From NCBI GenBank assembly GCA_020619395.1, contig GCA_020619395.1_4860.1: 64,000 nt of DNA; one strand, written 5' to 3'. A model generated the notes under the pieces. That model was not told where the DNA came from. It worked only from the letters and a program-made list of their open reading frames with translations, and did not search any database. This DNA is from a phage. Both the position numbers and the translations under genes were made by a program. Below are positions 1 through 64,000 of the stretch, piece by piece (the stretch's first letter is position 1; the number at the start of each line of letters is the position of its first letter).

Positions 1-3000
1 CTAATGGCTCTGTTGTGTTGGCGTGTGGGTATGCCGACACTACTGGAACCGCCCGGTTTATGGAGTGGAAAGCAGGCAACAATACATTACGTATTGAGTC
101 GACTGGCAGTGCCTTGGGGATGGATAAGCTGACGCTTAATGGTACGACGTTACTGACCACAACTGCTCTCATGGGCTATCAACAAGACCCTGGTACCGGC
201 GGTGGTACCGTTGACCCGGATGACAACAAACTGTACATTAGCGGGGTGAACGGCATTACTTTCACGGGTAAAGGGTCAAAAGCCGATCCCGTCACCGGGA
301 AGGTCACAGCCAAACCCGCGACGACCTCTGAACCTGGCGTTGTGACGCTGACTGATAAGCCGAGCGATGTAGTCAAGGGACAAGCAGTCACCCCAGCTTC
401 GCTCTTACCGTACGAGGGTGATCTGTCTTCGTACGTCAGGAAAACAACGCTGCTGAATAACCAGCCGATGGACACTGGTAGCCGAACGCTAACGAAAAAG
501 GATTTGGGTCTGGACTTGGCTGATAACACAGCTGACGTCGATAAACCACTTTCTGATGCGTTGGCAGAAGCAGTTACCGGTCTTAGTGATAAAGATCACC
601 ATCACAACTTCGCCGATTTACAGATCCCAACGGCTTCTCAAACAGTTCCCGGTATCGCTCGATATTCTACCAACCTAAACGGCTTGTCGGATAATCGCGG
701 CGTTACCCCGAACGTTCTGAACGATTTGTCAAAACGTTTAGACGTAGTTGCAGCTGCGCTAGCAAACGCGAAAGAGGATTCCGTGACCGATTTTGCCGCT
801 GTGCGCGGTAAGACTTGGACTGTGGGATCTACACGTACCACCCTCGCCGTAACGGATTTGAATTATTTCTATCTGTTAAATGGTGCACGTAAAGAGGGGA
901 CGGTATCTGGTTCGATAGACTTGCAAACCACCCCGATGTTCCAGTGGTTCTCTCCAGATAACCGTATGGAAAGAACGTGGCAGAACGCGGTAATTAATAC
1001 CGGTGCCGGTATTGATTTTAGTGGGTTTGAGGTTGCCGTCCCGGAAACGAACTACGGTGCGCAGATTGGGTTAACGACAACCGGAATGGGTGATTTGTCG
1101 GTCGTTAACCTCTTGGCGAAAACGTGGGTTCGTTGCGACTCTGGTAAGCTGCGGATTTGGGTTCGTGGCGGTGGTGCTGTTTCTGTTTATCTGGACGGTG
1201 AAATTATCGGTGCGGGTATTACAGAAGCGGGGTATCTGGAGGCGAAGGTCAAGGAGGGGTGGAAGCAACACTGCTTAGCATTCCGTGCCGAGTGTAACGA
1301 TAGCGCTAAAGCAGCCGCAATTCGTTTCACAATTTACGACGGTGACTTTGCGGTTGGGGCCTCGGATAAAAACACCAAAGTTGCCCGCCTGCAGGAGTTT
1401 GTTAAGACGCCGAACGGTTTAAGGCATTACCTTTACGTGAACATGATAACCGATGCGTTATATTCGCGCGCCGAACCTATTGTGGACACGGAAGGTATTA
1501 ACCTGGAACGTGGGTATATCGGCCACATTGATGTCCCTGACGCGGGATTGGTTGCAGGCACGACTTACGAGTTTGAAACGACGTTTGATTTTGGCATGGC
1601 GTCCGAACTTAAACGGCACTTCGAAACACGTCTAGCACACGGGGTGAGTAACACCGACTGGTCGTTGACGGATAACCCGAAAATGCTGCCGTTGAATAAG
1701 GTTGATCCATTACCTAAACAATGGCTGTATGCGTATCCAACTAACCCGTCTGTTTCTGGGGATAACCTCGTTCGTTTAGATCGTGGGTTATTTGATTATA
1801 AATTCGTAAGTGCCACCTCGCTTAGGATTCTTCTTGCGGCGGTTGTTTCCACTGAAAACGCGTCCCCGTATTGCTGGTTTACACCAAGCAACCCGAAAGA
1901 AAATGGTATGGCGACATTCGAGGGTTCGGTGGTAATCGACACTGATTATCCTGAAGTCCCAAAAACCTCGGACGTCGAAGTTTCATTAAACTTCATGACC
2001 CCTTCTGCTGATGGGAAAGGTAAAACCAGAGTCCTGCGGTGGAGTAACACCAAGACCAGTTTAAATTGTGGCTTTATTGCCGCGCCGTACGATAAACCAA
2101 CCGGAAGAATTGCCAGCACACAATCCAGCGTTACTAATACGCTGGTTGATGCTCCTCGTGTAATCAAGAGCGTGGATGTTCAGTCGCCTGACTGTTTAGA
2201 CTATCTCCCGGTTTCAATCGCTAGCGAGTTCGCAGCCATTGGTTCGCGCTGGCTTATTCGTTATCGCTATATTGTTGATACGCAGATACTGCGAATATCG
2301 ACGATTAGTAAGATAGGTGGCCAGGCTTCGGCAACTGTTCGTGAGATAGAATACGACGTTCCGTTTGACGCGATTGATTATTTTAAAGGTGGCGCTTTAT
2401 CGATTAGTGTTACTGGCATCGAAACTGGTGAAGGCGTCACAATCAACCACGGTTTGATGGACCCCTCCACAACAGAAGTAGATTTAAATCGTTTCCATTA
2501 TCTACGCTCACTATTTGAGTCGTATATTGAGCGTTCTCCAGACAGCCAGTCTTCTGGGCATGAGGAGATGTCGATATCAACCGTCACGTTCGCGAACTTT
2601 GGAGATAACGTCGATAACCCGGTTACGGAATACATCACGATGTCTGCTGCAAGTGAGGGTTATCCGGAACTTGCACCGAACGGTAAACTCCCCGCACCGT
2701 TTTACAAAGGGCTGCAGAAACGTGGTGCTCCGCTACTTGAGTCGGCTCCTGCAGACTATACGTCTAACGGTGGTGAATGGAAGTACGGCTTTATGCGGGC
2801 TTATCGCCCAACTCAAAATGAGCGTTTTGTGTCGGTAAATGGGACAATGCTCTCTAACTACCCTGGATATATCATCGTGGGTAGTGAGAAAATTCCGGGT
2901 AATGTTATACCTTTCAGTGCATCGACAACAGCTGTTCAGATATCTGGGACTCTTGCCCGCACGAAACCGATGCAGCCAATTCACATCGTGTTCGTGCCTC

Positions 3001-3242
3001 CGGAAGGTTCTGTGCCGCCGCTGCAAGCGAAGTTCACTATTAATGGCGTGGGCAGTAGTGGTAATCCGATGTTCGTGATTACTGAAACGACACCGGTGGA
3101 ACTTCGCACTGGTGGCGAGACGATTCTCATTGAGAAGCGTAATCCATTCCACATCCCCACCAGGACATGGGATTGGATTTTACAAACGTTGGATACTGAA
3201 CGTAGAAACGAAGGCAACAACTCGGGTGAGTGGGCCTCTTAG
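1..3242 (+). CDS. Large tail fibre protein, 5' end probably outside window
   Basis: ORF open to window edge (no in-frame stop from nt 3; tracked GTG at 15 has no SD). 1075 codons. DKDHHHNFADL..TVPGIARYS motif recurs in the next gene. Fibre call is by size, composition and context. Confidence 0.6.
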   Translation, partial: NGSVVLACGYADTTGTARFMEWKAGNNTLRIESTGSALGMDKLTLNGTTLLTTTALMGYQQDPGTGGGTVDPDDNKLYISGVNGITFTGKGSKADPVTGKVTAKPATTSEPGVVTLTDKPSDVVKGQAVTPASLLPYEGDLSSYVRKTTLLNNQPMDTGSRTLTKKDLGLDLADNTADVDKPLSDALAEAVTGLSDKDHHHNFADLQIPTASQTVPGIARYSTNLNGLSDNRGVTPNVLNDLSKRLDVVAAALANAKEDSVTDFAAVRGKTWTVGSTRTTLAVTDLNYFYLLNGARKEGTVSGSIDLQTTPMFQWFSPDNRMERTWQNAVINTGAGIDFSGFEVAVPETNYGAQIGLTTTGMGDLSVVNLLAKTWVRCDSGKLRIWVRGGGAVSVYLDGEIIGAGITEAGYLEAKVKEGWKQHCLAFRAECNDSAKAAAIRFTIYDGDFAVGASDKNTKVARLQEFVKTPNGLRHYLYVNMITDALYSRAEPIVDTEGINLERGYIGHIDVPDAGLVAGTTYEFETTFDFGMASELKRHFETRLAHGVSNTDWSLTDNPKMLPLNKVDPLPKQWLYAYPTNPSVSGDNLVRLDRGLFDYKFVSATSLRILLAAVVSTENASPYCWFTPSNPKENGMATFEGSVVIDTDYPEVPKTSDVEVSLNFMTPSADGKGKTRVLRWSNTKTSLNCGFIAAPYDKPTGRIASTQSSVTNTLVDAPRVIKSVDVQSPDCLDYLPVSIASEFAAIGSRWLIRYRYIVDTQILRISTISKIGGQASATVREIEYDVPFDAIDYFKGGALSISVTGIETGEGVTINHGLMDPSTTEVDLNRFHYLRSLFESYIERSPDSQSSGHEEMSISTVTFANFGDNVDNPVTEYITMSAASEGYPELAPNGKLPAPFYKGLQKRGAPLLESAPADYTSNGGEWKYGFMRAYRPTQNERFVSVNGTMLSNYPGYIIVGSEKIPGNVIPFSASTTAVQISGTLARTKPMQPIHIVFVPPEGSVPPLQAKFTINGVGSSGNPMFVITETTPVELRTGGETILIEKRNPFHIPTRTWDWILQTLDTERRNEGNNSGEWAS

Positions 3243-3277
3243 GACGGACTGCCTACGGGCGGGTAGTCCGTAGGTAA

Positions 3278-3317
3278 ACCGCCCTTCCGTTATTGGGAGG
3301 GCGGTCTCCGTTTTATT
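3278..3317 (+). terminator. Rho-independent terminator after fibre gene 1
   Basis: 11-bp stem ACCGCCCTTCC/GGGAGGGCGGT, loop GTTATT, then CTCCGTTTTATT. A second hairpin (ACGGACT..AGTCCGT) lies at 3243-3273. Confidence 0.5.
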
Positions 3318-3337
3318 ACAGATTAGGAGTGTTTGCA

Positions 3338-6300
3338 ATGCCGAGAGAAGATGCGGCGCAGTTTAACGGTACCCTCAGTACCGCTACTTACCCGAACCGT
3401 TATTCGACGGTCATTCCCGTCGAAGCACCGTTCTATCGCATCGGGTTAACGTTAACCGTTACCGATAAAACAACCGGAACCAAACGCAAGTTAATAGAAG
3501 GTCTTGATTATTTCTTAGGACATTACTTCCAGGAATTAGCCGAGGCTGAGAACGATGCAATATACGGCAGCATAATGCTGCTGAACGCCACAGAGGTAGA
3601 ATACGAGTTGTTGTCGGTTGGTCGACAGTATCGCATCCCTGCTTCTGAAATCGGCAAGTATCTGGTTAAGACAGATATGAAAGACCCGCGTAACTGCGAT
3701 TGGTCTGAGCTGATGAAATATCCGCCGATTATCTCGCCAATCGACCCGCCAAAAGATCTCGAAGAAGCCATCCTTCGCGATGAGATTGTAAAGGCGCTGG
3801 AAGATATCCGACTGGGCATTTTAGAACGTGCCCACGAACTGGATGAGGCTTTTGCCGAAGTTACCGATTTGATTTATCAGAACGGTAAACAGGTGTTTGA
3901 TGACGAAATGTATCAACACCACCTGATTAAAAATGCACATGGTTACACCTGTGGCGATATCGGTGCACTCCCTGTGCTCGGTAAGGCCGTGGATGCGACT
4001 AAGGCGTTTGGACGTACACTGGCAGAGCTAGTGACGTTAATGTCTACCAGCGGCATCCAACAGAAACACGTTGACATGCTTCTGGATAATACCCTGGGTG
4101 ATTTACTGGGCCGTATGCGTGTTCTGAATAACGACGCGATTACGTTCCAAACAACGTCTGGTCACGTTATCAGCATGAAGGGTGAGAAGTTCATTATCAC
4201 CTCGACAAAACCGCTGGTATTAAAAGCTGACCAGGATAACAACGAACCGGGTATCGCTACGGAGTTCAGTGCTGGTCTGAACACGCTTTGGGTTCACTCG
4301 GGTAAAGCAGGTGACAAGTGGGGCGCTTATGATGCAGGTGTGCTTGCACCTGTATATAACAGCGTGTATCTCGTTACACCGGATATGGTTAAGATGTACT
4401 TGACCTCGGTGAAGATACTTCCAGCAAACGCCTACTTCAAGTCCAGCGACACGTTGAAGATTTACGGCTCTGGTAAAGAAACAAACAAAGTTTACATGAA
4501 TGCGGAGCTGCCTGCAGCAACCACAACTGTGCAGGGTTTGTTTGCGATTACTAACCTCTCGGCATCCGCTGCAGCGTCCACAGCGATTTCCCAAAAAGCT
4601 GTTACTGACTTGAAGAACAAACTCGACGGATATGTGGACGACACGTATACAGTCAATGGTAAAGGGTTTGTATTAGATTCAAACGGGCAGATGCATCTGA
4701 CCTTAACCGCGGCAGATTTCGGTATTGAGAAGATGAACAATACCGGACCGCTGGAGAAACCGGTTACTAATGCGTTGCGCACCGTGCTATCAGGCAAAGC
4801 GCTTACAACGCACACCCACACCATTGCAGATCTCGATAACGTGCCGTACGCATCCACGTCTGTTACAGGTTTGGCTAAACTGTGGGATGCAATCGACACT
4901 ACCTCGGATAAGATGGTCACTTCGCGTCAGGGCTTCTTGCTTGAACAAAAGATTGACACACTGAATGACAAGATTGCTACGCTGTTGCCCGCATGGACTG
5001 TCGGCGGATCATCGTACGGCAACAATAACTTCTTGCCTATACCTGTCCAGGGGAACTACGAAGGGTATACCAAAAACCAAACCTGGCAGAAAGGTTTGGC
5101 GCGTTACGAGTCTGGTAAGGTTTACTCGCTCCGTAACGGTTCTAACGGGAATCCACCAGGTGACTGGGCTATCTATTACGCCTATGCTGATGTGTCGCCA
5201 AGCAATACGCTGGAAAATATGCAGCAGACGTCCGTACGTTATCGACCCGCTGGAATGTCGGCGTATCCTGGGGTGAATCTGGTTGCTATTGTGATTACCG
5301 GTACCGATGCAATGATCTGCTTAGGCAGTGACGGTGCGTACTACCTGGTCATCTTCGATGGGACGATTGACCATGCAAAACATCATCGTGTTGTTAAAGT
5401 GGTGTTGGGTGATTACAAGAACGGTAATGGTGCGGGCACAGTAACGACAGCACCGTGGGCTCCAAACGCTTCTACAGACGATTTGATTGTTTGTAATGAG
5501 CGTGTCTACCTGTTGCGTACGGTGCTTACCTCCGGTGACTATTTCGTGAGTATGCGTAGCATCGCACTCAACGAACTTAATCCGGGTGGTAGCAACACGT
5601 TTGTGGCGGATGCGTTAACAGGCGGGATATTAACGTCGGGTGAAAACGTTTATCTACGACAGGGACAGAAACGTGCAGCTTCCGATGCGCTCCCAGCACC
5701 AGTTACACAGATCTACGCAGACGCGTTAGCGAAATGGAACAATGCAATCAACTTTGTACATGGCCCTGAGTGTAATCACGCGATTGGTGTTGATGGGCTG
5801 AAATTTCGTGTTGGTTTAACGCCAACAGTCTGGTTTGCCTCCTCCACAGGACAGACGATTAACTTTAAACAGTGGACGTCAAGCTTTGTTGTCGACTGTA
5901 GCGCATTAACGGTAACTCTGGAAGGCGCTGATCGATTCCCTATTGTGGCTGATCTTACCACGGTTCGTTATAACAGTGGTGCTGAGATTGGGATTCCGAG
6001 CCGGAAGTGGGGCGAAGGCCAAGCTAATAACAAAACCTTTGCAACATCGCAAGACAAGTATATTGTTTCGCAAGGACATGCAGGCGATCGCGACCTAATG
6101 CCTTATGTCACGATTACAACGTTAGATGACGGTGTGAGTTGGTACGAGTACCTGTCGTGCGACTACAACTTCACTGCCAGAAGTTTTAGTGCGGTAATGT
6201 TAAACCAAGGTCGTGGTTCTATCTACGAGCTGGGTATGGCGTATCCGCTGACTCTGGGAGCGAATTCCAGACTTATCTGGTTGTCACAACCGCGTTCCCG

Positions 6301-8521
6301 TTTGGCAATTGAAGTTGAGTTTGATCCGAACACCACTTACTCAGGTAAGGCGGGGTATGGCCCAACTAACAATCGTCGTGTAGTAGATTCTATCACGTAT
6401 GAGAATCTGTCGCAGATGTGCCACATTGTTACACCGGCGTCGCCTGGTACAGAGTTAAACGGCTGGTATTGCACAGGACCAGAAACATTCCCTTATCACA
6501 ACGTTTCTGGCACTTTCACGATTCATGCCGATCGGTTGACGCTGTCACAAGCCGAATGGGATAAGATGAAGCAGATGATCATCGACGGTGCACCGGCTGG
6601 CGCTGCGAATGGTTATGCTTCGGAATTTATCCTTGCCGCAAATAACGCAGGAAAGGCATTGTTCTCCGTTTGGTTCATCGGCATTGGTACGGCCACACCG
6701 CTCACGTTAGCACAAGTAGCATGTACGCGTACTGTGAACAACGTTAACGTGTTGGATATCTACTACTTTACACTGAAACCAACAATCAGCAACGGGCAGG
6801 TAACATTCCCCGCAGCGATATTGGCTTTGTTTGACTTCTATAACAACCTCGACTATGGCTTGAACTATGCTACGTTGGGTGAGATAACGGGAGGAAAAAC
6901 ACGCCGGCCGGGACAACCTACACTGGTGTCGGTAGATGGTACTCGGTTCGGGTTGTATCTTCCACACACGTTAACCTTGCGCCTGATTGGCGACTTGGGT
7001 GCGCTTAACTACGCTGTTGGTCTTACGCTGTCTAATGGTACTTGGACGCGTTCTTCTGCTCCACACGGCGTTGGACGTATGGCACCGGCACACACTCCAG
7101 TCAGTCCAGCTTATCTGGCCCATCGCGATCAAGTGATGCTACACAACTCATCTCTCGACTACGTCTACTGTGGTGGTATCGCAACGTCGTCGAGTGATTT
7201 TGTCGCGGCTCCTAATTTTAGTGGCCCGACTGAATCGGTTGTCATTGCTGGTGTGGAAACAGCTGAAGGTTGGCTGGTATATGTGACTGAGGAAGTTGAC
7301 CTGCGTTTCGGCTCGAGCACTTATAAGCTGCCTACGTGGTATATTGACCTCAGCGCAGCATTTCCAACAAACCATCAGAACCGGACATTCTACCTGCACG
7401 CCAAGGTAGAAAATGGTACACCGAAGTACGTAATGGACGTGATTCAACATCCAGACACTGAAACGGAACTCTATATCGGGTATGTTAAAACGGGCTCGTC
7501 GCGAGTCGTCGAGACTAACGTCGAACATGCTAAGCGATTAGGGGCGGTGAAACAACTGTTGGAACATGCGGCGGTTGAGAATAAGCATGATGTGGAGGTG
7601 GGAAGGGATGCAGCAACGGGCAGACTGGCACCATTGCGTAAAGAAGCGATGGGTCCTTTGTCGATCGATGCTACGAAAGGCTATCTGGATAGTCAGTTGC
7701 TTTATACCGTATCCGACGCACAGCGTCGCGGTAAAGCGATGGTGTCCAAACGTTTCGAAGGCTTGAAAACTTTGCCGGCGTTTACTCAGGCAAACAAGTC
7801 GGGGGCGTTTTGGAAACATCCTACAACAATTGCGACGGTAACGGCCGATGAGAACAGTGAAGCGACATCGTTGGGTATGGAGTGGGTAGGTATTCCAACG
7901 CCCGCTTTCGCTCCGACCTCAACAAACCTGATGGTGGTGGTGCAAAGTAAATTCGTCGTCCCAGGTACACCGGGAGTAGAAACGACCTTTAATGTCCACG
8001 TTGCCCCATGGGAGGCGGTGGATGGCTTTTTCTACAACGTCGAGGCGGAAGGTACGGATGTTAACATTGATGAAAATCCAGAAGTGTTATTGCCGTCACC
8101 ACATACCGTGCACCACAAACAGCACTCTCTGCCAGCAGGCGTGCCGTGTACCTTTACATTTGTCGCGGCGGTAAGTTCTTCAGCGCTCGAAACAGCTAAC
8201 CAGCATATTTGCTCTTGGCTTTTCACTGACGCTGGGGGACTACCAATCACCACCGATCTTTCGGATAGTAAGATTCAAATCTTACCACAGCCGGGAGAGA
8301 CCAACGGCACACCAGTTGTTCTGAACAGTCGTAGCTACACGTTTACGAATGTGACAGGTGCAATCCCGGTTGTTACCACGGGCGCTCAGGGTTTATTCCC
8401 ACCACCGATCGTGGCGTGGGATGGCGATGATCTTACGTTAACGATTGCGCACGATTGGGTGAACGAGAGGGGACGTCAACAGCCTGATGTTATCCAGGTC
8501 AATCTTATGTTCCGTACCTAA
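3338..8521 (+). CDS. Very large tail fibre protein (1727 aa)
   Basis: Start moved to ATG 3338 (AGGAG 8 nt upstream) from tracked 3293. TTHTHTIADL..SVTGLAKLW motif shared with upstream gene. Confidence 0.7.
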   Translation: MPREDAAQFNGTLSTATYPNRYSTVIPVEAPFYRIGLTLTVTDKTTGTKRKLIEGLDYFLGHYFQELAEAENDAIYGSIMLLNATEVEYELLSVGRQYRIPASEIGKYLVKTDMKDPRNCDWSELMKYPPIISPIDPPKDLEEAILRDEIVKALEDIRLGILERAHELDEAFAEVTDLIYQNGKQVFDDEMYQHHLIKNAHGYTCGDIGALPVLGKAVDATKAFGRTLAELVTLMSTSGIQQKHVDMLLDNTLGDLLGRMRVLNNDAITFQTTSGHVISMKGEKFIITSTKPLVLKADQDNNEPGIATEFSAGLNTLWVHSGKAGDKWGAYDAGVLAPVYNSVYLVTPDMVKMYLTSVKILPANAYFKSSDTLKIYGSGKETNKVYMNAELPAATTTVQGLFAITNLSASAAASTAISQKAVTDLKNKLDGYVDDTYTVNGKGFVLDSNGQMHLTLTAADFGIEKMNNTGPLEKPVTNALRTVLSGKALTTHTHTIADLDNVPYASTSVTGLAKLWDAIDTTSDKMVTSRQGFLLEQKIDTLNDKIATLLPAWTVGGSSYGNNNFLPIPVQGNYEGYTKNQTWQKGLARYESGKVYSLRNGSNGNPPGDWAIYYAYADVSPSNTLENMQQTSVRYRPAGMSAYPGVNLVAIVITGTDAMICLGSDGAYYLVIFDGTIDHAKHHRVVKVVLGDYKNGNGAGTVTTAPWAPNASTDDLIVCNERVYLLRTVLTSGDYFVSMRSIALNELNPGGSNTFVADALTGGILTSGENVYLRQGQKRAASDALPAPVTQIYADALAKWNNAINFVHGPECNHAIGVDGLKFRVGLTPTVWFASSTGQTINFKQWTSSFVVDCSALTVTLEGADRFPIVADLTTVRYNSGAEIGIPSRKWGEGQANNKTFATSQDKYIVSQGHAGDRDLMPYVTITTLDDGVSWYEYLSCDYNFTARSFSAVMLNQGRGSIYELGMAYPLTLGANSRLIWLSQPRSRLAIEVEFDPNTTYSGKAGYGPTNNRRVVDSITYENLSQMCHIVTPASPGTELNGWYCTGPETFPYHNVSGTFTIHADRLTLSQAEWDKMKQMIIDGAPAGAANGYASEFILAANNAGKALFSVWFIGIGTATPLTLAQVACTRTVNNVNVLDIYYFTLKPTISNGQVTFPAAILALFDFYNNLDYGLNYATLGEITGGKTRRPGQPTLVSVDGTRFGLYLPHTLTLRLIGDLGALNYAVGLTLSNGTWTRSSAPHGVGRMAPAHTPVSPAYLAHRDQVMLHNSSLDYVYCGGIATSSSDFVAAPNFSGPTESVVIAGVETAEGWLVYVTEEVDLRFGSSTYKLPTWYIDLSAAFPTNHQNRTFYLHAKVENGTPKYVMDVIQHPDTETELYIGYVKTGSSRVVETNVEHAKRLGAVKQLLEHAAVENKHDVEVGRDAATGRLAPLRKEAMGPLSIDATKGYLDSQLLYTVSDAQRRGKAMVSKRFEGLKTLPAFTQANKSGAFWKHPTTIATVTADENSEATSLGMEWVGIPTPAFAPTSTNLMVVVQSKFVVPGTPGVETTFNVHVAPWEAVDGFFYNVEAEGTDVNIDENPEVLLPSPHTVHHKQHSLPAGVPCTFTFVAAVSSSALETANQHICSWLFTDAGGLPITTDLSDSKIQILPQPGETNGTPVVLNSRSYTFTNVTGAIPVVTTGAQGLFPPPIVAWDGDDLTLTIAHDWVNERGRQQPDVIQVNLMFRT

Positions 8522-8568
8522 CAGATAGCGCTATGGGGCAAGGAAGCCCCAATCAAAGGAGTTTGGCA

Positions 8569-9771
8569 ATGGCCGAAATCATTTATCAGTACCCGCTTGA
8601 CCTTACCGGGACATTAACGTCGAACGCCGTTACACGGCGTATTACGTTAGGTTCTGGTAAAGTTAACCGGGCTTTTGCTTTTCCTGACGGAGCTTTCTAC
8701 GCGGATACCTTCCGCTTGGCAGCTGCGAATAAACCAGGTGTCTACCCGTACAAACGCGGCACAGACTACGAACTGATTTTTGCACATACTGCATATCAGA
8801 AAATGACCAAGAACCGCGAAGTGGTCATGGGTGTGGTGGTAACTAACTCGGCCATTCCTACTGATATCGAAGTCTCTGCGCAAGTCGTTGGTGGTTTTCA
8901 GTCCGCGAACGTCGAAGGTATCCGACAAGCGATTGCGTCGCTGAAAATTGAAGACCGTGTGGTGGACTTCAAGGATCTTCGAAACGTACCTGATACGTTC
9001 CCATCCGCCCCGACGTATAAAGACCTTGGCGATATCTACGGTTTTGAGTATATCATTACCGTACTCGCTGGGATTAAAGATGCGATTAACTCCGGCTCTG
9101 CAGTACAGCTGGAAGAAATCAAAGGTATTCTGGACGGTCTGAAAAACGACTTCCTCGATGCCTTAAATGCCCACATCAACGCCGAAGGTAACGTACACAA
9201 TCTCGACATTCATCAGGTTAATGGCCTGACGGAGACGGAGATTCGTGCTCTGATTCAAAGTGTACAGACTGCCATTGACGCCACTATCAAAGATATCGGC
9301 GACTTAAGAGCAGCAGACACGGCGTTGGGGCAACGCATCGATGCAATTGTGGCTTCGTTAGCCGCGTGGAACGACCAGCTTAATGTAGTTGCTCAAAATT
9401 ACCAGAAAATGTCGTTAGCATTAGCTAACCTTAATTCTCTGGTGTTGCAATTACAGAAGATGGTTAACGATCTTCAGTCTGCACTGAATGAAACAAATCA
9501 GCGCGTCACGGATCTTGAGAATCAGGGCAAAGACTTCCAACAGCAAATTGATAACCTGCAAGGACAAATCAACAGTCTTAAAACTCAGGTTATAAACAAC
9601 ACCAACGCAATTTCGCAGGCAAACCAGAATCTGGCGAACCATGCGGCTGCGGATAACCCACACCCGAATTACCTCCATAAACAGTATGGCGGTGTTGTGC
9701 AGGCTGCTGTTCACGTCAACAACAGCCTCACCTCGCGCGACGATGTTCAAGCTGAAGCGGGTACTAAGTAA
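8569..9771 (+). CDS. Fibre-associated protein with C-terminal coiled coil
   Basis: ATG 8569 with AAGGAG upstream (tracked start 8533). C-terminal heptad-like region LQKMVNDLQSALNETNQRVTDLENQGKDFQQQIDNLQGQINSLKTQ. Confidence 0.6.
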   Translation: MAEIIYQYPLDLTGTLTSNAVTRRITLGSGKVNRAFAFPDGAFYADTFRLAAANKPGVYPYKRGTDYELIFAHTAYQKMTKNREVVMGVVVTNSAIPTDIEVSAQVVGGFQSANVEGIRQAIASLKIEDRVVDFKDLRNVPDTFPSAPTYKDLGDIYGFEYIITVLAGIKDAINSGSAVQLEEIKGILDGLKNDFLDALNAHINAEGNVHNLDIHQVNGLTETEIRALIQSVQTAIDATIKDIGDLRAADTALGQRIDAIVASLAAWNDQLNVVAQNYQKMSLALANLNSLVLQLQKMVNDLQSALNETNQRVTDLENQGKDFQQQIDNLQGQINSLKTQVINNTNAISQANQNLANHAAADNPHPNYLHKQYGGVVQAAVHVNNSLTSRDDVQAEAGTK

Positions 9772-9784
9772 CTTGTTTACGAGC

Positions 9785-9820
9785 CGGACTATGTTTATGG
9801 ACATAGTCCGCTCGTTCTAC
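9785..9820 (+). promoter_or_regulatory. Hairpin between fibre gene and first Cys-repeat peptide gene (attenuator or terminator-like)
   Basis: CGGACTATGT/ACATAGTCCG 10-bp stem, loop TTATGG, followed by CTCGTTCTACTTTTT. Confidence 0.35.
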
Positions 9821-9836
9821 TTTTTAAGGAAGCGTA

Positions 9837-10229
9837 ATGGCGATATCTATTAAAGACGTCAGAAACCGCGTCCAGATAGTCGAAGCTAACATGGCGACAG
9901 GCCCCCGCATCGAGGCGCAAGTGGCCTCTAAAGCCCATAATGCAGCAGACCGATTTGGGGGTTGGACGAAAGCACAGCTAGATTGCGGCGGGACATGTTC
10001 TTGGACGTGCTCTAACGGTTGCTCGCATGGCTGTTCGAGCTGTTCAGGAAGCTGTTCTGCTTCTTGTATCGGTAGCTGTTCTTCGACGTGTGGCGGTAAC
10101 TGTTCTGGTTGCTCTGGTTGTTCTGGTGGTTGCAGTAGTAGCTGTACCGGTAACTGTTCAGGTGGTTGCGGCGGCTCTTGTTCCGCAAACTGCTCCGGGG
10201 CCTGCTCCGGCGGCTGTTCAGGTCGCTAA
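9837..10229 (+). CDS. Cys-repeat peptide 1 (130 aa): leader plus core with 21 Cys mostly at 4-residue spacing
   Basis: RBS AAGGAAG 5 nt before ATG. Leader MAISIKDVRNRVQIVEAN.., core CSWTCSNGCSHGCSSCSGSC... Candidate radical-SAM substrate. Confidence 0.6.
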   Translation: MAISIKDVRNRVQIVEANMATGPRIEAQVASKAHNAADRFGGWTKAQLDCGGTCSWTCSNGCSHGCSSCSGSCSASCIGSCSSTCGGNCSGCSGCSGGCSSSCTGNCSGGCGGSCSANCSGACSGGCSGR

Positions 10230-10625
10230 GGGGGATTAAATGGCAATTGGATTAAAAGAACTGAATAACCGATTAAACGCGATCGATGCAAACGCTTTAA
10301 AGAACACCACGAATGTGCAAAACTACATTCGCAATAAAGCTACGAATAACGCCGACTTGTTCGCAGGTCAAGGCCGTTCGCACTATGACTGTGGTGGCAC
10401 ATGCTCTTTTAGTTGCTCGAGTTGTTCTGGCGGGTGTACTGGGTCTGCTACGGGCGGTTGTGGGTCGACTTGTTCCGCAAACTGTGTATCGGGCTGTAGC
10501 AGTAGCTGTACGGGCTGTAGCTCTTCGTGCTCGGGTGGTTGTAGCGGAACGTGTACTGGTAACTGTTCTGGGGGTTGTGGTAAATCCTGCTCCGCAAACT
10601 GCTCCGGCGCGTGTTCTGGTGGTTG
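10000..10625 (+). repeat. Low-complexity codon repeats (TGC-TCN-GGN-GGN) within the Cys-repeat peptide genes
   Basis: Reiterated tgctctggttgctctggttgttctggtggttgc-type strings encoding C-S-G-G-C repeats; coding, not an array. Confidence 0.6.
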
Positions 10626-10641
10626 TTCAGGTCCTAACTGA
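10240..10641 (+). CDS. Cys-repeat peptide 2 (133 aa), paralog of peptide 1
   Basis: RBS GGGGGA before ATG. Leader MAIGLKELNNRLNAIDAN.., 20 Cys, CSANCSGACSGGCSG tail shared with peptide 1. Confidence 0.6.
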   Translation: MAIGLKELNNRLNAIDANALKNTTNVQNYIRNKATNNADLFAGQGRSHYDCGGTCSFSCSSCSGGCTGSATGGCGSTCSANCVSGCSSSCTGCSSSCSGGCSGTCTGNCSGGCGKSCSANCSGACSGGCSGPN

Positions 10642-10652
10642 CGGAGGCTTAT

Positions 10653-10859
10653 GTGATCAGTCTCAAGACTATTCGAAACCGTCTCGTTACGGTAGAAGGT
10701 TACATTACAACCGCACAGGCAAACAACTATATCGCTAACCAGGGCACCGTGTCGACCACAAATAACCTGGCTGGCTTACCGCTTTCTCACTATAACTGTA
10801 ATGGTGGGTGTAGCTGGTCCTGCAGCGGAAGCTGTAGCCGTGGAGCGGGGAATCGATAA
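10653..10859 (+). CDS. Cys-repeat peptide 3 (68 aa), short paralog
   Basis: GTG start with GGAGG 5 nt upstream. Homologous leader ISLKTIRNRLVTVE.., core CNGGCSWSCSGSCS (4 Cys). Confidence 0.45.
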   Translation: MISLKTIRNRLVTVEGYITTAQANNYIANQGTVSTTNNLAGLPLSHYNCNGGCSWSCSGSCSRGAGNR

Positions 10860-10881
10860 CAGAAAACGTTCGGAGTATTAA

Positions 10882-11769
10882 ATGAAAAACGATTTGCATC
10901 TTGCGTATAAAACCACATTCAACCACCCGCTGCATCTATCTTCCCCAGATTCAGTGCGTGCGCACCTTGCTGACAAAGTCAGACTGATTGCACAGATTCC
11001 TGGTGAGTGGCCAAAGGTTCGTGGTCGCTTCTTGACCGACAAGAAGAACTACACCGTAGAAAATACGTTTAAGATCCGTGATATGGTTGCAGAGGCCATC
11101 GTTATCTTTAACGGCGATGGTAACTCTCGTGGCGTGTTAGTCGACGGTAAGTATTTCTTCAGTGAAGGGATTTTGAACAACAGCGTCGATTTAGAACTGA
11201 TGTTTACACCGTTTGACGAACTTGAAGCAAAACCGATGGCGCGCCGTTGGTGGAGTCCGGACTATCTGGGCTCGTTCCCTTACTACTTTGTACTGGTACC
11301 TGCCGATACGGAAACGTATTTCGACACCGAACCGTACATCGATATCGAGGGATATAAAGAACTCGGCATCACCCGTTTAGCGGACATGATGGCGTATAGC
11401 TATAAGTTCGTGTGGGATAAAAAGCGTTCTGTCTGGTATGCGTTGACTGACGATTTTGAAATCACCAAACGTATTCGTAAGCCGTGGATGCAACACCTGG
11501 TTCAAACCCGATATGGGGATTACCCGGCGACAGAAGCGGATTTGAGTAAGCTGGTAAGCTTCCTCTTAACGAAGGTGGATTTAACGAAAGAAGAAGCAGA
11601 AGCTGTTTCTGAGATTCGTAGTCGTTCGGTAACGTTGGCCGATTTGAAACGCTTGAACGAAAGACACGCCGACCTGAACAAAATTTTAGCTGCCTATCAC
11701 GACCCGATGTTACTGGTGCCTGGCGCTAATGTAGACGAAGATCCTTTATTCGCCATTGATTATATTTAA
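10882..11769 (+). CDS. Hypothetical protein in Cys-peptide/rSAM cluster (295 aa)
   Basis: ATG with GGAG upstream. No recognisable motif; co-oriented and tightly spaced with the rSAM genes. Confidence 0.6.
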   Translation: MKNDLHLAYKTTFNHPLHLSSPDSVRAHLADKVRLIAQIPGEWPKVRGRFLTDKKNYTVENTFKIRDMVAEAIVIFNGDGNSRGVLVDGKYFFSEGILNNSVDLELMFTPFDELEAKPMARRWWSPDYLGSFPYYFVLVPADTETYFDTEPYIDIEGYKELGITRLADMMAYSYKFVWDKKRSVWYALTDDFEITKRIRKPWMQHLVQTRYGDYPATEADLSKLVSFLLTKVDLTKEEAEAVSEIRSRSVTLADLKRLNERHADLNKILAAYHDPMLLVPGANVDEDPLFAIDYI

Positions 11770-11791
11770 AAATATACTGGAGCAACCTGCA

Positions 11792-12706
11792 ATGACAGAT
11801 CAAGTAGAATCCAGGATCTCGTCTGAACTGTACGACAAACCGTCAATTCTGTCGGTTGTCGCAACTTCTAAGTGTAACTTAGACTGTAGCTTCTGTGGAG
11901 GGGCTTATTACATGGATAGAGAAGATACTTCTCGTGAGTTTCAACGCGAAGAGATTCTCTCGATTTTAGAGAAGAATCCGGATATCGGTGAGATTCATTG
12001 GACGGGCGGTGAGCCGCTGTTAGCGCAGCGTAAGATTGAAGACTTCGTGAACGAGTTGAAGGAGTCTCATCCGAACCTCCGTCATCACATGTACACCAAC
12101 GGTTTAAAGATGCGTAAATCACATCTGCCGTTGCTGAAACAGTTCGACCTTATCTTTGTGTCCATTGACGGCTACAAGAAGTCGGAACGTCCGTTTATGA
12201 ACTTTGTAAACGGTGGTAATCACGAAGCGCTGGAAGTGCTGTACGAGCTGGACAACTATTACACCTGGGGTGTGATGACGCGTGACCAGTTAGGTGATAA
12301 ACGCTGGTACGAAGATTTCATCGAGCTGCACCGAGCAATCTATCATTACCGTCCAGGTGGTGTGTCGTTGTTGTTTGATGCGATGATGCCGAAACCGTTA
12401 TCGCCAGACCACGTCATGAACTTCATGTACGGGTATTGGAAAATACTCGACAATATCGAACGCCTTAACATGCAGAACGATTCTGAATGTGGGCTCGCGA
12501 TCAGTAAAATGTTCGATACCGAGTGCAACACGTGCAGTGAAGTGCTGTGGCTTAACGCCGACGGTACGCAGGAGCAAATTCAGAACGCCCCAGAGATATT
12601 GGAAGTCGGCTGTAATCGCCTGGCGCGTTCTATCGGCGTTGATGCGTATAACTACATCAACCGTGTAATTTCTGCTAAGCGTAAACGGGCGGCGAACAAT
12701 GAGTAA
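11792..12706 (+). CDS. Radical SAM enzyme (304 aa)
   Basis: CNLDCSFCGG CxxxCxxC motif near N-terminus; additional C-terminal Cys cluster (ECNTCSE..VGC). Start moved to ATG 11792 (tracked 11756). Confidence 0.75.
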   Translation: MTDQVESRISSELYDKPSILSVVATSKCNLDCSFCGGAYYMDREDTSREFQREEILSILEKNPDIGEIHWTGGEPLLAQRKIEDFVNELKESHPNLRHHMYTNGLKMRKSHLPLLKQFDLIFVSIDGYKKSERPFMNFVNGGNHEALEVLYELDNYYTWGVMTRDQLGDKRWYEDFIELHRAIYHYRPGGVSLLFDAMMPKPLSPDHVMNFMYGYWKILDNIERLNMQNDSECGLAISKMFDTECNTCSEVLWLNADGTQEQIQNAPEILEVGCNRLARSIGVDAYNYINRVISAKRKRAANNE

Positions 12707-14027
12707 TAGCGAACAGCAAATCCAGTACACACCACGCACGTATCAGGTTGTGACTAACCTGTCATGTAACCTGGACTGCGAATACTGCTACGAGCGTAAA
12801 TATCCGCGTAACAACAAAGTAGCAGACGTGATTGATTTTATCCACGCTTGTTTCGAGCGCGATAAAGATATCCCGAACGTTGAAGTCATCATCGATATCA
12901 TCGGTGGTGAGCCGTTCATGCAGCCTAAACTTCTTTTGGCGGCCTTTGAAACCGCAGAGAAGTTATGCGCAGAACACAATCGCCCGTATATGTTCAGTAT
13001 CTCCACGAACGGTACGCTTCTGGACCGTCCGCTGAACAAAGAAATTATCGAGCGCTGGAAAGACAAACTGTCTATTGGGGTCTCCATCGATGGTTTACCT
13101 GAAGTCCATGACAAATATCGTATCTTTACCACGACGCGTGAAGGGTCGTACGAAGCTGCGGTACGCGGTTACAATTATCTGAAGAGTGTTGGCATCGCTG
13201 AACTGGGCGTAAAAGCGACGTTTACGATCGATACATTGCCGCACTATGCCGCCAGCATGAAATCGTTAATTGACATGTCCGGCGGTGGTACCATTTCTGG
13301 TAATGTAACGTACGAAGATATCCTGCCGCGCCATATGGCGTTGGATATCGCGAACCAGATGATGGACGTGATGGACTACTGGATTGAGAAGGGTCTGCAC
13401 ACCAACCCGCGTAACACGATTACACACATCATCCCGGATGGCCTGAACTTTATGGCAACTTGGGACCCGGATTGGCGTGACAAACTCTTACACGACGACT
13501 CTGTTCGTCTCGACCCAGAACGCCTGAAACCGTACTGCGGTACGTTGACGCACATGACCTGTCTCGGCTTTGATCGCAAGATTTACGGTTGTAACCGTTT
13601 CATGTCCACGGTAACTTCCCGCTCTGCTGTAGCGGAACTGGTCGGTCGTGAGTTTGTGAGTCTGGACGGTGGTAAGCTGTTAGAAGAGATTCAAACGCAG
13701 TACACCAACTACCCAGAAACCTGTTTAGGGTGTCCGATGAAACACAGCTGCGGTAGCTGCGCAGCGGCATCGTACGAAAACGGTGAAGGTACACTGGAAG
13801 ACCGTAAAGCGTATCACGCCGAGCGTCGTCAGTGTGGTTGGACTACTGCGAAGCTGATGGCGGCGGAATATTGGTATCAGAAAACTGGTACGACTCGCGC
13901 ATCAGATTTGCACGATAAATCCATGTGCTATTGTTCACGTTGTGTACGCCAACGTGCCGAAGCAGAAAAATTACAAAACGGAGCCCAGAATGAAGTCAAT
14001 ACTGATTCACAATTTTACGAAGCGTAA
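12699..14027 (+). CDS. Radical SAM enzyme with SPASM/twitch-like C-terminal Cys-rich domain (442 aa)
   Basis: CNLDCEYCYERK CxxxCxxC motif; C-terminal CLGCPMKHSCGSCAAAS..CGW..CYCSRC cluster typical of auxiliary Fe-S domains. Confidence 0.75.
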   Translation: MSNSEQQIQYTPRTYQVVTNLSCNLDCEYCYERKYPRNNKVADVIDFIHACFERDKDIPNVEVIIDIIGGEPFMQPKLLLAAFETAEKLCAEHNRPYMFSISTNGTLLDRPLNKEIIERWKDKLSIGVSIDGLPEVHDKYRIFTTTREGSYEAAVRGYNYLKSVGIAELGVKATFTIDTLPHYAASMKSLIDMSGGGTISGNVTYEDILPRHMALDIANQMMDVMDYWIEKGLHTNPRNTITHIIPDGLNFMATWDPDWRDKLLHDDSVRLDPERLKPYCGTLTHMTCLGFDRKIYGCNRFMSTVTSRSAVAELVGREFVSLDGGKLLEEIQTQYTNYPETCLGCPMKHSCGSCAAASYENGEGTLEDRKAYHAERRQCGWTTAKLMAAEYWYQKTGTTRASDLHDKSMCYCSRCVRQRAEAEKLQNGAQNEVNTDSQFYEA

Positions 14028-14556
14028 ACTGCACTTGGTCGATCGCTTCCTGCGCAAAAGCAAGCTGTACAATGTGCACGCAATTGTGGCAGGGGAAGAC
14101 TTCACTGATGAAATCCAAAGCCTGTTGATTAAATACGGGCTGAATGTGATGATCCCGGTCTACTGCGTTGAGAAAGGACACGAGTCTGTCGCGGAAATCG
14201 AAAAGCGCAACCCTGGCTTTGAGAAGCGACTGCTTGCATACCCACGCCACAAAATCGAACTGCTACGTCACTCTATTGATGAAGCCAGTCCTGAAAGTTT
14301 AGTGGCATTGGGCTTGTCATTCCCGCGGATGCGTATTCGTAACTTACGCTCCAATAACCCGGTTGACGCTTATTACACAGAACGTCAAATCTTCGAAGAA
14401 CACCTGCTCCCGCAGTTGGAAGAAGAAGAGCAACACAACATTTCTCTGTTGTGGGCCGGTAACCTCGATCAGGACTTCCAGATGCTGGACTTCGGTTTGT
14501 TGTTAGAACTTGGCCTGATTGAGGAGGACGAATGTCTGTTACTGACAAAAGCTTAA
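13990..14556 (+). CDS. Hypothetical protein, cluster member (188 aa)
   Basis: ATG 13990 with GGAG upstream (tracked start 13942 overlaps the rSAM gene). No assignable domain. Confidence 0.5.
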   Translation: MKSILIHNFTKRKLHLVDRFLRKSKLYNVHAIVAGEDFTDEIQSLLIKYGLNVMIPVYCVEKGHESVAEIEKRNPGFEKRLLAYPRHKIELLRHSIDEASPESLVALGLSFPRMRIRNLRSNNPVDAYYTERQIFEEHLLPQLEEEEQHNISLLWAGNLDQDFQMLDFGLLLELGLIEEDECLLLTKA

Positions 14557-15203
14557 CGAACGAAGAGATCCGCGCCCGTTATTTCCAGCGTGATTTGCCG
14601 ATTGATCGTCACGGTAATTTCATGGAACGAATCGGTGCGCAGGATCAGGGTCGTACCGGATTTTGTGCATTACTCCATTACCATCTCATCGAAGGGATGT
14701 CTGATAAAGAAGCCCTGGCACGCATGAAGCTGTATGAGATGTCGGAGATTGAAGCTAACTTCACATTGAAACGCACGAAAGAGTTTATTGCTAATGTGCT
14801 GGAGATTGACCTCGACGAAATTCGCGGGAATCTGAAATCTACCGCACGTTACATTTACGAAGACGTGCAGAAGATGCTGTTGGAACTCGACCACCGCTAC
14901 GAAGATGAGCGCCATGGTTATATCGAGTTTGAAGGTAGTCACTTTCAAGCCGATGAATCGTCGCGCACCATCCTCGGTCAATACATTCAGGCAGATACCG
15001 CACCAGAATACTGGCTCGATACGCTGAATACTAAGCACAGTCCGTTTACAGTAGCCCAATGTAAAGCGTTGCTGGCCGCTATTGTTGCACGTGACCAAGT
15101 GTTGCACTCAGCAATGGCAGATAACAAACGCCAAATCCGTGAGTTAGCTGAAAAGCGCGATTACACTGGATTAAAAACATTGTCCGAGTCACTCGGCATG
15201 TAA
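14532..15203 (+). CDS. Hypothetical protein, last gene of cluster (223 aa)
   Basis: GAGGAGG 4 nt before ATG; 25-nt overlap with upstream gene suggests coupling. Confidence 0.6.
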   Translation: MSVTDKSLTNEEIRARYFQRDLPIDRHGNFMERIGAQDQGRTGFCALLHYHLIEGMSDKEALARMKLYEMSEIEANFTLKRTKEFIANVLEIDLDEIRGNLKSTARYIYEDVQKMLLELDHRYEDERHGYIEFEGSHFQADESSRTILGQYIQADTAPEYWLDTLNTKHSPFTVAQCKALLAAIVARDQVLHSAMADNKRQIRELAEKRDYTGLKTLSESLGM

Positions 15204-15217
15204 GCAAAGAAAATAAA

Positions 15218-15258
15218 GGCCCTACCTCCCCGAAGGGAGGTAGGTACCTTTTATTTAT
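15218..15258. terminator. Bidirectional rho-independent terminator at convergent junction
   Basis: CCTACCTCCC-CGAA-GGGAGGTAGG hairpin flanked by A-run (left) and TTTTATTTATTT (right). Confidence 0.75.
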
Positions 15259-15284
15259 TTCTTAGAAACTACTAAGTTGTTTTG

Positions 15285-15812
15285 TTAAACGAATCCGTCC
15301 AGTTCACCGTTGGTGGTGCTCAGGTCAGTTTTAACGATTGGCTGCGTTACAGTATAAACTGCAAGGCTGGCAGGCTGGTATTTAATGTGGCCTTCTTTCA
15401 CCATAACAGTGATGATTTTCTCACCACTGTCGCCGTCCTCGCGTGAAATGGTGAGTTCAGACAATGCAAACGCATCTTCCGTTTTACCGGCGGCAATTAG
15501 ATCTGCGTTGACAAAAGCAAGCACTTCTTCATCGGTATCCCATTCTGCCTGGTCAGCGGTAACTGCTTTCGCACCGATGATGTTCAATGAATCGAGGCGG
15601 GTATAATGCAGCTCTTTCTCGCCAGTAAAGTTAGCGGATTCCGCGGTGGCAGTGATGGTGAGTTTGGAGTTGCGAGTGTCTCCAGAATCTGCTGGTGAAT
15701 AGTCAGCAACAGCGCCGAATGTAACGTCAGCAGAAGTTAACGGACTAGACAGTCCGCTGTTTGCAGCATTAAACAGCGCAACGAGTTGGTCTTTTGCAGA
15801 GATGACTGCCAT
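15285..15812 (-). CDS. Short member of fibre-module family (175 aa)
   Basis: N-terminal module (LVALFNAAN..RNSKLTITA..ELHYTRLDSL) plus C-terminal TNGELDGFV shared with C-type paralogs. Confidence 0.65.
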   Translation of the reverse strand: MAVISAKDQLVALFNAANSGLSSPLTSADVTFGAVADYSPADSGDTRNSKLTITATAESANFTGEKELHYTRLDSLNIIGAKAVTADQAEWDTDEEVLAFVNADLIAAGKTEDAFALSELTISREDGDSGEKIITVMVKEGHIKYQPASLAVYTVTQPIVKTDLSTTNGELDGFV

Positions 15813-15892
15813 GGTTGTTTCCTTATAGTAGGTTTGTGGTGCATACTAAATCGTTCTAAAAACAACATAGTGGGCTTAATATGACAGTAAAG

Positions 15893-15920
15893 TTGGCTGT
15901 TAAACGAGAAATTTTATACC
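15893..15920 (+). promoter_or_regulatory. Possible sigma70-like promoter for lipoprotein gene
   Basis: TTGGCT, 16-nt spacer, TATACC about 15 nt upstream of the RBS. Weak match. Confidence 0.25.
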
Positions 15921-15935
15921 ACTGAAAGGTACTCT

Positions 15936-16427
15936 ATGAAACGTCTATTTATCGTATTCGCGATTATAAACCTGTTGGCCGGTTGTGTTCAGTCGCCAAG
16001 CAACATAGGACAATTTAGCGCCACACCAGTAAAGAATCACGACTTGGTGATTTATACATGCACAGGGACGCAGGAGAAGTTTATAGACTACCGTCCGGTT
16101 CTGGACAATCTACAGATGATGCCGCGGTCAGTAACAGTAATGGATGTGGGTGCAAACTGGGTAGCAACGTGGGACGGTGGCAAACTAGAGTCACCGATGA
16201 TGTTTAAAGATACAATTGGCAAAATCGACGGGAATGTTAACACCACCACAGGTGAGCGTTATTACCGTATTAATAAAACCGTAAACGATAGCCCCACTTA
16301 CTCTTTTTCGGATGTGAACCCGTATACCGGCGAAGGTAAAGGGATGACATTCTTTCGCTGCAGCAGCGGGTTTATCGGTGAAGTTCCTACTCCGATTACG
16401 ATTGTTCCGTTAGAAGAAAATAAATAA
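15936..16427 (+). CDS. Lipoprotein (163 aa)
   Basis: Signal peptide MKRLFIVFAIINLLAGC with lipobox LAGC. Lone plus-strand gene between minus-strand genes, with its own terminator. Confidence 0.7.
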   Translation: MKRLFIVFAIINLLAGCVQSPSNIGQFSATPVKNHDLVIYTCTGTQEKFIDYRPVLDNLQMMPRSVTVMDVGANWVATWDGGKLESPMMFKDTIGKIDGNVNTTTGERYYRINKTVNDSPTYSFSDVNPYTGEGKGMTFFRCSSGFIGEVPTPITIVPLEENK

Positions 16428-16429
16428 TG

Positions 16430-16470
16430 CTTACCCACTCCCGTAAGGGGAGTGGGTAAGGGCTTTATTT
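16430..16470. terminator. Bidirectional terminator
   Basis: 13-bp stem CTTACCCACTCCC/GGGAGTGGGTAAG, loop GTAA, then GGCTTTATTT; A-rich on the other side. Confidence 0.7.
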
Positions 16471-16552
16471 ACCCTCTAAAACGCTCTGTAACGCTCTCTA
16501 AGCGCATTAAACGTATCAAATGATAAATGATATTACTTTTGATTAAAGTGGC

Positions 16553-17068
16553 TTAGATTTTAACTAGCTTGCTCCAATCGATGGGTTGTTGCTTAACCAC
16601 TTTAACGGTACCACGTGTCGGTGACCAGAAGGTGATATCAGGCTGGTTGCGTACGTCAACATGCAACCAGGTAATATCGCACTCGATAAAGTGAATAAAC
16701 GGAAACTCGTTAGGGTTCGCGGCAATATAGTCGTGTACTTTCTGCAACGGAGTATCAAGCATTGTTGCATCAAACGCATTACCGAATTTATGCATACTGC
16801 CTGATTCGGCGTACAGTTTGTTTGCACGAGTTTGCCAATCTCCACCCTTTGGTTTCTCTTGATTAATAAAGAACTGCAGGGTACGCAGACTACGCTGTTG
16901 CTGGGAACTGGTTAAAATCACCATCCGCCCAAAACGATTACGAATCTGTTGGAGCGAGATTAGCAGTAACGGATTAAGGAAACGAATAGCACCTTCACCG
17001 TATTTCGCGATGTACTCCTGCGGCATCAACTCTTTTAACGCGAAGTTGGCAGGATTCGGATGAAACAT
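16553..17068 (-). CDS. Peptidase M15-like (candidate L-Ala-D-Glu / D-Ala-D-Ala peptidase, endolysin-type)
   Basis: SMHKFGNAFD (H-x6-D) and WLHVDV (second His) resemble zinc-ligand motifs of M15/VanY peptidases. AAGGAG RBS. Confidence 0.5.
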   Translation of the reverse strand: MFHPNPANFALKELMPQEYIAKYGEGAIRFLNPLLLISLQQIRNRFGRMVILTSSQQQRSLRTLQFFINQEKPKGGDWQTRANKLYAESGSMHKFGNAFDATMLDTPLQKVHDYIAANPNEFPFIHFIECDITWLHVDVRNQPDITFWSPTRGTVKVVKQQPIDWSKLVKI

Positions 17069-17077
17069 TTTTTCTCC

Positions 17078-17719
17078 TTAAGGGGCAGTCAGGAACGCAC
17101 GTTTGATATTCAAATACTGCACGTTTACCGGTTGCCCATTAGTAATGTCAACACGTTCGTGTTCAGGAATCGCTAACGTACGAGATGTTCTAAAGAACAG
17201 GTAGTTGCGATTATAGGACAACGTCTTTTCTACCGGCCGGCTATAAACCACCTTAGAGTTATCGTCTACATAGGACGGCCAACCAAACTCGTGAACGGCA
17301 TGGTAGAAGGACTTACGAATAAAGGTGTCAACGCCTAATGCCTCCATGATGCGTAAGAACATCAGGTCAGCGAATGTTTTGTCACATGCACGAGATAGAT
17401 TACCTTCGACAGTGTCAGGGTAAAAGCCTACCGATGAACGTTTCTGGTAAAACAAATCATGCACACAAGCGGCAGCGGCCCAAGGCCCATCCGGATGCAG
17501 GATAGGACGTAACGCTTCTGGAATGCTTGCCAGGTCCGTCACAAATCCTCTCGGTACCGTTACCCATAACGGGGTATCCGGATGCACACCTGCTAATGCT
17601 ACCATCGCATCCATTCCGGTCTGTTCACGATAGAGGCTGCGCAACGTAAACTCGAAATGGAAATCATCCGTGAGGATAAACCACGGCTTCTCTAACAACG
17701 TATACTTAAGTGCTTCCAT
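17078..17719 (-). CDS. DUF1353-like protein
   Basis: VPRGFVTDLASIP..AAACVHDLFY matches the DUF1353 signature as recalled. Confidence 0.5.
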   Translation of the reverse strand: MEALKYTLLEKPWFILTDDFHFEFTLRSLYREQTGMDAMVALAGVHPDTPLWVTVPRGFVTDLASIPEALRPILHPDGPWAAAACVHDLFYQKRSSVGFYPDTVEGNLSRACDKTFADLMFLRIMEALGVDTFIRKSFYHAVHEFGWPSYVDDNSKVVYSRPVEKTLSYNRNYLFFRTSRTLAIPEHERVDITNGQPVNVQYLNIKRAFLTAP

Positions 17720-17782
17720 ACTGACCTCACGTCATATAACGCACGAGCATCGTGAGGACCATTAATCCCAGTAAAATGGACA

Positions 17783-17935
17783 TTAAGCCTTTCGGCCAGT
17801 CGTCGTTGTCGTATTGCATGGCTTTACCCTCCGACAGAAGATCGCGCGTAATAGTTTGAAGAACCCAGAATCGTAATACGTTTCCGGAACGGTTTGTACT
17901 TCGGGGAACTTAGGCGGAGTTGGACGGTGGGTCAT
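17783..17935 (-). CDS. Small hypothetical protein (50 aa)
   Basis: ATG with AAGGAG 9 nt upstream; below ORF-track size cutoff. Followed by an 18-codon hydrophobic micro-ORF (17727-17783) overlapping via TAATG. Confidence 0.3.
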   Translation of the reverse strand: MTHRPTPPKFPEVQTVPETYYDSGFFKLLRAIFCRRVKPCNTTTTTGRKA

Positions 17936-18007
17936 TACGTTTTCTCCTTGCGGCAAAAACAAGGGCGCGCCAGATAGCTTTCATTAAGGCAGCAAACCAA
18001 TTCTGTT

Positions 18008-18625
18008 TCATTTGCACATCCCCAACTTAGCCACGTAGTCTGGCATTTCCTGATAGACGCGGCCATACCAGCCGTAAGTAAACTCTTCGTTATCCTCACG
18101 CCCTTCACTGATTTCCGTGTAGTACGCAACCTGATGACAGGTTAAAGCGAACATCAGTCGATTCAGGCCCTCTTCCCCACGGGCTTTGATGAAGCCTTCT
18201 AACGCTGTTAACGTACGTGGCCCGATACCACCATCGGCATCGATATCATCGTATAGTTTACCCTGACGGTTTAATACGTTCAGAATACGTTGCAGGGACT
18301 TGATACAGTTACCGCGTCCTGCGTTGATGCCGAAATCAAACATTCGGTCAGCTAGCAGGACATTCATTTTCATAATCTGGTCTAAACGCATCCGCTGCCA
18401 CCAGAGCTTGTTGTAAATGTCTAACGCGATTTCTAAGCTCAGGTCACGCATATCCCCTTTATAGCCATATTCGCGCGCAGTGAGTTCGGTGACACCACGG
18501 TTCGTTGCTTTGCCCAAATCTTTCGGGTTATTAACGTAACCGGCTTCGATGTTTACTTTGGCACGAATAATGCCCTCTTTACTCCAACGATCGACCACGA
18601 TAACCTCCTGAGTTGATAGGGTCAT
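18008..18625 (-). CDS. GH108-like muramidase with peptidoglycan-binding domain (endolysin or virion lysozyme)
   Basis: EAGYVNNPKDLGKATNRGVT matches the GH108 EGGYVNDPxDxGGxTxxGIT signature; C-terminal DGGIGPRTLTAL region PG-binding-like. Start uncertain: ATG 18625, or GTG 18598 with AGGAGG 5 nt upstream. Confidence 0.6.
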   Translation of the reverse strand: MTLSTQEVIVVDRWSKEGIIRAKVNIEAGYVNNPKDLGKATNRGVTELTAREYGYKGDMRDLSLEIALDIYNKLWWQRMRLDQIMKMNVLLADRMFDFGINAGRGNCIKSLQRILNVLNRQGKLYDDIDADGGIGPRTLTALEGFIKARGEEGLNRLMFALTCHQVAYYTEISEGREDNEEFTYGWYGRVYQEMPDYVAKLGMCK

Positions 18626-18657
18626 AAAAAGAAAGCCTCTTCCCCGTGGGGAAGAGG
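18623..18657 (-). terminator. Hairpin with U-tract after 725-aa gene (leaky terminator or attenuator)
   Basis: CCTCTTCC..GGAAGAGG stem then CTTTCTTTTTAT on minus strand; overlaps the possible lysozyme start. Confidence 0.4.
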
Positions 18658-18703
18658 GCATGGGTTATCTTCAGGCTTTAAACCCGTCAAGTTCCTCGTT
18701 AAA

Positions 18704-20881
18704 TTACGATAACGGTATCGTTGGCCGCACCCACGGTTTAGGGGCAGATTTGGTATACGGATTACATTCCATCATTTTACCGAGATACGCATCGTAATAC
18801 ACGAAGCGATCGACATAGAACCTCTCCACCGGTGTACTACTGGTAGCCGATTTCACCCGGTTGCGTTCCACAGCGAGGCCAATCACCCCGGTAGGCGCGG
18901 GTTTTAGGGTGAACATTACCGCACGGTTGTAACGCCAAGTGTCGTGCACAATATCAAACTCCGATACACTGTGTGCCATGATACCAAACAATGTGGTGGC
19001 TGGTAAGTTGGCTACAGCATCGCCGTATGGTGTTCCCACCAAACCGCCGGGTATGTTTTGCTTTTTGAACAGCGTACCTGAAATAATCGTACCTAAGAAC
19101 TCCACAACTACAGGTTTGGTTGGGTCGGTGACTTTATCTATCCCATCCGCACTGGCCAATCGGTTGGCATCTAAATCTGCGAGGTAGTCGAGGAACTCTT
19201 GGTACTCGTCGGTGACATTCGGTTTCACCGTTCCGACGGATACCCAGTTGACGATACTTTTATTCCCACCGACGGCTTCGCCTGCCATCCCAGGGCGAGT
19301 CCATGACATCCCGTCTTCACGACCGTAGACATAGACCGGCGAGCCGGTAGCCGGGGTGTTCCATTGCTCGAACGCTGTATATCGTCCCGGCTGGCCCCAA
19401 TCGCCACCAGGACCGCCATAGTAGCGACTCTGGTAGCCGGTAAATTGTGCGACGACTAACTGGGTAGCACCGCCTTTGTCACGGGACCCAGCTAAGCCGT
19501 TACGGTTATTGGTGCCGCTGGGTACCGCCGCGCCTGGCCCGAGAGGCGCACCACCAGCTCCACCGATCTTGGTGGTGCTAAACGCATAGTAGTCGCCCCC
19601 ACCCCCACCTCCGGCGATGGTGCCGTAGTTTTCGATGGTGACTTTGCCGCGGAAGGCATCGGTAATGTGGATTGCGTCAGCTCCGTCTGCTGATGTGTTC
19701 GCAGGCAGAGAATAGACCATACCCGAACCACCACGACCAAGAATGGTTCCCCGGTTAACGAAGTTCCAAACCACCTCGCCAATTTGCGGCAATTCGTCGA
19801 TAACGAACGTCGGTTTCAGGTTGCTGTCGCGATAAACGAAAGCCCCCGCATCTACGGTCACGTTAACAAACAAACGCCCGCACGCCGCATGGTTGGTCAA
19901 CGTCGTGGCCCAGTAGCTGTCCGAAACTTGCGACGTAGTTGTGTAGTTCAGGTTAAGGGTTTGCTCGTTATCTTGATAGCGTGCCACATTCAACGTGGCA
20001 CTGCCCATGACTTTGTACGAACCCTCCACAGGTGCCAATTGCACTTGTCTTGGCCACTCGCCTGCCAGGTCCTCTACGGGAGCAATTTCGTTTACATCAA
20101 AAACACTCCGAATGCCGAGTGTCTCGATGGCCAGAGCATCATGCAGGCTACCGGTGAAATCATCCGGGACGTATGTGGTTTTGCCTGCATATGTCTCGAG
20201 TTTGTTACGTGAAAAGAACACATACTTCGTTCCAAACATCCCGCTCCCCGGTCTAGCGGTCAAAGCCACGACGCTGTTATACGCAGAGGTTTGGCCTATA
20301 TCCTCCGGGGACATCGGGGCGCTGACATCGACTTTATCAAGATCCACGATCCGTTTGGTTGCATTAGAGTAGAAGTTAATCCACTGCTGTTTATTCGCAG
20401 CCTTTAGCGTGAGAATGATGTTGGTAACAGTGTAGACGGTGTTGATATCCACGTCACCGTTTATCACATCTAGCGTTTGGCTGCCGTACCAGACAAGACT
20501 TGTCTGTTTCGCCTGGAACGTGATGCGCGCAGCATTGTTTGTCCAAGTGATAGGCAGGTCTTCAAAGTCGTCGGTTAAAAAGGTAATCCCCAGTAAAGTG
20601 TCTAAATGCGGCAACAGTTCGTGAATGGATGCACAAGTGGGAATGGCATCCAACTTAACCTTAGCGAAATAATCAGCAATATTTTGCTTCGTGACTTGGG
20701 CCGTAATTTGACCGTAATTTGAATACCCCGGACCCCCTGTCAGTGTGACGTCTAGGGTTTTTTCGTCACGATGCGCCACGGACACCAGGCGTACGTTAGC
20801 GGGGTCTACTGCTTTGGCGACCGCGTTTTTACGGTTGAGCGACCGAATCACGGTCGCCACTAAATCGGGAGTGTAGGACAT
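18704..20881 (-). CDS. Fibre-module family protein with Gly-rich region (725 aa), candidate receptor-binding protein
   Basis: N-terminal family module (RKNAVAKAVDPANV..YGQITAQV); AGGGGGGDYY..GGAGGAPLGPG Gly-rich block; C-terminal NPYTKSAPKPWVRP shared with 20896-22215. Confidence 0.65.
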   Translation of the reverse strand: MSYTPDLVATVIRSLNRKNAVAKAVDPANVRLVSVAHRDEKTLDVTLTGGPGYSNYGQITAQVTKQNIADYFAKVKLDAIPTCASIHELLPHLDTLLGITFLTDDFEDLPITWTNNAARITFQAKQTSLVWYGSQTLDVINGDVDINTVYTVTNIILTLKAANKQQWINFYSNATKRIVDLDKVDVSAPMSPEDIGQTSAYNSVVALTARPGSGMFGTKYVFFSRNKLETYAGKTTYVPDDFTGSLHDALAIETLGIRSVFDVNEIAPVEDLAGEWPRQVQLAPVEGSYKVMGSATLNVARYQDNEQTLNLNYTTTSQVSDSYWATTLTNHAACGRLFVNVTVDAGAFVYRDSNLKPTFVIDELPQIGEVVWNFVNRGTILGRGGSGMVYSLPANTSADGADAIHITDAFRGKVTIENYGTIAGGGGGGDYYAFSTTKIGGAGGAPLGPGAAVPSGTNNRNGLAGSRDKGGATQLVVAQFTGYQSRYYGGPGGDWGQPGRYTAFEQWNTPATGSPVYVYGREDGMSWTRPGMAGEAVGGNKSIVNWVSVGTVKPNVTDEYQEFLDYLADLDANRLASADGIDKVTDPTKPVVVEFLGTIISGTLFKKQNIPGGLVGTPYGDAVANLPATTLFGIMAHSVSEFDIVHDTWRYNRAVMFTLKPAPTGVIGLAVERNRVKSATSSTPVERFYVDRFVYYDAYLGKMMECNPYTKSAPKPWVRPTIPLS

Positions 20882-20895
20882 GGTGACACCTTAGT

Positions 20896-22215
20896 CTATA
20901 GCGGTGGATACCAAGGGACCGGGGCGGTTTTGCTATATGGACTGTAGACCATATAGCCGCCTTTGCTTGGGTCGTAATAGATGAAATAGTTACAGTAATT
21001 CGAGTAAATGCTCGTCATTTGTTTGGATTGGTATCCGTTACGGTATAGTCCCTGGTAAGTAATAGCTGATGTCGTGGTGGTGTAAGCAGTGTGGTACAGT
21101 ACCCGACGCCGGTTAGCAATACTTTCTTGGAACATTTCTTCGGTCGGAAACGCGTGTTGCATCAGCCGTCGAATACTCCCGGTACAGTATCGAGTGCCAT
21201 ACGGGGAACCCGTTAAATCATCCGCAGTTTCAGGCGATTCTGCCCGAGTCAACACGTACTCGTTTTGATACAACGTGACGCTCATCGAATTTGGGCTGGT
21301 TTCCCGGAAACTCATGTAACGCGCATAACGTTCGACGTCCTCTTCCTGCGCCAAATAGGCCACGTTATTTTTCGGACCAAAGTGCAAGAAGAACGGACGG
21401 CGGAGATTACCCATATCCTCAGGTGGCGTCAACTTCACGCAGTAATTGTACTCCCCACGCATATCAGGGTCTAAGCCTGGGTTGTTATTGCGTGTAGCGA
21501 CATACCCATAGAGGTCATACGGGTTATCAGTAGCAGCATTACCGATAGTGAACGGGATGCCCGACCATGCCGACAGCGCCGCGATGAACTGGGTCATGTA
21601 CGAGTTACTGTTTAGTCGCAGCGGGGTACCCATCGGGATATTGATTATCTGTTGGGTGTACATGCTCCAGTCGAGTCGATAGACCGTGCTGTAAACATCC
21701 ATGGGTTCCCAAGCTCCGGTTTCGGTGGTGTGGTACAAGTCGGCAAAGCTGGGCTCTTCACGAATAAAGCTAATAGGAATGTGACCCGTGAATGCGGGGT
21801 TATCCGATTTAATCGCCACCGTCCGATCGCCCGTTGCCACAGTGATCATTGCAAACTGGCTGTCAGGATACGTTAAATCGTCAGCAGTAAGCACCAGCCC
21901 ACAAGCTGCGGAAATCCGGTCGATGATGTCGCGGTAGGACGTCGCCCGATAAGGTACTTTAACCGGTACGCTGACGCCTTTAAAATACTGCGAAAGGTTT
22001 AAGCGGTCGTAGTAGATGTCCATCTTACCGCTGTAACCGCCACCCTGTAATCCGTTTACCACTATACGGCTGTTGCGGCCATCGCGCAAGGCATTGGTTA
22101 AAGGACCTTGTAATAACGCCACGTTGGTTGCGTTGAGTGGTTTCTTGAGCTGCGGGTTATCACGATTAATCTGATCCCAAACCAGCTGCATGACAGGTTT
22201 GTTATAGTTGATCAT
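20896..22215 (-). CDS. Fibre-module family protein (439 aa)
   Basis: N-terminus MINYNKPVMQLVWDQINRDNPQL..RNSRIVVNG..IYYDRLNLSQYF; C-terminal SPYSKTAPVPWYPPL. Confidence 0.65.
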   Translation of the reverse strand: MINYNKPVMQLVWDQINRDNPQLKKPLNATNVALLQGPLTNALRDGRNSRIVVNGLQGGGYSGKMDIYYDRLNLSQYFKGVSVPVKVPYRATSYRDIIDRISAACGLVLTADDLTYPDSQFAMITVATGDRTVAIKSDNPAFTGHIPISFIREEPSFADLYHTTETGAWEPMDVYSTVYRLDWSMYTQQIINIPMGTPLRLNSNSYMTQFIAALSAWSGIPFTIGNAATDNPYDLYGYVATRNNNPGLDPDMRGEYNYCVKLTPPEDMGNLRRPFFLHFGPKNNVAYLAQEEDVERYARYMSFRETSPNSMSVTLYQNEYVLTRAESPETADDLTGSPYGTRYCTGSIRRLMQHAFPTEEMFQESIANRRRVLYHTAYTTTTSAITYQGLYRNGYQSKQMTSIYSNYCNYFIYYDPSKGGYMVYSPYSKTAPVPWYPPL

Positions 22216-22225
22216 TGCAACGTCC

Positions 22226-22262
22226 TAAAAAAAGAAAATAGGCCCTTCAGGGCCTATTTTTA
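22226..22262. terminator. Bidirectional terminator
   Basis: TAGGCCC-TTCA-GGGCCTA hairpin flanked by A-run and TTTTT. Confidence 0.6.
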
Positions 22263-22289
22263 GCTGTTATGGTGAAGTACGCTATCCCT

Positions 22290-22382
22290 TTAACTCCAGC
22301 TGATTCGACCTGCGTGTTGGGGATTATCCCGCTGAATGAGCCGACACAACAGCTCAAGTGCAGTGGATGAGTAAAACCCCAT
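22290..22382 (-). pseudogene. 30-codon remnant of a C-type fibre-module gene
   Basis: Translates to MGFYSSTALELLCRLIQRDNPQHAGRISWS*, matching the N-termini of the C genes (MGLYSAPELELLCQQVVRDNPELAGRIS..). AGGAG RBS retained; stop after codon 30. Confidence 0.6.
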
Positions 22383-22393
22383 ATTAGCTCCTG

Positions 22394-23296
22394 TTAGCTA
22401 AGAACCAGTTCGATAACGTGGACTACCGACGCGCTATTGGTCGAAGAGGTGTACGATGGTGTGTCTGGTGAGTTGCTGCGATAGTACCAGGGGGTGGCGT
22501 TGTCATAACCGTTGGCAAACAATGTTGCGCTTGAATCGGTTGGACTACCGCCGGAGCGCGCCGGTAAGTCGCCAAAACGTCTTACGACGCCCGCGTAGCG
22601 GAACAAGCTTGCGAACGTGTTGTGCCACTCGCCATCTTGAAAATAACCACCGCTGCTTAGGTAGGTGCTGTGCCCATAACTGTAGTCTCCGAGTCGAGGC
22701 AAACGTACCACATACTCGTAACCGTCTTTATTAAATGTCCGACGCTGGTTAGTGGTAGCGACGCCCCGTGGCGGGAAACCGTAGTCATCTGTTCCCCAGG
22801 CCAGACCTTGCTGGTATTGTTCGTTCCACGTCGTCCCTAAACGGGTCACCGTGTCAGGAATGAACAGAATGCGTCCTTTGAAAACGAATTTATGGAACAA
22901 TGTTGGAGCTTGGTTCCAGGCATTAAAGCCAATTAAACCATTCAGCTCGGCATGGTTAAGAATAAATTCTTCGTTTGTCAGTGTGCCAAAGTAGCCACGA
23001 TGCCAATCGCCACGAATAAGTTCCTGTGGGCCGGGCCCTGTCATTGGAAAGTCGCCCTGTACAATCGGCAGCCCCATAACCTTTTCAGTGCCCTTTACCG
23101 CCACGATGCGATATTGATACGTTTTATACGCCTCGGTGGTCGTGTCCTCGTACGTCGTTGTGTTACCTGGTAGTGTTACAATAGGTTCCCCCGGTGCTAC
23201 TGGGTTAACACTTTGTCTGGGGTTGTCGTAACGATAGATTTCAATGGAATCTAAAGTCTGACCTGGCTGTTGTTTCCAGTTTAAGATAATCGACAT
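22394..23296 (-). CDS. Fibre-module paralog type A, triad 3 (300 aa)
   Basis: FN3-like N-terminus (TTYEDTTTEAYKTYQYRIVAV) and central GPGPQELIRGDWHRGYFG..ELF..HKFVFKGRILF domain. Confidence 0.7.
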   Translation of the reverse strand: MSIILNWKQQPGQTLDSIEIYRYDNPRQSVNPVAPGEPIVTLPGNTTTYEDTTTEAYKTYQYRIVAVKGTEKVMGLPIVQGDFPMTGPGPQELIRGDWHRGYFGTLTNEEFILNHAELNGLIGFNAWNQAPTLFHKFVFKGRILFIPDTVTRLGTTWNEQYQQGLAWGTDDYGFPPRGVATTNQRRTFNKDGYEYVVRLPRLGDYSYGHSTYLSSGGYFQDGEWHNTFASLFRYAGVVRRFGDLPARSGGSPTDSSATLFANGYDNATPWYYRSNSPDTPSYTSSTNSASVVHVIELVLS

Positions 23297-23299
23297 GTT

Positions 23300-24298
23300 T
23301 TACTCCACTAACTCGATAACGAATGCGTACAAACCGACCTTCTCAGCACTGTCAATTAACGTAACTTGGGAGAGGTTACGTTTCGACGTATTGGTTATGC
23401 TTGAATCGATAGGCGCAGACCCGCGAACCAGAACTAATCCCGATTCAGGATCACGTTCTTGGCACAAGAAACCTTTGCCTTGGTAAGCGCTACCGCTCCC
23501 ATAAATGGACGCTGGACTAATATTAGTCCAGTTAGGGAGCATTTGTTTGTTAGGGATACAATCTCCGAACGGATAAACAAAATCGTTATATTCGCAGCGA
23601 CCATATTCCAAGTCATCATGGTCTGCGTTTCGCAACGATTCATCCAATGTCATTACTGTCGGTTCGTCCCCGTCGGTTAAACCGCGCAGCAATCGCATCC
23701 GATAGGTGTCGCCTTGCCATTCAAACAACCCACTCTGGTCAACACCTGCCAAATCCCCACGTCCGTTATCAGGACCAAATCCATCAACACCGTACACAAG
23801 CCCCGCGTTATAAATGTCATTCCACGAGTAAAGTGTAGAGTTAAATCGTCCGCCGCTGTTCATCATGTAGTAAACTTTACCATGTCGATAAAACTTGTTC
23901 ATGATTAGCGTGCCCGTGCCCGATATCCCTGTTAATGCACGAAAGCCTGCAGGCAACGCGTCATAGGTCATCTGTTCTTCGAACGGCAACTGCCCCAGAA
24001 ACGCCAAGTCGTCAGTATCGGAATAGTTAATCTGGTCGACGCCACCCACACCACGACGGTTTTTAATGACAATGGATTTTTGTGGACTACCTACGGTACG
24101 GCCGTTAACAGTTACTGTTAAAAGATACCAGTAACGGGTGTTAAGAATAACGGTTTCGTCCGTCCATTCCGTTTCGCCATTACTTAAAGTTGCAATAGGG
24201 GCTGGTAATGCGGCTGTATTTATTTTAGCCGTGCCCCGATAAATGTTAACAATTGAACCTGCCGGATTTTCATTTTTCCAGCGTAGTGTGAATGCCAT
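23300..24298 (-). CDS. Fibre-module paralog type B, triad 3 (332 aa)
   Basis: MAFTLRWKNENPAGSIVNIYRG.. N-terminus; AAGGAG RBS; 3-nt gap to A gene. Confidence 0.7.
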   Translation of the reverse strand: MAFTLRWKNENPAGSIVNIYRGTAKINTAALPAPIATLSNGETEWTDETVILNTRYWYLLTVTVNGRTVGSPQKSIVIKNRRGVGGVDQINYSDTDDLAFLGQLPFEEQMTYDALPAGFRALTGISGTGTLIMNKFYRHGKVYYMMNSGGRFNSTLYSWNDIYNAGLVYGVDGFGPDNGRGDLAGVDQSGLFEWQGDTYRMRLLRGLTDGDEPTVMTLDESLRNADHDDLEYGRCEYNDFVYPFGDCIPNKQMLPNWTNISPASIYGSGSAYQGKGFLCQERDPESGLVLVRGSAPIDSSITNTSKRNLSQVTLIDSAEKVGLYAFVIELVE

Positions 24299-24308
24299 CT
24301 GTTACTCC

Positions 24309-25751
24309 TTAGAAGCCGTTCAACTCACCGTTCGCGGTTGCTAAATCTGTTTTAAGTGGAGGTTCTGCCTGAGTAGGCGGTAGTGGACGCGGTGCGTCGA
24401 CGTGTGGTTCAAGTACAACCATCGGCCTAACTGTACCTACGCTGTTCGACACTGTCGATAACGGCAGCGCAGTATCGACGTTTGGTTCACCCACCACAAT
24501 CGGGCTGATAGGTTCTTCCACCTGTTCCGCAGTTGTTGCTAGAGGTCTCGGCGCATCTGTTGTCGCAACCTCGACTGCAAGAGGGCGAATGCTATCAGGT
24601 TGTGGTGATGGTACATTAGGAATAACCCTAACGCGCCACACAACATCCCCTTCCACATCAGCTAAAGATAAGACGATGTCGTCCTTATTGATTTCCTCTA
24701 AAACAGGCCACCAGTAAGTGGTATCTGTAAGGGTTACCCATTCAACTGAGCCACCGCGCATATTGCAACGTTGTACTTTAACAGGGTTACCCCCGGTTAA
24801 CAGTTGTTGCGTGAAGAAGACGGTGGTTCTGGTTAACGTGGTGTCATTTGCCCAGTCGCCGCCCGTAGAACCGTCACCGAGTTGTGAAATAAGCCACAAC
24901 GGTGTGGCCTTTGATAAATCAGGGCTAACCGGAACGGAGACGCGGTAATAATGCGTCTTGTTATTCTCAGTTTTCGTGACAATCAAAGCCTGGTCAACAG
25001 GTTCGATACCGTCTGGATACGGACCAGTGTCACCTGTACCGAAAATGGCACCCGCTTGATAAAGGGCCGTCCAGGTTGCTGTTAACGTTCCGGTAGTCGG
25101 TAGATAAACAATCTTACCATCCTTGAAAAATTTCAACCATTCGAAAGTCATTTTCGTTGGGGCAACATCAGGACGAATTAGGTTGTTTAGTTCAGCAAAG
25201 GTAAATAACTCTTGCTGAGAAACGTGGCCGAAGTATCCGTTTGTGCTGTCCCCTGCCAACAAATATTTATTGCCTGGCCCAGAATCTGGATAGTAGCCCA
25301 CGGCTTCATTCAAATAATCGACCGGGATATAGCCGCGATAGCATACGCTATTATACGCGGTTAAATTAATACGTGTTGGCGTTGCCAGCGATTTGATAGG
25401 CGCGTCTACCGACTGTACACTGCTATCAGATAACCAAACACCGTATAAATCGCGTAGAGCTGGGAGAAGATCCCGCACGGTCTTGGCCGTTTGTGGTACG
25501 TAGACGCGCGGAGCTATTTTAAATAGATCTGATAATGTTAAACGGTCGTAATAAACCGTGCACTCCCCAGAGAAACCTTTACCGGGTTTACCTACCAACG
25601 TAATTACCGTGTTACGACCATTCTTAGTGGTCTCGGCAGGAATACCCCTCACCCCAATCGAATCAGCGCTGATTCTTCCTGCGAGTTCAGGGTTATCCCT
25701 TACGACTTGTTGGCAGAGCAATTCCAGTTCGGGTGCGCTATACAATCCCAT
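24309..25751 (-). CDS. Fibre-module paralog type C, triad 3 (480 aa)
   Basis: N-terminal family module (VRDNPELAG..GRNTVITLVGKPGKGF..VYYDRLTLSDLF), central GPG..GYFG..ELF domain, DAPRPL repeats, C-terminal TANGELNGF. Confidence 0.7.
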   Translation of the reverse strand: MGLYSAPELELLCQQVVRDNPELAGRISADSIGVRGIPAETTKNGRNTVITLVGKPGKGFSGECTVYYDRLTLSDLFKIAPRVYVPQTAKTVRDLLPALRDLYGVWLSDSSVQSVDAPIKSLATPTRINLTAYNSVCYRGYIPVDYLNEAVGYYPDSGPGNKYLLAGDSTNGYFGHVSQQELFTFAELNNLIRPDVAPTKMTFEWLKFFKDGKIVYLPTTGTLTATWTALYQAGAIFGTGDTGPYPDGIEPVDQALIVTKTENNKTHYYRVSVPVSPDLSKATPLWLISQLGDGSTGGDWANDTTLTRTTVFFTQQLLTGGNPVKVQRCNMRGGSVEWVTLTDTTYWWPVLEEINKDDIVLSLADVEGDVVWRVRVIPNVPSPQPDSIRPLAVEVATTDAPRPLATTAEQVEEPISPIVVGEPNVDTALPLSTVSNSVGTVRPMVVLEPHVDAPRPLPPTQAEPPLKTDLATANGELNGF

Positions 25752-25762
25752 GAAGTCTCCTG

Positions 25763-26662
25763 TTAAGGCAGAACGAGTTCAAGTACCGCAATGGAGCGTA
25801 TTGTAGTGGTACCGTAGTTACTCCATGCCGGCGACTCAGGGTAAGGTGGACGGTTGTACCACTGACTGGACGTGTTATTCATAGCCGCAAAGAATGCAGA
25901 TTGTTGGGCAGTAACCGAATCGATTGAACCGACCGGAAGGTCGTCAAAGCGCGGAAACTGCCCACTGTAGTTGTACAGGCGCGCGAAGGTGTTAAACCAC
26001 TCACCGTCGAGATACAACTCAGTGTTACCGCTTCCAACGTAAGACGTCCAGTATTTGTAGTCGAACAAATACGGCAAGCGCACCACGTATTCGTAACCGT
26101 TCTTCGCCACCGTGCGGCGTTGGTTACGTGCAGTAGCCCAGCCCGGTACATATCCATTGCCATCCTGGCCGTACATCATCCCCTGGTTATAAATGAACTG
26201 CGGGCTAGCGTTTATTATCGAGTTATCGGACATAAACAGAATACGGTTTTTGTAAATGAATTTATGCCAGGCACCAACGGCGGAACTGAACATATTCACC
26301 ACGAGGCCGTTCAGTTCCGTGTTAGTGAATAACTCTGCTGGCGTTACTGTTCCAAAGTATCCAGCGTGCCAGTCGCCGTATAACAGTTTCTGGGGGCCAG
26401 GCCCGGTGTCTAAAAAGAACCCTTGGGCGGTAGGGGTGTTGAAGACACGCTCACCGTCTTTAACCGCAGCTATCCAATAACGGTAAGTGGTGTTGTTTTC
26501 CACAGCGTTGTCTTCGTACGATGTAGCGTCACCCGGAAGGGTTGCCAGAGGCGTTCCCGGTGCATTAACATCAATTGTGGCGTTGCCCGGCGTCTTGCGA
26601 TAGATTTCGATGTTATCGAGCGCCTGTGGCTTCCGTTGTGCAAAGTGTAATGTAATAGGCAT
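25763..26662 (-). CDS. Fibre-module paralog type A, triad 2 (299 aa)
   Basis: Start set to ATG 26662 (MPITLHF..), 2 nt after upstream stop; tracked 26698 start overlaps. About 60% identity to the other A copies in the central domain. Confidence 0.7.
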   Translation of the reverse strand: MPITLHFAQRKPQALDNIEIYRKTPGNATIDVNAPGTPLATLPGDATSYEDNAVENNTTYRYWIAAVKDGERVFNTPTAQGFFLDTGPGPQKLLYGDWHAGYFGTVTPAELFTNTELNGLVVNMFSSAVGAWHKFIYKNRILFMSDNSIINASPQFIYNQGMMYGQDGNGYVPGWATARNQRRTVAKNGYEYVVRLPYLFDYKYWTSYVGSGNTELYLDGEWFNTFARLYNYSGQFPRFDDLPVGSIDSVTAQQSAFFAAMNNTSSQWYNRPPYPESPAWSNYGTTTIRSIAVLELVLP

Positions 26663-26664
26663 GA

Positions 26665-27654
26665 TTAATCCTCGATAAGCTCGATTACTGGAATCCAAAT
26701 ACCGCCCACGGTCGCACCAGGGACATGTTGTATACGCTGGAGGTTATCCACGGTATCAGTGGAATCCGCCGCCGCCAATCCGCGCGTCAGCCCCAACTTA
26801 CGTTCTGGGTCAAACTCCTGACAATGCGCCCCACGGCCTGCCACCAGCGATCCATTTCCGAATATGCTGGAGTTCGACCACTTTATCAGGGACATCACTT
26901 TTTTCTTTTCTGGGAACCAGCTACTTATCCCATAGATGAGTCGGTTGTATTCGCTATCGGCAGTATACGGTGACGCGTCATGGAGTTTACCGTCCCACTG
27001 TGCATCGAGTGTCATGACCGGGCTTTCACTGTCGAGTGTTAAACCGCGCAGCAGGCGCATCCGATAGCGGTCACCCAACCACGTAAACTCCCCAGCCTGG
27101 TCAACGTCAGGTAAATCGCCATGACCGCCTTCCGGACCAGGTCCCGCCACACCGTACAGCAAACCCGCGTTATAAATCGCATCACGGCTATACAGCGTGT
27201 TGCCGTTCACACGAAGACCACTAAACAGATACAGAATTTTACCGTCTAGCTGGAACTTCATCAAGCCCGGCTTAACAGTTGGGTCGTATCCAGAAAGGGC
27301 CACAAACCCTGGCGGATAATCACCCGCGCTAGGTAATTCACCGTACGCCACGTACCCGTAATACGCAAAGCGGTCATCACCGTACTGTGGAGCCACGATG
27401 CCGATACCGCGACGGTTCTGAATTAGAATTGATTTCTGCGGACTGAACAGTGTCCGACTTCCCACTGTCACGGTGGTCATGTAGTAATACGTTGTCCCCA
27501 GTATCGCTGTTCGGTCAGTATACTCAGTTTCCCCGTTAGTGAACGTTGCCAGGGGTTCAGGTAATGCCGTACGCACCAGAGGTTTGGTGTCGCGGTACAG
27601 CTTCACGGTCGAAGCCCCAGGGTTATTGTTCGTCCAACGAATTGTAAAAGCCAT
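26665..27654 (-). CDS. Fibre-module paralog type B, triad 2 (329 aa)
   Basis: MAFTIRWTNNNPGASTVKLYRD.. homologous to the other B copies. Confidence 0.7.
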   Translation of the reverse strand: MAFTIRWTNNNPGASTVKLYRDTKPLVRTALPEPLATFTNGETEYTDRTAILGTTYYYMTTVTVGSRTLFSPQKSILIQNRRGIGIVAPQYGDDRFAYYGYVAYGELPSAGDYPPGFVALSGYDPTVKPGLMKFQLDGKILYLFSGLRVNGNTLYSRDAIYNAGLLYGVAGPGPEGGHGDLPDVDQAGEFTWLGDRYRMRLLRGLTLDSESPVMTLDAQWDGKLHDASPYTADSEYNRLIYGISSWFPEKKKVMSLIKWSNSSIFGNGSLVAGRGAHCQEFDPERKLGLTRGLAAADSTDTVDNLQRIQHVPGATVGGIWIPVIELIED

Positions 27655-27666
27655 TGTCGTTACCTC

Positions 27667-29163
27667 TTATTGGAATCCATCCAACTCACCGTTAGTATCG
27701 CCCAGAGTAATTTTTGAAGGTTGGGCGATTTGGTCAGTCGTGAGAATAATCGGTCTAATCTTAACGCTAGCCATGCCTGTTACCGCGACGGAATATGCAC
27801 GTTCATCATTGTCCGTCGTGGCAAGCAGAGGACGTGGTGAGTCTGATGACGCTTCCCGCAGCCAGGCAGGGGTGGCAGTTTCGGTGTTGTCGGTGTTGAA
27901 AACTAACGGACGTGGATTCGCTGCGGCGGAGGTTTCCGTAATAGGCACCACACGAAGCGATTCATTTTGGTCGATGTCCGTCAGAGTAACCACGGACGGT
28001 GCCCATGTTAGCTCTGCACCTTCGTCAATCAACGGCACAGGTTCATTGGCAACATCAAACATCTCCAGGATTGGCCAAAAGCCAGAAGAGGTGTAGATGT
28101 AGGTGTTTGAACGATAGCTCGCGCTGATAGACTGGTAATACGCTTGGTCGGCACCGAACTGGTGTCGTAACCACACGTAATCCAGGAAGTTAGCATCAGT
28201 CGTGCTAAGAGTTCCCCACTCCCCATATACGTTCACCGACCCCAATTTGCTGGTCAGTGACAGGATAGAGGTGATTGACGGCGGTTTACTCCAATCAGGC
28301 GCGGCGGCGTTCTCGGTGTAATACGGGATAGACATTCTGAAATAATGCGTTCCTTCATCATCCCGTTTTACCATGTATTTCAACTGTTCAACATCGACAG
28401 GTGTGTAAGTCGACTTCGGGCGAGGTCCTGCGTCTCCGGAATCAAATATTGCACCCTTGTTGTACAGGTCTGCCCAGGTAACGTTGCAAATCGCACGGGT
28501 CGGAACAAACACTACCGCCCCATTCAGAAAGAATTTGAGCCACTTGATAGCGTAGCGGTTAGGCCAGTTGGTGCCGTTATAAAGGGCATACACCATTTCA
28601 TCAGATGTGAATAACTCTTCCGCGCTTACCAGCCCAAAGAATCCGTATAACTCATTACCAGCCATTAATCCTTTTGGCCCAGGACCCGACTTCGGATACA
28701 TCGCAATCGGTTCGTAAACATAGGTCATCTTGCATGACCCGGTATAGCACAAGGAGTTAGCGTGCGCCGTCAGAGTTACAGTTTCCGGCGTAGCGTATTT
28801 CATTAATGCAACGTTTGGACTGGTGATATCACTCGCGGTTAAGTTCAACCCGTTCAATTCATTGAACGCCGGTAACGCTTCCGCATGGGTTTGTGCGCTA
28901 CGTGGAATACTCACCATATTCGGGCCAGACTTAAATAGACTGGCCAGATTCAACCGGTCGTAATATACCGTTATTTCCCCAGCAAATCCTTTACCGGGTT
29001 TTCCTACCAACGTAATCTGAGTGTTTCGTCCGTTAACGTTTTTCGCAACAGGAACACCCCTGACCCCAATGGAGTCAGGGGTGATTTTTCCTGCTAAACC
29101 GGGATTGTCACGCACAATTTGTTGGCAGAGCAGTTCCATTGAAGGTTCTGTATACAACCCCAT
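27667..29163 (-). CDS. Fibre-module paralog type C, triad 2 (498 aa)
   Basis: N-terminus about 75% identical to the triad-3 C copy; NPRPL/SPRPL repeats; C-terminal TNGELDGFQ. Confidence 0.7.
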   Translation of the reverse strand: MGLYTEPSMELLCQQIVRDNPGLAGKITPDSIGVRGVPVAKNVNGRNTQITLVGKPGKGFAGEITVYYDRLNLASLFKSGPNMVSIPRSAQTHAEALPAFNELNGLNLTASDITSPNVALMKYATPETVTLTAHANSLCYTGSCKMTYVYEPIAMYPKSGPGPKGLMAGNELYGFFGLVSAEELFTSDEMVYALYNGTNWPNRYAIKWLKFFLNGAVVFVPTRAICNVTWADLYNKGAIFDSGDAGPRPKSTYTPVDVEQLKYMVKRDDEGTHYFRMSIPYYTENAAAPDWSKPPSITSILSLTSKLGSVNVYGEWGTLSTTDANFLDYVWLRHQFGADQAYYQSISASYRSNTYIYTSSGFWPILEMFDVANEPVPLIDEGAELTWAPSVVTLTDIDQNESLRVVPITETSAAANPRPLVFNTDNTETATPAWLREASSDSPRPLLATTDNDERAYSVAVTGMASVKIRPIILTTDQIAQPSKITLGDTNGELDGFQ

Positions 29164-29176
29164 GGTATTTACTCCA

Positions 29177-30100
29177 TTACGGTAAGACTAATTCAAAAGC
29201 AAAGAATATCGTGGCCGAGTTCCCGACACCTGCGGTGTTACTAATCCCCATAGGCACGGTGCCATACGCATAAGCGAATATGTTGTTGCTCCACAAAGGA
29301 GCTAATACAGCGGCACCTGACTCATTCGGCTGCGCAGTCGCGCCTTGTCTTTCAAGTGAGTCAATCGCACCAAGACCGAGGGCTGCGTACTGTGCACCGA
29401 CAGGATACAAACGGCCCATTGTGTTTCGCCATTCACCGTTGTTGTAATCCTGTCCTGAGAGTGCCGCGTCGTACGGGACTGCGTAAGGTAATCGGATACG
29501 GTACGTACGACCATCCTTCGTGACCTTACAATCTTGTTTAGTCGCCGTGGCTCCCTGCGGAACAATACTTCCGACATCATCGGTCCCGTACATCATGCCG
29601 TACTGATACGCCATTTGTACCGAGTTGCTTTTCGAATGCATCGTCGCTGGGAAGAAGACAATTCGCCCACGGAAAATAAACTTGTGCCATTCCTGAGGGT
29701 CGTAAGTAAACATGTTTCCCTGCTGCGCGGTTAACATGAGTTTTAACTCGGCAGTATTAAAGAACTCGGTATTAGATACCGTACCGAAATAGCCTGACGC
29801 CCAATCGCCACGCAAAATAGTTTGTGGCCCCGGTCCAGTGTCCGGATAGAACCCTTGCGTAATCGGATTGCCGATAAGTCGTTCACTATCTTTCACAGCA
29901 GCTACCCAGTAACGATAAGTTGTATTCTTCGTCAGGGTATCGATATTATCTACGAACTCTACCGCGCTACCGGATAAGGTGGCGTGGGGTGTACCTGGGT
30001 TGTAAACGTCGATTGTTGCGTTCCATCCTTCCTTGCGGTAGATTTCAATCGCGGTAAGACCTTTGCTGGCTTGGGACGGCCAGCTTAACCGTATAGTCAT
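29177..30100 (-). CDS. Fibre-module paralog type A, triad 1 (307 aa)
   Basis: GPGPQTILRGDWASGYFG..EFF..HKFIFRGRIVFF central domain; AAGGGG RBS. Confidence 0.7.
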   Translation of the reverse strand: MTIRLSWPSQASKGLTAIEIYRKEGWNATIDVYNPGTPHATLSGSAVEFVDNIDTLTKNTTYRYWVAAVKDSERLIGNPITQGFYPDTGPGPQTILRGDWASGYFGTVSNTEFFNTAELKLMLTAQQGNMFTYDPQEWHKFIFRGRIVFFPATMHSKSNSVQMAYQYGMMYGTDDVGSIVPQGATATKQDCKVTKDGRTYRIRLPYAVPYDAALSGQDYNNGEWRNTMGRLYPVGAQYAALGLGAIDSLERQGATAQPNESGAAVLAPLWSNNIFAYAYGTVPMGISNTAGVGNSATIFFAFELVLP

Positions 30101-30109
30101 GACTGCCCC

Positions 30110-31108
30110 TTACTCGACCAGTTCAAAGATAGGGTAGTAGCGCCCTTTCGTGGTGGGTGATAAATAGTTTATACGCTGAATCGTGGATACGGGTGTTCCA
30201 CCGGCATTGTTAAAAATACCACGATGGAGCACACGGTCTTCCGCGGTATCGTGTTCCATACAGAGAACACCACCGCCGAAATACTGTGCCAAGGTTCCCA
30301 AAGTACCTTGCCCCAGATAAGTATAACCGATTGTTGCCCAGTTAGCCCAACGCTGTTTCTTCGGCACCTCGTTAACCATCGTGTAAAGTAAATCGTTATA
30401 CTCACACGGGTTGGTTAGAGAAGCGATTTCATCATGGGTTTTCCCATTATAGTCAGCTACGAAAGGATACGCAGGAGGCTCGCTAGACATCGTCAGGCCG
30501 CGAGGAAGACGCATGATGTACGTATCCCCTTTGTGGACTATCTTAGCGTCTTGTGGAGTGGCCGGTAGCGTTCCATGGCCGTTCTCTGGACCAGCATCGC
30601 CCGTACCATAGACTAAACCAGCTTGATAGAGGGAAGCCCAGTCCACAGGCGTATTCGGGAACTGCGACGTGCTAGATAGCATGTAATAGATCTTCCCGTT
30701 TCGGGTAAATTTATACAACGCCACACGATCGGTTAGTAGGTTAGGGAACATCGCCAAAAATGCAGGTGGCATTTGCGACGGAAGCCACTGTTCGTCGTAA
30801 GGAACCGCACCCATAAACCCTAAACGGTCGTCACCGTTTAGAATAGTCATTGGACCGATCCCACGCTTTATCTCAATGGTGTATTTCTGGCTAGACGATG
30901 CCACTGTTTTACCGTTGGCGGTTACCGTCAGAAGGTAATAATAGGTTGCGCCTGGTGTGGCGGTGGTATCACGCCATTCTGTCTCGCCATTTGAGAGCGT
31001 TGCAATCGGTTCAGGCAAAGCGCTTGGTGTGATATCTTTAACATCACGGTAGATTTTTACTACCGTAGGGATTACGTTTGGATTTTTCCAACGCAAAGTA
31101 AAAGACAT
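30110..31108 (-). CDS. Fibre-module paralog type B, triad 1 (332 aa)
   Basis: MSFTLRWKNPNVIPTVVKIYRD.. homologous to the other B copies. Confidence 0.7.
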   Translation of the reverse strand: MSFTLRWKNPNVIPTVVKIYRDVKDITPSALPEPIATLSNGETEWRDTTATPGATYYYLLTVTANGKTVASSSQKYTIEIKRGIGPMTILNGDDRLGFMGAVPYDEQWLPSQMPPAFLAMFPNLLTDRVALYKFTRNGKIYYMLSSTSQFPNTPVDWASLYQAGLVYGTGDAGPENGHGTLPATPQDAKIVHKGDTYIMRLPRGLTMSSEPPAYPFVADYNGKTHDEIASLTNPCEYNDLLYTMVNEVPKKQRWANWATIGYTYLGQGTLGTLAQYFGGGVLCMEHDTAEDRVLHRGIFNNAGGTPVSTIQRINYLSPTTKGRYYPIFELVE

Positions 31109-31119
31109 AGATGATACCT

Positions 31120-32532
31120 CTACTTAAAGCCGTCCAGTTCACCGTTAAGAGACGTTAACGTTGTCTTGTCAGGGGGCGTATACATTTCAGCGGTAGCCGC
31201 AATAGGTTGGAAGTCGACTGTCTTCGGCAGCATTAAAGCAGGCGGATGCAGTGCGAAACTGTTTTCTGAAGTAACAACTACCGGTTCGAAATCGGTAGTA
31301 TCCGGATTACCGAGCACTAACGGCTTGAGACTAAATGTGTTTTCTGCGGACACGCTGCACGGTTGGAGACTGTAATCTGCCGTACCGTGGATATCTTCTA
31401 AACCCAAGGTAACTGTGGACTTATCCACCAACTCCAGCACCGGGAACCAGTAGTAGTTGCCCGCACTCGATGATTTTTCTAAGTTTGTCCAACTTGCTCC
31501 AGACAACGTCGCCATGCGATGATTGGCGACGTTGGTCTTCAGTGTATCTTTCAATAAACAGAACAGCGTCCAGTAACTGTTAATCGGTTTGTCCCACGTT
31601 CCATTATACAGAAAGTTGAACATCTCAAACTCACTACCTGCTAACTCAGCGGCAGTTGGGGTGCCGCTGACGTATGGGTCTTTCCCGGCACTAGGTAGAC
31701 GAACGCGGAAGTAAAACCTTTTGTTGTCTGCGCCTGTAAAGCTAATGATGCGTCCCTGGTTAACGGGCGTCGCCGCAGGGTATTTACCATTATCGTCTGT
31801 TCCGTAAACGAGTCCGTTTGTATATAACGTATTCCAGGAGATGGAGCTAGCGACAGGACTGATCGGAAGGTAAATAACCCTACCCTGGTAAAAGAACTTG
31901 TACCAACCTTCGGCACCAGAATGTACCGGTGGTAACGCACCGGCCGATATAGTGGCATTAAGAAGTTGAGAGTGTGTAAACAACTCTGCAGTTCTGGTTG
32001 TTCCGAAATAACCCGCGATAGTGTTACCTTGCAGCAACGTTTTAGGGCCAGGTCCAGAATCGGGGTAAATTGCACCACTCGGGACGGTATAACGTATCGT
32101 TAAGCTGCCTGTAAACGCAGGGCAATTGCCTGAGATATTTAATTTCAACGTCTGCGGCGAAACGCTCGGTTTAGGTAAACTTGCGTCAGGTGACTGCAAA
32201 TCAGAAGCAACTAATGTAAGCCCCAATGCGTCGTTTATTGCAGGTAGCGCGTCTCGTACCGTTAAGACTGTATCTTTGATAGCCACAGTCGGCACAAAAT
32301 TAAATAAAGTGGCCAGGTTAATCCGGTCGTAGTACACGGTAACATTACCTTGTACACCTGTCCCTGGATACCCGGTGAAAACAGCTTTGGTGTTACGTTG
32401 GTTTAACGTAACTGAAGTTGGGCCACTGGTTAAAGCAGCGATAGCCGGCGTCAGCTTAACAACTAAATCAGGGTTATCCCGATTGACTTGGTCGTATACA
32501 AGCAGTGCCGACTCCTTCGAGTAAAATAGCAT
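31120..32532 (-). CDS. Fibre-module paralog type C, triad 1 (470 aa)
   Basis: VNRDNPDL..RNTKAVFTGYPGTG..VYYDRINLATLF N-terminal module; C-terminal LNGELDGFK. Confidence 0.7.
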   Translation of the reverse strand: MLFYSKESALLVYDQVNRDNPDLVVKLTPAIAALTSGPTSVTLNQRNTKAVFTGYPGTGVQGNVTVYYDRINLATLFNFVPTVAIKDTVLTVRDALPAINDALGLTLVASDLQSPDASLPKPSVSPQTLKLNISGNCPAFTGSLTIRYTVPSGAIYPDSGPGPKTLLQGNTIAGYFGTTRTAELFTHSQLLNATISAGALPPVHSGAEGWYKFFYQGRVIYLPISPVASSISWNTLYTNGLVYGTDDNGKYPAATPVNQGRIISFTGADNKRFYFRVRLPSAGKDPYVSGTPTAAELAGSEFEMFNFLYNGTWDKPINSYWTLFCLLKDTLKTNVANHRMATLSGASWTNLEKSSSAGNYYWFPVLELVDKSTVTLGLEDIHGTADYSLQPCSVSAENTFSLKPLVLGNPDTTDFEPVVVTSENSFALHPPALMLPKTVDFQPIAATAEMYTPPDKTTLTSLNGELDGFK

Positions 32533-32545
32533 AGGGACTCCGCAT

Positions 32546-32576
32546 CGCCAAAAGAGGGGGGCTCCGAAGAGCCCCT
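32546..32576 (-). terminator. Hairpin terminator between short-paralog genes and triad 1
   Basis: Minus-strand GGGGCTC-TTCG-GAGCCCC followed by CCTCTTTTGG. Confidence 0.45.
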
Positions 32577-32580
32577 ACAC

Positions 32581-33408
32581 TTAGCTGTTATAGTGGTAGT
32601 ACGCCACGCCTTTCACGCCTTCCTCATCGATACCCGTTTGGATAACCACGCGGTCGTACGATTTGTTAGCGAACTGAGCGGTGGATGTCGGCACATCCTG
32701 AACGGTGTTACTGTTCAGTGGCCCCGCGTAGTTCGGAATACCCAGGTCATCCAACACCTTACGCAAACCAGCCCACTGCGGTAGGCCAGAAGCATCTACT
32801 GTCAGTAGGTTTTTATACGCGGTAAAGTCAATACCGTACGTCAACAAATCAATACACTTCTTACCGAGAGACGGTGAAATAGGCTCTTGAATCGCATTCA
32901 AGACATCTGATTTCACCGAAGTGTCTAGTACCGGTAAACCACGGTTATAACGCAACGTCGCAGAACCGATATAAGCCGGAGATGTCGATAGCGCTGCAAT
33001 GGTCTGTGTATTGGTGTAATTTGGGGTATTGGCACCAAACAGTGAGTAGTTTTGGATATCGATTGCGGAGAAGTTTACTCCGTAAGTATCCAAGAGCACC
33101 GAAAAGGCTGAGTGGAGGTTGGGCGCGTCAAACGTGACGAACTGCGCCTGGACAGAAGGACCCCACGGCAATAACCGCGCTAAGTTCACACGGTCGTAGT
33201 AAACGGTGATTGCGTCTCGAAATCCGGAACCCTGAATACCGCGCAAGCGTGCCGACGTATTGCGGTTGTTGGAAGCTGCATTAACGGGAACCTGCGTCAC
33301 TTTCTCCACGTAGCAGTTTGCCGGCGACGCTTTAATAGGTAGGTTTGGGTTATCCCGGTTAATGAGGTCAAAGACCAACTCGTTTGACGGCTTAGCATAG
33401 TTGATCAT
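32581..33408 (-). CDS. Fibre-module family short paralog (275 aa)
   Basis: ATG 33408 (tracked TTG 33411). N-terminal module INRDNPNL..RNTSARLRGIQGSGF..VYYDRVNLARLL; C-terminal YYHYNS. Confidence 0.65.
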   Translation of the reverse strand: MINYAKPSNELVFDLINRDNPNLPIKASPANCYVEKVTQVPVNAASNNRNTSARLRGIQGSGFRDAITVYYDRVNLARLLPWGPSVQAQFVTFDAPNLHSAFSVLLDTYGVNFSAIDIQNYSLFGANTPNYTNTQTIAALSTSPAYIGSATLRYNRGLPVLDTSVKSDVLNAIQEPISPSLGKKCIDLLTYGIDFTAYKNLLTVDASGLPQWAGLRKVLDDLGIPNYAGPLNSNTVQDVPTSTAQFANKSYDRVVIQTGIDEEGVKGVAYYHYNS

Positions 33409-33411
33409 CAA

Positions 33412-34299
33412 TTATACCTCGCTTGGATCGTCCAGATCGTTGAACTGGAGATACAACGTTCCGACGATGGTGGTACAGGTAACAGGCAGTTTCAACACCA
33501 GCGCATACTTGTACTTCGCGTTTGTCGGCATTGCAACAGGGTCATTCAGACCAACGCTGATAACCTCCGCGCCCGCCAAACCGTAGGAAGCGGAGGTGGT
33601 CGCTACCCATGCAGTACCCGTGATATCTTTCAGCAGGTTAACCATATCCGTTAACGGCTGTCCGGACAGAATACCCGGCACGTATGCCAGCAACTCATCA
33701 CGGTATTTGGTGAAGTTGTACGGGTAGGAATAAACCTCTGCAATGACCGCAGTAACGGTTTCGGAACCCATCTGACCGTTCGGGTATTTCAGACCGGTCA
33801 GGACGTTAGTGGTGACCGCAGAGACTAACGACTCATCGCCTTTCACGACTTTAAATGTCGCCTGTCCAACCCAACCGATAGACTCAGGATGTGCAACAAC
33901 ACGCACAGTTCCTTCGGTCTTATCACCGTTCCATTCGATATCTGCGTCCTGCAGGTCAGCTTCTTCCAGAACAAAACCGTAACGTTGGTTCAGTCCAGGA
34001 ATGGCCGCATACAAGGTTTCGTTGGATGGGCCGATCGCCAACGTGTCACCAATCAGCACTAACAAGTCTTCGATTTTCATGCGGTTGTAGAAGACATTTT
34101 TCTTACCCGACCAGGTAGAGCCCGTTACCCCATCTGCCGTAATTTTAATTTGCGTGTTACGGTTAGTCAGCGTTTCCTTCTCCGTACCACGGATGTCCTT
34201 TGGCGAGGACCAGATGATGTCAGTCATCTTAACAGCAAGCGAGTTCTGTGCGTTCACTGCTGCCAACAGGACGTCTTTAGAAGGTTGATAAATAGCCAT
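33412..34299 (-). CDS. Fibre-module family short paralog (295 aa)
   Basis: N-terminal module (NRNTQIKITADGVTG..FYNRMKIEDLL); C-terminus LYLQFNDLDDPSEV. Confidence 0.65.
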   Translation of the reverse strand: MAIYQPSKDVLLAAVNAQNSLAVKMTDIIWSSPKDIRGTEKETLTNRNTQIKITADGVTGSTWSGKKNVFYNRMKIEDLLVLIGDTLAIGPSNETLYAAIPGLNQRYGFVLEEADLQDADIEWNGDKTEGTVRVVAHPESIGWVGQATFKVVKGDESLVSAVTTNVLTGLKYPNGQMGSETVTAVIAEVYSYPYNFTKYRDELLAYVPGILSGQPLTDMVNLLKDITGTAWVATTSASYGLAGAEVISVGLNDPVAMPTNAKYKYALVLKLPVTCTTIVGTLYLQFNDLDDPSEV

Positions 34300-34309
34300 T
34301 CGCTAATTC

Positions 34310-35149
34310 CTAGTTGTTGTAGTGCAACATACACTCGCCGATTACTTTCGGGTCGTTCTGAATGCCGGTAATCAGCAATACGTTATCGTACGCTTTATTG
34401 GCGGTCGCCAACTCACTCGTTTTGTAGCGGGTAATTGTGCAGTTCGTCGGATCAAACGACGGTACCCCACGTGCGACCAATGTGGCCATCAGATTGGACG
34501 TGTAACCCAAATCAAAGTTACTTCCTACGTCCATTCGCCCGTTCTTAAACGAGGCCATAACCTGCACTTCATCAGTAAAGTCTTCCCCGTACGTCAAGAA
34601 GCCCATGTATTTCTTACCAGTGCTTGCTGCTGCAGGGTGGTTCAAAGCCGACAAGATGTCGTTTACCACGAGGTCTTCGAGACTATTCTTACCCCGGATA
34701 GACATAAAGGTGATGCTGCCAGTGTATTGGATACAGCTAGCGTTAATGCGCATCGTGTTGTTTACGTTCAGATAAACGTATTGTTCTGGGATATCGTCTG
34801 CAACCAGGTTTAATCCATAACGACCGTTCAGGTTCTGCGCAAACGCAGTACGTTTCGACTCCACGTTCAACCAACCGTAGGCATTCGGTGCAGTTACCTG
34901 AGGTGTCATGTTCTTAAATAAGTCGTTCAGCGACAAGCGCTTATAACGGAACGTCTGAGGACCGATATAGCCACGACCTTGACGACCACGAATGATAATC
35001 TCAGTATTGGCACCGCTTGCTGTCGGTGTGATTGCTTTCGGCGTACCGATGATAGCATTGTCTAAACCCATCGGTAGAACAGCATCCGGGTTTTCGGCAT
35101 TAATCGCATCGTACAGATATTGTCGCTGAGACAGACTATATAAAGCCAT
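34310..35149 (-). CDS. Fibre-module family short paralog (279 aa)
   Basis: ATG 35149 (MALYSLSQ..) with GAGGAGG 5 nt upstream; tracked 35167 start would translate the RBS. C-terminal MLHYNN. Confidence 0.65.
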   Translation of the reverse strand: MALYSLSQRQYLYDAINAENPDAVLPMGLDNAIIGTPKAITPTASGANTEIIIRGRQGRGYIGPQTFRYKRLSLNDLFKNMTPQVTAPNAYGWLNVESKRTAFAQNLNGRYGLNLVADDIPEQYVYLNVNNTMRINASCIQYTGSITFMSIRGKNSLEDLVVNDILSALNHPAAASTGKKYMGFLTYGEDFTDEVQVMASFKNGRMDVGSNFDLGYTSNLMATLVARGVPSFDPTNCTITRYKTSELATANKAYDNVLLITGIQNDPKVIGECMLHYNN

Positions 35150-35167
35150 AATAGCCTCCTCGGCCAA

Positions 35168-35206
35168 AAAAGAAAGGAGTAGCCAGGAGGAGGATTTCCT
35201 CCTCCC
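35168..35206 (-). terminator. Hairpin terminator-like element
   Basis: GGAGGAGG-ATTT-CCTCCTCC stem-loop; U-run begins 9 nt downstream on minus strand. Confidence 0.35.
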
Positions 35207-35218
35207 AGCGAGGCCTAA

Positions 35219-36130
35219 TTAGGCATTAAAGTGCAGGTACATGACGCCCTGGAAGTTGGTGCACAGAGTGTCATCCAGCTGCAGCAGCAGAACCTGGTTG
35301 TAAGCAGTGTTTGCACCTTCAACCGGTTTCTTAGGATCGTCGCCTGAAGCAGTGCCATCGTCAGTAGTAGAACCAACGTACAACACGTTAGCACCTTTCA
35401 GGTTATAATCCGCAGGCTCATCAGATGCAACCCACAGTTCCGGCACAACTTTATTCAGCTCAACCGGGAATGCAGAGTCGCCAGCGATAACACCTTTCGC
35501 CTGTACTTTCAGGAATGCTGCGATTGCTGTGCAGTCTACACCGTAAGAGTAGATGTAGCCCTGACCCTTCGCTTCGCTTGGACCATCTGGGTAAACCAGG
35601 CCGTCGAGCTTGGTTTGTGTTACCACCAGACTCAGACGTTCACCAACCTGAGGCTTAGCACCGATTTTAACCGGGATGCTGCCCAGATATGCGTAGCAGT
35701 CTTCTTTGAAGGTAATGACATGGTCAACCGGTGCTGGGTCCGGATCGTTCGGGTTAGTCAGCGGCGGGTTGGTATTTTCCGGAATAGCCGCCGGAACGAT
35801 ATCGTCTTCGGTCAGCTTCAATCCATATTGGTTGTTCAGGGTCGTCAGCAGGTCTGTGGTGGTTTTCGGCAGTTTAACGTCGAGGTATGCTGTTACGTTA
35901 CGGAACAGCGCACCGCCTTCCAGGCGATTATAAGTCACGTCCTGAGTACCGATGTACCCGGAGTTCTTTTTCGCAGTCAGGGTCATGCTGGTATTGCGAT
36001 CGGCACCTCCATCGATAATAGGGGTCGGTGTGCCGAGCGTTATTTTAGAAAGTTCCAGTTCTGCGTCTGGGTTTTTCTCATTAATAAAATCCAGAACCAG
36101 CTGATCGGACGTTTTGTTTAAAGGTTTCAT
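35219..36130 (-). CDS. Fibre-module family short paralog (303 aa)
   Basis: N-terminal module (INEKNPDAEL..DRNTSMTLTAKKNSGYIG..TYNRLEGGALF); C-terminal MYLHFNA. Confidence 0.65.
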   Translation of the reverse strand: MKPLNKTSDQLVLDFINEKNPDAELELSKITLGTPTPIIDGGADRNTSMTLTAKKNSGYIGTQDVTYNRLEGGALFRNVTAYLDVKLPKTTTDLLTTLNNQYGLKLTEDDIVPAAIPENTNPPLTNPNDPDPAPVDHVITFKEDCYAYLGSIPVKIGAKPQVGERLSLVVTQTKLDGLVYPDGPSEAKGQGYIYSYGVDCTAIAAFLKVQAKGVIAGDSAFPVELNKVVPELWVASDEPADYNLKGANVLYVGSTTDDGTASGDDPKKPVEGANTAYNQVLLLQLDDTLCTNFQGVMYLHFNA

Positions 36131-36151
36131 TCTTACTTCCTTTACTCAGGA

Positions 36152-36997
36152 TTAATCAGGGTCGTTGTAGTGCAAATACAAACGCCCGCCAAAATTCAGA
36201 CAGTACAACGACAGCTCCACAATCAGCACGTTGTCGACTGCTGGGTTGGTTGGTAATTCCGCTTTGTTACGCCCGTTATAGACGACGACGGCTTCACGAA
36301 GGTTAAAGTCGATTGGGTTACGGTACGTTGTCCAGTTATCACCGGTGACCGTTTTGAGAATCTGTGCCAGACGTTCTGCGGTTATCGCAGCACCTAGTCG
36401 TTGAAATTCCTCCGCGAAATTATCAAAGCGCCAGGGATACGAATAAACTGCACCTTGACCGACCTTGATGTTAAAATACGGATACTCGTAAGGTGTTACT
36501 GTTAAGGGTTCGAAGTTTGCAGGAAGCAACGCATCGCCTGGTAACAGCTGTACCTGTTGTTGCCCTATCCAACCTAAAGAAGTGGGCGTGGCAATCAGAT
36601 CCACACGCCATGTCTTCCTGTCGATTTCGGTATTCACCACATCTGCAGGTTTAAGGCTGAGACCGTAATACTGGTTAATTAACCCGACCACGTCATGCAT
36701 CTGGTAAACGGCATCGAGACGTGCAGGAACACGTAGAGGTTGAATCCCGTCTGGGTCGGTAAACATGTCTGCGAAGTCAACACGATCGTAATACACGGTA
36801 GTGGCACCGATAGCATTAGCGGTGGCCAATGCCTGAATGCGCACCATCGCGTTATGACCATTGGCTTTTGCCAGGTCTTCGTCAGACGTCGGAATCGCAG
36901 GGACACCGAAAACCACATCTTCGACTTTTAAATCGAGATTGTTTTCGACGTTAACCTCCGCGATAATAATCTTTTCAGCAGTGGCTAAAAGTGGCAT
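36152..36997 (-). CDS. Fibre-module family short paralog (281 aa)
   Basis: Divergent N-terminal module ..TTVYYDRVDFADMF; C-terminal LYLHYNDPD. Confidence 0.6.
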   Translation of the reverse strand: MPLLATAEKIIIAEVNVENNLDLKVEDVVFGVPAIPTSDEDLAKANGHNAMVRIQALATANAIGATTVYYDRVDFADMFTDPDGIQPLRVPARLDAVYQMHDVVGLINQYYGLSLKPADVVNTEIDRKTWRVDLIATPTSLGWIGQQQVQLLPGDALLPANFEPLTVTPYEYPYFNIKVGQGAVYSYPWRFDNFAEEFQRLGAAITAERLAQILKTVTGDNWTTYRNPIDFNLREAVVVYNGRNKAELPTNPAVDNVLIVELSLYCLNFGGRLYLHYNDPD

Positions 36998-37007
36998 GTC
37001 AAAATCC

Positions 37008-37850
37008 TTATATCGGGAGATAGTGAAGGATGAGATTACCGGCGTAGTTGCTGTCCGCAGCTAGCTTGATAATCGCCACACGCTGATAATCGGGGTTGTA
37101 ACTATCGTTCGGTGTGACTGAAGTTATCCCCATAAATCGCGCACCTTGGAGTGCAATTTGTTCAGGTTGCGCAGTCGCCCCCGTCACATATGCAAACTTT
37201 AATGGCACCACTTCGTTCAGCAATTCAACATCCGCCGCGGTGATTGCGCGGTTGTAAGCCCAATCGGTAGTGAACTGTTTTTGCAGTTCAGTCCAATCGT
37301 AACCATACGCCACATACTCAGCCTGTGGTTTACTAGCAACCACGAACGGCGCGATAATTGCGCTGAGGTCAACATCCGTCACCACATCCGCCAAGTTCGG
37401 GAAGAACTTCGCAAAGCGTAAACGGAAACCACCTTGCCAGGCCAAGCAACCAGGCTTAATAGTCACATCGATTAACCAGCTTTCTCCCAAATCTTTTACT
37501 GACTGGTCAACGATATCGTCGGCAACTAAAGACAAGCCGTATTTCGCATTCAGAAACGGCAACAACTCAGAGAGTTTATTTACCGGGTCGGCAACGACTA
37601 CCGGTATTACGTTCCTGAACAGAATTTCCATTTCGATACGGTCGTATTCGAGCGTAACGTTGCCTTTGTAGCCCTTGCCGTTCAACCCGTATAAGAGCAC
37701 ACGCGTATTCCGGTCAGCGCCAGGCGTTTGGACAGACTCAGGGAAGCCAGTTGCAACCTGCTCCCATGTGAGTGGATTGGCCGTTAATCCGTTCTGTCGG
37801 TTAATAGCATCTAACAACATCTCTTTCGAGGGCTTATCGTAAATAGACAC
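37008..37850 (-). CDS. Fibre-module family short paralog (280 aa)
   Basis: GTG start with AGGAGG 8 nt upstream. INRQNGL..DRNTRVLLYGLNGKGYKG..EYDRIEMEILF; C-terminal LILHYLPI. Confidence 0.65.
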   Translation of the reverse strand: MSIYDKPSKEMLLDAINRQNGLTANPLTWEQVATGFPESVQTPGADRNTRVLLYGLNGKGYKGNVTLEYDRIEMEILFRNVIPVVVADPVNKLSELLPFLNAKYGLSLVADDIVDQSVKDLGESWLIDVTIKPGCLAWQGGFRLRFAKFFPNLADVVTDVDLSAIIAPFVVASKPQAEYVAYGYDWTELQKQFTTDWAYNRAITAADVELLNEVVPLKFAYVTGATAQPEQIALQGARFMGITSVTPNDSYNPDYQRVAIIKLAADSNYAGNLILHYLPI

Positions 37851-37860
37851 CTATACCCTC

Positions 37861-38658
37861 CTAGTTGTTAAAGTGTAGGTTGAGGCTGCCCTGGAAGTTC
37901 GTACATTTATCGGTCAGTTGCACTGACACGACTTTCGCGAACGCCGTATTTGCTCCCGGCAAGTCTGCAGGTACGCCGTCGAATACGACAGTGGCACCAC
38001 GCAGGTTATACGGGGATGGGGTATCTTCAGCTACCCAAATCTCAGGAACACATTTGTTGAGTTCGATTGCCAACGCCGTGTCATCTACCTCGATACCGAC
38101 CGCTAAGAGGCTCAGGAAACGAGAGATGTGGCTACAATCGATGTCACGCGAATAGATATACGCCTGACCCAACTGGATGTCCTGGTGATCCGGGTACAGA
38201 AGACCGCTCAACTCTGTATTGGTTACTACTTCTGCCAGAGGTGTAGCAGGTTTCAGCTCGATGACCGCTTGACTTCGCCACTCGTGGGAAGTTTCAACAG
38301 CAACGACTGTGTGCGTCTGTCCATCAATGGGGTTATCTTCGATATCCTCAGGTAAGATAGACAGATTAAAACGCTCGTTAATCGCCGCGAGTAAGTCGTG
38401 CGTGGTTTGCACGTCCTCGTCTCCAAAGGCAACATCGCCTTTAAGGTAGTCCTCTAATGGACGACGATGGTAGTCCACAATCACTTGCGTACCTTCATCA
38501 CCGCGCATCTTCGAGGTAAGGACTACCTCCGAATCACGACCGTCTACTGACACAACCTCCGGCAGTCCGATATCAACATCGTCAAAGGTAAGCGGTGGGC
38601 TTATCTTATTCTCTTCGTTGATGAGTTTTAGCAGATTCTGTTTTGAAGTAAAAGACAT
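37861..38658 (-). CDS. Fibre-module family short paralog, first gene of array (265 aa)
   Basis: ATG 38658 preceded by palindrome TTAACTCGAGTTAA and no clear SD; C-terminal LNLHFNN. Confidence 0.6.
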   Translation of the reverse strand: MSFTSKQNLLKLINEENKISPPLTFDDVDIGLPEVVSVDGRDSEVVLTSKMRGDEGTQVIVDYHRRPLEDYLKGDVAFGDEDVQTTHDLLAAINERFNLSILPEDIEDNPIDGQTHTVVAVETSHEWRSQAVIELKPATPLAEVVTNTELSGLLYPDHQDIQLGQAYIYSRDIDCSHISRFLSLLAVGIEVDDTALAIELNKCVPEIWVAEDTPSPYNLRGATVVFDGVPADLPGANTAFAKVVSVQLTDKCTNFQGSLNLHFNN

Positions 38659-38760
38659 CGCGTTAACTCGAGTTAAGGGATTATTGAGGTCGTAAGATTT
38701 TTAGACCCCCTGCCAGCATATTAAAAGCGTAGTGCGTACCAGAATCTGAACAAGAGCAAA

Positions 38761-38810
38761 CAAAAAAAAAGAAAAGGAAACAAAAAAAGAAGGGGAGCCG
38801 AAGCTCCCTT
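38761..38810 (-). terminator. Strong rho-independent terminator upstream of the paralog array
   Basis: Minus-strand GGGAGC-TTCG-GCTCCC hairpin followed by a long T-rich run (CTTCTTTTTTTGTTTCCTTTTCTTTTTTTTT). Confidence 0.7.
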
Positions 38811-38814
38811 TTCT

Positions 38815-39246
38815 TCACGACTTCGACTGCTCCCATTCAGGATAGACGAAGTTTCCATTGTGTTCTTTGTAGTGTTTGTAGAGTTCCTGGACAAGATCAG
38901 AAATCTTATCCCCGCAATCATGAAACCAACTATCCCAGCAAAAGTGCGGGAAGTCGTTCCACGAATAAGATACCTTGTCATTGAAAGCTTCCCAACTGAC
39001 ATACCACCAATAGCCCTTCTGCAGTTCATAGGCATCCCAGAACTTATACCCACTAGACGTTTCGTATACCACGATAATCCATTTGACATCGTTCGTCCCT
39101 TCGTCGCAGATACCGAATGCGTGGTCGGTGGTGTCGAACGTGTAGTCCGTCTTATAGGGTTTGTTTTTGTTGTTTATCCGAATACGTGCACCCTTCGGCA
39201 TCAGAGCATGGAAAGTATCGCCGTTCAGCTTTTTGATTACGTTCAC
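38815..39246 (-). CDS. Hypothetical protein (143 aa), Trp/Tyr-rich
   Basis: GTG start with GAGGA 9 nt upstream; no recognisable domain. Confidence 0.5.
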   Translation of the reverse strand: MNVIKKLNGDTFHALMPKGARIRINNKNKPYKTDYTFDTTDHAFGICDEGTNDVKWIIVVYETSSGYKFWDAYELQKGYWWYVSWEAFNDKVSYSWNDFPHFCWDSWFHDCGDKISDLVQELYKHYKEHNGNFVYPEWEQSKS

Positions 39247-39267
39247 GACTTTATCCTCAATCGTCGA

Positions 39268-39486
39268 TTAACAGACCCACACAAGGCCGTTATTCTTTGG
39301 GCGGTCTTTAACACCGTAGGTTACTTCAACATTGTCAATCATTTTATCGCCGTCTTTCATTGTTTTCATGAAAGCTTTGGCTTCTGCTGCAGACATTTTC
39401 AGCAGCAGGTCAATCATGTCAGGCTTACGTTTGGCGGTGGTTTCAACAACAGGTTTGATTTCAGATTTGGAGAAGAGGTTGCGCAT
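39268..39486 (-). CDS. Hypothetical small protein (72 aa)
   Basis: ATG with AAGGA 9 nt upstream. Confidence 0.45.
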   Translation of the reverse strand: MRNLFSKSEIKPVVETTAKRKPDMIDLLLKMSAAEAKAFMKTMKDGDKMIDNVEVTYGVKDRPKNNGLVWVC

Positions 39487-39547
39487 GGGATATTCCTTTT
39501 TTGTAGATTGCAGGTTGATTGGCGGGACTTTGCCCGCCGAGTTATTA

Positions 39548-39994
39548 TTAGTGTACTTCTTTTTCTAAACGCAGGCGATGTGTTGCTAAGGCAACCGCGC
39601 GGTTTTCGAATTCAAGACTGAATGGGCTGATTTGTGCCATGTATTTCTTTACGATGTCGTCAGAGACAACTTGACGACGATAATCACGAATCATTTCAGC
39701 AAAGCTGCTAGTAGGAAGTTCATCGTATTCGATTTCCATACCACGTCTATTGATGTAGTACGAAGCAACCATGTCGTTAAACATTACATCGCCGGCTTCA
39801 CCTAGGGGGAACTCGTCGCGGGTAGGTTCTGTGGTCTGGAACGTGGCTTCTTTGGCGTTAGCGATAATCTCTTCGAAGACCTCAGTAGTGAATTCGCTAG
39901 GGTCTTGTTTGTTGGCCGCCATCACGATTAGGAAAGAAATCATAATCGGGTTTTTGCTAGCGTACTTAGTAAGTTCGTTATTCAGAATGTACAT
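39548..39994 (-). CDS. Hypothetical protein (148 aa)
   Basis: AAGGAG 8 nt before ATG; preceded by the conserved leader cassette. Confidence 0.6.
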   Translation of the reverse strand: MYILNNELTKYASKNPIMISFLIVMAANKQDPSEFTTEVFEEIIANAKEATFQTTEPTRDEFPLGEAGDVMFNDMVASYYINRRGMEIEYDELPTSSFAEMIRDYRRQVVSDDIVKKYMAQISPFSLEFENRAVALATHRLRLEKEVH

Positions 39995-40025
39995 GTTAAA
40001 ACTCCTTAAGATAATGGTCGAGTAA

Positions 40026-40072
40026 GAGAGTTAATGGTTAACTCTCACCTAAGTAATATATATCTGAAAATT
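40026..40072 (-). promoter_or_regulatory. Conserved upstream motif plus leader hairpin (copy 1 of duplicated leader cassette)
   Basis: Plus-strand AACTCTCACCTAAGTAATATATATCTGAAAA and hairpin GAGAGTTAA-TGG-TTAACTCTC; about 75 nt near-identical to 58103-58180. Confidence 0.45.
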
Positions 40073-40087
40073 ATTGTAATCGGACTA

Positions 40088-40127
40088 GACAAAAAAAGAA
40101 GAAACCCTACTCCCGAAGGAGTAGGGT
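40088..40127 (-). terminator. Rho-independent terminator
   Basis: Minus-strand CCCTACTCC-TTCG-GGAGTAGGG followed by TTTCTTCTTTTTTTG. Confidence 0.7.
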
Positions 40128-40167
40128 GCTGCTTTATTGACCGCTTTTGGGATAAGTGCCTCTCAAG

Positions 40168-40608
40168 TCAATCGGCCACGTAATCACGTAAGAGTTTCCG
40201 GGCTGCTACTGTAGCAGAAACTTGCTCTTTATTAGCGTTAATGCCGATACCATTAAAACGTTTTAGTTTGTCTAAGAAAACGCTAATGTTTTCTTTCGGC
40301 ATAGGGCGTGGGAACTTACGCAGAAAATAAAGTTGTTCGCGGCCAGGCACCCAACTGAGTACCCAGCACGCTTTCAGTGTACGGAAGATATCACGGTAGG
40401 GTTTCTTCTCTTGAAAGAAGTCCCCTTTTAACTGACAACGGTCTTCAACCATTGCCTGGAGTTGAGTGGCTACGTTGGCCATTGCCGGCCAGGTGATAAG
40501 ACGACTACGGTGTTTACCCACGTAGAGACGTCCACCTGTAATACGACGAGACTGTGGATGTACTATTTTGACAAACTGTAATCTTTTCTGTTTGCGTGGC
40601 TTTAACAT
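40168..40608 (-). CDS. Hypothetical basic protein (146 aa)
   Basis: AAGGAG 8 nt before ATG; Lys/Arg-rich; no confident domain. Confidence 0.55.
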   Translation of the reverse strand: MLKPRKQKRLQFVKIVHPQSRRITGGRLYVGKHRSRLITWPAMANVATQLQAMVEDRCQLKGDFFQEKKPYRDIFRTLKACWVLSWVPGREQLYFLRKFPRPMPKENISVFLDKLKRFNGIGINANKEQVSATVAARKLLRDYVAD

Positions 40609-40635
40609 TTAAATACTCCTTAAGGGGCTATGACA

Positions 40636-40968
40636 CTACGGCCGTACAGTTAACATTTCTCTCAGATCGGTCACATCGAGCTTAGCAATCATGGGTGACG
40701 TCGTGATGTGTGCGCAACGAGGCTGTACTCGGTACGCCTCAAGTGGAAAAGGTTTGTTAAATGCTTTTATCTGGTCGCGGCGGAGCTTCTCCATCGCACG
40801 TTTGGCTAATGTCCTTTTTAAAGGTGACCACTTCGCTGCTAAACCGAGAATGATAACATCGACGATTAGCTGGTTCTCTTGATACTCGAATGTACCAATG
40901 AGTTTCTTACCTTTATAGAGTCGCGCACGTCCCTGCTGGAACACGACTGACGTTCGTTTCGTTTTCAT
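40636..40968 (-). CDS. Hypothetical protein (110 aa)
   Basis: ORF in operon orientation; weak RBS. Confidence 0.45.
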   Translation of the reverse strand: MKTKRTSVVFQQGRARLYKGKKLIGTFEYQENQLIVDVIILGLAAKWSPLKRTLAKRAMEKLRRDQIKAFNKPFPLEAYRVQPRCAHITTSPMIAKLDVTDLREMLTVRP

Positions 40969-41011
40969 TGCTTGTGGTTTCCATGGTTAAAGGGAAAACA
41001 AACTGTTATTT

Positions 41012-41413
41012 TTACTCATCTTTTACCTCGAAACCGTGACTACGAAAATACTCGATGGCCGCAGAACGTCTACCTACGCAGGAGAGTTTTTCATAGAGTA
41101 ACTCAAGGAGTGTCTTTGGTTCCCAACGCTGCTCTATGAAATAGATTAGGGCACCCAGGTTCCATCCCAACATCTTATCACGCAGATCCGCATCTCGTCG
41201 GGCATCTCGTAGCTCGTCTTCGAGTTTCCGGTTCTTAGACTGTTCCTCAGAAAGTAATCGTGTAAGCTTACGGCGTTCTTCGAAAGATTCATCGAGATTT
41301 CTCTTCCACGCTTCTTTCGAAATTTCCAACTCAGTCTTTGAGAGGCTGAGTTCCAATTCCAGTATTTCTAATTGGCGACGCAATTGTTTTTTCTCCTGAA
41401 ACAGGCCGAACAT
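41012..41413 (-). CDS. Hypothetical coiled-coil protein (133 aa)
   Basis: ATG 41413 with AAGGAG 7 nt upstream (tracked 41428). Heptad-rich LRRQLEILELELSLSKTELEISKEAWKR. Confidence 0.55.
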   Translation of the reverse strand: MFGLFQEKKQLRRQLEILELELSLSKTELEISKEAWKRNLDESFEERRKLTRLLSEEQSKNRKLEDELRDARRDADLRDKMLGWNLGALIYFIEQRWEPKTLLELLYEKLSCVGRRSAAIEYFRSHGFEVKDE

Positions 41414-41478
41414 GTTTTCTCCTTGCAATAGCTCTATCGATTCTGTTACGAACTTCTGCTAACGATAATGGTTCCCAC

Positions 41479-41799
41479 TTAAAATCCATTGCGACCTCCC
41501 TGTGCGATGTATAACGCACATTTCGCATTGAGTGCTTCGATATTAGCGATAAGTATCATCACCCCGCCGAGTGTGCGCGGTACGCGAACTGCTTCGTATT
41601 CACGCCCTTGCGTGCGGACACAATATTCATCGCCCAGGAACGCGATTTCGTAATACTCAGCACGTAACGGTACAAATGACTGTAGCAACATATCTGCGGT
41701 TTGATAGTCGTCAGTCAGTTTCCCGCCCTCGAGTAAATATTTCTGAATCTCGTGAATGGTCAATCCCTGTAATGAAATAGACACCGGCTTCTCCTTCAT
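41479..41799 (-). CDS. Hypothetical protein (106 aa); start uncertain
   Basis: Overlaps upstream ORF by 89 nt in a different frame; no SD at either candidate start. Confidence 0.35.
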   Translation of the reverse strand: MKEKPVSISLQGLTIHEIQKYLLEGGKLTDDYQTADMLLQSFVPLRAEYYEIAFLGDEYCVRTQGREYEAVRVPRTLGGVMILIANIEALNAKCALYIAQGGRNGF

Positions 41800-42136
41800 G
41801 GTCGATTAATAACAGTTCAGGTGGCACGTCATAGTCGATGGGTGCGGACTCCTCCATCGCGCTATATAATCGCTGATAGAACTCTCTGGAAGTTTCCAGG
41901 TGCCCTCTTGACACATGTCTGACATGCGGTATGTTAGGATGATAAAACTCGCCGTAGGTTATCGCTAACTCAACAAACCATAGACACAGTTCTCTTGGCC
42001 CGTACCGGTTATAAAACTTTATCACCCCAACATCAAACATCTTGTTGTAATGCGGTAAATCACGATAACGAAGTTTTAGTGTACCTACGCCGATGCGTTG
42101 AAGCTCGATAGAGATAGCTACGTCTATGGTTACCAT
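41711..42136 (-). CDS. Hypothetical protein (141 aa)
   Basis: ORF with weak AAGGG RBS. Confidence 0.45.
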   Translation of the reverse strand: MVTIDVAISIELQRIGVGTLKLRYRDLPHYNKMFDVGVIKFYNRYGPRELCLWFVELAITYGEFYHPNIPHVRHVSRGHLETSREFYQRLYSAMEESAPIDYDVPPELLLIDHEGEAGVYFITGIDHSRDSEIFTRGRETD

Positions 42137-42159
42137 TCACAATTACCCTTATCTACCGA

Positions 42160-42543
42160 TCAGTTAAATCCGGTATATTCGTTGATGCTACCGTCCTTGA
42201 TATACACGCCTGGCGTCAGTGCAACTTTACGTGGATCGTTATCAGCACGCTCGCCGTTACACTGAACGTTCCACTCGTTGACTAAGCGCTCCATTTCGCG
42301 CGATGCATATAGGCGCACGTCTGTAACCAGCTCGCTGGCCTCACCCAGATGCGTTGCGTGAAGCACGCTATTCTCCAGGCCGTAGAGTTTAGCGAGCAGG
42401 ATTTTGTTAAGTTCTAACGCTGCTTTTGCAACGAGCGCGTACCCTTGACGTTGTCCATCTATGTCTGCGTTCAGTAACGTCAGCTGATGATTTTTCATGT
42501 GCTCGATAGCCAGTGCTAAATCGGTGTTCGGTGGTGTTTCCAT
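42160..42543 (-). CDS. Hypothetical protein (127 aa)
   Basis: Start overlaps upstream stop (TAATG coupling). Confidence 0.55.
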   Translation of the reverse strand: METPPNTDLALAIEHMKNHQLTLLNADIDGQRQGYALVAKAALELNKILLAKLYGLENSVLHATHLGEASELVTDVRLYASREMERLVNEWNVQCNGERADNDPRKVALTPGVYIKDGSINEYTGFN

Positions 42544-42863
42544 TAGTCTTTATCCTCACGTTTACTAAATTCTTCTAACATCTCGTCGTACGCACTCCTG
42601 GTATCTTTTAATCCCTGAACGGCCGCGTCATAGGCACGCCGCGCAGGGGACGTAAGATGGTAGTGCCCAATACGTTCGATAATGTCGTGACAGCGACTTA
42701 TGTGCGTGCAGAGCCTACTCGCATTAACGCCCAGTTCCGCGAGGTCGTGTCTTAACTGCAAGTTATCGGCCTGTACACGACGGTTAGCGGCAGCTAATTC
42801 TCGGTTTTCTTCGTACAGTTGTTTTTGTCGCTTGTTAATCAGCGCCAGTAACCAGTTCAACAT
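42543..42863 (-). CDS. Hypothetical coiled-coil protein (106 aa)
   Basis: AAGGGGGA RBS before ATG. Confidence 0.55.
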   Translation of the reverse strand: MLNWLLALINKRQKQLYEENRELAAANRRVQADNLQLRHDLAELGVNASRLCTHISRCHDIIERIGHYHLTSPARRAYDAAVQGLKDTRSAYDEMLEEFSKREDKD

Positions 42864-42873
42864 CCTGTCCCCC

Positions 42874-43392
42874 TTAACGCTTCAGATAGATAACGTTATG
42901 GTTTTCGTACTTCGCGTCTACCCAGGAAAATTCCCAGTAATGTCTCGGACGATCGGCGATTTTCATGTCCAGTTCCAGTATACCGTCCATAGGTACCTGT
43001 CTGAGCACCTCTACGATGCTCTGCAGCTCGTTACGAGGCCGGTCGTGGATTAGCTCCAGATAACGCTCCAAACGCGCAGGCGTCGCTACAGTGCGAATAT
43101 GAGTACGTTTATCATCGTCGTGCAGGTAAAGGAAGTTTGGTGTGCGTGGAACGTACCAGTGCCAGGTACCGATATACGGACCAGGCTGATAATCAGACAG
43201 TTGTTTGATTGCATTTAATACCGACGAACAACGGAAATACCAGATGTCCCATTCATCACGAGGGAACAGTTCCGCGACTTTCACTTTCAATGGGTCGATA
43301 CTAATATCCCCCGCAGCCAATACTTCCGGGGCAACGCCAGATTCTAAAACGTTACGTTCCCGTTTGGTATACAGGTTCATGATAATATTCAC
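42874..43392 (-). CDS. Hypothetical protein (172 aa)
   Basis: GTG 43392 with AAGGAG 8 nt upstream. Confidence 0.55.
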   Translation of the reverse strand: MNIIMNLYTKRERNVLESGVAPEVLAAGDISIDPLKVKVAELFPRDEWDIWYFRCSSVLNAIKQLSDYQPGPYIGTWHWYVPRTPNFLYLHDDDKRTHIRTVATPARLERYLELIHDRPRNELQSIVEVLRQVPMDGILELDMKIADRPRHYWEFSWVDAKYENHNVIYLKR

Positions 43393-43419
43393 TTAATGCT
43401 CCTTAGGATTTAAAATAGC

Positions 43420-43704
43420 TTACTGTTTAGCCCAGTATTCGGCTAACGTTTGGTCACCTTTACCGATGCGAGCATGAATGCCCATTTTACGCAGCCGGTA
43501 CAGTTCAAGGGACATGGTGTTTAGTTTGATAAGATTTACGTCTGTTGGACTCTTAAGGCAATCGTCTAATACATTAACGAATTTATCCAGCGCCTCTTGC
43601 GGAACTTTACCTTCTGGGTAGTCGTACAGTGTTATCACTTTAAAGGTGTAACCGTCGATATTCGACAACTGTTTTACAGCTTCACCGATATCACGATTTA
43701 TCAT
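43420..43704 (-). CDS. Hypothetical protein (94 aa)
   Basis: ATG 43704 with AGGA 7 nt upstream chosen over tracked 43773, which overlaps the upstream gene. Confidence 0.4.
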   Translation of the reverse strand: MINRDIGEAVKQLSNIDGYTFKVITLYDYPEGKVPQEALDKFVNVLDDCLKSPTDVNLIKLNTMSLELYRLRKMGIHARIGKGDQTLAEYWAKQ

Positions 43705-43747
43705 TGGTGTCCTATTGAGACGCATTGGTCTGGCAACACCGATTACT

Positions 43748-44080
43748 CTACTCATTGACCACCCCCAAACCACTTACAGTGGATGCTGCGGGGACATCCA
43801 GGTTATTCATCCATAGCGACAGCTTGTTCATCTTCGCTGCGGTCTCTGGGCTAGGGTTATTGCGCAATTCACTTAAAGCCATCGCATACTGGGTTGCCAG
43901 TATTTGACTGCCGTAGAAAGCACCACGGCTTACAGGCAGCGCTTCGAAGCGTGCATCGAAATTGTTTGCTTGGTTAAGTTCTTTAACAGTGCTCAGAATG
44001 GCTTCTTGCATTCGAAGTTCACCGTCGCCTTCAAGGTCAGTTGCCTGACGCAATACCGCAATGTGATAGACTTTAGACAT
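43748..44080 (-). CDS. Hypothetical protein (110 aa)
   Basis: AAGGAG RBS; preceded by conserved upstream motif and terminator. Confidence 0.6.
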   Translation of the reverse strand: MSKVYHIAVLRQATDLEGDGELRMQEAILSTVKELNQANNFDARFEALPVSRGAFYGSQILATQYAMALSELRNNPSPETAAKMNKLSLWMNNLDVPAASTVSGLGVVNE

Positions 44081-44140
44081 TTTAATTGCTCCTTAATACA
44101 TGACATAAGTTCTGATTGAAACGTAAATTTCAGAGGTTCA

Positions 44141-44162
44141 CTGAGATAACATCTATCTGAAA
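44141..44162 (-). promoter_or_regulatory. Conserved upstream motif (GAGATAACATCTATCTGAAA class)
   Basis: Plus-strand CTGAGATAACATCTATCTGAAA 60-80 nt upstream of the ATG at 44080; same core at 51581, 59856, 40040, 58148. Confidence 0.4.
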
Positions 44163-44202
44163 TAAAATAAAGCGTACCAGCCACCCCGAAGGATAGCTGG
44201 TA
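44163..44202 (-). terminator. Rho-independent terminator
   Basis: Minus-strand CCAGCTATCC-TTCG-GGGTGGCTGG (two G-U pairs) followed by TACGCTTTATTTTATTT. Confidence 0.6.
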
Positions 44203-44207
44203 TACAC

Positions 44208-45020
44208 TTAGTTAGTTTCGAGTGGATCGTCTGGAATAGTAAACGTTATATCAAGTGAAGCTGTTGTGTGGTTGGGGATTGCCAAGTCGTGATAGATATC
44301 ATGCCCTGCACCATGTTCTTTATAGAGGAGATACAACCCGATTGCACGCATCGCTTCCCCGGTATAAAACCCAAAGGCTTGACCGTTATCCGTAGTAGGG
44401 TTTGCCCACGGAGACCAGGCACCGTTAATGGCTTTTCCTGGAATGTCTGTGACGGTGAAGTTGTCACCCATCTCTTTCATCCCCATATCCATAATTCGGT
44501 CTAACCCATCCACCGTACAACCGGCCATTGCTGCGTAAGCACTGCCTGCTATCCAGAGCGCACACATATGTGCTGTGAAATCATTCTCTACCCATACCGG
44601 TTTATTTGGTGCCGTAGGGAATTCATTCGGGGTGTGGTTGTCAAAGCGGTCTAAGAACCCTACGAGCCACTTAGCCCAATTTTCAACGTACACTACTAGC
44701 TCAGGTGGAACCTCTTTACCACGCACCACCAACTCGTACCAACAACGCGCAGCGGCGTTATACGCGCGCGGCTGATAACCTGCCCACGGATGTCCATCGC
44801 CCCAATGGAACGTTGTCCACGTATCTGCCGGACCGTAAGGGTAGTTATCCCAACGGTTCCAAATATACGCCGCACAACCTGGACCTAACTCACCTATCTG
44901 CGTTTGGTAGTTGGTTTGTGAATCGTGCATAAACCGAATCTGATTTAAGAGCCAGTCTTTGTAGCGATCATCGGTGTGTATGGTGTACATAAACGGATAC
45001 TGATAGCCGGGATACGGCAT
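44208..45020 (-). CDS. Hypothetical protein (270 aa), Trp/His-rich
   Basis: Long ORF in operon orientation; no assignable motif. Confidence 0.55.
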   Translation of the reverse strand: MPYPGYQYPFMYTIHTDDRYKDWLLNQIRFMHDSQTNYQTQIGELGPGCAAYIWNRWDNYPYGPADTWTTFHWGDGHPWAGYQPRAYNAAARCWYELVVRGKEVPPELVVYVENWAKWLVGFLDRFDNHTPNEFPTAPNKPVWVENDFTAHMCALWIAGSAYAAMAGCTVDGLDRIMDMGMKEMGDNFTVTDIPGKAINGAWSPWANPTTDNGQAFGFYTGEAMRAIGLYLLYKEHGAGHDIYHDLAIPNHTTASLDITFTIPDDPLETN

Positions 45021-45034
45021 CCCGTGCCATGCAC

Positions 45035-45313
45035 CTAGCTGATACGTTCCTTCCGAATAAATGTTCGAGAACGGTATCGTACCTGGACAATACGCGAGCG
45101 AGTCAAGACGGTAATCTTCTTACCGTTAGGTTTACGTGCTTTCGCAATGTACGCTTGCGAGGTACGGGCACTTTCAACACCTAAGTCGATTGGCCCTACT
45201 CCGCTTATCACAATCTCGTCAGGCGATAATGACAAGCCGTTATCGTGATTAATCAACGCCACGACAAGCGCTTTCGACGAGAGTGTTAGGTCGGGCTGAT
45301 AGCGGTCTGCCAT
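45035..45313 (-). CDS. Hypothetical protein (92 aa)
   Basis: ATG 45313 with GGAGG 6 nt upstream, immediately after a terminator; tracked 45349 start lies inside the hairpin. Confidence 0.45.
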   Translation of the reverse strand: MADRYQPDLTLSSKALVVALINHDNGLSLSPDEIVISGVGPIDLGVESARTSQAYIAKARKPNGKKITVLTRSRIVQVRYRSRTFIRKERIS

Positions 45314-45326
45314 TAACGCCTCCAGA

Positions 45327-45370
45327 AACAAAAAAAAATAAGCTACCACACATATGATCGTGTGGTAGCC
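45327..45370 (-). terminator. Rho-independent terminator
   Basis: Minus-strand GCTACCACAC..GTGTGGTAGC 10-bp stem followed by TTATTTTTTTTTG. Confidence 0.75.
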
Positions 45371-45383
45371 TACTCGTACGGTG

Positions 45384-45779
45384 TTAGTGCAGTGTAGCGC
45401 TGTGCACTACAGTTAACCCGCGACGTCCGATTTCATCCGCGATGGATTGCAACAGCTTATCGTAACCCACCTTTACAAATTCAGGTAAGCCGCGGTCAAC
45501 CATCTCCATCTCGGTGATTTCTTCACGGAAAACTTGACAACAGCCTTCTAAATAACGTTTAGCTTCTGTCACGTCATCGACATACCGCGCATAACTCAGG
45601 GCGATCGCGTAACCTTCTGCAATAAACGCATACTTCATGAAGACTTCAGGGTCGAGTTCTTCAACTGCCACGTCTAGACGTGAAGCGGTCTGACGTACAG
45701 AGTTACGTAATGATTCAGAAAACAGTGTAGTCGTAACCATATCCTGATTAGGAACGGTTTTAGGCATAATCAATTTCAC
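45384..45779 (-). CDS. Hypothetical protein (131 aa)
   Basis: GTG start with AAGGAG about 9 nt upstream. Confidence 0.55.
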   Translation of the reverse strand: MKLIMPKTVPNQDMVTTTLFSESLRNSVRQTASRLDVAVEELDPEVFMKYAFIAEGYAIALSYARYVDDVTEAKRYLEGCCQVFREEITEMEMVDRGLPEFVKVGYDKLLQSIADEIGRRGLTVVHSATLH

Positions 45780-45790
45780 GAGGACTCTCC

Positions 45791-46174
45791 TTACGATAAC
45801 TCGCCCATGTAAATTACTTCATAACCGAACCACTCACCGATTTCAATAAGGTAAGAAACTAGCAAGTGGCGATGACAGAATTTCCCCGGTGGGCAATAGC
45901 ACATTAGTACGACCTCGCCCTGGCGGAGAATCTCTATCAACTTATCAGTGTCTTCATCAAACAACCGACTAAGTTTCTGCAGGTAGCGTTTGGTATACGC
46001 AGCTTCTGCGTCGGGGCCTTTGTCAGACTTCTTGTAGTCCATCAGAAAGTCCCAGTCAGGTGCCAAATATTTCAGCCCCGACTTAACCGTTATATCCAGC
46101 TTTGGCAAATTCCGTTTTTCAGCTATCCGCCACTTCGCCAGTTGGAGCGTCCACAGCTTTACTTGCTTTGGCAT
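45791..46174 (-). CDS. Hypothetical protein with CYCPPGKFCHRH motif (127 aa)
   Basis: Start set to ATG 46174 (MPKQVKLW); Cys/His cluster near C-terminus; overlaps 3' end of upstream gene by 56 nt. Confidence 0.45.
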   Translation of the reverse strand: MPKQVKLWTLQLAKWRIAEKRNLPKLDITVKSGLKYLAPDWDFLMDYKKSDKGPDAEAAYTKRYLQKLSRLFDEDTDKLIEILRQGEVVLMCYCPPGKFCHRHLLVSYLIEIGEWFGYEVIYMGELS

Positions 46175-47126
46175 TTTTCGCTCTCTCTTTTTCTTTCTCC
46201 TGAAGCGCTTTAAAATGCGGTGCATATTCGCACCACTCTTCTGCTGTAAATGACGTGATAAACAGTCTTTCGGTATCTTCAGTTACCGTAAAGGTTGTGT
46301 GATTTCTTTTCGGGTCCTTAAAGTTAGCAAAAGTCGGTACGTCCAAACCCATAGCAGAAATAGCACCACCAAGAGCAGAGCACCATACCCGTCTGTAAGC
46401 ATCGTTGATTTTAATCTCCCATCCCACAGACGGTGTAATACCAAGACTACGATAATTCTGCGACTTTGCCGACGGATGGGCATAAACGATGAGCATGTTA
46501 TTCTCACGGTCTATCGCGAATTCGTAGTTGTTGTAGTTACTGACCTGCACCAATCTACGAATGTCTTCCGGCAACTCCTGCCACATTTCCAGTTTCTCTT
46601 TATCCCACGCAGGTGTTAGAAGCGGTGGAACGCGGCCGGCATGATCTTGGAAATACATCAGTTCGCTATAAAGGTTCTTTAAGCGAGCGTACTCGTCTAA
46701 TGTCCAATCTCCCAGCTCTAGACTATTCTCCAACGCATCTAGCTTATTCCAGCCAACAACTGCATAGGCGTGGTGCTGTTTGCGTGTAATGTCGCACATC
46801 AGTTTAGCGAGACCGTTAACAACATTGCCTTGCTGAACCAGAGGCGACCAGCCGTTAGCGTAGCCGGCGCTAACGACAGGCGGAAAGTTCTCTTCCCCGA
46901 GCACCGCCCATGTAACACGATCGGTTTGTGCGTGGTATCTGTCCATTAACCGTTCAACAATGGCCACACTACAAAGAATTTCCATGAAGTTCGCGTTACC
47001 TCCATTCCACATGGAGAAATATGCAGGACGGACATGTCGCGCTTCATTGGCCGGTGCTTTGCACAACAGCTGATACATTATCCAGGTGGAATCCAACCCT
47101 GCTGAAAACGAAACGAGCTTCGTCAT
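46119..47126 (-). CDS. PP-loop superfamily ATP pyrophosphatase-like enzyme (335 aa)
   Basis: N-terminal SFSAGLDST resembles the SGGxDS PP-loop (QueC / PAPS-reductase-like families); GAGG RBS. Confidence 0.55.
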   Translation of the reverse strand: MTKLVSFSAGLDSTWIMYQLLCKAPANEARHVRPAYFSMWNGGNANFMEILCSVAIVERLMDRYHAQTDRVTWAVLGEENFPPVVSAGYANGWSPLVQQGNVVNGLAKLMCDITRKQHHAYAVVGWNKLDALENSLELGDWTLDEYARLKNLYSELMYFQDHAGRVPPLLTPAWDKEKLEMWQELPEDIRRLVQVSNYNNYEFAIDRENNMLIVYAHPSAKSQNYRSLGITPSVGWEIKINDAYRRVWCSALGGAISAMGLDVPTFANFKDPKRNHTTFTVTEDTERLFITSFTAEEWCEYAPHFKALQEKEKERAKNAKASKAVDAPTGEVADS

Positions 47127-47134
47127 CCTTTACC

Positions 47135-47467
47135 TCACTTTTGTTTCTGTTTTTCTTCACGCATCAACTTAGCGTTCAGGTCGACCATGTAACCCGGTTT
47201 TTCCATCACCTGCACTTCTTCCCAGTTGCTTCCCACCGTCATTTTGAGTGTTCCTTGACGTACCGCGATTTCTTTTGCAGTGTCACGGCAGACCTCTAAC
47301 GCTTCGTCCAAATCGTTAAAGGTTGTCTTCTGTGGTCCGTTAAAGGTTTTAGCGCATTCCAGGAATACACGTTCGTAAACATCCTGGTCGAGTAAGAGTG
47401 GTTTGTCCGCAGCGTGGGCAACCATAGGCGCAACGAGTGCGCCTAACAGAACTAAAACTTTCTTCAT
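47135..47467 (-). CDS. Secreted/periplasmic small protein (110 aa)
   Basis: Start set to ATG 47467: MKKVLVLLGALVAPMVAHA signal peptide with AHA-A cleavage-like site. Confidence 0.55.
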   Translation of the reverse strand: MKKVLVLLGALVAPMVAHAADKPLLLDQDVYERVFLECAKTFNGPQKTTFNDLDEALEVCRDTAKEIAVRQGTLKMTVGSNWEEVQVMEKPGYMVDLNAKLMREEKQKQK

Positions 47468-47557
47468 TGTTTCACCGTGCGTATAAGTTGATAACGTAGG
47501 GTTAAAATTAAATCCATGTAACCTAGGGTCAATAGCGCACATGCGGCGCTATTAGCA

Positions 47558-49318
47558 CTATGCTTTCTCTGTCCAAGCGTGACCACGCAGCGTTTCACCA
47601 CGTATGTCGTATTGCTTATATTTCGAAGAGTCGTAAGACGCAGGTAAGAAGATCTGATGAACAATATCCGCCAGTCGACGAGCACCAAGGTTCTCTACAG
47701 CATTGGCTTCCATTGTTTTCTCAGCGATGAACGTATAGGTGTCCATGTCGTACTGCGTTTCCACCCCTTCGGTTTTCAACAACTTAATCATGCCGTGGAA
47801 CTCACTGTTATCCAACTTACAGATAGCAATCAGTGCCTCGGTATCCAGCGAAGACATTTTCGCCCTTAACGGAAAACGTCCCTGGAGTTCTGCCATGAGT
47901 TTAGAAACAGGCGCTTGAGCAAACGACCCAGCAGCGACAAAAAGCACATTGGTTGTGTCAACGCCATGATAAATACCTCCTTCAACCATTTTCAACAAGC
48001 TACGCTGCACACCACTACGGGATACACGTGCAGAGTGTTGCGTGTCAACCTCGATAAGTTTGTCAAACTCATCCAGGAACACCACCGCAAAGTTCTCAAC
48101 GAAATCATGCCCATTACAGTTGGGTAGTTTCTTGAGGTCTTTGCGGCTGACTGTTTCTTTTTCTGGTGCAACTGTTTCAGGTATCTCGTAATGCCAGAGT
48201 CGTTCATCAGCGTATTTGGTAAATTCTGGAGAACCTTCGAACACGTCATCCCACCAACGACACCACTTCTCAGGATCTTCCAAACGAGACAACATGCGAA
48301 TAGTAAACGCTGCAGCGTCGATCGGGAACCAATTAATGCCCACCGGCTCGGCGTCCTCGTCGTCGCCGTTAAACGTGTCGAACAAATCGTAGAAATCTGA
48401 GCCATCGGCACATGAGAGCGGAAGGTTATTCGACATCAACTTTTGACCAGCATCAACGTATAAGTCAATCTGTTCGCCTAAAGCCATCAGCGACATAAAC
48501 TCACCCATATACCCAATCGTGCCCGGTATATCGCCACCCATTAACTCATCGACTTGACTTTCAAGTTCTTCACTATTTAACAGTTCAGAAATTGACGAGA
48601 CACCGAGCAGACTCCTTGCGATTTCCGACATCTTATCTATCCATTCCTGCACAGTACGACCACCGAGCGCAACAGAATAAATATCGAAGTCTTCGTAGGT
48701 TAAATTATGTTGACGGCAATAGCCAACCATAAACGCGCGAAGACAATAGATGTCTTGGTATTCTTCGTACAACTCCTTCGGATCGAGTATACCCTGACGC
48801 CGTAATAGTTCGGTGTGTTCACGTTTAGCTTGATACCGCAGCTGGCGCTCAGCGGCGCGCTCGTCTAGTTCACGTTCAACTTCCTTGCGGGATTCACGCT
48901 CCCACTCTTCTCGAGTAAGACGATTACCGTCTACTTCCGACTCGACACGACGTTTGGTACGCAGTTCGATATACCAGTCGGGCAATTCGACAGAACGCGC
49001 TAAGTCGGCTAAGTCCTTGCCGATTGATGTAACTTCCCGGCCTACGTAGCCCGATTCTGTAAACGCGGTCATGTCGAGTTCCAGTACGGGTAAACCGAAT
49101 TTAGTTTTCAGTACCCGCATCAACGCCGTTTTACCCGTGCCTGTTGGACCTTCTATTAAAAGGTTCTGTTTGTGGACCGACATACGGTCCACTACGTTGA
49201 GTTTGTTGGCACGATATCGATTACGTAGCGCAATCGCCAGCATTTTCTTTGCCTGCGTTTGTCCGTATACGTAACGGTCGAATAGCGCCACTATCTCAAT
49301 CGGCGTAAGGTTTTCCAT
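47558..49318 (-). CDS. HslU/ClpX-family AAA+ ATPase (586 aa)
   Basis: N-terminus TPIEIVALFDRYVYGQTQAKKMLAIALRNRYR..LIEGPTGTGKTALMR..FTESGYVGREV and C-terminus VFLDEFDK..GVQRSLLKMVEG..ENLGARRL parallel E. coli HslU block by block (from memory). Confidence 0.75.
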   Translation of the reverse strand: MENLTPIEIVALFDRYVYGQTQAKKMLAIALRNRYRANKLNVVDRMSVHKQNLLIEGPTGTGKTALMRVLKTKFGLPVLELDMTAFTESGYVGREVTSIGKDLADLARSVELPDWYIELRTKRRVESEVDGNRLTREEWERESRKEVERELDERAAERQLRYQAKREHTELLRRQGILDPKELYEEYQDIYCLRAFMVGYCRQHNLTYEDFDIYSVALGGRTVQEWIDKMSEIARSLLGVSSISELLNSEELESQVDELMGGDIPGTIGYMGEFMSLMALGEQIDLYVDAGQKLMSNNLPLSCADGSDFYDLFDTFNGDDEDAEPVGINWFPIDAAAFTIRMLSRLEDPEKWCRWWDDVFEGSPEFTKYADERLWHYEIPETVAPEKETVSRKDLKKLPNCNGHDFVENFAVVFLDEFDKLIEVDTQHSARVSRSGVQRSLLKMVEGGIYHGVDTTNVLFVAAGSFAQAPVSKLMAELQGRFPLRAKMSSLDTEALIAICKLDNSEFHGMIKLLKTEGVETQYDMDTYTFIAEKTMEANAVENLGARRLADIVHQIFLPASYDSSKYKQYDIRGETLRGHAWTEKA

Positions 49319-49527
49319 TATTTTTCCTCTTTCAATATCTCAGCAACCGCTTTGCGACACGCGTTCACCGCGTCAGGATAAGTGCTATTGTTCGGGTCTA
49401 CTCGATCAATACACATTCTGAACGTACTGGTTGCGGTCTCGCGACGTTCTGCAGTGCGGGTACTGGTACTGACGGCGATATAAATACAGAACAACACAGC
49501 AGCTGCAATCGGCCAACGTAAGTTCAT
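49318..49527 (-). CDS. Small membrane-anchored protein (69 aa)
   Basis: Hydrophobic N-terminus WPIAAAVLFCIYIAVS; start and stop overlap neighbours by TAATG-type coupling. Confidence 0.45.
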   Translation of the reverse strand: MNLRWPIAAAVLFCIYIAVSTSTRTAERRETATSTFRMCIDRVDPNNSTYPDAVNACRKAVAEILKEEK

Positions 49528-50225
49528 CAGTAATCCCCCGTTGCCCCTATCGCAGTCGCTACTTTACTGGCAACCTCGTCAACCGGAAGCACCACCTCGT
49601 CTTTCTTGCTCACAATCTCTGGCACTTCTTTGACATGTTCAACGGTCACGTCAAATTTCCGAGTATAACCAACAAGTAACTTTGCCATTTCTGCACGACT
49701 AACGAACTGTTGTTCTTCTGACAGATGCAACGACGTATCAAGTAGTCCGGAATGCATGAAGTTTTCAATGAGTTGGTCTTCTTCTGCTTTGAAGTCGTAC
49801 CGCTCGTTCGGTGCAGCCACAAATGCATAACCGAAATACTTCCCCTCTTCCTGTTCAGGGCGTAACGATTTAACTAACTCCTCAGCGTGTTCACAGAAGT
49901 CCGCCAAAGTATAATCGTCAAGTGTGGCAACTGCGGTTTCTGTTACAATTTCACCGCTGTCGAGTTCGGTGAGGTGCATCACCCACAGGTGCCATGGGCG
50001 CGGTTGGTCGAACAGCCCACCGACTAACATGTCTGTGGCGATAGCACGAATACGTGGACTTGCTGTAAAGTGAAAACCGCGGCCCGCGTACGGGCCGAGA
50101 CGGCGAATGGAGCTGCCAATAAAGGTGATGCGGTTCAGCGCGTTTTCAGCGATGGTGTGCGCTGTACGCTCTGTAGCAGCTTTTGGGTTATACTTTTTGT
50201 TACGGGGTTTCTTTTGCTTAGCCAT
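49527..50225 (-). CDS. Hypothetical protein (232 aa)
   Basis: ORF directly upstream of the HslU-like gene; no HslV-like motifs. Confidence 0.55.
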   Translation of the reverse strand: MAKQKKPRNKKYNPKAATERTAHTIAENALNRITFIGSSIRRLGPYAGRGFHFTASPRIRAIATDMLVGGLFDQPRPWHLWVMHLTELDSGEIVTETAVATLDDYTLADFCEHAEELVKSLRPEQEEGKYFGYAFVAAPNERYDFKAEEDQLIENFMHSGLLDTSLHLSEEQQFVSRAEMAKLLVGYTRKFDVTVEHVKEVPEIVSKKDEVVLPVDEVASKVATAIGATGDY

Positions 50226-50695
50226 TACTTAAAAACCTTTTTGCAAACTGTGTGGAATACTTTACGAATTTCACGAAGGGATTGTTCGGTGTGCAGATAA
50301 CGATACGTTATCTTCCACGCGTTATACGTGTTTTTCAGGGTGATTTCGCTGAGGTCATAAACGAAATCATCATCAGGGTACATGAGTCTCGCCATGGATA
50401 AATCCCACAATGGTGGAATATCCGCTTTCATTAACTCAGCGACAAGCTCATGTGCTTTGTGTTCAAAGCCGATGCCAAGAACGAACACCACATGAAATTC
50501 CCCCGGTGTGTTCTTTTTAGAATATGGTCCGTGTCCATGACACGACCAGATTGTCGTGGCACCAGGATAACTACAAATGACCTCACACGCATCCCGTACG
50601 CCTTTCTCAACCCAACCGTTTACGAGCGCCTTAGACGTTCGTAGTTTAAACCGACCCAGAACATCCAGGTCCACGCCACCGTATAAAACTGGCAT
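50225..50695 (-). CDS. Hypothetical protein (156 aa)
   Basis: AAGGAG RBS; no assignable domain. Confidence 0.55.
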   Translation of the reverse strand: MPVLYGGVDLDVLGRFKLRTSKALVNGWVEKGVRDACEVICSYPGATTIWSCHGHGPYSKKNTPGEFHVVFVLGIGFEHKAHELVAELMKADIPPLWDLSMARLMYPDDDFVYDLSEITLKNTYNAWKITYRYLHTEQSLREIRKVFHTVCKKVFK

Positions 50696-50723
50696 CTTTA
50701 ATTCTCCTTAAGGGTGTCTTCAT

Positions 50724-51176
50724 TTAATGGTTATGTTCTGTAAAAATTGCGAGTGCGAGCCAGTGCTCCATCACTCTTTCCATCACATCCGGGTCAGGTC
50801 GATAGTTGAGTCTAAACGTCCAGCTTGGATAACAGAGGTTCGCGTTGCCTTCTTGACGCAGCCAAGTAAAGTTTAACTGAAAACGTTTCCCGTATTCGTG
50901 CGGCTGCCATCCTTCTAATAAATGATTAATGTCTTTAAGACCCGCCTCGGTTGCCACAAATGTTAAGCTGTGGTGTCTACGTGTACGAAGCTTGTCTCCG
51001 TCTTTGCGAACTTCTCCCGTGAATGCCCAAACGGTTGCGATATTCGGCCATTCGCTAAATGCCCTAATGATTGCACGCGTTTTAACATCGACTGGTTTTT
51101 CAGCATCCAGCGCCCGGATTGTGCGCTGCTTGTACGCGGCCAATTCCGCATCATTGACGACTGAACATTGAAACAT
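50724..51176 (-). CDS. Hypothetical protein (150 aa)
   Basis: ORF with G-rich RBS. Confidence 0.5.
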   Translation of the reverse strand: MFQCSVVNDAELAAYKQRTIRALDAEKPVDVKTRAIIRAFSEWPNIATVWAFTGEVRKDGDKLRTRRHHSLTFVATEAGLKDINHLLEGWQPHEYGKRFQLNFTWLRQEGNANLCYPSWTFRLNYRPDPDVMERVMEHWLALAIFTEHNH

Positions 51177-51196
51177 GGTATACCCCCCAAAGGGTT

Positions 51197-51237
51197 AAAA
51201 ATAAAAAGAACCCTACCTAACCGAAGTTAGGTAGGGG
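51197..51237 (-). terminator. Rho-independent terminator
   Basis: Minus-strand CCCTACCTAAC-TTCG-GTTAGGTAGGG followed by TTCTTTTTATTTTT. Confidence 0.75.
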
Positions 51238-51242
51238 ACTAC

Positions 51243-51548
51243 TTAAGCGACAGCGCGTTTGCGTTTATCGACGACTTTCTTGGTTGCTTTCGCTGCCTTC
51301 TTACTGGCAGGGATAGTATCAACCGGGGTGTCGGCTACCAAGGCACGCTCTACACCGTCTGCACGTACGACGCGCAGATTCTTCGCCTGTGGTAAGCCTT
51401 TGAAAGTGATGGTCAAACCCGCGCGGAGACCTTGATACAGAAACCCTTGCAGGTTCAGTTTCTTGGCGGTTGCAGTGTTCTCACAACCTTTCTCCACGTA
51501 CAGCAGAGTCGTACCTGCGCGTTTAACAATTGTGTATTGTTTAGCCAT
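51243..51548 (-). CDS. Small basic protein (101 aa), possible nucleic-acid-binding
   Basis: Lys-rich C-terminus KKAAKATKKVVDKRKRAVA; preceded by conserved upstream motif. Confidence 0.55.
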   Translation of the reverse strand: MAKQYTIVKRAGTTLLYVEKGCENTATAKKLNLQGFLYQGLRAGLTITFKGLPQAKNLRVVRADGVERALVADTPVDTIPASKKAAKATKKVVDKRKRAVA

Positions 51549-51580
51549 CTACTTTTTCCTTTCTTTACAGTTAGGTTCAG

Positions 51581-51602
51581 TAAAATAACATCTATCTGAA
51601 AA
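51581..51602 (-). promoter_or_regulatory. Conserved upstream motif
   Basis: Plus-strand TAAAATAACATCTATCTGAAAA about 35-55 nt upstream of the ATG at 51548. Confidence 0.4.
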
Positions 51603-51610
51603 GTCGTGCG

Positions 51611-51943
51611 TTAGACCATCATCTCTAAGCGCACATACTCTTTACGGCTAGGATGTACCTGCGCCATAATCCGATGATGTACACGGTCGATGAGCAGCGT
51701 TTCGTTTACGCGCGGAATAAACCGAAATACGTTTAACGGTAACGTGAACTCAACACCCGTCACAATATTAGACAGTGTCATTAGTTCTTCGCCGATACCT
51801 TTAACTTCTGCAACCACGGAACGATCGTGTACCTCACCACCTAACGGGGGTGTGAACGCCCGAATAAAGCGGACGTGCAGTTCCTGGTGCGTCAGTGTGG
51901 GCTCAATGGGGTTTAGGTTCGACATGAAGCTGTCCTGGGGCAT
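51611..51943 (-). CDS. Hypothetical protein (about 110 aa); start uncertain
   Basis: Tracked 183-aa ORF overlaps 51903-52220 in another frame; only the C-terminal part looks protein-like. Start at MPQDSF (51943) or MSNL (51925). Confidence 0.35.
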   Translation of the reverse strand: MPQDSFMSNLNPIEPTLTHQELHVRFIRAFTPPLGGEVHDRSVVAEVKGIGEELMTLSNIVTGVEFTLPLNVFRFIPRVNETLLIDRVHHRIMAQVHPSRKEYVRLEMMV

Positions 51944-52220
51944 ACGCGGTACCTTTTTCATTGGTTGTGTTAGCAACGCACCACATCCACTGTTTAGTTT
52001 CTTTGTCTTGCCAAGAAAACAAGATAGAACCCTCGCGGATTTCAGACGCATCAACTTCGGGATGGAATAACATGAATTCGTTTTCATCGTTGTCCACCAC
52101 GACATACTGCCCTTCTTCCATACGGTCGAAGTTAGCGACACCAACGGTAATCGGTTCCGCATCGACAGAAAGAGTCACTTCACGTTTTGGCAGGTCACGA
52201 TGAATAGCACTTAACCACAT
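51903..52220 (-). CDS. Hypothetical acidic protein (105 aa)
   Basis: AGAGGA RBS; downstream of terminator. Confidence 0.5.
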   Translation of the reverse strand: MWLSAIHRDLPKREVTLSVDAEPITVGVANFDRMEEGQYVVVDNDENEFMLFHPEVDASEIREGSILFSWQDKETKQWMWCVANTTNEKGTAYAPGQLHVEPKPH

Positions 52221-52271
52221 TCTCTTAATTCCTCTTTACGTGGGTTGTTTCACATAAGTTAGTGGACTGAT

Positions 52272-52310
52272 GTAAATAAAAAGGGACCTCCTTACCCGTG
52301 GGCAAGGAGG
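52272..52310 (-). terminator. Rho-independent terminator
   Basis: CCTCCTT..AAGGAGG interrupted stem followed by TCCCTTTTTATTT on minus strand. Confidence 0.55.
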
Positions 52311-52316
52311 CAAACC

Positions 52317-52799
52317 TTACAGTTGGTTTTCTTCGCGGTCGTCTGTCAGGACGGCTGCGCAGATAAAGCGCGCGAGTTTCAATTTCGCAGCCGCCGTCTC
52401 CTCTGCAGTCGGATTCGGGTCAACCGGCGCAGCCAAATCGACATCTGCCAGCTCTTCCGCGTATTTCTCAGCAGCTTCATCGAAGCCTGCACGGATACCT
52501 GCCAGAAGGTCTTGTACTTCATCGCTTGGCACAGGACCATCGATAAGAATCTTCTGAGCGTCAGACGGCTCTACATCGGCAAAGTTCATTTCGTTCAACA
52601 TGCCAATGCGTTCTGCGTTAGAGGTGATGAGTTGTGCCAACAGTTTTTCAAAACGGTTGATGTGTTCATCGTCCAACGGTTGACCGGTCAGTAGCTCGTA
52701 GTAGCGGGCCATAAGTGTGTTCGCGTCGGCCCCTTCCTCATGACGCACGCCTAAATCAAAATCGTGCTGAGGGAGCTGACCTAATTCGATCATATCCAT
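52317..52799 (-). CDS. Hypothetical highly acidic protein (160 aa)
   Basis: ATG 52799 with GAGG 7 nt upstream (tracked TTG 52811). Asp/Glu-rich. Confidence 0.55.
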   Translation of the reverse strand: MDMIELGQLPQHDFDLGVRHEEGADANTLMARYYELLTGQPLDDEHINRFEKLLAQLITSNAERIGMLNEMNFADVEPSDAQKILIDGPVPSDEVQDLLAGIRAGFDEAAEKYAEELADVDLAAPVDPNPTAEETAAAKLKLARFICAAVLTDDREENQL

Positions 52800-52839
52800 A
52801 GTTAACCTCAACGGTGTTTAAGGGTCATACAATGGCGAA

Positions 52840-53118
52840 TTACGCCGTTACCGGAACAGGGGTGATTAACAGCTCCCCTTCCACCTCACGTAACTGATAA
52901 CCGTACATAACGTTGTAGGATTTAATGCCGTCGCGTTGTTTGGCTTTCGCGACGAGCTTTTCCAACACGCGGCTATGTGCGCGAGTCATTTCTTCTTTCG
53001 AATAAACGACTTGGAGTACGTGCTGTTCGTCAATAACGGCACGGAACTGCATTACGTCGCCGTCCTCAACGTTGTAAACGACTTCTTTAGACTTCGACAC
53101 TGTACGATTAATTTGCAT
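52840..53118 (-). CDS. Hypothetical protein (92 aa)
   Basis: ATG 53118 with GGAG 8 nt upstream (tracked 53130 lacks SD). Confidence 0.5.
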   Translation of the reverse strand: MQINRTVSKSKEVVYNVEDGDVMQFRAVIDEQHVLQVVYSKEEMTRAHSRVLEKLVAKAKQRDGIKSYNVMYGYQLREVEGELLITPVPVTA

Positions 53119-53920
53119 TATTTTCTCCATTAGTAGTTTTCAGGGCACGTCCGTACACATAACTTTCGGGTAGCCAACCATTTTCTAATAACCACATTGC
53201 GGCTGGTCCCCCAGTATATTGGTGGTAAGTGTAAACTAATTCATCCCCCACCGGTAATTCAGACTGGATACAGTGCATCAACAGTCCGAACTCCTCTCGA
53301 GTTAGAGTAACCACCCCTTCTGCGGTAAACCATCCACCAATAACCCAGCGTCGTCCACGATGTGAGAGCACTGTCAGTTTGTAACTATCGCTGCTCCGCC
53401 ATGACATCATCCTCCCGCCCATGACAAGCGTTGAGTAGATAGAGCTTGTACCGTAAAGCATCCTAACCCAATCCAAGAACGCTTTCTTACTATCGAACAA
53501 CGAACTGACATCCCCACAGAAATCCTCATCGTGGCTAGGCACCGATGTATTAATTTTGCGGTAGTTTATCGTTTCGCAACAAAAGCCCATGCGCGAATAT
53601 TCGTCCCCTTCCGAACGAGTAAAATGCATCGCGTAGTTACACCCCGCTGAGCGGAGTAAAGCATCCGCAAGCGAGGTTAACTGGGCGTCTAAAGCACGAA
53701 CCATATTGATAACTTCTAACATGTATCCGTGGTCCAGACAGAGCACGATCGCATCAGGCGCAACTGTGTCCCGACTGAATACTTCAAAGATTCGGTAGTA
53801 AAGACGACGTTCATCTTGTAACGTGGAAGGATCGATATCATTTAACAACGATAACGCTTTACGGTCTTCCAACCACGTTCGGTCCAGAATCCTCTCCGTG
53901 CGTTCGATAACTCTCAGCAT
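53108..53920 (-). CDS. Hypothetical protein (270 aa)
   Basis: AAGGAGAG RBS. Confidence 0.6.
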   Translation of the reverse strand: MLRVIERTERILDRTWLEDRKALSLLNDIDPSTLQDERRLYYRIFEVFSRDTVAPDAIVLCLDHGYMLEVINMVRALDAQLTSLADALLRSAGCNYAMHFTRSEGDEYSRMGFCCETINYRKINTSVPSHDEDFCGDVSSLFDSKKAFLDWVRMLYGTSSIYSTLVMGGRMMSWRSSDSYKLTVLSHRGRRWVIGGWFTAEGVVTLTREEFGLLMHCIQSELPVGDELVYTYHQYTGGPAAMWLLENGWLPESYVYGRALKTTNGENNAN

Positions 53921-53929
53921 ATTCTCTCC

Positions 53930-54733
53930 TTACGCAAGGGTGTAGTGATGCGTGATTACACGATACTCTAACCCTTCGATAGAAGGAAACTCGTGCTCTA
54001 TCGCAACGCCCATGTTGACCTTCTTACCTTTCTGTCCCGCCAAATGCAAAATGGCGTGGTAGTGTTTTAGAAACTCTACCGAGTAGGCAATCGGGTCAAA
54101 ACTTTGGCAGCAGAATTGCTCAGTAATGATGCTCTTCGGGAACTCCTTATAGAGCATTAATGAAAACGGTTTCTGGCCGTGTAACCCTACAAACGCGGAA
54201 ACAAAACCATTTGCTAATTCACCCAACATCTCACGCGTTCCTGCGTCTTTTAGCGTGGGCCGCATTAGATAGCAAACATCTTGGGTTTGTTCTAATGACA
54301 ATGTCTCCAACGGGACAACTGATGGGTCTGACGTAAAGCCGTATTTCGGACTAACAGTAATCTCCACACGCTTCGTTACAGCTTCGAACCCCAGACGTTG
54401 GTACAATGCCGCATGTTCGGTGTCATGCGGAAAACAGGTAATATCAAGCATCTGCACTTCCAGGAGTCGCGTTAAACGCTTCCACTCGTGGAACAGGGGC
54501 TCGGAAAGCACGTGCAACTCGTAGATGTAGTAAACAATACCTGAACGACATCCACGAAAATACATTTGCGCACGACCGCTATTGCTCAACACTAACCAAT
54601 GATCATCTTCTTGGTCTGCGACGGGTCGCAAATCTTGAATCCGTTCACGGAGTTGCCCCAAGGTGGTCAATCGACCACTAAACTCTACGGTCAGGTCATT
54701 ATTGTCCATACCGTATAGATTAAATAGTTGCAT
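53930..54733 (-). CDS. Hypothetical protein (267 aa)
   Basis: ORF tightly packed in operon. Confidence 0.6.
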   Translation of the reverse strand: MQLFNLYGMDNNDLTVEFSGRLTTLGQLRERIQDLRPVADQEDDHWLVLSNSGRAQMYFRGCRSGIVYYIYELHVLSEPLFHEWKRLTRLLEVQMLDITCFPHDTEHAALYQRLGFEAVTKRVEITVSPKYGFTSDPSVVPLETLSLEQTQDVCYLMRPTLKDAGTREMLGELANGFVSAFVGLHGQKPFSLMLYKEFPKSIITEQFCCQSFDPIAYSVEFLKHYHAILHLAGQKGKKVNMGVAIEHEFPSIEGLEYRVITHHYTLA

Positions 54734-54743
54734 GTAAGGTACC

Positions 54744-55562
54744 TTATAAGGTGCCGATTAGCTCTGTCACTGATTTACGTTTATTCGCGTCGGCGGACAT
54801 ATATCGACCTACCTGAACTTCACGCCAGGTAAAACCGTAGTAGATGTCACGTGTGAGTAACGTATCTGCGTTTGACAGAACGACCTTATTGCCATCGGCA
54901 GCTTGTTGTTTTAAAAGTTTCGCTAACTCGCGGTGGTCAGCTTGTGAAAATTCCTTGCTGTGATACTGCGCATGTTTAGCCGTATCCGAAAGTGGGATGT
55001 ATGGCGGGTCAGCGTATATCACTGCGTTAGATGGGCACTTATTTAGGATGTCGCGGAAGTCGGCGCAGAGCAGCTCGACGTTGGTTTCCGAACAACGTTT
55101 TGCCCACGCCAGAATTTCCTCTTCAGGGAAATAGACACCGTTCGGATGTTGACCATAGGGCACGTTAAACCCACCCGACCGATTGTATCTGCACAAGCCG
55201 TTGTAACCATGACGTGTAAGATACAGGAACATCGCAGCGCGCTGGAGATTAGGTTTCCCCGTGGTTGTCTCGCTGTTAAATTCCTCACGCCGTTTCATGT
55301 ACAGACCGCGGTCCAGCCCATTTGCAAAGAGCGCCTTTGCTTCCAGTATCAACGCCTCCGGACGATCACGCGCCATGGTCAATAACTCGATTAAGTCCGG
55401 GTTCGTGTCGCCGAGAATATAGTTCGGGTATTTAGTGTTTAAAAACACTGACCCTGCACCCACAAACGGTTCAACGAAATACTCAGCATCCGGAAGCACC
55501 TGTAGAAGCTCGGGCAGTACACGACTCTTACCACCCATCCATTTTAAAATTGGTCTTATCAC
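54744..55562 (-). CDS. dam: DNA adenine methyltransferase (Dam family, GATC-type N6-adenine MTase)
   Basis: LKWMGGK, VEPFVGAGSVFLNT, FLYLTRHGYNGLCRYNRSGGFNVPYG, DPPYIPLS: near-collinear with E. coli Dam motifs (from memory). GTG start. Confidence 0.85.
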   Translation of the reverse strand: MIRPILKWMGGKSRVLPELLQVLPDAEYFVEPFVGAGSVFLNTKYPNYILGDTNPDLIELLTMARDRPEALILEAKALFANGLDRGLYMKRREEFNSETTTGKPNLQRAAMFLYLTRHGYNGLCRYNRSGGFNVPYGQHPNGVYFPEEEILAWAKRCSETNVELLCADFRDILNKCPSNAVIYADPPYIPLSDTAKHAQYHSKEFSQADHRELAKLLKQQAADGNKVVLSNADTLLTRDIYYGFTWREVQVGRYMSADANKRKSVTELIGTL

Positions 55563-55565
55563 CCG

Positions 55566-56567
55566 TTAGCATCCTCTCATGCCAGATTGAAACATGTCAT
55601 TAATCGTTGGTCTGGGGTTGGTCTCCACCGGGAGGCTAGGTTCTTCTTTCAGCACTCGGTCGGCGCGGTTCCCTTTTACGCGTTTCCAGCTAATAAGCTC
55701 AGGGTCGCGTTTCAACGTTAGTGTACGCAGTACCTGTTTGCAACGTAGGATGTTGCCATACAGGTGATTTGCTGGATTATTATCAGCAGCTGTTTCAATA
55801 TAGACTTGGTCGGAATGACGTTGTGCGAAATCGAATAGCGCGCCCATTAACCGGCGACCAATGTCACGTTTACGATGCGTAGGTGCAACCGTCAAGCCAG
55901 AAAGTTCAACGACGCCTGGTGTAACCAAGCGCATCTGGGCAATACCGACGATATCGCGGCCGTCTCGCCAAATTGCAGTCTCCACATTAGCGTGCTGAAT
56001 TCTTGCTATTACTGTTTCTGCTAACGGACCAATGTGCGTATAGTGGCCGCGCACATCGTACTCTAGCTCTTCGCAAATTGCACCACTGACCAGATTCAGG
56101 ATAACGTCTTTGTCGTCCTTGGAAAGTTCTGCGTATGCGTCACCAGAAATAATCTTGATTTCCGATGCAGTTATTACTTTATCAAACAGTTTAGAATGAC
56201 ATGCCCAGACGATATCTGAAAGAACAAACCCTTTTTCGACCAGTTTTTGTTCAACATCGTCAGTAGGTGCTGGACATGACATATATTCGAATCCGGTATG
56301 GTCTAGCACAAGGGATAAACCAACTTTATCGAATGCCCCAGGTACAAACTCCTCAAAATAGTGACAGGTTAGTGTGGGGTCACCGTGTCGATAAGTGGCC
56401 ACTAAATAACCCTCCCAGGTTTCTTTATTCTGTACCACGTAAACAGAATAAGTCTCGTCCTTTAGAAACTCTTTTAGGCGGCGTGCTCGTACAGTATCGG
56501 TACCGACGTTATTTTGGAACTCGGCAGAGCGAATGCTGCTGCGGAACAATTTAGCCACAGTTTTCAT
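55566..56567 (-). CDS. GNAT-family acetyltransferase-like protein (333 aa)
   Basis: ATG 56567 with GAGGG 8 nt upstream (tracked GTG 56597 lacks SD). C-terminal VELSGLTVAPTHRKRDIGRRLMGALFDFA resembles GNAT acetyl-CoA motif A. Confidence 0.6.
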   Translation of the reverse strand: MKTVAKLFRSSIRSAEFQNNVGTDTVRARRLKEFLKDETYSVYVVQNKETWEGYLVATYRHGDPTLTCHYFEEFVPGAFDKVGLSLVLDHTGFEYMSCPAPTDDVEQKLVEKGFVLSDIVWACHSKLFDKVITASEIKIISGDAYAELSKDDKDVILNLVSGAICEELEYDVRGHYTHIGPLAETVIARIQHANVETAIWRDGRDIVGIAQMRLVTPGVVELSGLTVAPTHRKRDIGRRLMGALFDFAQRHSDQVYIETAADNNPANHLYGNILRCKQVLRTLTLKRDPELISWKRVKGNRADRVLKEEPSLPVETNPRPTINDMFQSGMRGC

Positions 56568-56613
56568 TGTAATGCCCTCAAAAGGTAATGCTGTCACAAC
56601 ATGAGGATAACGC

Positions 56614-56654
56614 GTAAAAAGACAAAAAATTAAGGGGTCCGAAGACCCCTTAAT
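56614..56654 (-). terminator. Rho-independent terminator
   Basis: Minus-strand TTAAGGGGTC-TTCG-GACCCCTTAA followed by TTTTTTGTCTTTTT. Confidence 0.75.
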
Positions 56655-56656
56655 GA

Positions 56657-57313
56657 TTACAGTTCAGGTTTGGAGACAAGCGCCGTCCAAGTTTCAGAAT
56701 GTTTGACACTGACGTGCGCCAAGCGATTCACCATGAACGCAAATTTGTCCATATGCTTCTGCACTTCGTTATCAGTCAGATTACCAGCGATAACTTTACC
56801 GTCTTTGGTCAGCACGATATAACCGTGGTTGTTGTCTACCGTAGTAAACGCCACGTCAATCGTAACTGGGTACAGTTTCACCAGCGTCGGCAGAATATGA
56901 CCAACACGATCCGCCATACCCGCAAGCTGACCACAAAGGTCGGCTTTATCCTGCATAAACAAACGCAACATCGCTACTGCAAACACCGGATAGATGTTTT
57001 CGATTTGCGTGTCGTAACGAGACAGACCGATAACTTCATCACCACGTGTTAGCACCATGTTGTTCAGATGCGCGCCTTTATAGATGGTAAAGCGTACGTC
57101 GCTACCAAGGTTAACCGCAACGATTTCCTGACCAAGGTCAATCGGATATTCGCGCTCGATGTGAATTGTTTTCAGACGTTCACTGATTGGTACAATTACA
57201 TCCGGTTTAGGAATGGTAGGTGAACGCGGAGATTCGGTAGTACGCGTTTTTGTGGCTTTAATCGCGTTGCTTGCCATTGAATCTTTTGCTACAGTTTTAG
57301 GGGCCTTCGCCAT
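56657..57313 (-). CDS. Hypothetical protein (218 aa)
   Basis: ATG 57313 with AAGGAG 7 nt upstream (tracked 57391 overlaps upstream gene). Confidence 0.55.
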   Translation of the reverse strand: MAKAPKTVAKDSMASNAIKATKTRTTESPRSPTIPKPDVIVPISERLKTIHIEREYPIDLGQEIVAVNLGSDVRFTIYKGAHLNNMVLTRGDEVIGLSRYDTQIENIYPVFAVAMLRLFMQDKADLCGQLAGMADRVGHILPTLVKLYPVTIDVAFTTVDNNHGYIVLTKDGKVIAGNLTDNEVQKHMDKFAFMVNRLAHVSVKHSETWTALVSKPEL

Positions 57314-57335
57314 GATATACTCCTTAAGGGTTATA

Positions 57336-57725
57336 TTAGTTATCCCAGAAAGCTGCTTCTGGAAAGTCGTGTTCAAATGCCCGACGGTCATTCTCTACAC
57401 GGTTTAAATGTGTCGGTAAAGACACGCAGTTATTACAGATACAAAGTTCTTTATCCCCTTGACTGGGGTCAAAGTCGTACCATTTCCACTCAACAGTATC
57501 CCGTTTCGGGAAGGTACCTTTGCAATCGTCGCAGACCACTTCTTCAGCTGCAATTTCAGCCTGCAGCTTTTCCCAGCAGTTCTCGCACATGTAATACGTT
57601 TCGCGGCCCCATGGGTCGCACTCTGCCGTATAACGTGGAGCTATAGACCCCACTTTAAGATGTTTACATCGATCATCCTCTTCCGTCATTACACGACGGG
57701 TGATACCATTTACAAACCAATTCAT
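57336..57725 (-). CDS. Cys-rich zinc-ribbon-like protein (129 aa)
   Basis: Paired Cys motifs CENCWEK, CDDCKG, CICNNC. Confidence 0.55.
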   Translation of the reverse strand: MNWFVNGITRRVMTEEDDRCKHLKVGSIAPRYTAECDPWGRETYYMCENCWEKLQAEIAAEEVVCDDCKGTFPKRDTVEWKWYDFDPSQGDKELCICNNCVSLPTHLNRVENDRRAFEHDFPEAAFWDN

Positions 57726-57736
57726 ACGTTTGCTCC

Positions 57737-58102
57737 CTACATCACTGCAGAAGGTTTACGTGCCATGACTTTAAGTCCTGTTTCTCGTACCCGGATAGGA
57801 CAGTTATTCATGTAGTCGATGCAGGATTCAATTTTGAAGCTATGGCGGCATTTGCCGTTGATGGAACGGTAAACGATTTCGTAATTCAGGCGCAGTGTAT
57901 CGGCAACACGCATCAGAGTTTCGATAGTCACGGCTTTCTCGCGTTCATTTTTAATCGCAGAGATTTGTGACGGTGAGCAGCCTACCAACAATGCAATGTC
58001 TTTCTGCGTAACATCCTTCGCAGTGACACGAGTAATAATGTAAGAGAGACGAACCAGAAATGCTTTCTTTGCCAACACAACAGTTTGATGTTTAAAACGC
58101 AT
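57737..58102 (-). CDS. HTH (XRE-like) transcriptional regulator
   Basis: KDIALLVGCSPSQISAIKNEREKAVTIETLMRVADTL fits helix-turn-helix_3 pattern; AAGGAG RBS; first gene after the conserved leader cassette. Confidence 0.65.
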   Translation of the reverse strand: MRFKHQTVVLAKKAFLVRLSYIITRVTAKDVTQKDIALLVGCSPSQISAIKNEREKAVTIETLMRVADTLRLNYEIVYRSINGKCRHSFKIESCIDYMNNCPIRVRETGLKVMARKPSAVM

Positions 58103-58133
58103 TAGAATACTCCTTTAGATTAATAGTCGATTA

Positions 58134-58177
58134 GAGAGTTTAACGACAACTCTCACTAAGGTAATATATATCTGAAA
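58134..58177 (-). promoter_or_regulatory. Conserved upstream motif plus leader hairpin (copy 2 of duplicated leader cassette)
   Basis: Hairpin GAGAGTT-TAACGAC-AACTCTC and AACTCTCACTAAGGTAATATATATCTGAAA; 58103-58180 near-identical to 39995-40072. Confidence 0.45.
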
Positions 58178-58217
58178 TTTAGTGGACTGGAAGCAAAAAG
58201 CATAGGACTGTTCTGAT

Positions 58218-58259
58218 CTGTAAAAAAGACAATGCCCTCTTACCCGAAGGTAAGAGGGG
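58218..58259 (-). terminator. Rho-independent terminator
   Basis: Minus-strand CCCTCTTACC-TTCG-GGTAAGAGGG followed by CATTGTCTTTTTTACAG. Confidence 0.7.
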
Positions 58260-58264
58260 TACAA

Positions 58265-58888
58265 CTAACCTGCCAGAATACGTTCAACGATACGGGCGGC
58301 CTGTAACGCCATATCGTCGTCTGCTGTAATTCGCATCAGTGGAAACTTATCACCACCGTCTGTAGTGATGTGGAACGCAAAACGGTAATGGTCGCGTAAG
58401 GCGTCCCAATCGGTCTGTGAGCGCAGATACTTCGCTGTCAGTACCTCATCATCCCAGTGCTTACCTTGTGCTTCTACGCGCTTCTTAAAGCGTTCTGTGG
58501 CGGTTTCGTAAGATACATCGGTTGCCACGTAAAGCTTTGGTGCGTTAATGTGGTCTAATACTCGCGAACGGAAAACTTCCCCTTTACCATCTACGCCCTG
58601 GTAGACAATGGTCGATTGACAAAAACGGTCAAAAATAACGACATCGTGCTCTGGTACAACGAAATCCATTGTATATTGGAAATCCAGACACATCGCTTTG
58701 GCAATACGTTCATTAGAGGCGTGCTGGATAACCAGAGAGCGTGCACTAATACCGGCTTCAGTGGTATTCGTCGGGTGATTGACGATGGTGACATTAACGC
58801 CAGCGGAGCGCAACATCGCTTGAATCATTTTCGCGAGTGTTGATTTGCCAGAAAAGTCCGGACCATCCAGCGCCACTGAGTTTAACAT
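58265..58888 (-). CDS. tmk: Thymidylate kinase-like dNMP kinase (207 aa)
   Basis: P-loop ALDGPDFSGKST and DRFCQSTIVYQG (DRY..AYQG-like) typical of dTMP kinases. ATG 58888 with GGGGAAG upstream (tracked GTG 58930 lacks SD). Confidence 0.65.
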   Translation of the reverse strand: MLNSVALDGPDFSGKSTLAKMIQAMLRSAGVNVTIVNHPTNTTEAGISARSLVIQHASNERIAKAMCLDFQYTMDFVVPEHDVVIFDRFCQSTIVYQGVDGKGEVFRSRVLDHINAPKLYVATDVSYETATERFKKRVEAQGKHWDDEVLTAKYLRSQTDWDALRDHYRFAFHITTDGGDKFPLMRITADDDMALQAARIVERILAG

Positions 58889-58948
58889 TTTATTCTTCCC
58901 CAAAAGTTTAATTAATTGTAGTGGTGTCACAATATAGCGAGCATACGT

Positions 58949-58986
58949 AAAGAAAAAAAATAATAGGCACTCCGAAGAGTGCCTAG
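58949..58986 (-). terminator. Rho-independent terminator
   Basis: Minus-strand TAGGCACTC-TTCG-GAGTGCCTA followed by TTATTTTTTTTCTTT. Confidence 0.75.
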
Positions 58987-58991
58987 CTTAC

Positions 58992-59756
58992 TTAGAAGTC
59001 AACTCGCGTTTTCGATTTTTCCTCAATGCCTTCTGGCCATGAATCAATCCACGCCTGCAGCACCGCAGCTACACGGGGCTCAGCTAAGAACTTCTTCAAC
59101 AACGGCCATGACTGGAGAGGATATAAAAACTTCAACGAAACTTGACCTGGGTCAAACTCATTCCGAACAGTAAACGGTAAACGGAAATCATAAGTTACCT
59201 GAACAACTGGCTCACTGAAAGGCTGGCCAAAGAAACTCAGGTTCCGAGTTACCGAAAGGACGTGCCCTGCAAACTCACCCCGAATCAGTTCGCTGCTCTT
59301 AACGGAGACAAACGAATAACCGTCGGTGTTCGGCTTACGCAGTCGTTCGGTTTTCATCACGTTAGCGAAGAAGTTATCAATCACTTCTTCGACCAATACG
59401 TAATTCAGACACTCCCCACGCAACGCCTCGAGATTGTGTTGAGACCATGCATCCCATAGCGCCGGTTTTCTGGCAATCAGCTTAAAGAACAGACGTGCAG
59501 AAACCGCCCGGAGTTCGCCGAGCATTTTCTTGGTCAGTTCAGTTTGATCCCAACTAGGGGCACAAAAGATTGTCCTTCCGCCGGAACCTACTAAGGTGGC
59601 ACCGGTCACGCTGTTAATCAGTTTGTGACTTAACATGTGCGGAATACCTTTTGGTGTCAGGTCATTTTCGTTATACGTGAATACGTAGCGATACTGACCA
59701 TCTGCGGTAGGTACGGAAAGCCATTCTTTGGTTGCTGCTTTATTGAGTTTTGACAT
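58992..59756 (-). CDS. Hypothetical protein (254 aa)
   Basis: ORF following conserved upstream motif. Confidence 0.55.
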   Translation of the reverse strand: MSKLNKAATKEWLSVPTADGQYRYVFTYNENDLTPKGIPHMLSHKLINSVTGATLVGSGGRTIFCAPSWDQTELTKKMLGELRAVSARLFFKLIARKPALWDAWSQHNLEALRGECLNYVLVEEVIDNFFANVMKTERLRKPNTDGYSFVSVKSSELIRGEFAGHVLSVTRNLSFFGQPFSEPVVQVTYDFRLPFTVRNEFDPGQVSLKFLYPLQSWPLLKKFLAEPRVAAVLQAWIDSWPEGIEEKSKTRVDF

Positions 59757-59855
59757 TTTGTTTACTCGCTTTTAAGTTTAAGTTGGTGAGTTTTAACCGA
59801 CTCACAACGGCTTCTAGCATATGCTAAGGATGAAACGTAATTTTTGCACGTCTCC

Positions 59856-59879
59856 CTAAGATAACATCTATCCAAAAAA
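59856..59879 (-). promoter_or_regulatory. Conserved upstream motif
   Basis: Plus-strand CTAAGATAACATCTATCCAAAAAA, with TGAAACGTAATTT shared with the 44101-44140 copy. Confidence 0.35.
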
Positions 59880-59880
59880 G

Positions 59881-59913
59881 AATAGAGTCGACCCACTCCC
59901 GAAGGAGTGGGTA
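59881..59913 (-). terminator. Rho-independent terminator
   Basis: Minus-strand ACCCACTCC-TTCG-GGAGTGGGT followed by CGACTCTATTCTTTTTTGG. Confidence 0.6.
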
Positions 59914-59917
59914 TAAC

Positions 59918-60514
59918 TCACTGATGATCAACTGTCGGTTCAGACCACTCGGGAACTGTCGGAAGTTTAATATCAGCTGCGTATTCTGAAGGTACTGCAA
60001 GTGTGGTAAATCCACGACATGCTAAATAGTGCTGCATTCGTGCTGCCTGGTTTGGTGTGTCAGTAATCACCAAATGGGTCTTACGCATAAGTGCGAGTAC
60101 CGCCTGTCCTTCTTGCGGTGTAGGCGTACGTGGATGCTTACTGATAATGCTCATTAACCAGTCACGTGCAATACCACCTACATTACAACTGGCCTCACGC
60201 AAATCAACCACACCTTCTCCCTCACCGACCACCTGTTTGGTGGAGTTAGGATAAAAGCGATACGGTGCACGACGACGCTTACGACGTACTTCTGAAATAG
60301 CACGCCCGAGTATCATCTGTGCATGTTTAACGCTACAGCCTTCCACCGGTCTACGCATGTTCGTTACTAAACAGGCAATCTCTAGTACCTTACCGATTTG
60401 ATAACGACGCTTAAAGCCATGACGACTTATGTCTACGTATTCTGGAAGATTGCCGTTTTTATTGATGTTTGCAACCGTAATCAAAAACAGCGAATCGAGA
60501 ATCATCTCAGACAT
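59918..60514 (-). CDS. Hypothetical protein (198 aa)
   Basis: ATG 60514 with AAGGGGAG 6 nt upstream. Confidence 0.55.
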   Translation of the reverse strand: MSEMILDSLFLITVANINKNGNLPEYVDISRHGFKRRYQIGKVLEIACLVTNMRRPVEGCSVKHAQMILGRAISEVRRKRRRAPYRFYPNSTKQVVGEGEGVVDLREASCNVGGIARDWLMSIISKHPRTPTPQEGQAVLALMRKTHLVITDTPNQAARMQHYLACRGFTTLAVPSEYAADIKLPTVPEWSEPTVDHQ

Positions 60515-60526
60515 CACAGTCTCCCC

Positions 60527-60898
60527 TTAAAACCCCGCAACGACTGCAGCCATAAAGTCATGCACGACTTTACGTTGTTCTGCAAGCGGGTAGCCAAATT
60601 TAGTAATGTCGTGCATCCACCGAACCCGGTGAGTCCGACCATCGTGACTGAATGTGGAGCGCAGTACCAGGAAATAATCCGCACTGACTCGAAAATGTAA
60701 CGAGCAGCTGCCATGTTTGGCTCGCACGGTCAACTGAATACGCTTTACACCGCCGCCTAAATACTTAGCGTCGATGTCGACCTGGTCAACCTCCGACACA
60801 GCCCGTAAGGCTTGCGCGACGTCTTCCAGGTCCCCGTTCTTGCTCACATTAGCGCCATGGAGCGCTGCGGTACAGAGTTGAAGCTCTCGATAGAACAT
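60527..60898 (-). CDS. Hypothetical protein (123 aa)
   Basis: AGGAGA RBS; 55-nt overlap with upstream gene. Confidence 0.5.
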   Translation of the reverse strand: MFYRELQLCTAALHGANVSKNGDLEDVAQALRAVSEVDQVDIDAKYLGGGVKRIQLTVRAKHGSCSLHFRVSADYFLVLRSTFSHDGRTHRVRWMHDITKFGYPLAEQRKVVHDFMAAVVAGF

Positions 60899-61452
60899 CC
60901 TTCTAGTCTCCTGTCCCTCCCATAGTTCAAGGGATTTTTATAATACCAATCTTCATGCACAGGAGTCACGCGGATATACCGGCTGTAAAACAACAAGTAT
61001 TTGTAGAAGGTATCAATACTGACGTCTTTGTCTACCGATAGAAAGTAGTTTAAAGACGGGTCGTCTGGGAACGACACAAAGATACCGGTGAAGTACGCAT
61101 CGGCATAGGGGCCATTAAACGGCGTCACTTCACACCTCAGGCAAGGTAAGCCAACCTGAAACGCGTTCTGTCCTGTCCAGTAAATTCCACGTGTGGTTGC
61201 ATCGCGTGTTTTCCCATCGGGACGACAAACAACCCCTGCTATAAAACTGGACCGTTGACTTGGGTCAGCCGCATTTAAGAACTGGGCTATTCTGTCTACT
61301 GAAAAATATTTTAACGTGCCGGGCGGTAATTGCCAGAACTGTCCCATCGCACGTACCACCTTCCAACCAGGGCGATTTCTTGCCCCAAAACGCTTTACAC
61401 AAAAAGTATATCGCGAGCCAGTCTGATGTGGCACGCTGCGGACAGCTACCAT
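60844..61452 (-). CDS. Hypothetical protein (202 aa)
   Basis: ORF coupled to upstream GNAT gene. Confidence 0.55.
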   Translation of the reverse strand: MVAVRSVPHQTGSRYTFCVKRFGARNRPGWKVVRAMGQFWQLPPGTLKYFSVDRIAQFLNAADPSQRSSFIAGVVCRPDGKTRDATTRGIYWTGQNAFQVGLPCLRCEVTPFNGPYADAYFTGIFVSFPDDPSLNYFLSVDKDVSIDTFYKYLLFYSRYIRVTPVHEDWYYKNPLNYGRDRRLEGCSIESFNSVPQRSMALM

Positions 61453-61453
61453 G

Positions 61454-61921
61454 TTAAAGCTCCTTTACCATATCCTGGTATTCAGTTCGGAATCCGAAAC
61501 GTTCATAAAACGCAATAGCACGGTCGTTATTACCGAGCACGTTAAGCTGCATCCATGCGCAGCCTTTTGATTTGCCATAGTTCTCTACGGCTTCGATCAG
61601 TTCATGACCAACGCCTTGTGAACGAACCGATTCATCTACAAAAAAGTTATATACCCAGAGGAAACGTTGTCCCTTTTTGGTGTAGCCAAAGGTGATGAAG
61701 CCAACAGCCACATCACGGTCATCAACGGCGCAAGCGCACAGCGTACCTTCACCCCAAACCTCCTCCAGTTTTGAGATTTGATTAAACCCTTCACGACCGT
61801 TTAAGTCGGCAAGTTTTATTTTCTGATCGTCGTATAACTTGTTGTGTAGTCCTAACAAGTCGGCGTAATATTTCTTTCCATACGGAGAGTTGGGCTTGGT
61901 GACAAAAACAATTTTCATCAT
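61454..61921 (-). CDS. GNAT-family N-acetyltransferase (155 aa)
   Basis: FFVDESVRSQGVGHELIEAVENYGKSKGCAWMQLNV..AIAFYERFGF matches GNAT motifs A/B. Confidence 0.75.
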   Translation of the reverse strand: MMKIVFVTKPNSPYGKKYYADLLGLHNKLYDDQKIKLADLNGREGFNQISKLEEVWGEGTLCACAVDDRDVAVGFITFGYTKKGQRFLWVYNFFVDESVRSQGVGHELIEAVENYGKSKGCAWMQLNVLGNNDRAIAFYERFGFRTEYQDMVKEL

Positions 61922-63051
61922 TTCACCTCAGCCAACGATTGCTTCGTCCACTCCATTAGACCCTCCGCCACACGTACCAACGCCGTGGTGAAAGCGTCTT
62001 CCATCGCCATTGCATTACGGTAACGTAACGTGGCCTCCTTCAGCTCATCCCCTTCTAGGTTCTTAAGCTCGGACTTCATCGCTTCCACTTCTTCGTAAAT
62101 GCCGGTGTAGCCCACAACACGGTTCTTTGTTCCACGTGCAGCAATAGATTTGATAAGTGCTTCCACAGCCTCTATTGCTTTCCCACACTGATGCATATCC
62201 AGCGATTTAATGGTTTCACCATACTCACCGTCACGCGCAATTGCCCAACTGACCTTACCACTATGGTGCTCAACCACAACGATATTTCCAGGGACAGGAA
62301 AAGCTTCCACCTTTTTAAAGGGATCGATGATGCCAAGCAACCCAGCAGCACGCTTAACTGCCCAGTTCGTGGACTTGCTGATTTGTTTTAAGCCCGGCCC
62401 TTCGAATGCTTTGCTTTTCTTCAGAGCGGTGCGTGTGTAAACCGTGTACTTTTGCACGACGCCTTCGTACGCATTTGTTTGTTTAGAAAACTTAACACAC
62501 GCTTCAAAATCGGGTCGATCTTCAAAGCAAATTTTAGACGTCCAGCTACTCGTGTGAACGTCGACCGCAGCGAGTGTTTTGTGGTCATCTAACAGCGACA
62601 TTCGCGTTTTAAGCTTATTGAGCTTACGTTCCATGAAAGCAGCTTTCGAAGTTATTTCTTTCAAACGGTCGGCTTGTTCTTTCGCTAGCGCTTCCGCGAA
62701 ATCGTAAAAGCGTAATGCGAGCTTTTTCGAAAGTTTACCCGCGCCCTTTGCGGTTGCACCTAGTCCAGCACCCACTAACTTTCCAGTACCTTTAACAGCT
62801 TTCGCAGTAATGCGCCCTGCTGCGCGATGGATGCCAGCCCGCGGGTCAGTATCAGTCATAAACTGAGCACGCTCCATCGCTTCGCGCGATTCACGAGCAA
62901 CCAACATATCTTCACCGTCGTCGGTTAAGCACCAACGCTGACGAATCGCGCAAACCGCAGGGAAGTCGGGCTTAACTCCCAGACCTTCGAGTGCGACCAG
63001 GCGATCGTAGTCGTCAGTCAGGACTTCTAAATCTAAATCGAGCGTCGACAT
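61918..63051 (-). CDS. Hypothetical protein (377 aa)
   Basis: Long ORF; Lys/Ala-rich central segment. Confidence 0.55.
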   Translation of the reverse strand: MSTLDLDLEVLTDDYDRLVALEGLGVKPDFPAVCAIRQRWCLTDDGEDMLVARESREAMERAQFMTDTDPRAGIHRAAGRITAKAVKGTGKLVGAGLGATAKGAGKLSKKLALRFYDFAEALAKEQADRLKEITSKAAFMERKLNKLKTRMSLLDDHKTLAAVDVHTSSWTSKICFEDRPDFEACVKFSKQTNAYEGVVQKYTVYTRTALKKSKAFEGPGLKQISKSTNWAVKRAAGLLGIIDPFKKVEAFPVPGNIVVVEHHSGKVSWAIARDGEYGETIKSLDMHQCGKAIEAVEALIKSIAARGTKNRVVGYTGIYEEVEAMKSELKNLEGDELKEATLRYRNAMAMEDAFTTALVRVAEGLMEWTKQSLAEVK

Positions 63052-63061
63052 CCCCTGCTCC

Positions 63062-63334
63062 TTACATCTGCGTCAAAGTATAGTAGTAGTTGCGATGTGG
63101 CCATCGAACACACAAGGCAAATATCTCTCCCGTATCCGGCGTGGTGTAAACTGTCTGAATTGGGTCATTTTCTTGTGGTGCGACTTTCGAATCAAAACCG
63201 TGGCGTTCCAGGTAATCGAAGAACTCATCCTCGGAGCCTGGGAACAAGCGAAGGCTAGTCACCTTCTTAATCGGTTTTGACGGCGTAGGGAAGAATGCTT
63301 CCCACAAACGACGAGCTAAACTGGTAGTTTGCAT
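63062..63334 (-). CDS. Hypothetical protein (90 aa)
   Basis: ORF in operon orientation. Confidence 0.5.
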   Translation of the reverse strand: MQTTSLARRLWEAFFPTPSKPIKKVTSLRLFPGSEDEFFDYLERHGFDSKVAPQENDPIQTVYTTPDTGEIFALCVRWPHRNYYYTLTQM

Positions 63335-63364
63335 AATAGCGACCTCTGATTAAAGGCAACGTGG

Positions 63365-63964
63365 TCATAATAAGCACAAGCTCTCAAGCCACAGATGTCC
63401 TTCAAGCGCATGGTGGTAACAAGGAATACCACACTGCTTAGCGTATTTCACGCCCATGGCAGTACCGCCGGTCGGATTACCTTGTTTATCTAAAGGCGCA
63501 GAGTAATAAACTGCGTCTACAGGCGTTGCTAAATCATCGCCCATAATTATATTCAGATTACGGCCATGAAGCGCCCAGGCGAACTCCTGGAGCTTTTCTG
63601 GCGCGGGATGAAGCTTACCTACTATCTCACGATAGCGGTCATCCTGAGGGATTACACGGAACTCTACGTTGGGATTCTGTTTCTTGAGCCAGAGCTTTTT
63701 CTCATCGGGTAGGTAACAAATGAACTCATCATCCCACACCACTTTCTTGCCGGTATCTTGGTCGATTGTATTCGCCCACTGTCGGGCAAATCGGAATTGC
63801 AATTGGTCTGGACCACACCAGCAGCCGCCAGAGGAAAAATGAATCGTGTAATCTTTGGCGTGCAGCGCATTAAACCCACGTAACAGTCGCATGTACATTT
63901 CAGACATGGTATCTTCATCAGTCTTCCGAGAACCGATTACCGCAATTTTATAAATCTTTTTCAT
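63365..63964 (-). CDS. Hypothetical protein, possible Rossmann-like nucleotide-binding fold (199 aa)
   Basis: N-terminal KIAVIGSRKTDE..FSSGGCWCGPDQ pattern; fold assignment tentative. Confidence 0.4.
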   Translation of the reverse strand: MKKIYKIAVIGSRKTDEDTMSEMYMRLLRGFNALHAKDYTIHFSSGGCWCGPDQLQFRFARQWANTIDQDTGKKVVWDDEFICYLPDEKKLWLKKQNPNVEFRVIPQDDRYREIVGKLHPAPEKLQEFAWALHGRNLNIIMGDDLATPVDAVYYSAPLDKQGNPTGGTAMGVKYAKQCGIPCYHHALEGHLWLESLCLL

Positions 63965-64000
63965 GGACTTACCTCCTATACGGAGTGGACGATTCGTAAG

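Follow-up and report, generated by a model that had tools for sequence, protein, structure and literature searches.

Introduction

Few of the components of chimallivirus virions that still await explanation are as abundant as the proteins of the DUF7941 family (PF25613), of which a Goslar virion carries more than 2500 copies. According to a 2026 preprint on phage Goslar, AF3 predicts the linker of both gp22 and gp23 to be docked on the N-domain of the next protomer, and purified gp22 was found by negative-stain EM to form filaments. In phage SPN3US the family is known as "paralog family B" and comprises about 20 paralogues; gp160 is a high-abundance protein of that virion. The phage analysed here is a giant Salmonella phage of the SPN3US type. 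The DNA of SPN3US is about 98% identical to its sequence across the region of interest, and virion association is taken from mass spectrometry performed on the SPN3US orthologues. The assembly rule of DUF7941 proteins has so far been an AlphaFold hypothesis. A conserved donor peptide of 14 residues, such as the candidate described below, makes it simply testable; for gp160, the synthetic form of the tail peptide is KTDLSTTNGELDGF.

A Conserved C-Terminal Peptide and the Proteins That Carry It

A six-frame translation of the whole 64-kb stretch of phage DNA analysed here (the window) contains exactly four matches to NGEL[DN]GF, each located 0–1 residue ahead of a stop codon, against about 6e-4 matches expected by chance on our rough composition estimate. 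Three of them end the C proteins (C1, C2 and C3, the homologues of gp151, gp148 and gp145) and the fourth ends the 175-aa homologue of gp160, as had been stated in the first-pass annotation of this DNA (Table 1). The same annotation described the tail as invariant, which turned out not to be the case: C1 carries the variant NGELNGF, and the residue preceding the motif is A, T, L or T among the four proteins. The conserved unit is longer than NGELDGF and reads K-x-x-L-x-x-x-N-G-E-L-[DN]-G-F plus 0–1 residue, with a pairwise identity of 8–11 of 14 positions among the four proteins. The motif is unmentioned in the searchable literature.

Codons of the four tails differ synonymously (GAA/GAG, CTG/TTG, GAC/GAT, GGA/GGC, TTC/TTT), so that selection works at the level of the peptide. 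An origin of the tail by a DNA-level repeat or gene conversion was ruled out by these differences and by the lack of tandem DNA repeats.

Between the N-terminal domain (N-domain) and the motif, the C proteins have a weakly C-type-lectin-like cargo domain of about 210 aa and a spacer of 88–116 aa. The motif thus lies about 330 residues past the N-domain, at the C-terminus, and not directly after it. The spacers reveal a degenerate periodicity of 26–27 residues (autocorrelation z-scores of 6–7 versus shuffles), clearest in C3 (26 aa, z = 7) and also seen in most homologues; no tandem repeats were found in the spacers at the DNA level. The PRPL-type repeats listed in the first-pass annotation are indeed present, namely DAPRPL twice in C1 (residues 399 and 452), NPRPL and SPRPL in C2 (416 and 442) and KPLVL in C3 (403). 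PRPL is, however, merely the most visible element of the 26–27-residue period and is absent from C3. Likewise, the span assigned to the repeat-bearing proteins (24309–32532) does include the three C genes, but also six A and B genes, the products of which have neither repeats nor tail.

These A and B genes raise the question of whether the tail serves them. After each C gene come an A gene and a B gene, both encoding virion proteins according to SPN3US mass spectrometry; they share the cargo domain of C and lack an N-domain. As the A and B proteins are without a DUF7941 anchor, it could be imagined that they are recruited by the tail of the neighbouring C protein, by its spacer repeats or by both. 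We consider this very unlikely, since gp160 bears the same tail although its gene has no A or B neighbours, and the C spacer is hypervariable between orthologues.

Table 1. Tailed proteins, their parts and further DUF7941 genes in the window.
Feature	Position	Strand	Remarks
gp160 homologue, 175 aa	15285..15812	-	DUF7941 N-domain and linker alone, without C-terminal domain
gp160 tail KTDLSTTNGELDGFV	15288..15332	-	motif search; orthologue conservation; AF2 coil
gp160 motif site	15291–15311		
gp155 and gp154 homologues	18704..22215	-	cargo-bearing DUF7941 members without NGELDGF tail
C1, gp151 homologue, 480 aa	24309..25751	-	N-domain 25293–25751, cargo 24696–25292, spacer 24354–24695
C1 tail KTDLATANGELNGF	24312–24353	-	
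C1 motif site	24312–24332		
C2, gp148 homologue, 498 aa	27667..29163	-	N-domain 28699–29163, cargo 28063–28698, spacer 27715–28062
C2 tail KITLGDTNGELDGFQ	27670–27714	-	
C2 motif site	27673–27693		
C3, gp145 homologue, 470 aa	31120..32532	-	N-domain 32068–32532, cargo 31432–32067, spacer 31168–31431
C3 tail KTTLTSLNGELDGFK	31123–31167	-	
C3 motif site	31126–31146		
Seven full-length DUF7941 paralogues (gp144 to gp138 homologues, 265–303 aa)	32581..38658	-	internal linker motif between N- and C-terminal domains

Conservation of the Tail

The gp160 tail is conserved in at least 60 orthologues of 45–95% identity, and the tail is retained in relatives down to about 27% identity. The gp160 orthologues add 0–9 variable residues after the motif, so the motif is not necessarily the extreme C-terminus. 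In the C family the tail forms an island of conservation behind the hypervariable spacer; the spacers of C1–C3 are mutually 21–24% identical. In IMG/VR, nine of nine exact TNGELDGF matches fall in open reading frames with a DUF7941 N-domain, 1–4 residues ahead of the stop. A tblastn search with 45 aa taken from the gp160-like clade of IMG/VR gave no matches.

A tail HMM built from gp160 orthologues and run against the window's open reading frames had the three C tails as its top matches (E from 4e-8 to 4.5e-3). Similarly, phrog_3589, the profile of the C family, is matched over its final 31 positions by the C-terminal ~33 aa of gp160 with E of 3e-6.

DUF7941 Membership

All four tailed proteins begin with the DUF7941 N-terminal domain, as determined by Pfam above the gathering score: the bit scores are 43 for gp160 (profile positions 7–101) and 79, 105 and 110 for C1, C2 and C3, respectively (positions 1–153 of 276), with a cut-off of 27. 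Their N-domain fold matches that of the solved phiKZ gp127 N-domain (PDB 9XQD). [quoted passage not shown] This absence defines a subtype and leaves membership standing, because Goslar gp23 and 15 of 150 family representatives also lack the domain. In the case of gp160, the family is collinear over its full length with the N-domain and linker of the seven canonical paralogues (hhalign, 97%, E 8.7e-11) with a register slip of one residue, and its tail falls on their linker region, ending at the linker motif. In addition, phrog_2935, a family of 180 positions without the C-terminal domain, matches residues 6–175 of gp160.

The seven canonical paralogues (gp144 to gp138 homologues) carry internal linkers such as TNTELSGLLYP, TQTKLDGLVYP and TTNVLTGLKYP; in the same assembly system they probably serve both as donors and as acceptors. 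Two further members bear cargo. The gp155 homologue combines a tandem pair of DUF7941 N-domains with a Gp38-like adhesin domain and, at the C-terminus, a phrog_6409 domain; the gp154 homologue consists of a full DUF7941 followed by the same phrog_6409 domain. The homologue search with the N-terminal part of gp155 returned three proteins only.

The Tail as a Proposed DUF7941 Linker

The family was surveyed in 150 representatives drawn from 3223 matches. The linker consensus is L-x-x-phi-phi-T-x-T-x-L-[DGN]-G-[LF]-x-Y-P, with the logo L(0.87)-[DGN]-G(0.64)-[LF]. The length of sequence after the motif is bimodal: 0–20 residues in the 15 proteins without the C-terminal domain and 100–140 in 55 canonical ones. 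Short family members end with "...TELDGLTLP" or "...DLNGFDST", and the C-termini of SPN3US gp83 and gp237 and of Goslar gp23 are "...KRALDGFRPGEFLNG", "...VTELNGLVYDVSDMAQA" and "...NVADGFVKPTVSVVG", respectively. Natural tandem arrays of N-domains make up 59 of the 150 representatives; they show the same motif at every module junction, with a median of about 2 residues from the motif to the next N-domain. As the arrays place the next N-domain right after the motif, a protein that ends at the motif resembles one array unit.

A 22-position linker HMM made from 149 family sequences with NGEL-like ones excluded found the gp160 tail in the correct place with E of about 1 and missed the C tails. 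The isolated C-tail profile had no hhalign match to the canonical profile, and the tail HMM did not find the canonical linkers among the window's open reading frames. The conserved pair of leucines is spaced by 7 in the tail vs. 9 in the family motif. Because these short alignments are not significant, homology between tail and linker motif rests on position and family context.

On these grounds, we put at roughly 55% the probability that the NGEL[D/N]GF tail represents the linker (connector) motif of DUF7941 and builds filaments by docking on a neighbouring subunit's N-domain. The tail would be a local, strongly constrained form of the linker, a short peptide that binds the DUF7941 N-terminal domain, and would dock head-to-tail on the N-domain of another DUF7941 subunit. 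Since the DUF7941 C-terminal domain is missing, it would be the sole donor element of gp160 and the C proteins. In the latter, the cargo domain and a flexible spacer of 26–27-aa period would have been inserted between N-domain and motif, which would leave the motif on a tether at the C-terminus. The abundant filler gp160 and the cargo-bearing C proteins may be linked by such contacts into virion-associated filaments or networks. For the present phage we infer the binding to the N-domain, its occurrence in trans rather than in cis and the role in filaments. The shared interaction or docking signal suggested in the first-pass annotation thus finds support as a general idea: the tail matches the DUF7941 linker in position, and for this linker docking has been proposed in publication.

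The tail might instead act as a latch in cis, being an integral part of the N-domain module that stabilises its own domain, with the C tails folding back over the cargo and no linking of subunits. In the AF2 monomer of gp160 the tail is coil with pLDDT of 83–88; such values despite the coil imply packing on the N-domain, which counts for binding to an N-domain in general as well as for the latch. When a head-to-tail polymer is modelled as a monomer, trans contacts are often mimicked in cis. The tandem arrays are equally readable with the motif as the end of each ~170-aa module. In the AF2 monomer of gp148, however, residues 380–498 are disordered (pLDDT < 50) and the tail (pLDDT ~41–44) is not docked in cis. 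Moreover, the gp160 tail is 71–79% identical to the C tails (10–11 of 14 positions), whereas the respective N-domains are only 19–22% identical; a common partner accounts for this more readily than tails that each pack on their own diverged domain. The tether of 88–116 aa probably far exceeds what folding back would need, and AF3 places the linker of Goslar gp22 and gp23 on the neighbouring protomer. We regard a latch in cis as unlikely.

The same monomer models can also be counted against docking, as the gp148 tail is undocked and the confidence of the gp160 tail may reflect packing in cis.

Probable Retention of the Tail in Virions

The first-pass annotation offered an autoproteolytic chaperone or processing site as one explanation of the conserved terminus. 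On such a reading, the tail would either flag a site of cleavage or be what is left of an intramolecular chaperone. The tail is indeed C-terminal on virion proteins and contains Glu, after which the phage protease cuts. Yet gp245, the prohead protease of SPN3US, cleaves behind A-x-E, and the tail reads N-G-E. DUF7941 is the sole Pfam match (E up to 0.1) in these proteins, with no Peptidase_S74-like domain; no other C-terminal domain is found in them either, and gp148 residues 380–498 are modelled by AF2 as disordered rather than as a folded chaperone domain. The orthologues have variable extensions beyond the motif. In the published SPN3US tables gp145, gp148, gp151 and gp160 are listed as "unlikely cleaved". 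The published coverage values of gp160 fit a denominator of 186 residues only, the best of them corresponding to 171 residues, the number left when the initiator Met and the peptide NSK are subtracted from 175. A coverage of 171 of the 175 real residues requires that the C-terminal peptide TDLSTTNGELDGFV was seen in virions. By our reading of these numbers, this implies that gp160 keeps its tail in virions, and a role in cleavage is most improbable.

The text supplements of the 2017 and 2023 SPN3US papers gave no match to the tail peptide. Peptides whose presence in the SPN3US mass spectrometry data would mark retention are TDLSTTNGELDGFV, ITLGDTNGELDGFQ, TDLATANGELNGF and TTLTSLNGELDGFK.

Location in the Virion

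Family B proteins, including gp145–155 and gp160, are present at wild-type levels in tailless SPN3US particles. This would fit a tail that acts as a signal for incorporation, binding a partner outside DUF7941, such as a scaffold or a component of the head, neck or collar, and targeting proteins to the particle; the presence of one tail on proteins that otherwise differ would agree with a common receptor as well. Against this, every canonical DUF7941 protein has an internal motif in the equivalent position, as has each junction of the tandem arrays. Moreover, the capsid-targeting sequences known from T4 and phiKZ-like phages lie at the N-terminus and are removed, and phiKZ gp127 is located at the baseplate periphery. 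We regard an incorporation signal as improbable.

SPN3US proteomics assigns the tailed proteins and family B to tailless heads, while the picture for phiKZ and Goslar is a "fibre cloud" at the baseplate. The former assignment does not fit the latter, yet it does not speak against docking itself. The conflict bears on where the host-recognition fibres sit on the particle. It may be speculated, as a rather unlikely elaboration of docking, that the DUF7941 system is a modular "peptide-in-domain" polymer, with the NGELDGF-type donor of proteins without the C-terminal domain as a universal plug. By this plug the filler gp160 and the tethered lectin-like C1–C3, possibly with A and B on their spacer repeats, could be incorporated at any point of a heteropolymeric fibre network, which in SPN3US-like phages would sit on the head or neck and not on the baseplate. 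If true, this would amount to a new virion surface organelle, the composition of which is encoded by donor and acceptor specificities.

Comparison with Known Systems

The closest known systems are the DUF7941 proteins of Chimalliviridae (Goslar gp22 and gp23, phiKZ gp126 and gp127), which have the same N-domain by sequence and fold and, as far as gp160 is concerned, apparently the same linker position, and are virion-associated. Goslar gp23 resembles gp160 in being an N-domain plus linker without the C-terminal domain and in its high copy number. Elsewhere in the family members bear cargo of the host-recognition type, like the C proteins here. However, the cargo-bearing Goslar proteins are described as having the DUF7941 module at the N-terminus and the cargo after it, whereas in the C proteins the module is split, with the cargo and a periodic disordered spacer placed between N-domain and motif. 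Compared with the family motif, the NGELDGF tail is also shorter by two residues and far more conserved.

Donor-strand polymerisation, as in chaperone-usher pili and head-to-tail fibre subunits, may be considered conceptually alike by analogy, since an acceptor domain is combined with a terminal donor peptide. There is no kinship in sequence or fold; the donor here is C-terminal and modelled by AF2 as coil, not a known beta-strand, and neither chaperone nor usher is involved. Like the tail, the auto-cleaving Peptidase_S74 chaperone domains of phage tail fibres and spikes are conserved elements at the C-terminus of fibre-type proteins. They are folded domains of ~100–150 aa with a catalytic Ser-Lys dyad and are cleaved off, in contrast to a 14-aa motif that stands on a disordered tether and appears to be retained.

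Gene Neighbourhood and Family Membership

At 24309–32532, the sequence shares 98–99% identity with Salmonella phage SPN3US and related phages in the genus Seoulvirus. All four proteins that carry the C-terminal NGEL[DN]GF peptide (C1–C3 and the 175-aa protein gp160) begin with the N-terminal part of Pfam DUF7941 (positions 1–153 of 276), here called the N-domain. They belong to the SPN3US "paralog family B" of about 20 members, all virion proteins, among which gp160 and gp141 are present in >300 copies each in SPN3US virions. Seven paralogues of ~280 aa (gp138–144) lie upstream of the C-A-B cassettes, and gp154 and gp155 lie downstream.

Features of the locus, named after SPN3US
Feature	Coordinates	Strand	Remark
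C1 (gp151)	24309-25751	-	synteny with SPN3US record
C2 (gp148)	27667-29163	-	synteny with SPN3US record
C3 (gp145)	31120-32532	-	synteny with SPN3US record
gp160 (175-aa ORF)	15285-15812	-	synteny with SPN3US record
gp160 stop-to-stop frame	15285-15845	-	11 untranslated codons upstream of ATG + 175
Three C-A-B three-gene cassettes (gp145–153)	22394-32532	-	C gene at head of each
B2 (gp150)	25763-26698	-	mechanical ORF from TTG, overlapping A2 by 34 nt
gp155 homologue	18704-20881	-	two tandem DUF7941 N-domains, Gp38-type adhesin domain, phrog_6409
Radical SAM genes (gp163, gp164)	12699-14027 and upstream	+	two adjacent genes, adjoining structural cluster
DUF7941 cluster	18704-38658; 15285-15812

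The adhesin domain of the gp155 homologue is of the T-even Gp38 type (PF05268, E 5.7e-18) with glycine-rich motifs, and its C-terminal phrog_6409 domain is shared with the gp154 homologue. At the sequence level, this protein is the window's strongest hint of host recognition by the DUF7941 family. The A and B proteins combine an FN3-like N-terminus with the ~210-aa cargo domain found in C; they end in ...ELV(E/LP/LS) and lack both the N-domain and the tail, but are nonetheless virion proteins in SPN3US. In the SPN3US annotation, gp150 begins 36 nt further downstream (MPITLHF...). The 442-aa radical SAM protein has Cys-rich SPASM-like motifs.

The Shared Tail and the Periodic Spacer

The first-pass annotation described an invariant NGELDGF C-terminus on the C proteins and the 175-aa protein. 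The observation is real: six-frame translation gives exactly four occurrences of NGEL[DN]GF, each 0–1 residue ahead of a stop codon. The tail is, however, not strictly invariant, since gp151 has NGELNGF, and the full conserved unit, K-x-x-L-x-x-x-N-G-E-L-[DN]-G-F, is longer than first described. The four copies differ in their synonymous codons, which shows conservation of the peptide as opposed to a repeat in the DNA. The proline-rich motifs noted earlier are present too, as the most visible element of a degenerate 26–27-residue period in a spacer of 88–116 aa (BLOSUM autocorrelation z-score up to 6–7). Most homologues have the same period; Tandem Repeats Finder found no DNA-level tandem repeats. 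Among the paralogues the tails are identical at 8–11 of 14 positions, and the spacers show 21–24% identity.

Orthologues of gp160 (45–95% identity) from phages of Erwinia, Salmonella and Cronobacter and from metagenomes keep KTDLSTTNGELDGF, followed by 0–9 variable residues. In C-type homologues with as little as ~27% identity, K-x-x-[LI]-x-x-x-[ND]-G-x-L-x-G-F is retained beyond the hypervariable spacer. In IMG/VR, all nine exact TNGELDGF matches fall in ORFs with a DUF7941 N-domain, 1–4 residues ahead of the stop. A near-identical TNGEFDGF occurs mid-protein in an unrelated ~300-aa family on small viral contigs (IMG/VR loci L003, L005–L009, L011 and others); these proteins have no DUF7941 domain, and the matches arose by chance from the degenerate DNA pattern. 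The GenBank records of Salmonella phages SPFM8, 9, 10, 12, 14, 15 and 20 contain block-scrambled C and gp160 genes, with N-domain segments in reversed order and tblastn matches in five pieces (P0072, P0074, P0076, P0085, P0092–P0095), which look like assembly or record artefacts and not biology.

Positional Correspondence to the Family Linker

The stretch joining the N-domain to the C-terminal domain in full-length DUF7941 paralogues contains a conserved motif (e.g. TNTELSGLLYP, TQTKLDGLVYP, TTNVLTGLKYP). The profile of the gp160 family aligns over its full length with N-domain plus linker of the full-length proteins (hhalign 97%, 1–175 vs 7–174), its end coinciding with the linker motif in a register slipped by one residue. 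An independent profile, phrog_2935, built on ~180-aa proteins without the C-terminal domain, covers gp160 to its end. The C-terminal 33 residues of gp160 also match the C-family profile, over its final 31 positions (E 3e-6).

Scanning 1.84 billion representatives with the N-domain and linker profile returned 3223 relatives. Among the best 150, the motif reads L-x-x-phi-[IV]-T-x-T-x-L(0.87)-[DGN]-G(0.64)-[LF]-x-Y-P, and the length of sequence beyond it has a bimodal distribution (0–20 or 100–140 residues). Short members end in "...TELDGLTLP" or "...DLNGFDST"; SPN3US gp83 ("...KRALDGFRPGEFLNG"), SPN3US gp237 ("...VTELNGLVYDVSDMAQA") and Goslar gp23 ("...NVADGFVKPTVSVVG") are further cases. Tandem N-domain arrays account for 59 of these 150, a median of two residues separating the motif from the next N-domain. 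Two metagenomic proteins, P0190 (1496 aa) and P0199 (1166 aa), carry 10–13 N-domain modules in tandem, and the linker motif closes each module. When the motif was tested by itself with short profiles, no significant tail–linker match resulted, and the conserved leucine pair is spaced by 7 in the tail and by 9 in the motif of the family. What supports the equivalence is therefore position, intermediate forms and family context.

Docking Versus Processing

An autoproteolytic chaperone or other processing site, as initially proposed, is not supported. No C-terminal protease or chaperone domain was found in the tailed proteins. The prohead protease of SPN3US needs A-x-E, and the tail offers N-G-E. 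In the 2023 SPN3US proteome, gp145, gp148, gp151 and gp160 are classed as "unlikely cleaved". The seven published gp160 coverage values (PMC10052503 Table S5) fit only a 186-residue denominator, the length of the stop-to-stop frame. The best coverage is 171 residues, the exact count left when the initiator Met and the tripeptide NSK are taken off the 175, so that coverage must have been near complete and the 14-residue C-terminal tryptic peptide detected. This arithmetic on published numbers points to a retained tail in gp160, tail retention being part of what the first-pass annotation itself had named as refuting evidence.

Its alternative suggestion, a shared docking signal, is plausible and is now anchored in a known family. 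For phage Goslar, a preprint reports an AlphaFold 3 prediction in which one protomer's linker (plus C-terminal domain) docks on the N-domain of the next; gp23, a protein without the C-terminal domain, is predicted to do likewise. Purified gp22 forms filaments. Being positionally equivalent to the linker, the tail is most economically read as a donor peptide that would dock on the N-domain of another DUF7941 subunit, binding and above all its trans form being inferred; we give this reading slightly better than even odds (about 0.55). As the C-terminal domain, with the binding energy it could add, is missing from gp160 and the C proteins, the peptide would have to carry the contact alone, which would explain why the tail is far more conserved than the internal motif of the full-length paralogues. 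It would likewise account for almost identical tails on proteins with N-domains diverged to ~20% identity (19–22% between gp160 and the C proteins), which argue for a shared trans partner. In the AF2 model, the gp160 tail has a pLDDT of 83–88 despite its irregular structure, which implies packing on an N-domain surface, in a monomer model necessarily in cis; in the gp148 model the tail is undocked.

Comparison with Known Systems

Both the DUF7941 family and its proposed head-to-tail assembly were published before, and no mention of the tail motif was found in the searchable literature. Three points are new: a strongly conserved terminal donor motif is recognised; in the C proteins it forms part of a split module with a periodic tether; and natural tandem arrays have it at their junctions. 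P0190 and P0199 amount to the proposed filament in covalent form. As to the location on the virion, SPN3US proteomics assigned the DUF7941 cluster to tailless heads, family B proteins being at wild-type level in tailless particles. In contrast, phiKZ gp127 is located at the baseplate periphery in a cryo-EM structure, and the Goslar preprint, which does not cite SPN3US, describes a fibre cloud at the same place. The head and baseplate results could both hold if free filaments co-purify or if attachment is at the neck.

Follow-up and report, generated by a model that had tools for sequence, protein, structure and literature searches.

In SPN3US, gp138-gp154 were united in a single family with 17 members (PMC5105663), published as "Paralog family B"; the authors count them among the head proteins and even name them as candidates for ejection (PMC5105663, PMC5694885, PMC10052503). 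Mass spectrometry found all seven of gp138-gp144 in SPN3US virions with 54-94% sequence coverage, gp141 being the most abundant of them and about equal to the tail sheath, and gp160 was highly abundant too (SC/M 9.46; 3.70 for gp143) (PMC5694885 supplement). These SC/M copy-number ratios, about 1.2 to 9.4, are rough and by themselves no proof of an ordered heteropolymer. The receptor of SPN3US is the flagellum (PMC11428620). In phiKZ, gp127 is found at the end of the phiKZ gp139 band, on the outer baseplate (PMC13250141), and in phage Goslar purified gp22 forms filaments, and head-to-tail DUF7941 dimers are predicted by AlphaFold 3 (preprint 10.64898/2026.04.21.720040).

Here, we consider a stretch of 64,000 nucleotides of phage DNA (the window), which belongs to Seoulvirus, family Chimalliviridae, and is 99.4% identical to the Lh1B/SPFM phages, themselves SPN3US-type Seoulvirus jumbo phages, and 98.8% identical to SPN3US. 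According to the ORF list, it carries seven adjacent paralogous genes of 265-303 aa on the minus strand, between 32581 and 38658. These are the orthologs of SPN3US gp138-gp144 in an SPN3US-type chimallivirus, and the array therefore consists of already known virion proteins, part of family B. Compared with the genes described by Thomas et al. 2016 and Ali et al. 2017, the array is 98.8% identical in nucleotides, with equal order, lengths and molecular weights and only point substitutions; identical molecular weights extend to gp145, gp154, gp155 and gp160. The SPN3US papers describe head proteins of unknown function, place gp155 outside the family and annotate gp139 from a downstream ATG.

The seven-gene array and its relatives in the window

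The original prediction of seven consecutive genes with characteristic C-terminal endings agrees with the ORF list, the endings exactly so; the likely starts are corrected in Table 1. GAGG-type ribosome-binding sites are found at the likely ATG starts of both gp142 and gp144, and the likely GTG start of gp139 has an AGGAGG ribosome-binding site upstream; this GTG and the N-terminus VSIY(D/N)KPS that follows from it are kept in 6 phages.

Table 1. Positions of the array genes, their N-terminal-domain relatives and the transcription signals. The longest ORFs have the same limits as the array genes listed, except for gp142 (34310-35167) and gp144 (32581-33411).
Feature	Position	Strand	Description
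Terminator-like GC hairpin	38793..38808	-	GGGAGC-TTCG-GCTCCC + T-run; closes upstream unit just before the array
21-nt motif	38705..38725	-	TTTAATATGCTGGCAGGGGGT; 47-67 nt upstream of gp138 ATG
SPN3US gp138 ortholog	37861..38658	-	Full-length DUF7941; 265 aa, 29.2 kDa (agrees with SPN3US gp138); ends NLHFNN; PF25613 229 bits, profile 5-276
SPN3US gp139 ortholog	37008..37850	-	Full-length DUF7941; 280 aa from GTG 37850; ends ILHYLPI; Pfam 239 bits
SPN3US gp140 ortholog	36152..36997	-	Full-length DUF7941; 281 aa, 31.4 kDa; ends YLHYNDPD
SPN3US gp141 ortholog	35219..36130	-	Full-length DUF7941; 303 aa, 32.6 kDa; ends YLHFNA
12-bp hairpin	35182..35209	-	GCTGGGAGGAGG-AAAT-CCTCCTCCTGGC, then T-run; directly 3' of gp141 stop codon
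SPN3US gp142 ortholog	34310..35149	-	Full-length DUF7941; 279 aa from ATG 35149 (longest ORF: TTG 35167); ends MLHYNN
SPN3US gp143 ortholog	33412..34299	-	Full-length DUF7941; 295 aa, 31.9 kDa; ends LQFNDLDDPSEV (LQFN, then 8-residue acidic tail)
SPN3US gp144 ortholog	32581..33408	-	Full-length DUF7941; 275 aa from ATG 33408, 30.0 kDa; ends YYHYNS
Terminator-like hairpin	32558..32575	-	GGGGCTC-TTCG-GAGCCCC + T-run; directly 3' of gp144 stop; divides array from first triad
Triad A gene, SPN3US gp145	31120..32532	-	470 aa; DUF7941 N-terminal domain only (residues 1-150) + other C-terminal domains; profile 1-153, E 1.6e-31; HMM scan
SPN3US gp154	20896..22215	-	439 aa; DUF7941 N-terminal domain + linker start, then unrelated C-terminal part; HMM scan
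SPN3US gp155	18704..20881	-	725 aa, 78.3 kDa; two tandem DUF7941 N-terminal domains (11-153, 176-304; HMM scan) + gp38-type tail-fibre adhesin domain
SPN3US gp160	15285..15812	-	175 aa, 18.5 kDa; DUF7941 N-terminal domain only; HMM scan

All seven proteins match Pfam DUF7941 (PF25613) from end to end (229-293 bits, cutoff 27; positions 1(5)-274/276 of the 276-position profile) as well as PHROG 1037 (phrog_1037; E 1e-75 to 1e-93), and the tblastn and BFVD matches listed with an organism name all come from phiKZ-related jumbo phages. Pairwise identity among the seven is 17-37%, alignable over the full length, and they have in common a module at the N-terminus and a G-x-L-x-L-H-(Y/F)-N strand at the C-terminus. 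The motif [LY][HQ][YF][NL] occurs once in each of the seven, always within 12 residues of the C-terminus. No more than 2/7 proteins had it in their last 12 residues in any of 20,000 composition-preserving shuffles, it is present in only 1/95 of the remaining ORFs of 100 aa or more in the window, and it also ends the CR5 homologs (9/9) and those of Moabite, phiKZ (gp127) and Goslar (gp33). The terminal similarity is thus positional and not compositional, and it is correct that the seven are true paralogs, structural proteins of the virion that are conserved at their ends.

The N-terminal domain alone is found in six further window genes, namely three triad A genes, gp154, gp155 and gp160; of the family members, only the full-length seven have the C-terminal domain. 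The architecture of gp145, a candidate chain end or cap, recurs in the triad A genes at 27667-29163 and 24309-25751, and the AF2 model of the triad A N-terminal domain has the same order of secondary structures as gp141. Residues 373-553 of gp155 match Pfam GP38 (PF05268, 66 bits, cutoff 25), and phmmer matches this protein to S16 gp38 (6f45_D) with the glycine-rich motifs aligned. In BFVD, the fold occurs as the N-terminal domain only, as the full-length form, or as the N-terminal domain joined to proteins with the annotation tail fibre in Moabite and tail protein in Goslar. The array had been proposed to be distinct from the A/B/C triads; this is contradicted by the presence of the same N-terminal DUF7941 domain in each triad A gene, and by the published family, which already covers both (PMC5105663).

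The array is bracketed by conserved terminator hairpins, which suggests a separate transcription unit. SPAsTU, ChrisDB and SNUABM_4 also have a hairpin and T-run where the upstream hairpin lies here, although the stem sequences differ, and the one following gp144 keeps its position in these three phages, where the stems differ in compensating fashion. The motif upstream of gp138 is a candidate for the promoter or transcription start of this unit; Salmonella and Erwinia phages have it in identical form at the locus, and the window contains a single copy, with 0 chance matches expected. The hairpin following gp141, the stem of which is the same in 6/6 phages compared while the loop alone varies, is possibly an internal attenuator or an RNA-stabilising element.

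Conservation along the proteins and among relatives

Between paralogs, identity is 0.31-0.33 at the two ends and 0.20-0.24 elsewhere, so that the conserved termini of the original prediction stand; its diverging middle was overstated, as islands conserved equally to the ends occur at gp141 residues 61-70, 101-110, 191-200 and 271-280 and the central linker holds the invariant residues L166 and P181. Among 30 orthologs and paralogs, columns at least 90% conserved number 9/42 in the linker, 16/158 in the N-terminal domain and 11/103 in the C-terminal domain, which gives the linker near-invariant positions at twice the density of the folded domains. The AF2 model of gp141 (pTM 0.52) has a three-part architecture, with globular N-terminal (1-158) and C-terminal (201-303) domains modelled confidently (pLDDT about 85-95) and joined by a flexible linker (161-200 at pLDDT 51-62). 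A linker that is conserved and yet of low pLDDT is what one would expect if this part becomes folded upon binding to a partner.

It had also been suggested that the family is a conserved scaffold with exchangeable specificity loops in variable cores, diversifying to vary host specificity. Three indel-rich loops do differ strongly between paralogs (gp141 residues 76-90, 121-135 and 258-272), a recombinant patch covers gp143-gp144 in one relative, SPLA3, and the copy number varies from genus to genus (1 in Moabite, at least 4 in Goslar, 9 in CR5 and 7 here). Against this, the DUF7941 match runs from end to end, the protein centre is where near-invariant residues cluster most densely, and these loops and the paralog-variable segments (gp141 121-140 and 251-270) are conserved among orthologs at 0.74-0.84, like the rest of the protein, ortholog identity being uniform along its length (0.67-0.97). 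Salmonella Seoulvirus and Erwinia Machinavirus phages have these seven genes at identical lengths, indels are absent from 6/7 ortholog sets of these phages, and dN/dS, where computable, is 0.04-0.14, which indicates constraint and not diversification; neither loop-concentrated indels nor raised non-synonymous change was found among the relatives. The only DNA repeats found in the locus are 38-46 nt long, 61-79% identical and situated at conserved motifs, which gives no hint of near-identical cassettes, of gene conversion or of a pair of template and variable repeats. This reading is already largely refuted and we consider it very improbable. Most likely, the proteins are chain-forming fibre subunits kept unchanged by selection, and not a rapidly diversifying family; the seven paralogs are probably old, non-redundant and under purifying selection, and their conserved ends would reflect constraints of fold and interface, not a frame for variable loops.

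Proposed filament model and place on the virion

We consider it probable that the array encodes subunits of external host-recognition filaments, joined head-to-tail and ending in adhesin-bearing caps. The linker and C-terminal domain of one subunit would dock onto the next one's N-terminal domain, a mode extrapolated from the preprint on the Goslar proteins, which are approximately 25% identical, and from the pattern of conservation. As chain extenders, the seven full-length paralogs would build long flexible filaments outside the particle, with gp141 as the likely major repeating unit and the other six as lower-copy subunits at specific positions. The relatives with the N-terminal domain only (triad A proteins, gp154, gp160, and gp155 with the gp38-type adhesin) could accept a subunit but not extend the chain, and would close the filaments off as caps that display host-binding modules. 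Extenders and caps would jointly make up a host-recognition fibre system of a phage with the flagellum as reported receptor. No report of filaments on SPN3US micrographs was found in the literature searched.

As to the attachment site, proteomics of tailless SPN3US heads conflicts with the position of phiKZ gp127, and both the baseplate and the head/neck are candidates. Two independent tailless mutants, 64_112(am27) and 255(am107), still contain the family B proteins, with normalised levels that are equal or raised (PMC5105663, PMC5694885, PMC10052503), which fits poorly with anchoring at the baseplate only. In SPN3US-type phages, the same head-to-tail filaments could instead sit on the capsid or neck and catch flagella there, like the phiCbK head filament or the 7-7-1 capsid fibres. 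This would agree with the reported receptor, with the retention of the whole family and gp155 in both mutants, from which the baseplate/fibre proteins gp168-170 are missing or in which they fall by more than 10-fold, and with an array that lacks adjoining baseplate partners, no homologs of phiKZ gp139, gp128, gp130 or gp157 being found within the window. However, the sole structural localisation of a family member is the phiKZ baseplate, the Moabite and Goslar genes flank a homolog of the baseplate band protein phiKZ gp139, filaments that self-assemble might become entangled with heads and be purified along with them, and the family B member gp237 has been re-assigned to the tail. We hold attachment to capsid or neck to be rather unlikely.

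The tailless particles also bear on the proposal that these are internal head or ejection proteins, packaged in the capsid with the DNA and acting after injection: the particles were CsCl-purified, family B was at or above wild-type levels in both mutants, the copy numbers of gp141 and gp160 are high and similar to those of other internal proteins, and gp141, gp143 and gp160 are tentatively labelled 'Head ejection?' in the SPN3US literature. The adhesin-bearing gp155 is itself counted as 'head', so this label means only 'not tail-dependent'. An internal role is difficult to reconcile with the phiKZ homolog modelled outside, on the baseplate, with a Goslar homolog that makes filaments in vitro, and with the fusion of the N-terminal domain to a receptor adhesin in gp155 and to the annotated Moabite and Goslar tail proteins. 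None of the seven matched PF12699 (family A) at E up to 1, and none is among the proteins processed by propeptide removal by the prohead protease according to the SPN3US papers. We regard this role as improbable.

Comparison with described systems

The only structural relative of the array family is phiKZ gp127, the experimentally placed member, the fold of which is shared by the array N-terminal domain. The family profile matches it (PDB 9xqd) with E 8.6e-23, the terminal ...GRLLIHYN included. The identity of phiKZ gp127 and gp126 to the array is about 20%. phiKZ has at least 3 family members, compared with at least 13 carriers of the N-terminal domain in this window, and its gp127 lies next to phiKZ gp139 on the outer baseplate, whereas the SPN3US proteins co-purify with tailless heads.

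Goslar gp22/gp23, the 'fibre cloud' proposed in the 2026 preprint, have the same succession of N-terminal domain, disordered linker and C-terminal domain. Both systems combine full-length proteins with an abundant truncated form (Goslar gp23, here gp160), reach very high copy numbers and include relatives in which the N-terminal domain is fused to host-recognition domains, these being carbohydrate-binding, glycosidase and LRR domains in Goslar and a gp38-type adhesin here. Identity is about 25%, 4 full-length copies are found in the Goslar region examined against 7 here, and filament formation has been seen only for Goslar gp22.

Chaperone-usher pili such as type 1 pili are built from a FimA rod, FimF/FimG adaptors and the FimH tip adhesin. 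The logic proposed for the array would be similar, as a functional analogy and not a homology: each subunit donates a segment to the next, and an abundant major subunit, low-copy adaptor paralogs and a tip made of a subunit-like domain plus an adhesin are encoded in one cluster. By contrast, the array has no sequence or fold relationship to these pili and neither chaperone nor usher, and its docking mode is putative.

Identity of the seven-gene array

The array consists of seven back-to-back ORFs of 265 to 303 aa, here called by their names in Salmonella phage SPN3US (gp138 to gp144), whose products align end to end with pairwise identities of 17-37%. Using a listing of the ORFs we could confirm the original prediction of seven consecutive genes, and the C-terminal endings quoted in it were exact. 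The motif [LY][HQ][YF][NL] occurs once in each of the seven proteins, always at most 12 residues from the C-terminus; it is found at this position in no more than two of seven proteins in every one of 20,000 composition-preserving shuffles and in just 1 of 95 other ORFs of at least 100 aa in the window, and the terminal similarity is therefore positional and not compositional. Starts were set by ribosome-binding sites and cross-phage conservation (ATG 33408 for gp144, ATG 35149 for gp142 and GTG 37850 for gp139). From the most likely gp139 start, the N-terminus reads MSIYDKPSKE and aligns with all paralogs; the SPN3US, SPLA3 and ChrisDB records annotate this gene 10 codons downstream, which is too late.

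The 6.1-kb array is 99.4% identical to that of Escherichia phage Lh1B and of the Salmonella SPFM phages, and 98.8% identical to that of SPN3US, a member of the genus Seoulvirus in the family Chimalliviridae. The calculated masses of gp138 to gp144 (29.2, 29.9/31.0, 31.4, 32.6, 30.8, 31.9 and 30.0 kDa) equal the published SPN3US values. The array is thus already known: it is a rediscovery of an SPN3US paralog family described in 2016, for which the name Paralog family B was later introduced (PMC5694885). Each of the seven proteins aligns with the Pfam DUF7941 profile (PF25613) over its positions 1(5) to 274-276, scoring 229-293 bits (cutoff 27), and each matches PHROG 1037. As the genes have been published, are covered by DUF7941 and have been given a functional proposal in 2026, they do not represent a new kind of system.

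The seven genes appear, from their sequence signals, to form a transcription unit of their own. The two hairpins that bracket them keep their position in relatives, where the stem sequences differ by compensatory change. A further hairpin follows gp141, the most abundant paralog, and its stem is unchanged in all six Salmonella and Erwinia phages compared. The 21-nt motif TTTAATATGCTGGCAGGGGGT, identical in Seoulvirus and Machinavirus loci and unique within the window, may mark the 5' end of a transcript or serve as a promoter for phage RNA polymerase. A sigma-70 promoter scan did not exceed the number of sites in shuffled sequence, which is in keeping with a phage transcribed by RNA polymerases of its own.

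Coordinates of the array, its transcription signals and related features in the window
Feature	Position	Strand	Description
Seven-gene array	32581-38658	-	gp144 to gp138
gp139 start	37821-37850	-	most likely GTG; AGGAGG ribosome-binding site upstream
Hairpin before gp138	38793-38808	-	terminator-like, GC-rich, with T-run; just before gp138
21-nt motif	38705-38725	-	TTTAATATGCTGGCAGGGGGT; upstream of gp138
Hairpin after gp141	35182-35209	-	perfect 12-bp hairpin GCTGGGAGGAGG-AAAT-CCTCCTCCTGGC, then T-run; directly after stop codon
Hairpin after gp144	32558-32575	-	terminator-like, GC-rich, with T-run; just after gp144
SPLA3 patch	32680-33880		72-87% identity
Triads (A, B and C genes)	22394-32532	-	span of the three-gene sets
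Triad A genes	31120-32532, 27667-29163, 24309-25751	-	N-terminal DUF7941 domain (HMM)
gp154	20896-22215	-	N-terminal DUF7941 domain (HMM)
gp155	18704-20881	-	725 aa; two tandem N-terminal DUF7941 domains (HMM)
DUF1353 gene	17078-17719	-	
gp160	15285-15812	-	N-terminal DUF7941 domain only (HMM)
DUF4376 gene	14532-15203	+	
phiKZ gp131-like genes	15-8521		large fibre genes

Architecture and constraint of the paralogs

In an AF2 model of gp141 that draws on 30 orthologs and paralogs (mean pLDDT 84), an N-terminal domain (residues 1-158) and a C-terminal domain (201-303) are both modelled with confidence, and the L-H-(Y/F)-N motif is the final beta-strand of the latter; the linker between them is of low confidence (161-200, pLDDT 51-62). 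This architecture does not bear out the variable core that had been placed in the middle of the proteins, as the columns conserved at 90% or more in the 30 sequences are denser in the linker (9 of 42) than in the N-terminal (16 of 158) or C-terminal domain (11 of 103). Nine columns are invariant in all seven paralogs, and two of them fall in the linker motif L..VT...L.GL.YP ... Q..Y.Y; such a conserved, unstructured segment fits a docking peptide. Paralogs share an identity of 0.31-0.33 at their ends against 0.20-0.24 in other parts, with extra peaks at gp141 residues 61-70, 101-110, 191-200 and 271-280; the truly variable segments are three indel-rich loops (residues 76-90, 121-135 and 258-272).

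The same seven genes are found in the same order in SPAsTU, SPLA3 and the Erwinia Machinavirus phages ChrisDB and pEa_SNUABM_4, with codon-identical lengths save for a one-codon difference of gp138 in the Erwinia phages, and six of the seven ortholog sets are free of indels. Wherever dS is unsaturated, dN/dS is 0.04-0.14, and identity within orthologs stays level over the whole protein (0.67-0.97 in 10-residue bins), including the loops that vary between paralogs. Nothing in the array speaks for recent gene conversion or cassette exchange, since its DNA repeats are only 38-46 nt long and 61-79% identical. These data argue against the diversification family originally proposed and in favour of seven fixed subunits; fixed lengths, low dN/dS, flat ortholog identity and the lack of cassettes point to paralogs that are ancient, individually constrained and non-redundant. 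The copy number of full-length DUF7941 genes does shift at deeper divergence (one in Moabite, four in the region of Goslar examined, nine in CR5 and seven in the window).

The gp141 gene is truncated or frameshifted (184-312 aa, partial matches) in the records of SPFM1, 5, 8, 9, 10, 14, 15 and 20; these versions are probably assembly errors and not real variants.

Adhesin-bearing relatives and a proposed filament

Using an HMM made from the seven array proteins, we found the N-terminal DUF7941 domain, unaccompanied by the C-terminal domain, in six further genes of the window. As all three A genes of the neighbouring A/B/C gene sets, or triads, are among them, the array family is not distinct from the triads, contrary to what had been suggested. 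In the triad A proteins this domain is followed by a domain of about 220 aa (GPGP...GYFG...YGTDD...P.ELV) common to A, B and C proteins, then by a C-terminal tail with the ending NGELDGF; in the B and C proteins a short N-terminal module of their own (IYRD...TYRY) takes the place of the DUF7941 domain. The AF2 model of a triad A protein is confident for the N-terminal domain only, the rest, shared domain included, having a pLDDT of 30-70.

The protein gp155, hypothetical in RefSeq and described in the SPN3US papers as a 'head' protein outside family B, matches the Pfam GP38 tail-fibre adhesin domain with 66 bits (cutoff 25), and aligns at the glycine-rich motifs with gp38, the receptor-recognition protein of Salmonella phage S16 (PDB 6f45_D). 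In this phage gp155 is thus a direct link of the DUF7941 family with a receptor adhesin of the gp38 type. A DUF1353 and a DUF4376 gene are located close to gp160 and the endolysin gene, with the DUF7941 cluster on one side and the large phiKZ gp131-like fibre genes on the other.

All seven array proteins are present in SPN3US virions, with spectral counts per mass of 9.39 for gp141, 3.70 for gp143, 2.77 for gp144, 2.11 for gp142 and about 1.2-1.3 for gp138-140, to be set beside 9.46 for gp160 and 8.84 for the tail sheath of about 264 copies (PMC5694885 supplement). gp139, gp141, gp143 and gp144 have no per-protein entries in the 2020 SPN3US paper or in one supplementary file of a 2023 paper. 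According to a 2026 preprint, DUF7941 proteins rank among the most abundant in Goslar virions; AlphaFold 3 predicts that the linker and C-terminal domain of one Goslar protomer dock onto the following protomer's N-terminal domain, purified Goslar gp22 forms filaments, and the authors propose a host-recognition 'DUF7941 fibre cloud' (10.64898/2026.04.21.720040). The reported receptor of SPN3US is flagella (PMC11428620).

From the conserved unstructured linker, the fusion of N-terminal domain and adhesin and the strict one-to-one conservation of the seven subunits, we consider it fairly probable that the full-length paralogs extend chains in which gp141 would be the bulk subunit. Proteins that have the N-terminal domain alone would act as caps, because they could be bound but could not extend the chain, and adhesin modules would be presented by gp155 and probably also by the triad A proteins. 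'Hairy' or whisker-like fibres on SPFM and Erwinia jumbo phages were considered as a possible visible counterpart of such chains and dropped: the SPFM paper and the RisingSun/Joad paper do not describe them, and the 'hairy' phages of the literature, CBB and phAPEC6, are not chimalliviruses.

Head or baseplate attachment and comparison with known systems

The main interest lies less in the array itself than in the link to the gp155 adhesin and in a conflict over the location of these proteins. In phiKZ, gp127 is found at the distal end of the gp139 band on the outer baseplate (PMC13250141), a gp126-gp127 heterodimer fits unexplained baseplate density, and universal baseplate anchoring has been proposed in the Goslar preprint, the text of which nowhere mentions SPN3US or its tailless mutants (10.64898/2026.04.21.720040). 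In the more distant chimalliviruses Moabite (17343-23695) and Goslar (17467-23557), DUF7941 genes lie beside the portal gene and directly flank a homolog of gp139, which in phiKZ is the baseplate band protein in contact with gp127. The window lacks this synteny, and Moabite and Goslar protein queries detected in it no homologs of the phiKZ gp127 partners gp139, gp128, gp130 and gp157. The proteomics of SPN3US conflicts with a baseplate-only model: two independent tailless mutants keep family B at normalised levels at least equal to wild type, while the baseplate/fibre proteins gp168-170 are down more than 10-fold (PMC5105663, PMC5694885, PMC10052503), and for this reason the SPN3US papers call family B 'head' and, tentatively, 'ejection' proteins. 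The adhesin-bearing gp155 is in the same 'head' class and, as an adhesin inside the capsid makes little sense, we take 'head' to mean not dependent on the tail. Either the filaments would in this lineage be fixed to capsid or neck, or they would have become tangled with heads during purification. Knowledge of their attachment site would make clearer how jumbo phages that depend on flagella locate their hosts.

A bolder reading, which we hold to be improbable, is that SPN3US-type DUF7941 proteins build ordered heteropolymeric filaments that are anchored on the head or neck instead of the baseplate, as a head-fibre system that catches flagella. Subunit order would follow gene order, from gp138 to gp144, with an adhesin-bearing cap at the end; each interface (C-terminal half of one product, N-terminal half of the next) would thereby be encoded contiguously and could be exchanged as one unit. 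It is hinted at by the retention of the whole family and of gp38-like gp155 with tailless heads, by the one-to-one conservation of seven non-redundant paralogs and by a patch in phage SPLA3. Across the array SPLA3 is 98-100% identical to the window except in this patch, the sole recombinant one seen, which runs from about residue 183 of gp143 to about residue 180 of gp144 and so spans the linker and C-terminal domain of the former and the N-terminal domain and linker of the latter; dS reaches 1.4 in gp144, against 0.02-0.04 in the other five genes. Judged by sequence, the patch is a recombinant replacement across one putative subunit-subunit interface. If true, head- or neck-attached filaments would contradict a universal baseplate placement of DUF7941 proteins.

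The closest known relatives are SPN3US gp138-144, the very same genes, followed by phiKZ gp126/gp127 and then by Goslar gp22/gp23. With chaperone-usher pili the DUF7941 proteins have no fold relationship, and the likeness is one of functional logic only: a major subunit, minor adaptor paralogs and a tip adhesin.

Follow-up and report, generated by a model that had tools for sequence, protein, structure and literature searches.

A conserved candidate late-gene leader at a palindromic site upstream of the first family B head-protein gene of an SPN3US-like jumbo phage

Comparison of orthologous loci suggests that the functional unit in front of gp138, the first gene of a head-protein paralog array in an SPN3US-like jumbo phage, is a conserved cis-acting late-gene leader composed of a TATG-type promoter, a 5′ hairpin and a start region with a weak Shine-Dalgarno (SD) sequence, an interpretation to which we give an even chance. 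The perfect 14-bp palindrome that had drawn attention to the site is read here as an incidental, lineage-specific coincidence. The cassette lying under it is real and conserved, of a known general kind, and apparently undescribed.

The paralog array and its palindrome

The window (the whole 64,000-nucleotide stretch that was analysed) comes from an SPN3US-like jumbo phage and around the palindrome locus is 98-99% identical to phages of the genus Seoulvirus, phiKZ-related jumbo phages, namely Salmonella phage SPN3US and close relatives of it. All genes around the locus lie on the minus strand (Table 1). The first paralog, annotated in RefSeq as "virion structural protein" (ACQ60_gp128), is the SPN3US gene that Thomas et al. 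number gp138, and it does head a paralog array, as the first-pass annotation had it: paralogs downstream of gp138 were detectable by BLASTP, and gp138 and neighbouring genes match PHROG 1037. The description of these genes as fibre paralogs was wrong, since they form paralog family B of SPN3US (gp138-154), whose members are head proteins present in tailless particles and not fibres (PMC5694885; PMC5105663). The gp138 protein (29.2 kDa) is found in the head with an SC/M of 1.20, compared with 1.24 and 1.31 for gp139 and gp140, respectively, and 9.39 for gp141 (PMC5694885 Supplementary Table 1).

Table 1. Coordinates in the window of the features at the gp138 locus
Feature	Position	Strand	Basis or remark
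Intrinsic terminator of the upstream operon, GGGAGCTTCGGCTCCC plus T-run	38783..38808	(-)	Terminator scan and sequence
Late-promoter-like block, TTTAATATG	38717..38725	(-)	Putative transcription start at G 38717
Invariant 5′ end of the putative leader, GCTGGCAG	38710..38717	(-)	Alignment; unique in the SPN3US genome
Hairpin P1	38686..38709	(-)	SD-like G-run pairs with CCUC/CCUU; interior variable
A/U-rich variable linker with conserved CC	38670..38685	(-)	Alignments; holds left palindrome arm, 38670-38676
14-bp perfect palindrome, TTAACTCGAGTTAA	38663-38676	(.)	Chance frequency; not conserved; RNA fold -0.9 kcal/mol
Translation-initiation block, -11 to +42, GAGTTAACGCG ATG TCT ... CTG CTA AAA CTC ATC AAC	38617..38669	(-)	Alignment
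Candidate hairpin P2, -11 to +36	38623..38669	(-)	Encloses GAG and AUG; predicted
First paralog CDS (gp138)	37861..38658	(-)	265 aa, ATG 38658-38656; virion head protein
AGGAGGG SD of the second paralog (GTG 37850)	37856..37862	(-)	Overlaps stop codon of the first gene

The sequence confirmed the palindrome TTAACTCGAGTTAA directly upstream of ATG 38658, from which a 4-nt CGCG spacer separates it. It is present as a single copy in the window and likewise in the 240-kb SPN3US genome. Perfect palindromes of at least 14 bp are not enriched in the window (5 versus 4.27 ± 1.98 expected from Markov shuffles), and the half-site GAGTTAA was found 12 times against 8.65 ± 2.57 expected. Folded as RNA, the palindrome reaches the tabulated energy with z = -0.07 relative to shuffled sequence. 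Two longer perfect palindromes were observed inside genes of the paralog array, one of 20 bp (CTGGACTAATATTAGTCCAG, window 23512-23531) and one of 16 bp (GAATCAGCGCTGATTC, window 25660-25675); the 20-bp palindrome is expected about 0.06 times per window by chance, far less often than one of 14 bp.

Orthologous loci were collected from GenBank phages and from IMG/VR and JGI metagenomes, giving 14-19 distinct leader sequences in five genus-level clades (Seoulvirus, Erskinevirus, Machinavirus, Wellingtonvirus and an uncultured clade of ~225 kb), with Derbicusvirus (CR5, Phobos and EarlPhillipIV) as the outgroup. Protein-guided scans of IMG/VR and the JGI metagenomes returned the same clades only and no further leader variants. 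The full palindrome is confined to the closest relatives of SPN3US and is absent from the other orthologous loci. Its left arm, TTAACTC, is replaced by TTACAAC (the version of phage SPAsTU), TTTAAAC, AATAACC, CTTAACC or TTATTGT, being changed in four of the five clades and, within Seoulvirus, in SPAsTU and SNUABM_29, while the right arm is invariant. The left arms of the orthologs are not complementary to the right arm, so that the pairing is not kept. Divergence of the left arm in other clades beside a constant right arm argues that the palindrome is a by-product in a single lineage. As RNA, the left arm (UUAACU) resembles the epsilon enhancer of T7, a likeness that we set aside since the arm is not conserved.

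These data leave little room for the two roles first proposed for the palindrome itself. A perfect 14-bp dyad in a regulatory region would suit an operator bound by a dimeric DNA-binding regulator of the operon, and a gene for an HTH protein is present elsewhere in the window, but the dyad occurs at chance frequency and in a single genomic copy, is lost in all orthologs beyond the near-identical SPN3US group, and lies 41-54 nt downstream of the putative transcription start at 38717 (about 45 bp), so that it would probably not overlap the promoter; we regard such an operator as highly improbable. The probability that the palindrome folds as an RNA hairpin masking the ribosome-binding region seems to us close to negligible: UUAAC and GUUAA can form five base pairs, which do appear in the MFE fold of the full leader, but this fold is no better than that of shuffled sequence, the left arm is not conserved and the pairing shows no covariation.

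The half-sites had also been linked to leader hairpins elsewhere in the window. The hairpins at 40046-40026 (-9.6 kcal/mol, z about -3.5) and 58154-58134 (-8.8 kcal/mol, z about -3.9) indeed contain AACTC and GAGTT in their arms; the sharing of GAGTT/AACTC is nonetheless best read as coincidence, with the arm order reversed in the palindrome and no loop between its arms. Both hairpins are preceded by an exact CAGATATATATTAC motif, which is similar to the early promoters described for these phages, an AT-rich type used by the virion polymerase (PMC7598289). The early cassettes they belong to (window 40066-40000 and 58174-58110, both (-); six more in SPN3US, at L063, L064, L065 and L066) run in the order CAGATATATATTAC, YTAGGTGAG, a hairpin with a covarying stem, a TAATCGACYATTA box and a strong SD. 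Among the approximately eight early cassettes of SPN3US the stems differ and covary (GAGATGAG/CTCATCT, GAGATT/AATCTT, GATAGA/TCTATC, GAGAGTT/AACTCTC and GAGCGTTA/TAACGCT), and the stem sequence is therefore no shared recognition element. We see a likeness between these repeated cassettes and the promoter-early stem-loops of T4-type phages. A second exact 14-mer related to the early motif, CAGATAGATGTTAT, was found in intergenic positions at 44146-44159 (-) and 51585-51598 (-), with 0 copies expected; no GAGAGTT-type hairpin follows either copy, and the motif may represent a variant, perhaps middle, promoter class.

A late-promoter-like block followed by a 5′ hairpin

Similarity between genera begins abruptly at YTTTAWTATGCTGGC (window 38725-38712; YTTTAWTATG in the alignment), just past the terminator of the upstream operon. 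This phiKZ-type TATG block, TTTAWTATGCTGGC, is conserved across the five clades, equivalent terminators precede it in the orthologs, and the distance from terminator to conserved block ranges from a few to some tens of nucleotides. The TATG itself (38720-38717) is invariant in all orthologs and is found at the equivalent place in Derbicusvirus too. In phiKZ, (-3)TATG(+1) is the consensus of the late promoters of the non-virion RNA polymerase (nvRNAP) (PMC7598289, PMC7618050), and all four bases are required (PMC7598289). SPN3US has polymerase subunits that correspond to those of phiKZ, with split beta/beta′ (PMC7598289), and its annotation contains several "RNA polymerase beta subunit" genes, consistent with encoded multisubunit RNA polymerases. 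A sigma-70 promoter scan detected none on the coding strand at the locus. A literature search found no transcript mapping for SPN3US-like phages, and we infer transcription to start at the G of 38717, which corresponds to about 115334 in SPN3US.

TATG alone is a frequent sequence; the version flanked by TTTAW and CTGGC is unique to this locus in the genome, and inspection by eye of 25 upstream regions yielded no genome-wide late-promoter consensus around TATG. Neither the block at the leader 5′ end nor the one around the start codon has another copy in the window or in the assembled SPN3US genome. When IMG/VR was scanned with the 15-mer of the leader 5′ end, the 29 extra matches were all unrelated coding DNA, and an Rfam 15 scan of 38400-40300 gave no match at the gathering score, only sub-threshold chance matches.

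The invariant 5′ end of the putative transcript, in which one clade carries an A to T change at +7, leads into hairpin P1. The G-run of P1 reads GGGGGU in the window and GGAGGG or GAGGGA in other clades, and the P1 positions can pair in 93.8% of alignment cells compared with 39-74% in slid controls; the covariation score was reached by only 1 of 500 shuffles. The interiors of P1 are unrelated between clades, yet every ortholog folds (-4.8 to -16.6 kcal/mol). P1 is thus a conserved 5′ leader hairpin whose base pairing is kept through sequence change.

Two further arrangements of the leader were considered and rejected. A split SD bridged by the hairpin fails on geometry, the G-run being the 5′ arm of P1 itself and the AUG lying 27 nt past P1. 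A long-range pairing of UGGCAGG at the 5′ end with UCUGCUA of codons 8-10, seen in the single-sequence MFE fold, is broken in the uncultured L016 clade by changes on both sides.

The ATG contained in TATG was likewise dismissed as the start of a uORF or of an N-terminal extension: across phages it falls in frames 0, 1 and 2 relative to the gene, and reading from it meets stops after 5-12 codons in several clades. Three deposited genes, phiEaH2 gp059 (L004 1509), pEa_SNUABM_29_00011 (L002 1598) and pEa_SNUABM_10_00153 (L012 1423), have annotated starts at this ATG or further upstream. Since the frame of TATG is not conserved, the N-extended annotations in phiEaH2, pEa_SNUABM_29 and pEa_SNUABM_10 are probably wrong, and the comparison argues for the downstream ATG as the true start of all three.

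Several observations were made around other TATG sequences and around this one. Directly upstream of the block (window 38726 on) lies a hot-spot for cargo genes, evident from loci L004, L005, L007 and L011 versus L002, L003 and L013, where several Erwinia phages carry an EPS depolymerase gene and Seoulvirus has small hypothetical ORFs. In Derbicusvirus (L034, L033 and L035, ~1390-1500) the leader is of unrelated sequence and has TATG followed at ~+9 by the hairpin GAGUUA-CUUUU-UAACUU; reuse of a GAGTTA/TAACT-type arm in this CR5-type leader, at the focal locus and in some early cassettes may be coincidence. In SPN3US, stable hairpins follow two other TATG sites upstream of late genes: ACCAGGTCTTAAACCTGGT follows the one at 69770 (L064 ~24871), ahead of the major capsid gene, and a hairpin based on GAGG...CCTC follows the one in the leader (L066 ~22840) of the prohead protease gene at 220808. 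A 5′ hairpin may be a general beginning of late transcripts in SPN3US.

An invariant start region with almost no SD

The best anti-SD duplex of gp138 has an energy of -2.5 kcal/mol, among the 5 weakest of the 55 annotated genes of the region (median -6.1). No canonical SD, taken as at least 4 nt of anti-SD complementarity located 5-13 nt upstream, was found at this start. The initial statement that gp138 lacks an SD was thus nearly right, save that a GAG remains at -11 to -9 (38669-38667). An exceptionally open start region was rejected as a feature of the gene, as its accessibility is average (opening energy 7.1 versus a median of 7.5 kcal/mol, rank 25/55). The virion level of gp138, similar to that of gp139 and gp140 with their strong SDs, indicates that this SD-poor start works.

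The remaining genes of the array all carry an SD of the GGAG/AGGA/GAGG type, that of the second gene (AGGAGGG) overlapping the first stop codon. With an SD of its own on every downstream gene, translational control of the whole operon from the palindrome site, as initially suggested, is unlikely, and whole-operon control would instead be placed at the promoter. The RefSeq start of the second paralog, SPN3US gp127 (L001 21879), has no SD (-0.7 kcal/mol); GTG 37850, 10 nt past the stop of the first gene and equipped with the AGGAGGG SD, gives a 280-aa product, as annotated in other phages.

Around the gp138 ATG, a block from -11 to +42 (GAGTTAACGCGATGTCT...CTCATCAAC) is invariant except for 8 positions among 19 distinct sequences, in clades whose proteins are only 44-60% identical, and of the palindrome only the right arm falls within it. 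The uncultured L016 clade, at 44% protein identity, retains the block exactly. Protein-guided retrieval, independent of the motif, found GAGTTAACGCGATGTC in 14 of 17 IMG/VR orthologs, the missing three being Derbicusvirus contigs. Synonymous codon identity amounts to 0.90 in codons 1-15 versus 0.47 in the rest of the gene, and the block ends sharply at +42, with variation back at codon 15. In the Derbicusvirus phages CR5, Phobos and EarlPhillipIV (43% protein identity), the block is absent and an AAGG SD is found instead. The block is thus kept where the SD is missing, and an AAGG SD is present where the block is missing.

One explanation of such conservation would need no function in expression: the block could be a recombination anchor at a mosaic junction, where exchange of upstream cargo homogenises the leader and the 5′ coding sequence. 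The genes upstream of TATG do vary between phages (EPS depolymerase or small hypothetical), and synonymous identity falls with distance from the junction (0.90, 0.82, 0.59 and 0.51), but the P1 interior and the linker, both highly diverged, lie between invariant blocks and would have been homogenised with them in exchanged tracts, and the conserved block stops sharply at +42. We therefore consider this explanation improbable. Another possibility is that the invariant sequence upstream of ATG is itself the promoter and the mRNA leaderless or nearly so, which would explain the missing SD. In late promoters of the phiKZ type the start site falls within the motif, whose last bases are ATG (PMC7598289), and the invariant ...CGCGATG, which has no SD, likewise ends in ATG. 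The sequence here is GATG and not TATG, however, of which phiKZ requires all four bases (PMC7598289), the start codon would be lost if transcription began at the G, and the upstream TATG block and covarying P1 would be left unexplained. These objections make a leaderless mRNA very unlikely.

The RNA-structure idea of the first-pass annotation survives in altered form. The palindrome hairpin itself finds no support, but a strongly conserved RNA-level element does span -11 to +42. The right arm is part of it, and a weak hairpin predicted there, P2, encloses the AUG. P2 would pair GAGUU (-11 to -7, right arm) with AACUC (+32 to +36), and GCGAU/UCU with AGA/AUC.GC. It is the MFE fold in 14 of 14 orthologs (-5.1 to -7.1 kcal/mol) and the RNAalifold consensus. 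Relative to a structure drawn from the window sequence alone, variable positions are concentrated at unpaired sites (6/15 unpaired versus 2/32 paired, Fisher p = 0.009), and the same holds for third codon positions (3/3 unpaired versus 1/8 paired, p = 0.024). The P2 stem shows no compensatory changes, all pairs being invariant except one that is broken in the L016 clade, and the energy of P2 is no better than that of shuffles (z = -0.23). Unpaired positions, as well as +37 to +42 outside P2, are equally invariant; structure is therefore insufficient to account for the block, which is likely recognised by something in a sequence-specific manner.

The block with P2 could be a translational operator for a phage RNA-binding protein, possibly gp138, or for another trans-acting factor, whose binding would time or limit synthesis of the first paralog. 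Its paired and unpaired nucleotides are both invariant across clades with 44-60% protein identity, it is longer than a 30S footprint, its weak hairpin encloses the AUG as in known phage translational operators, and with average accessibility and energy structure alone explains little. On the other side, the motif is unique in the genome so that any factor would have a single target, and gp138 is about as abundant in virions as its neighbours. We judge this operator unlikely, though with an appreciable chance. A bolder and rather doubtful extension takes -11 to +42 as an element that nucleus-forming SPN3US-like jumbo phages dedicate to translational control or to recruiting ribosomes independently of an SD, recognised sequence-specifically by a phage factor or by the ribosome. 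P1 would then sequester a decoy SD, and all this together with the TTTAWTATGCTGGC block would constitute the first bioinformatically definable late promoter-leader cassette of the group.

Proposed mechanism and comparison with known systems

According to the late-gene leader interpretation that we favour, the non-virion RNA polymerase would start at the G of TTTAATATG (38717), directly past the upstream terminator. The resulting 59-nt leader would begin with the invariant GCUGGCA, followed by P1, which, as supported by covariation, locks the SD-like G-run against CCUY. P1 most likely serves as a 5′ stabiliser and keeps ribosomes off the decoy SD. Translation of gp138 would then proceed from the almost SD-free region, which has only the GAG at -11 to -9 and an A/U-rich stretch upstream and whose conservation is observed here. 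With the AUG held in the weak P2 (GAGUU × AACUC), translation of gp138 alone would be modest, while the downstream paralogs would start from their own SDs and the operon would be controlled at the promoter.

Little defines the late promoters of phiKZ-like jumbo phages beyond a consensus of four bases, and according to reviews bioinformatics fails to predict them. At the present locus, promoter, leader and start are packed into one cassette that is conserved in five genus-level clades and offers a clean substrate for start mapping and in vitro work with nvRNAP. It also shows, in gp138, how a virion gene can naturally be translated with no usable SD, in a phage for which a physical separation of transcription from translation is assumed. 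The view of the palindrome as regulatory is corrected by the analysis, which also flags probably wrong N-terminal extensions in several deposited annotations. We consider the cassette of moderate interest for the field of jumbo-phage gene expression.

Among known systems, the operators of lambda or P22 share with the locus a perfect 14-bp dyad near a gene start; here the dyad is not conserved, the site is not repeated and would probably not lie over the promoter, and the frequency is that of chance. T4 genes 25 and 38 have split or bridged SD sites, and like them the gp138 leader has an SD-like purine run far upstream of the AUG with a hairpin between; in this case, however, the G-run is paired inside the hairpin and the AUG, 27 nt beyond, is not brought together with it.

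In T7 late leaders and in ompA, 5′-proximal stem-loops stabilise the mRNAs. P1 is similar in being conserved, covarying and placed at about +8 of the putative transcript, and a TATG-plus-hairpin arrangement also stands upstream of the SPN3US capsid and protease genes. It differs in the 7-8 unpaired nucleotides preceding it, which in E. coli mRNA decay exceed what classical 5′ stabilisers tolerate, and in its base, where an SD-like G-run is in every case paired with an anti-SD-like CCUY, a feature unneeded in simple stabilisers. The MS2 coat/replicase, T4 gp43 and RegA systems use translational operators that enclose the start codon, and the -11 to +42 block resembles these in its weak hairpin with the AUG and in loops and stems that are invariant into the coding region; it differs in being a candidate element, predicted from sequence, with one site per genome.

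The late promoters of the phiKZ nvRNAP differ from the putative gp138 promoter in that the start is deduced here and that the conserved flanks, TTTAW upstream and CTGGC downstream, have no described phiKZ counterpart. The two agree in the conserved TATG that opens the block, in its position, with a terminator just before it and late virion genes downstream, in the homologous split beta/beta′ subunits that are encoded, and in the lack of a sigma-70-like promoter at this locus.
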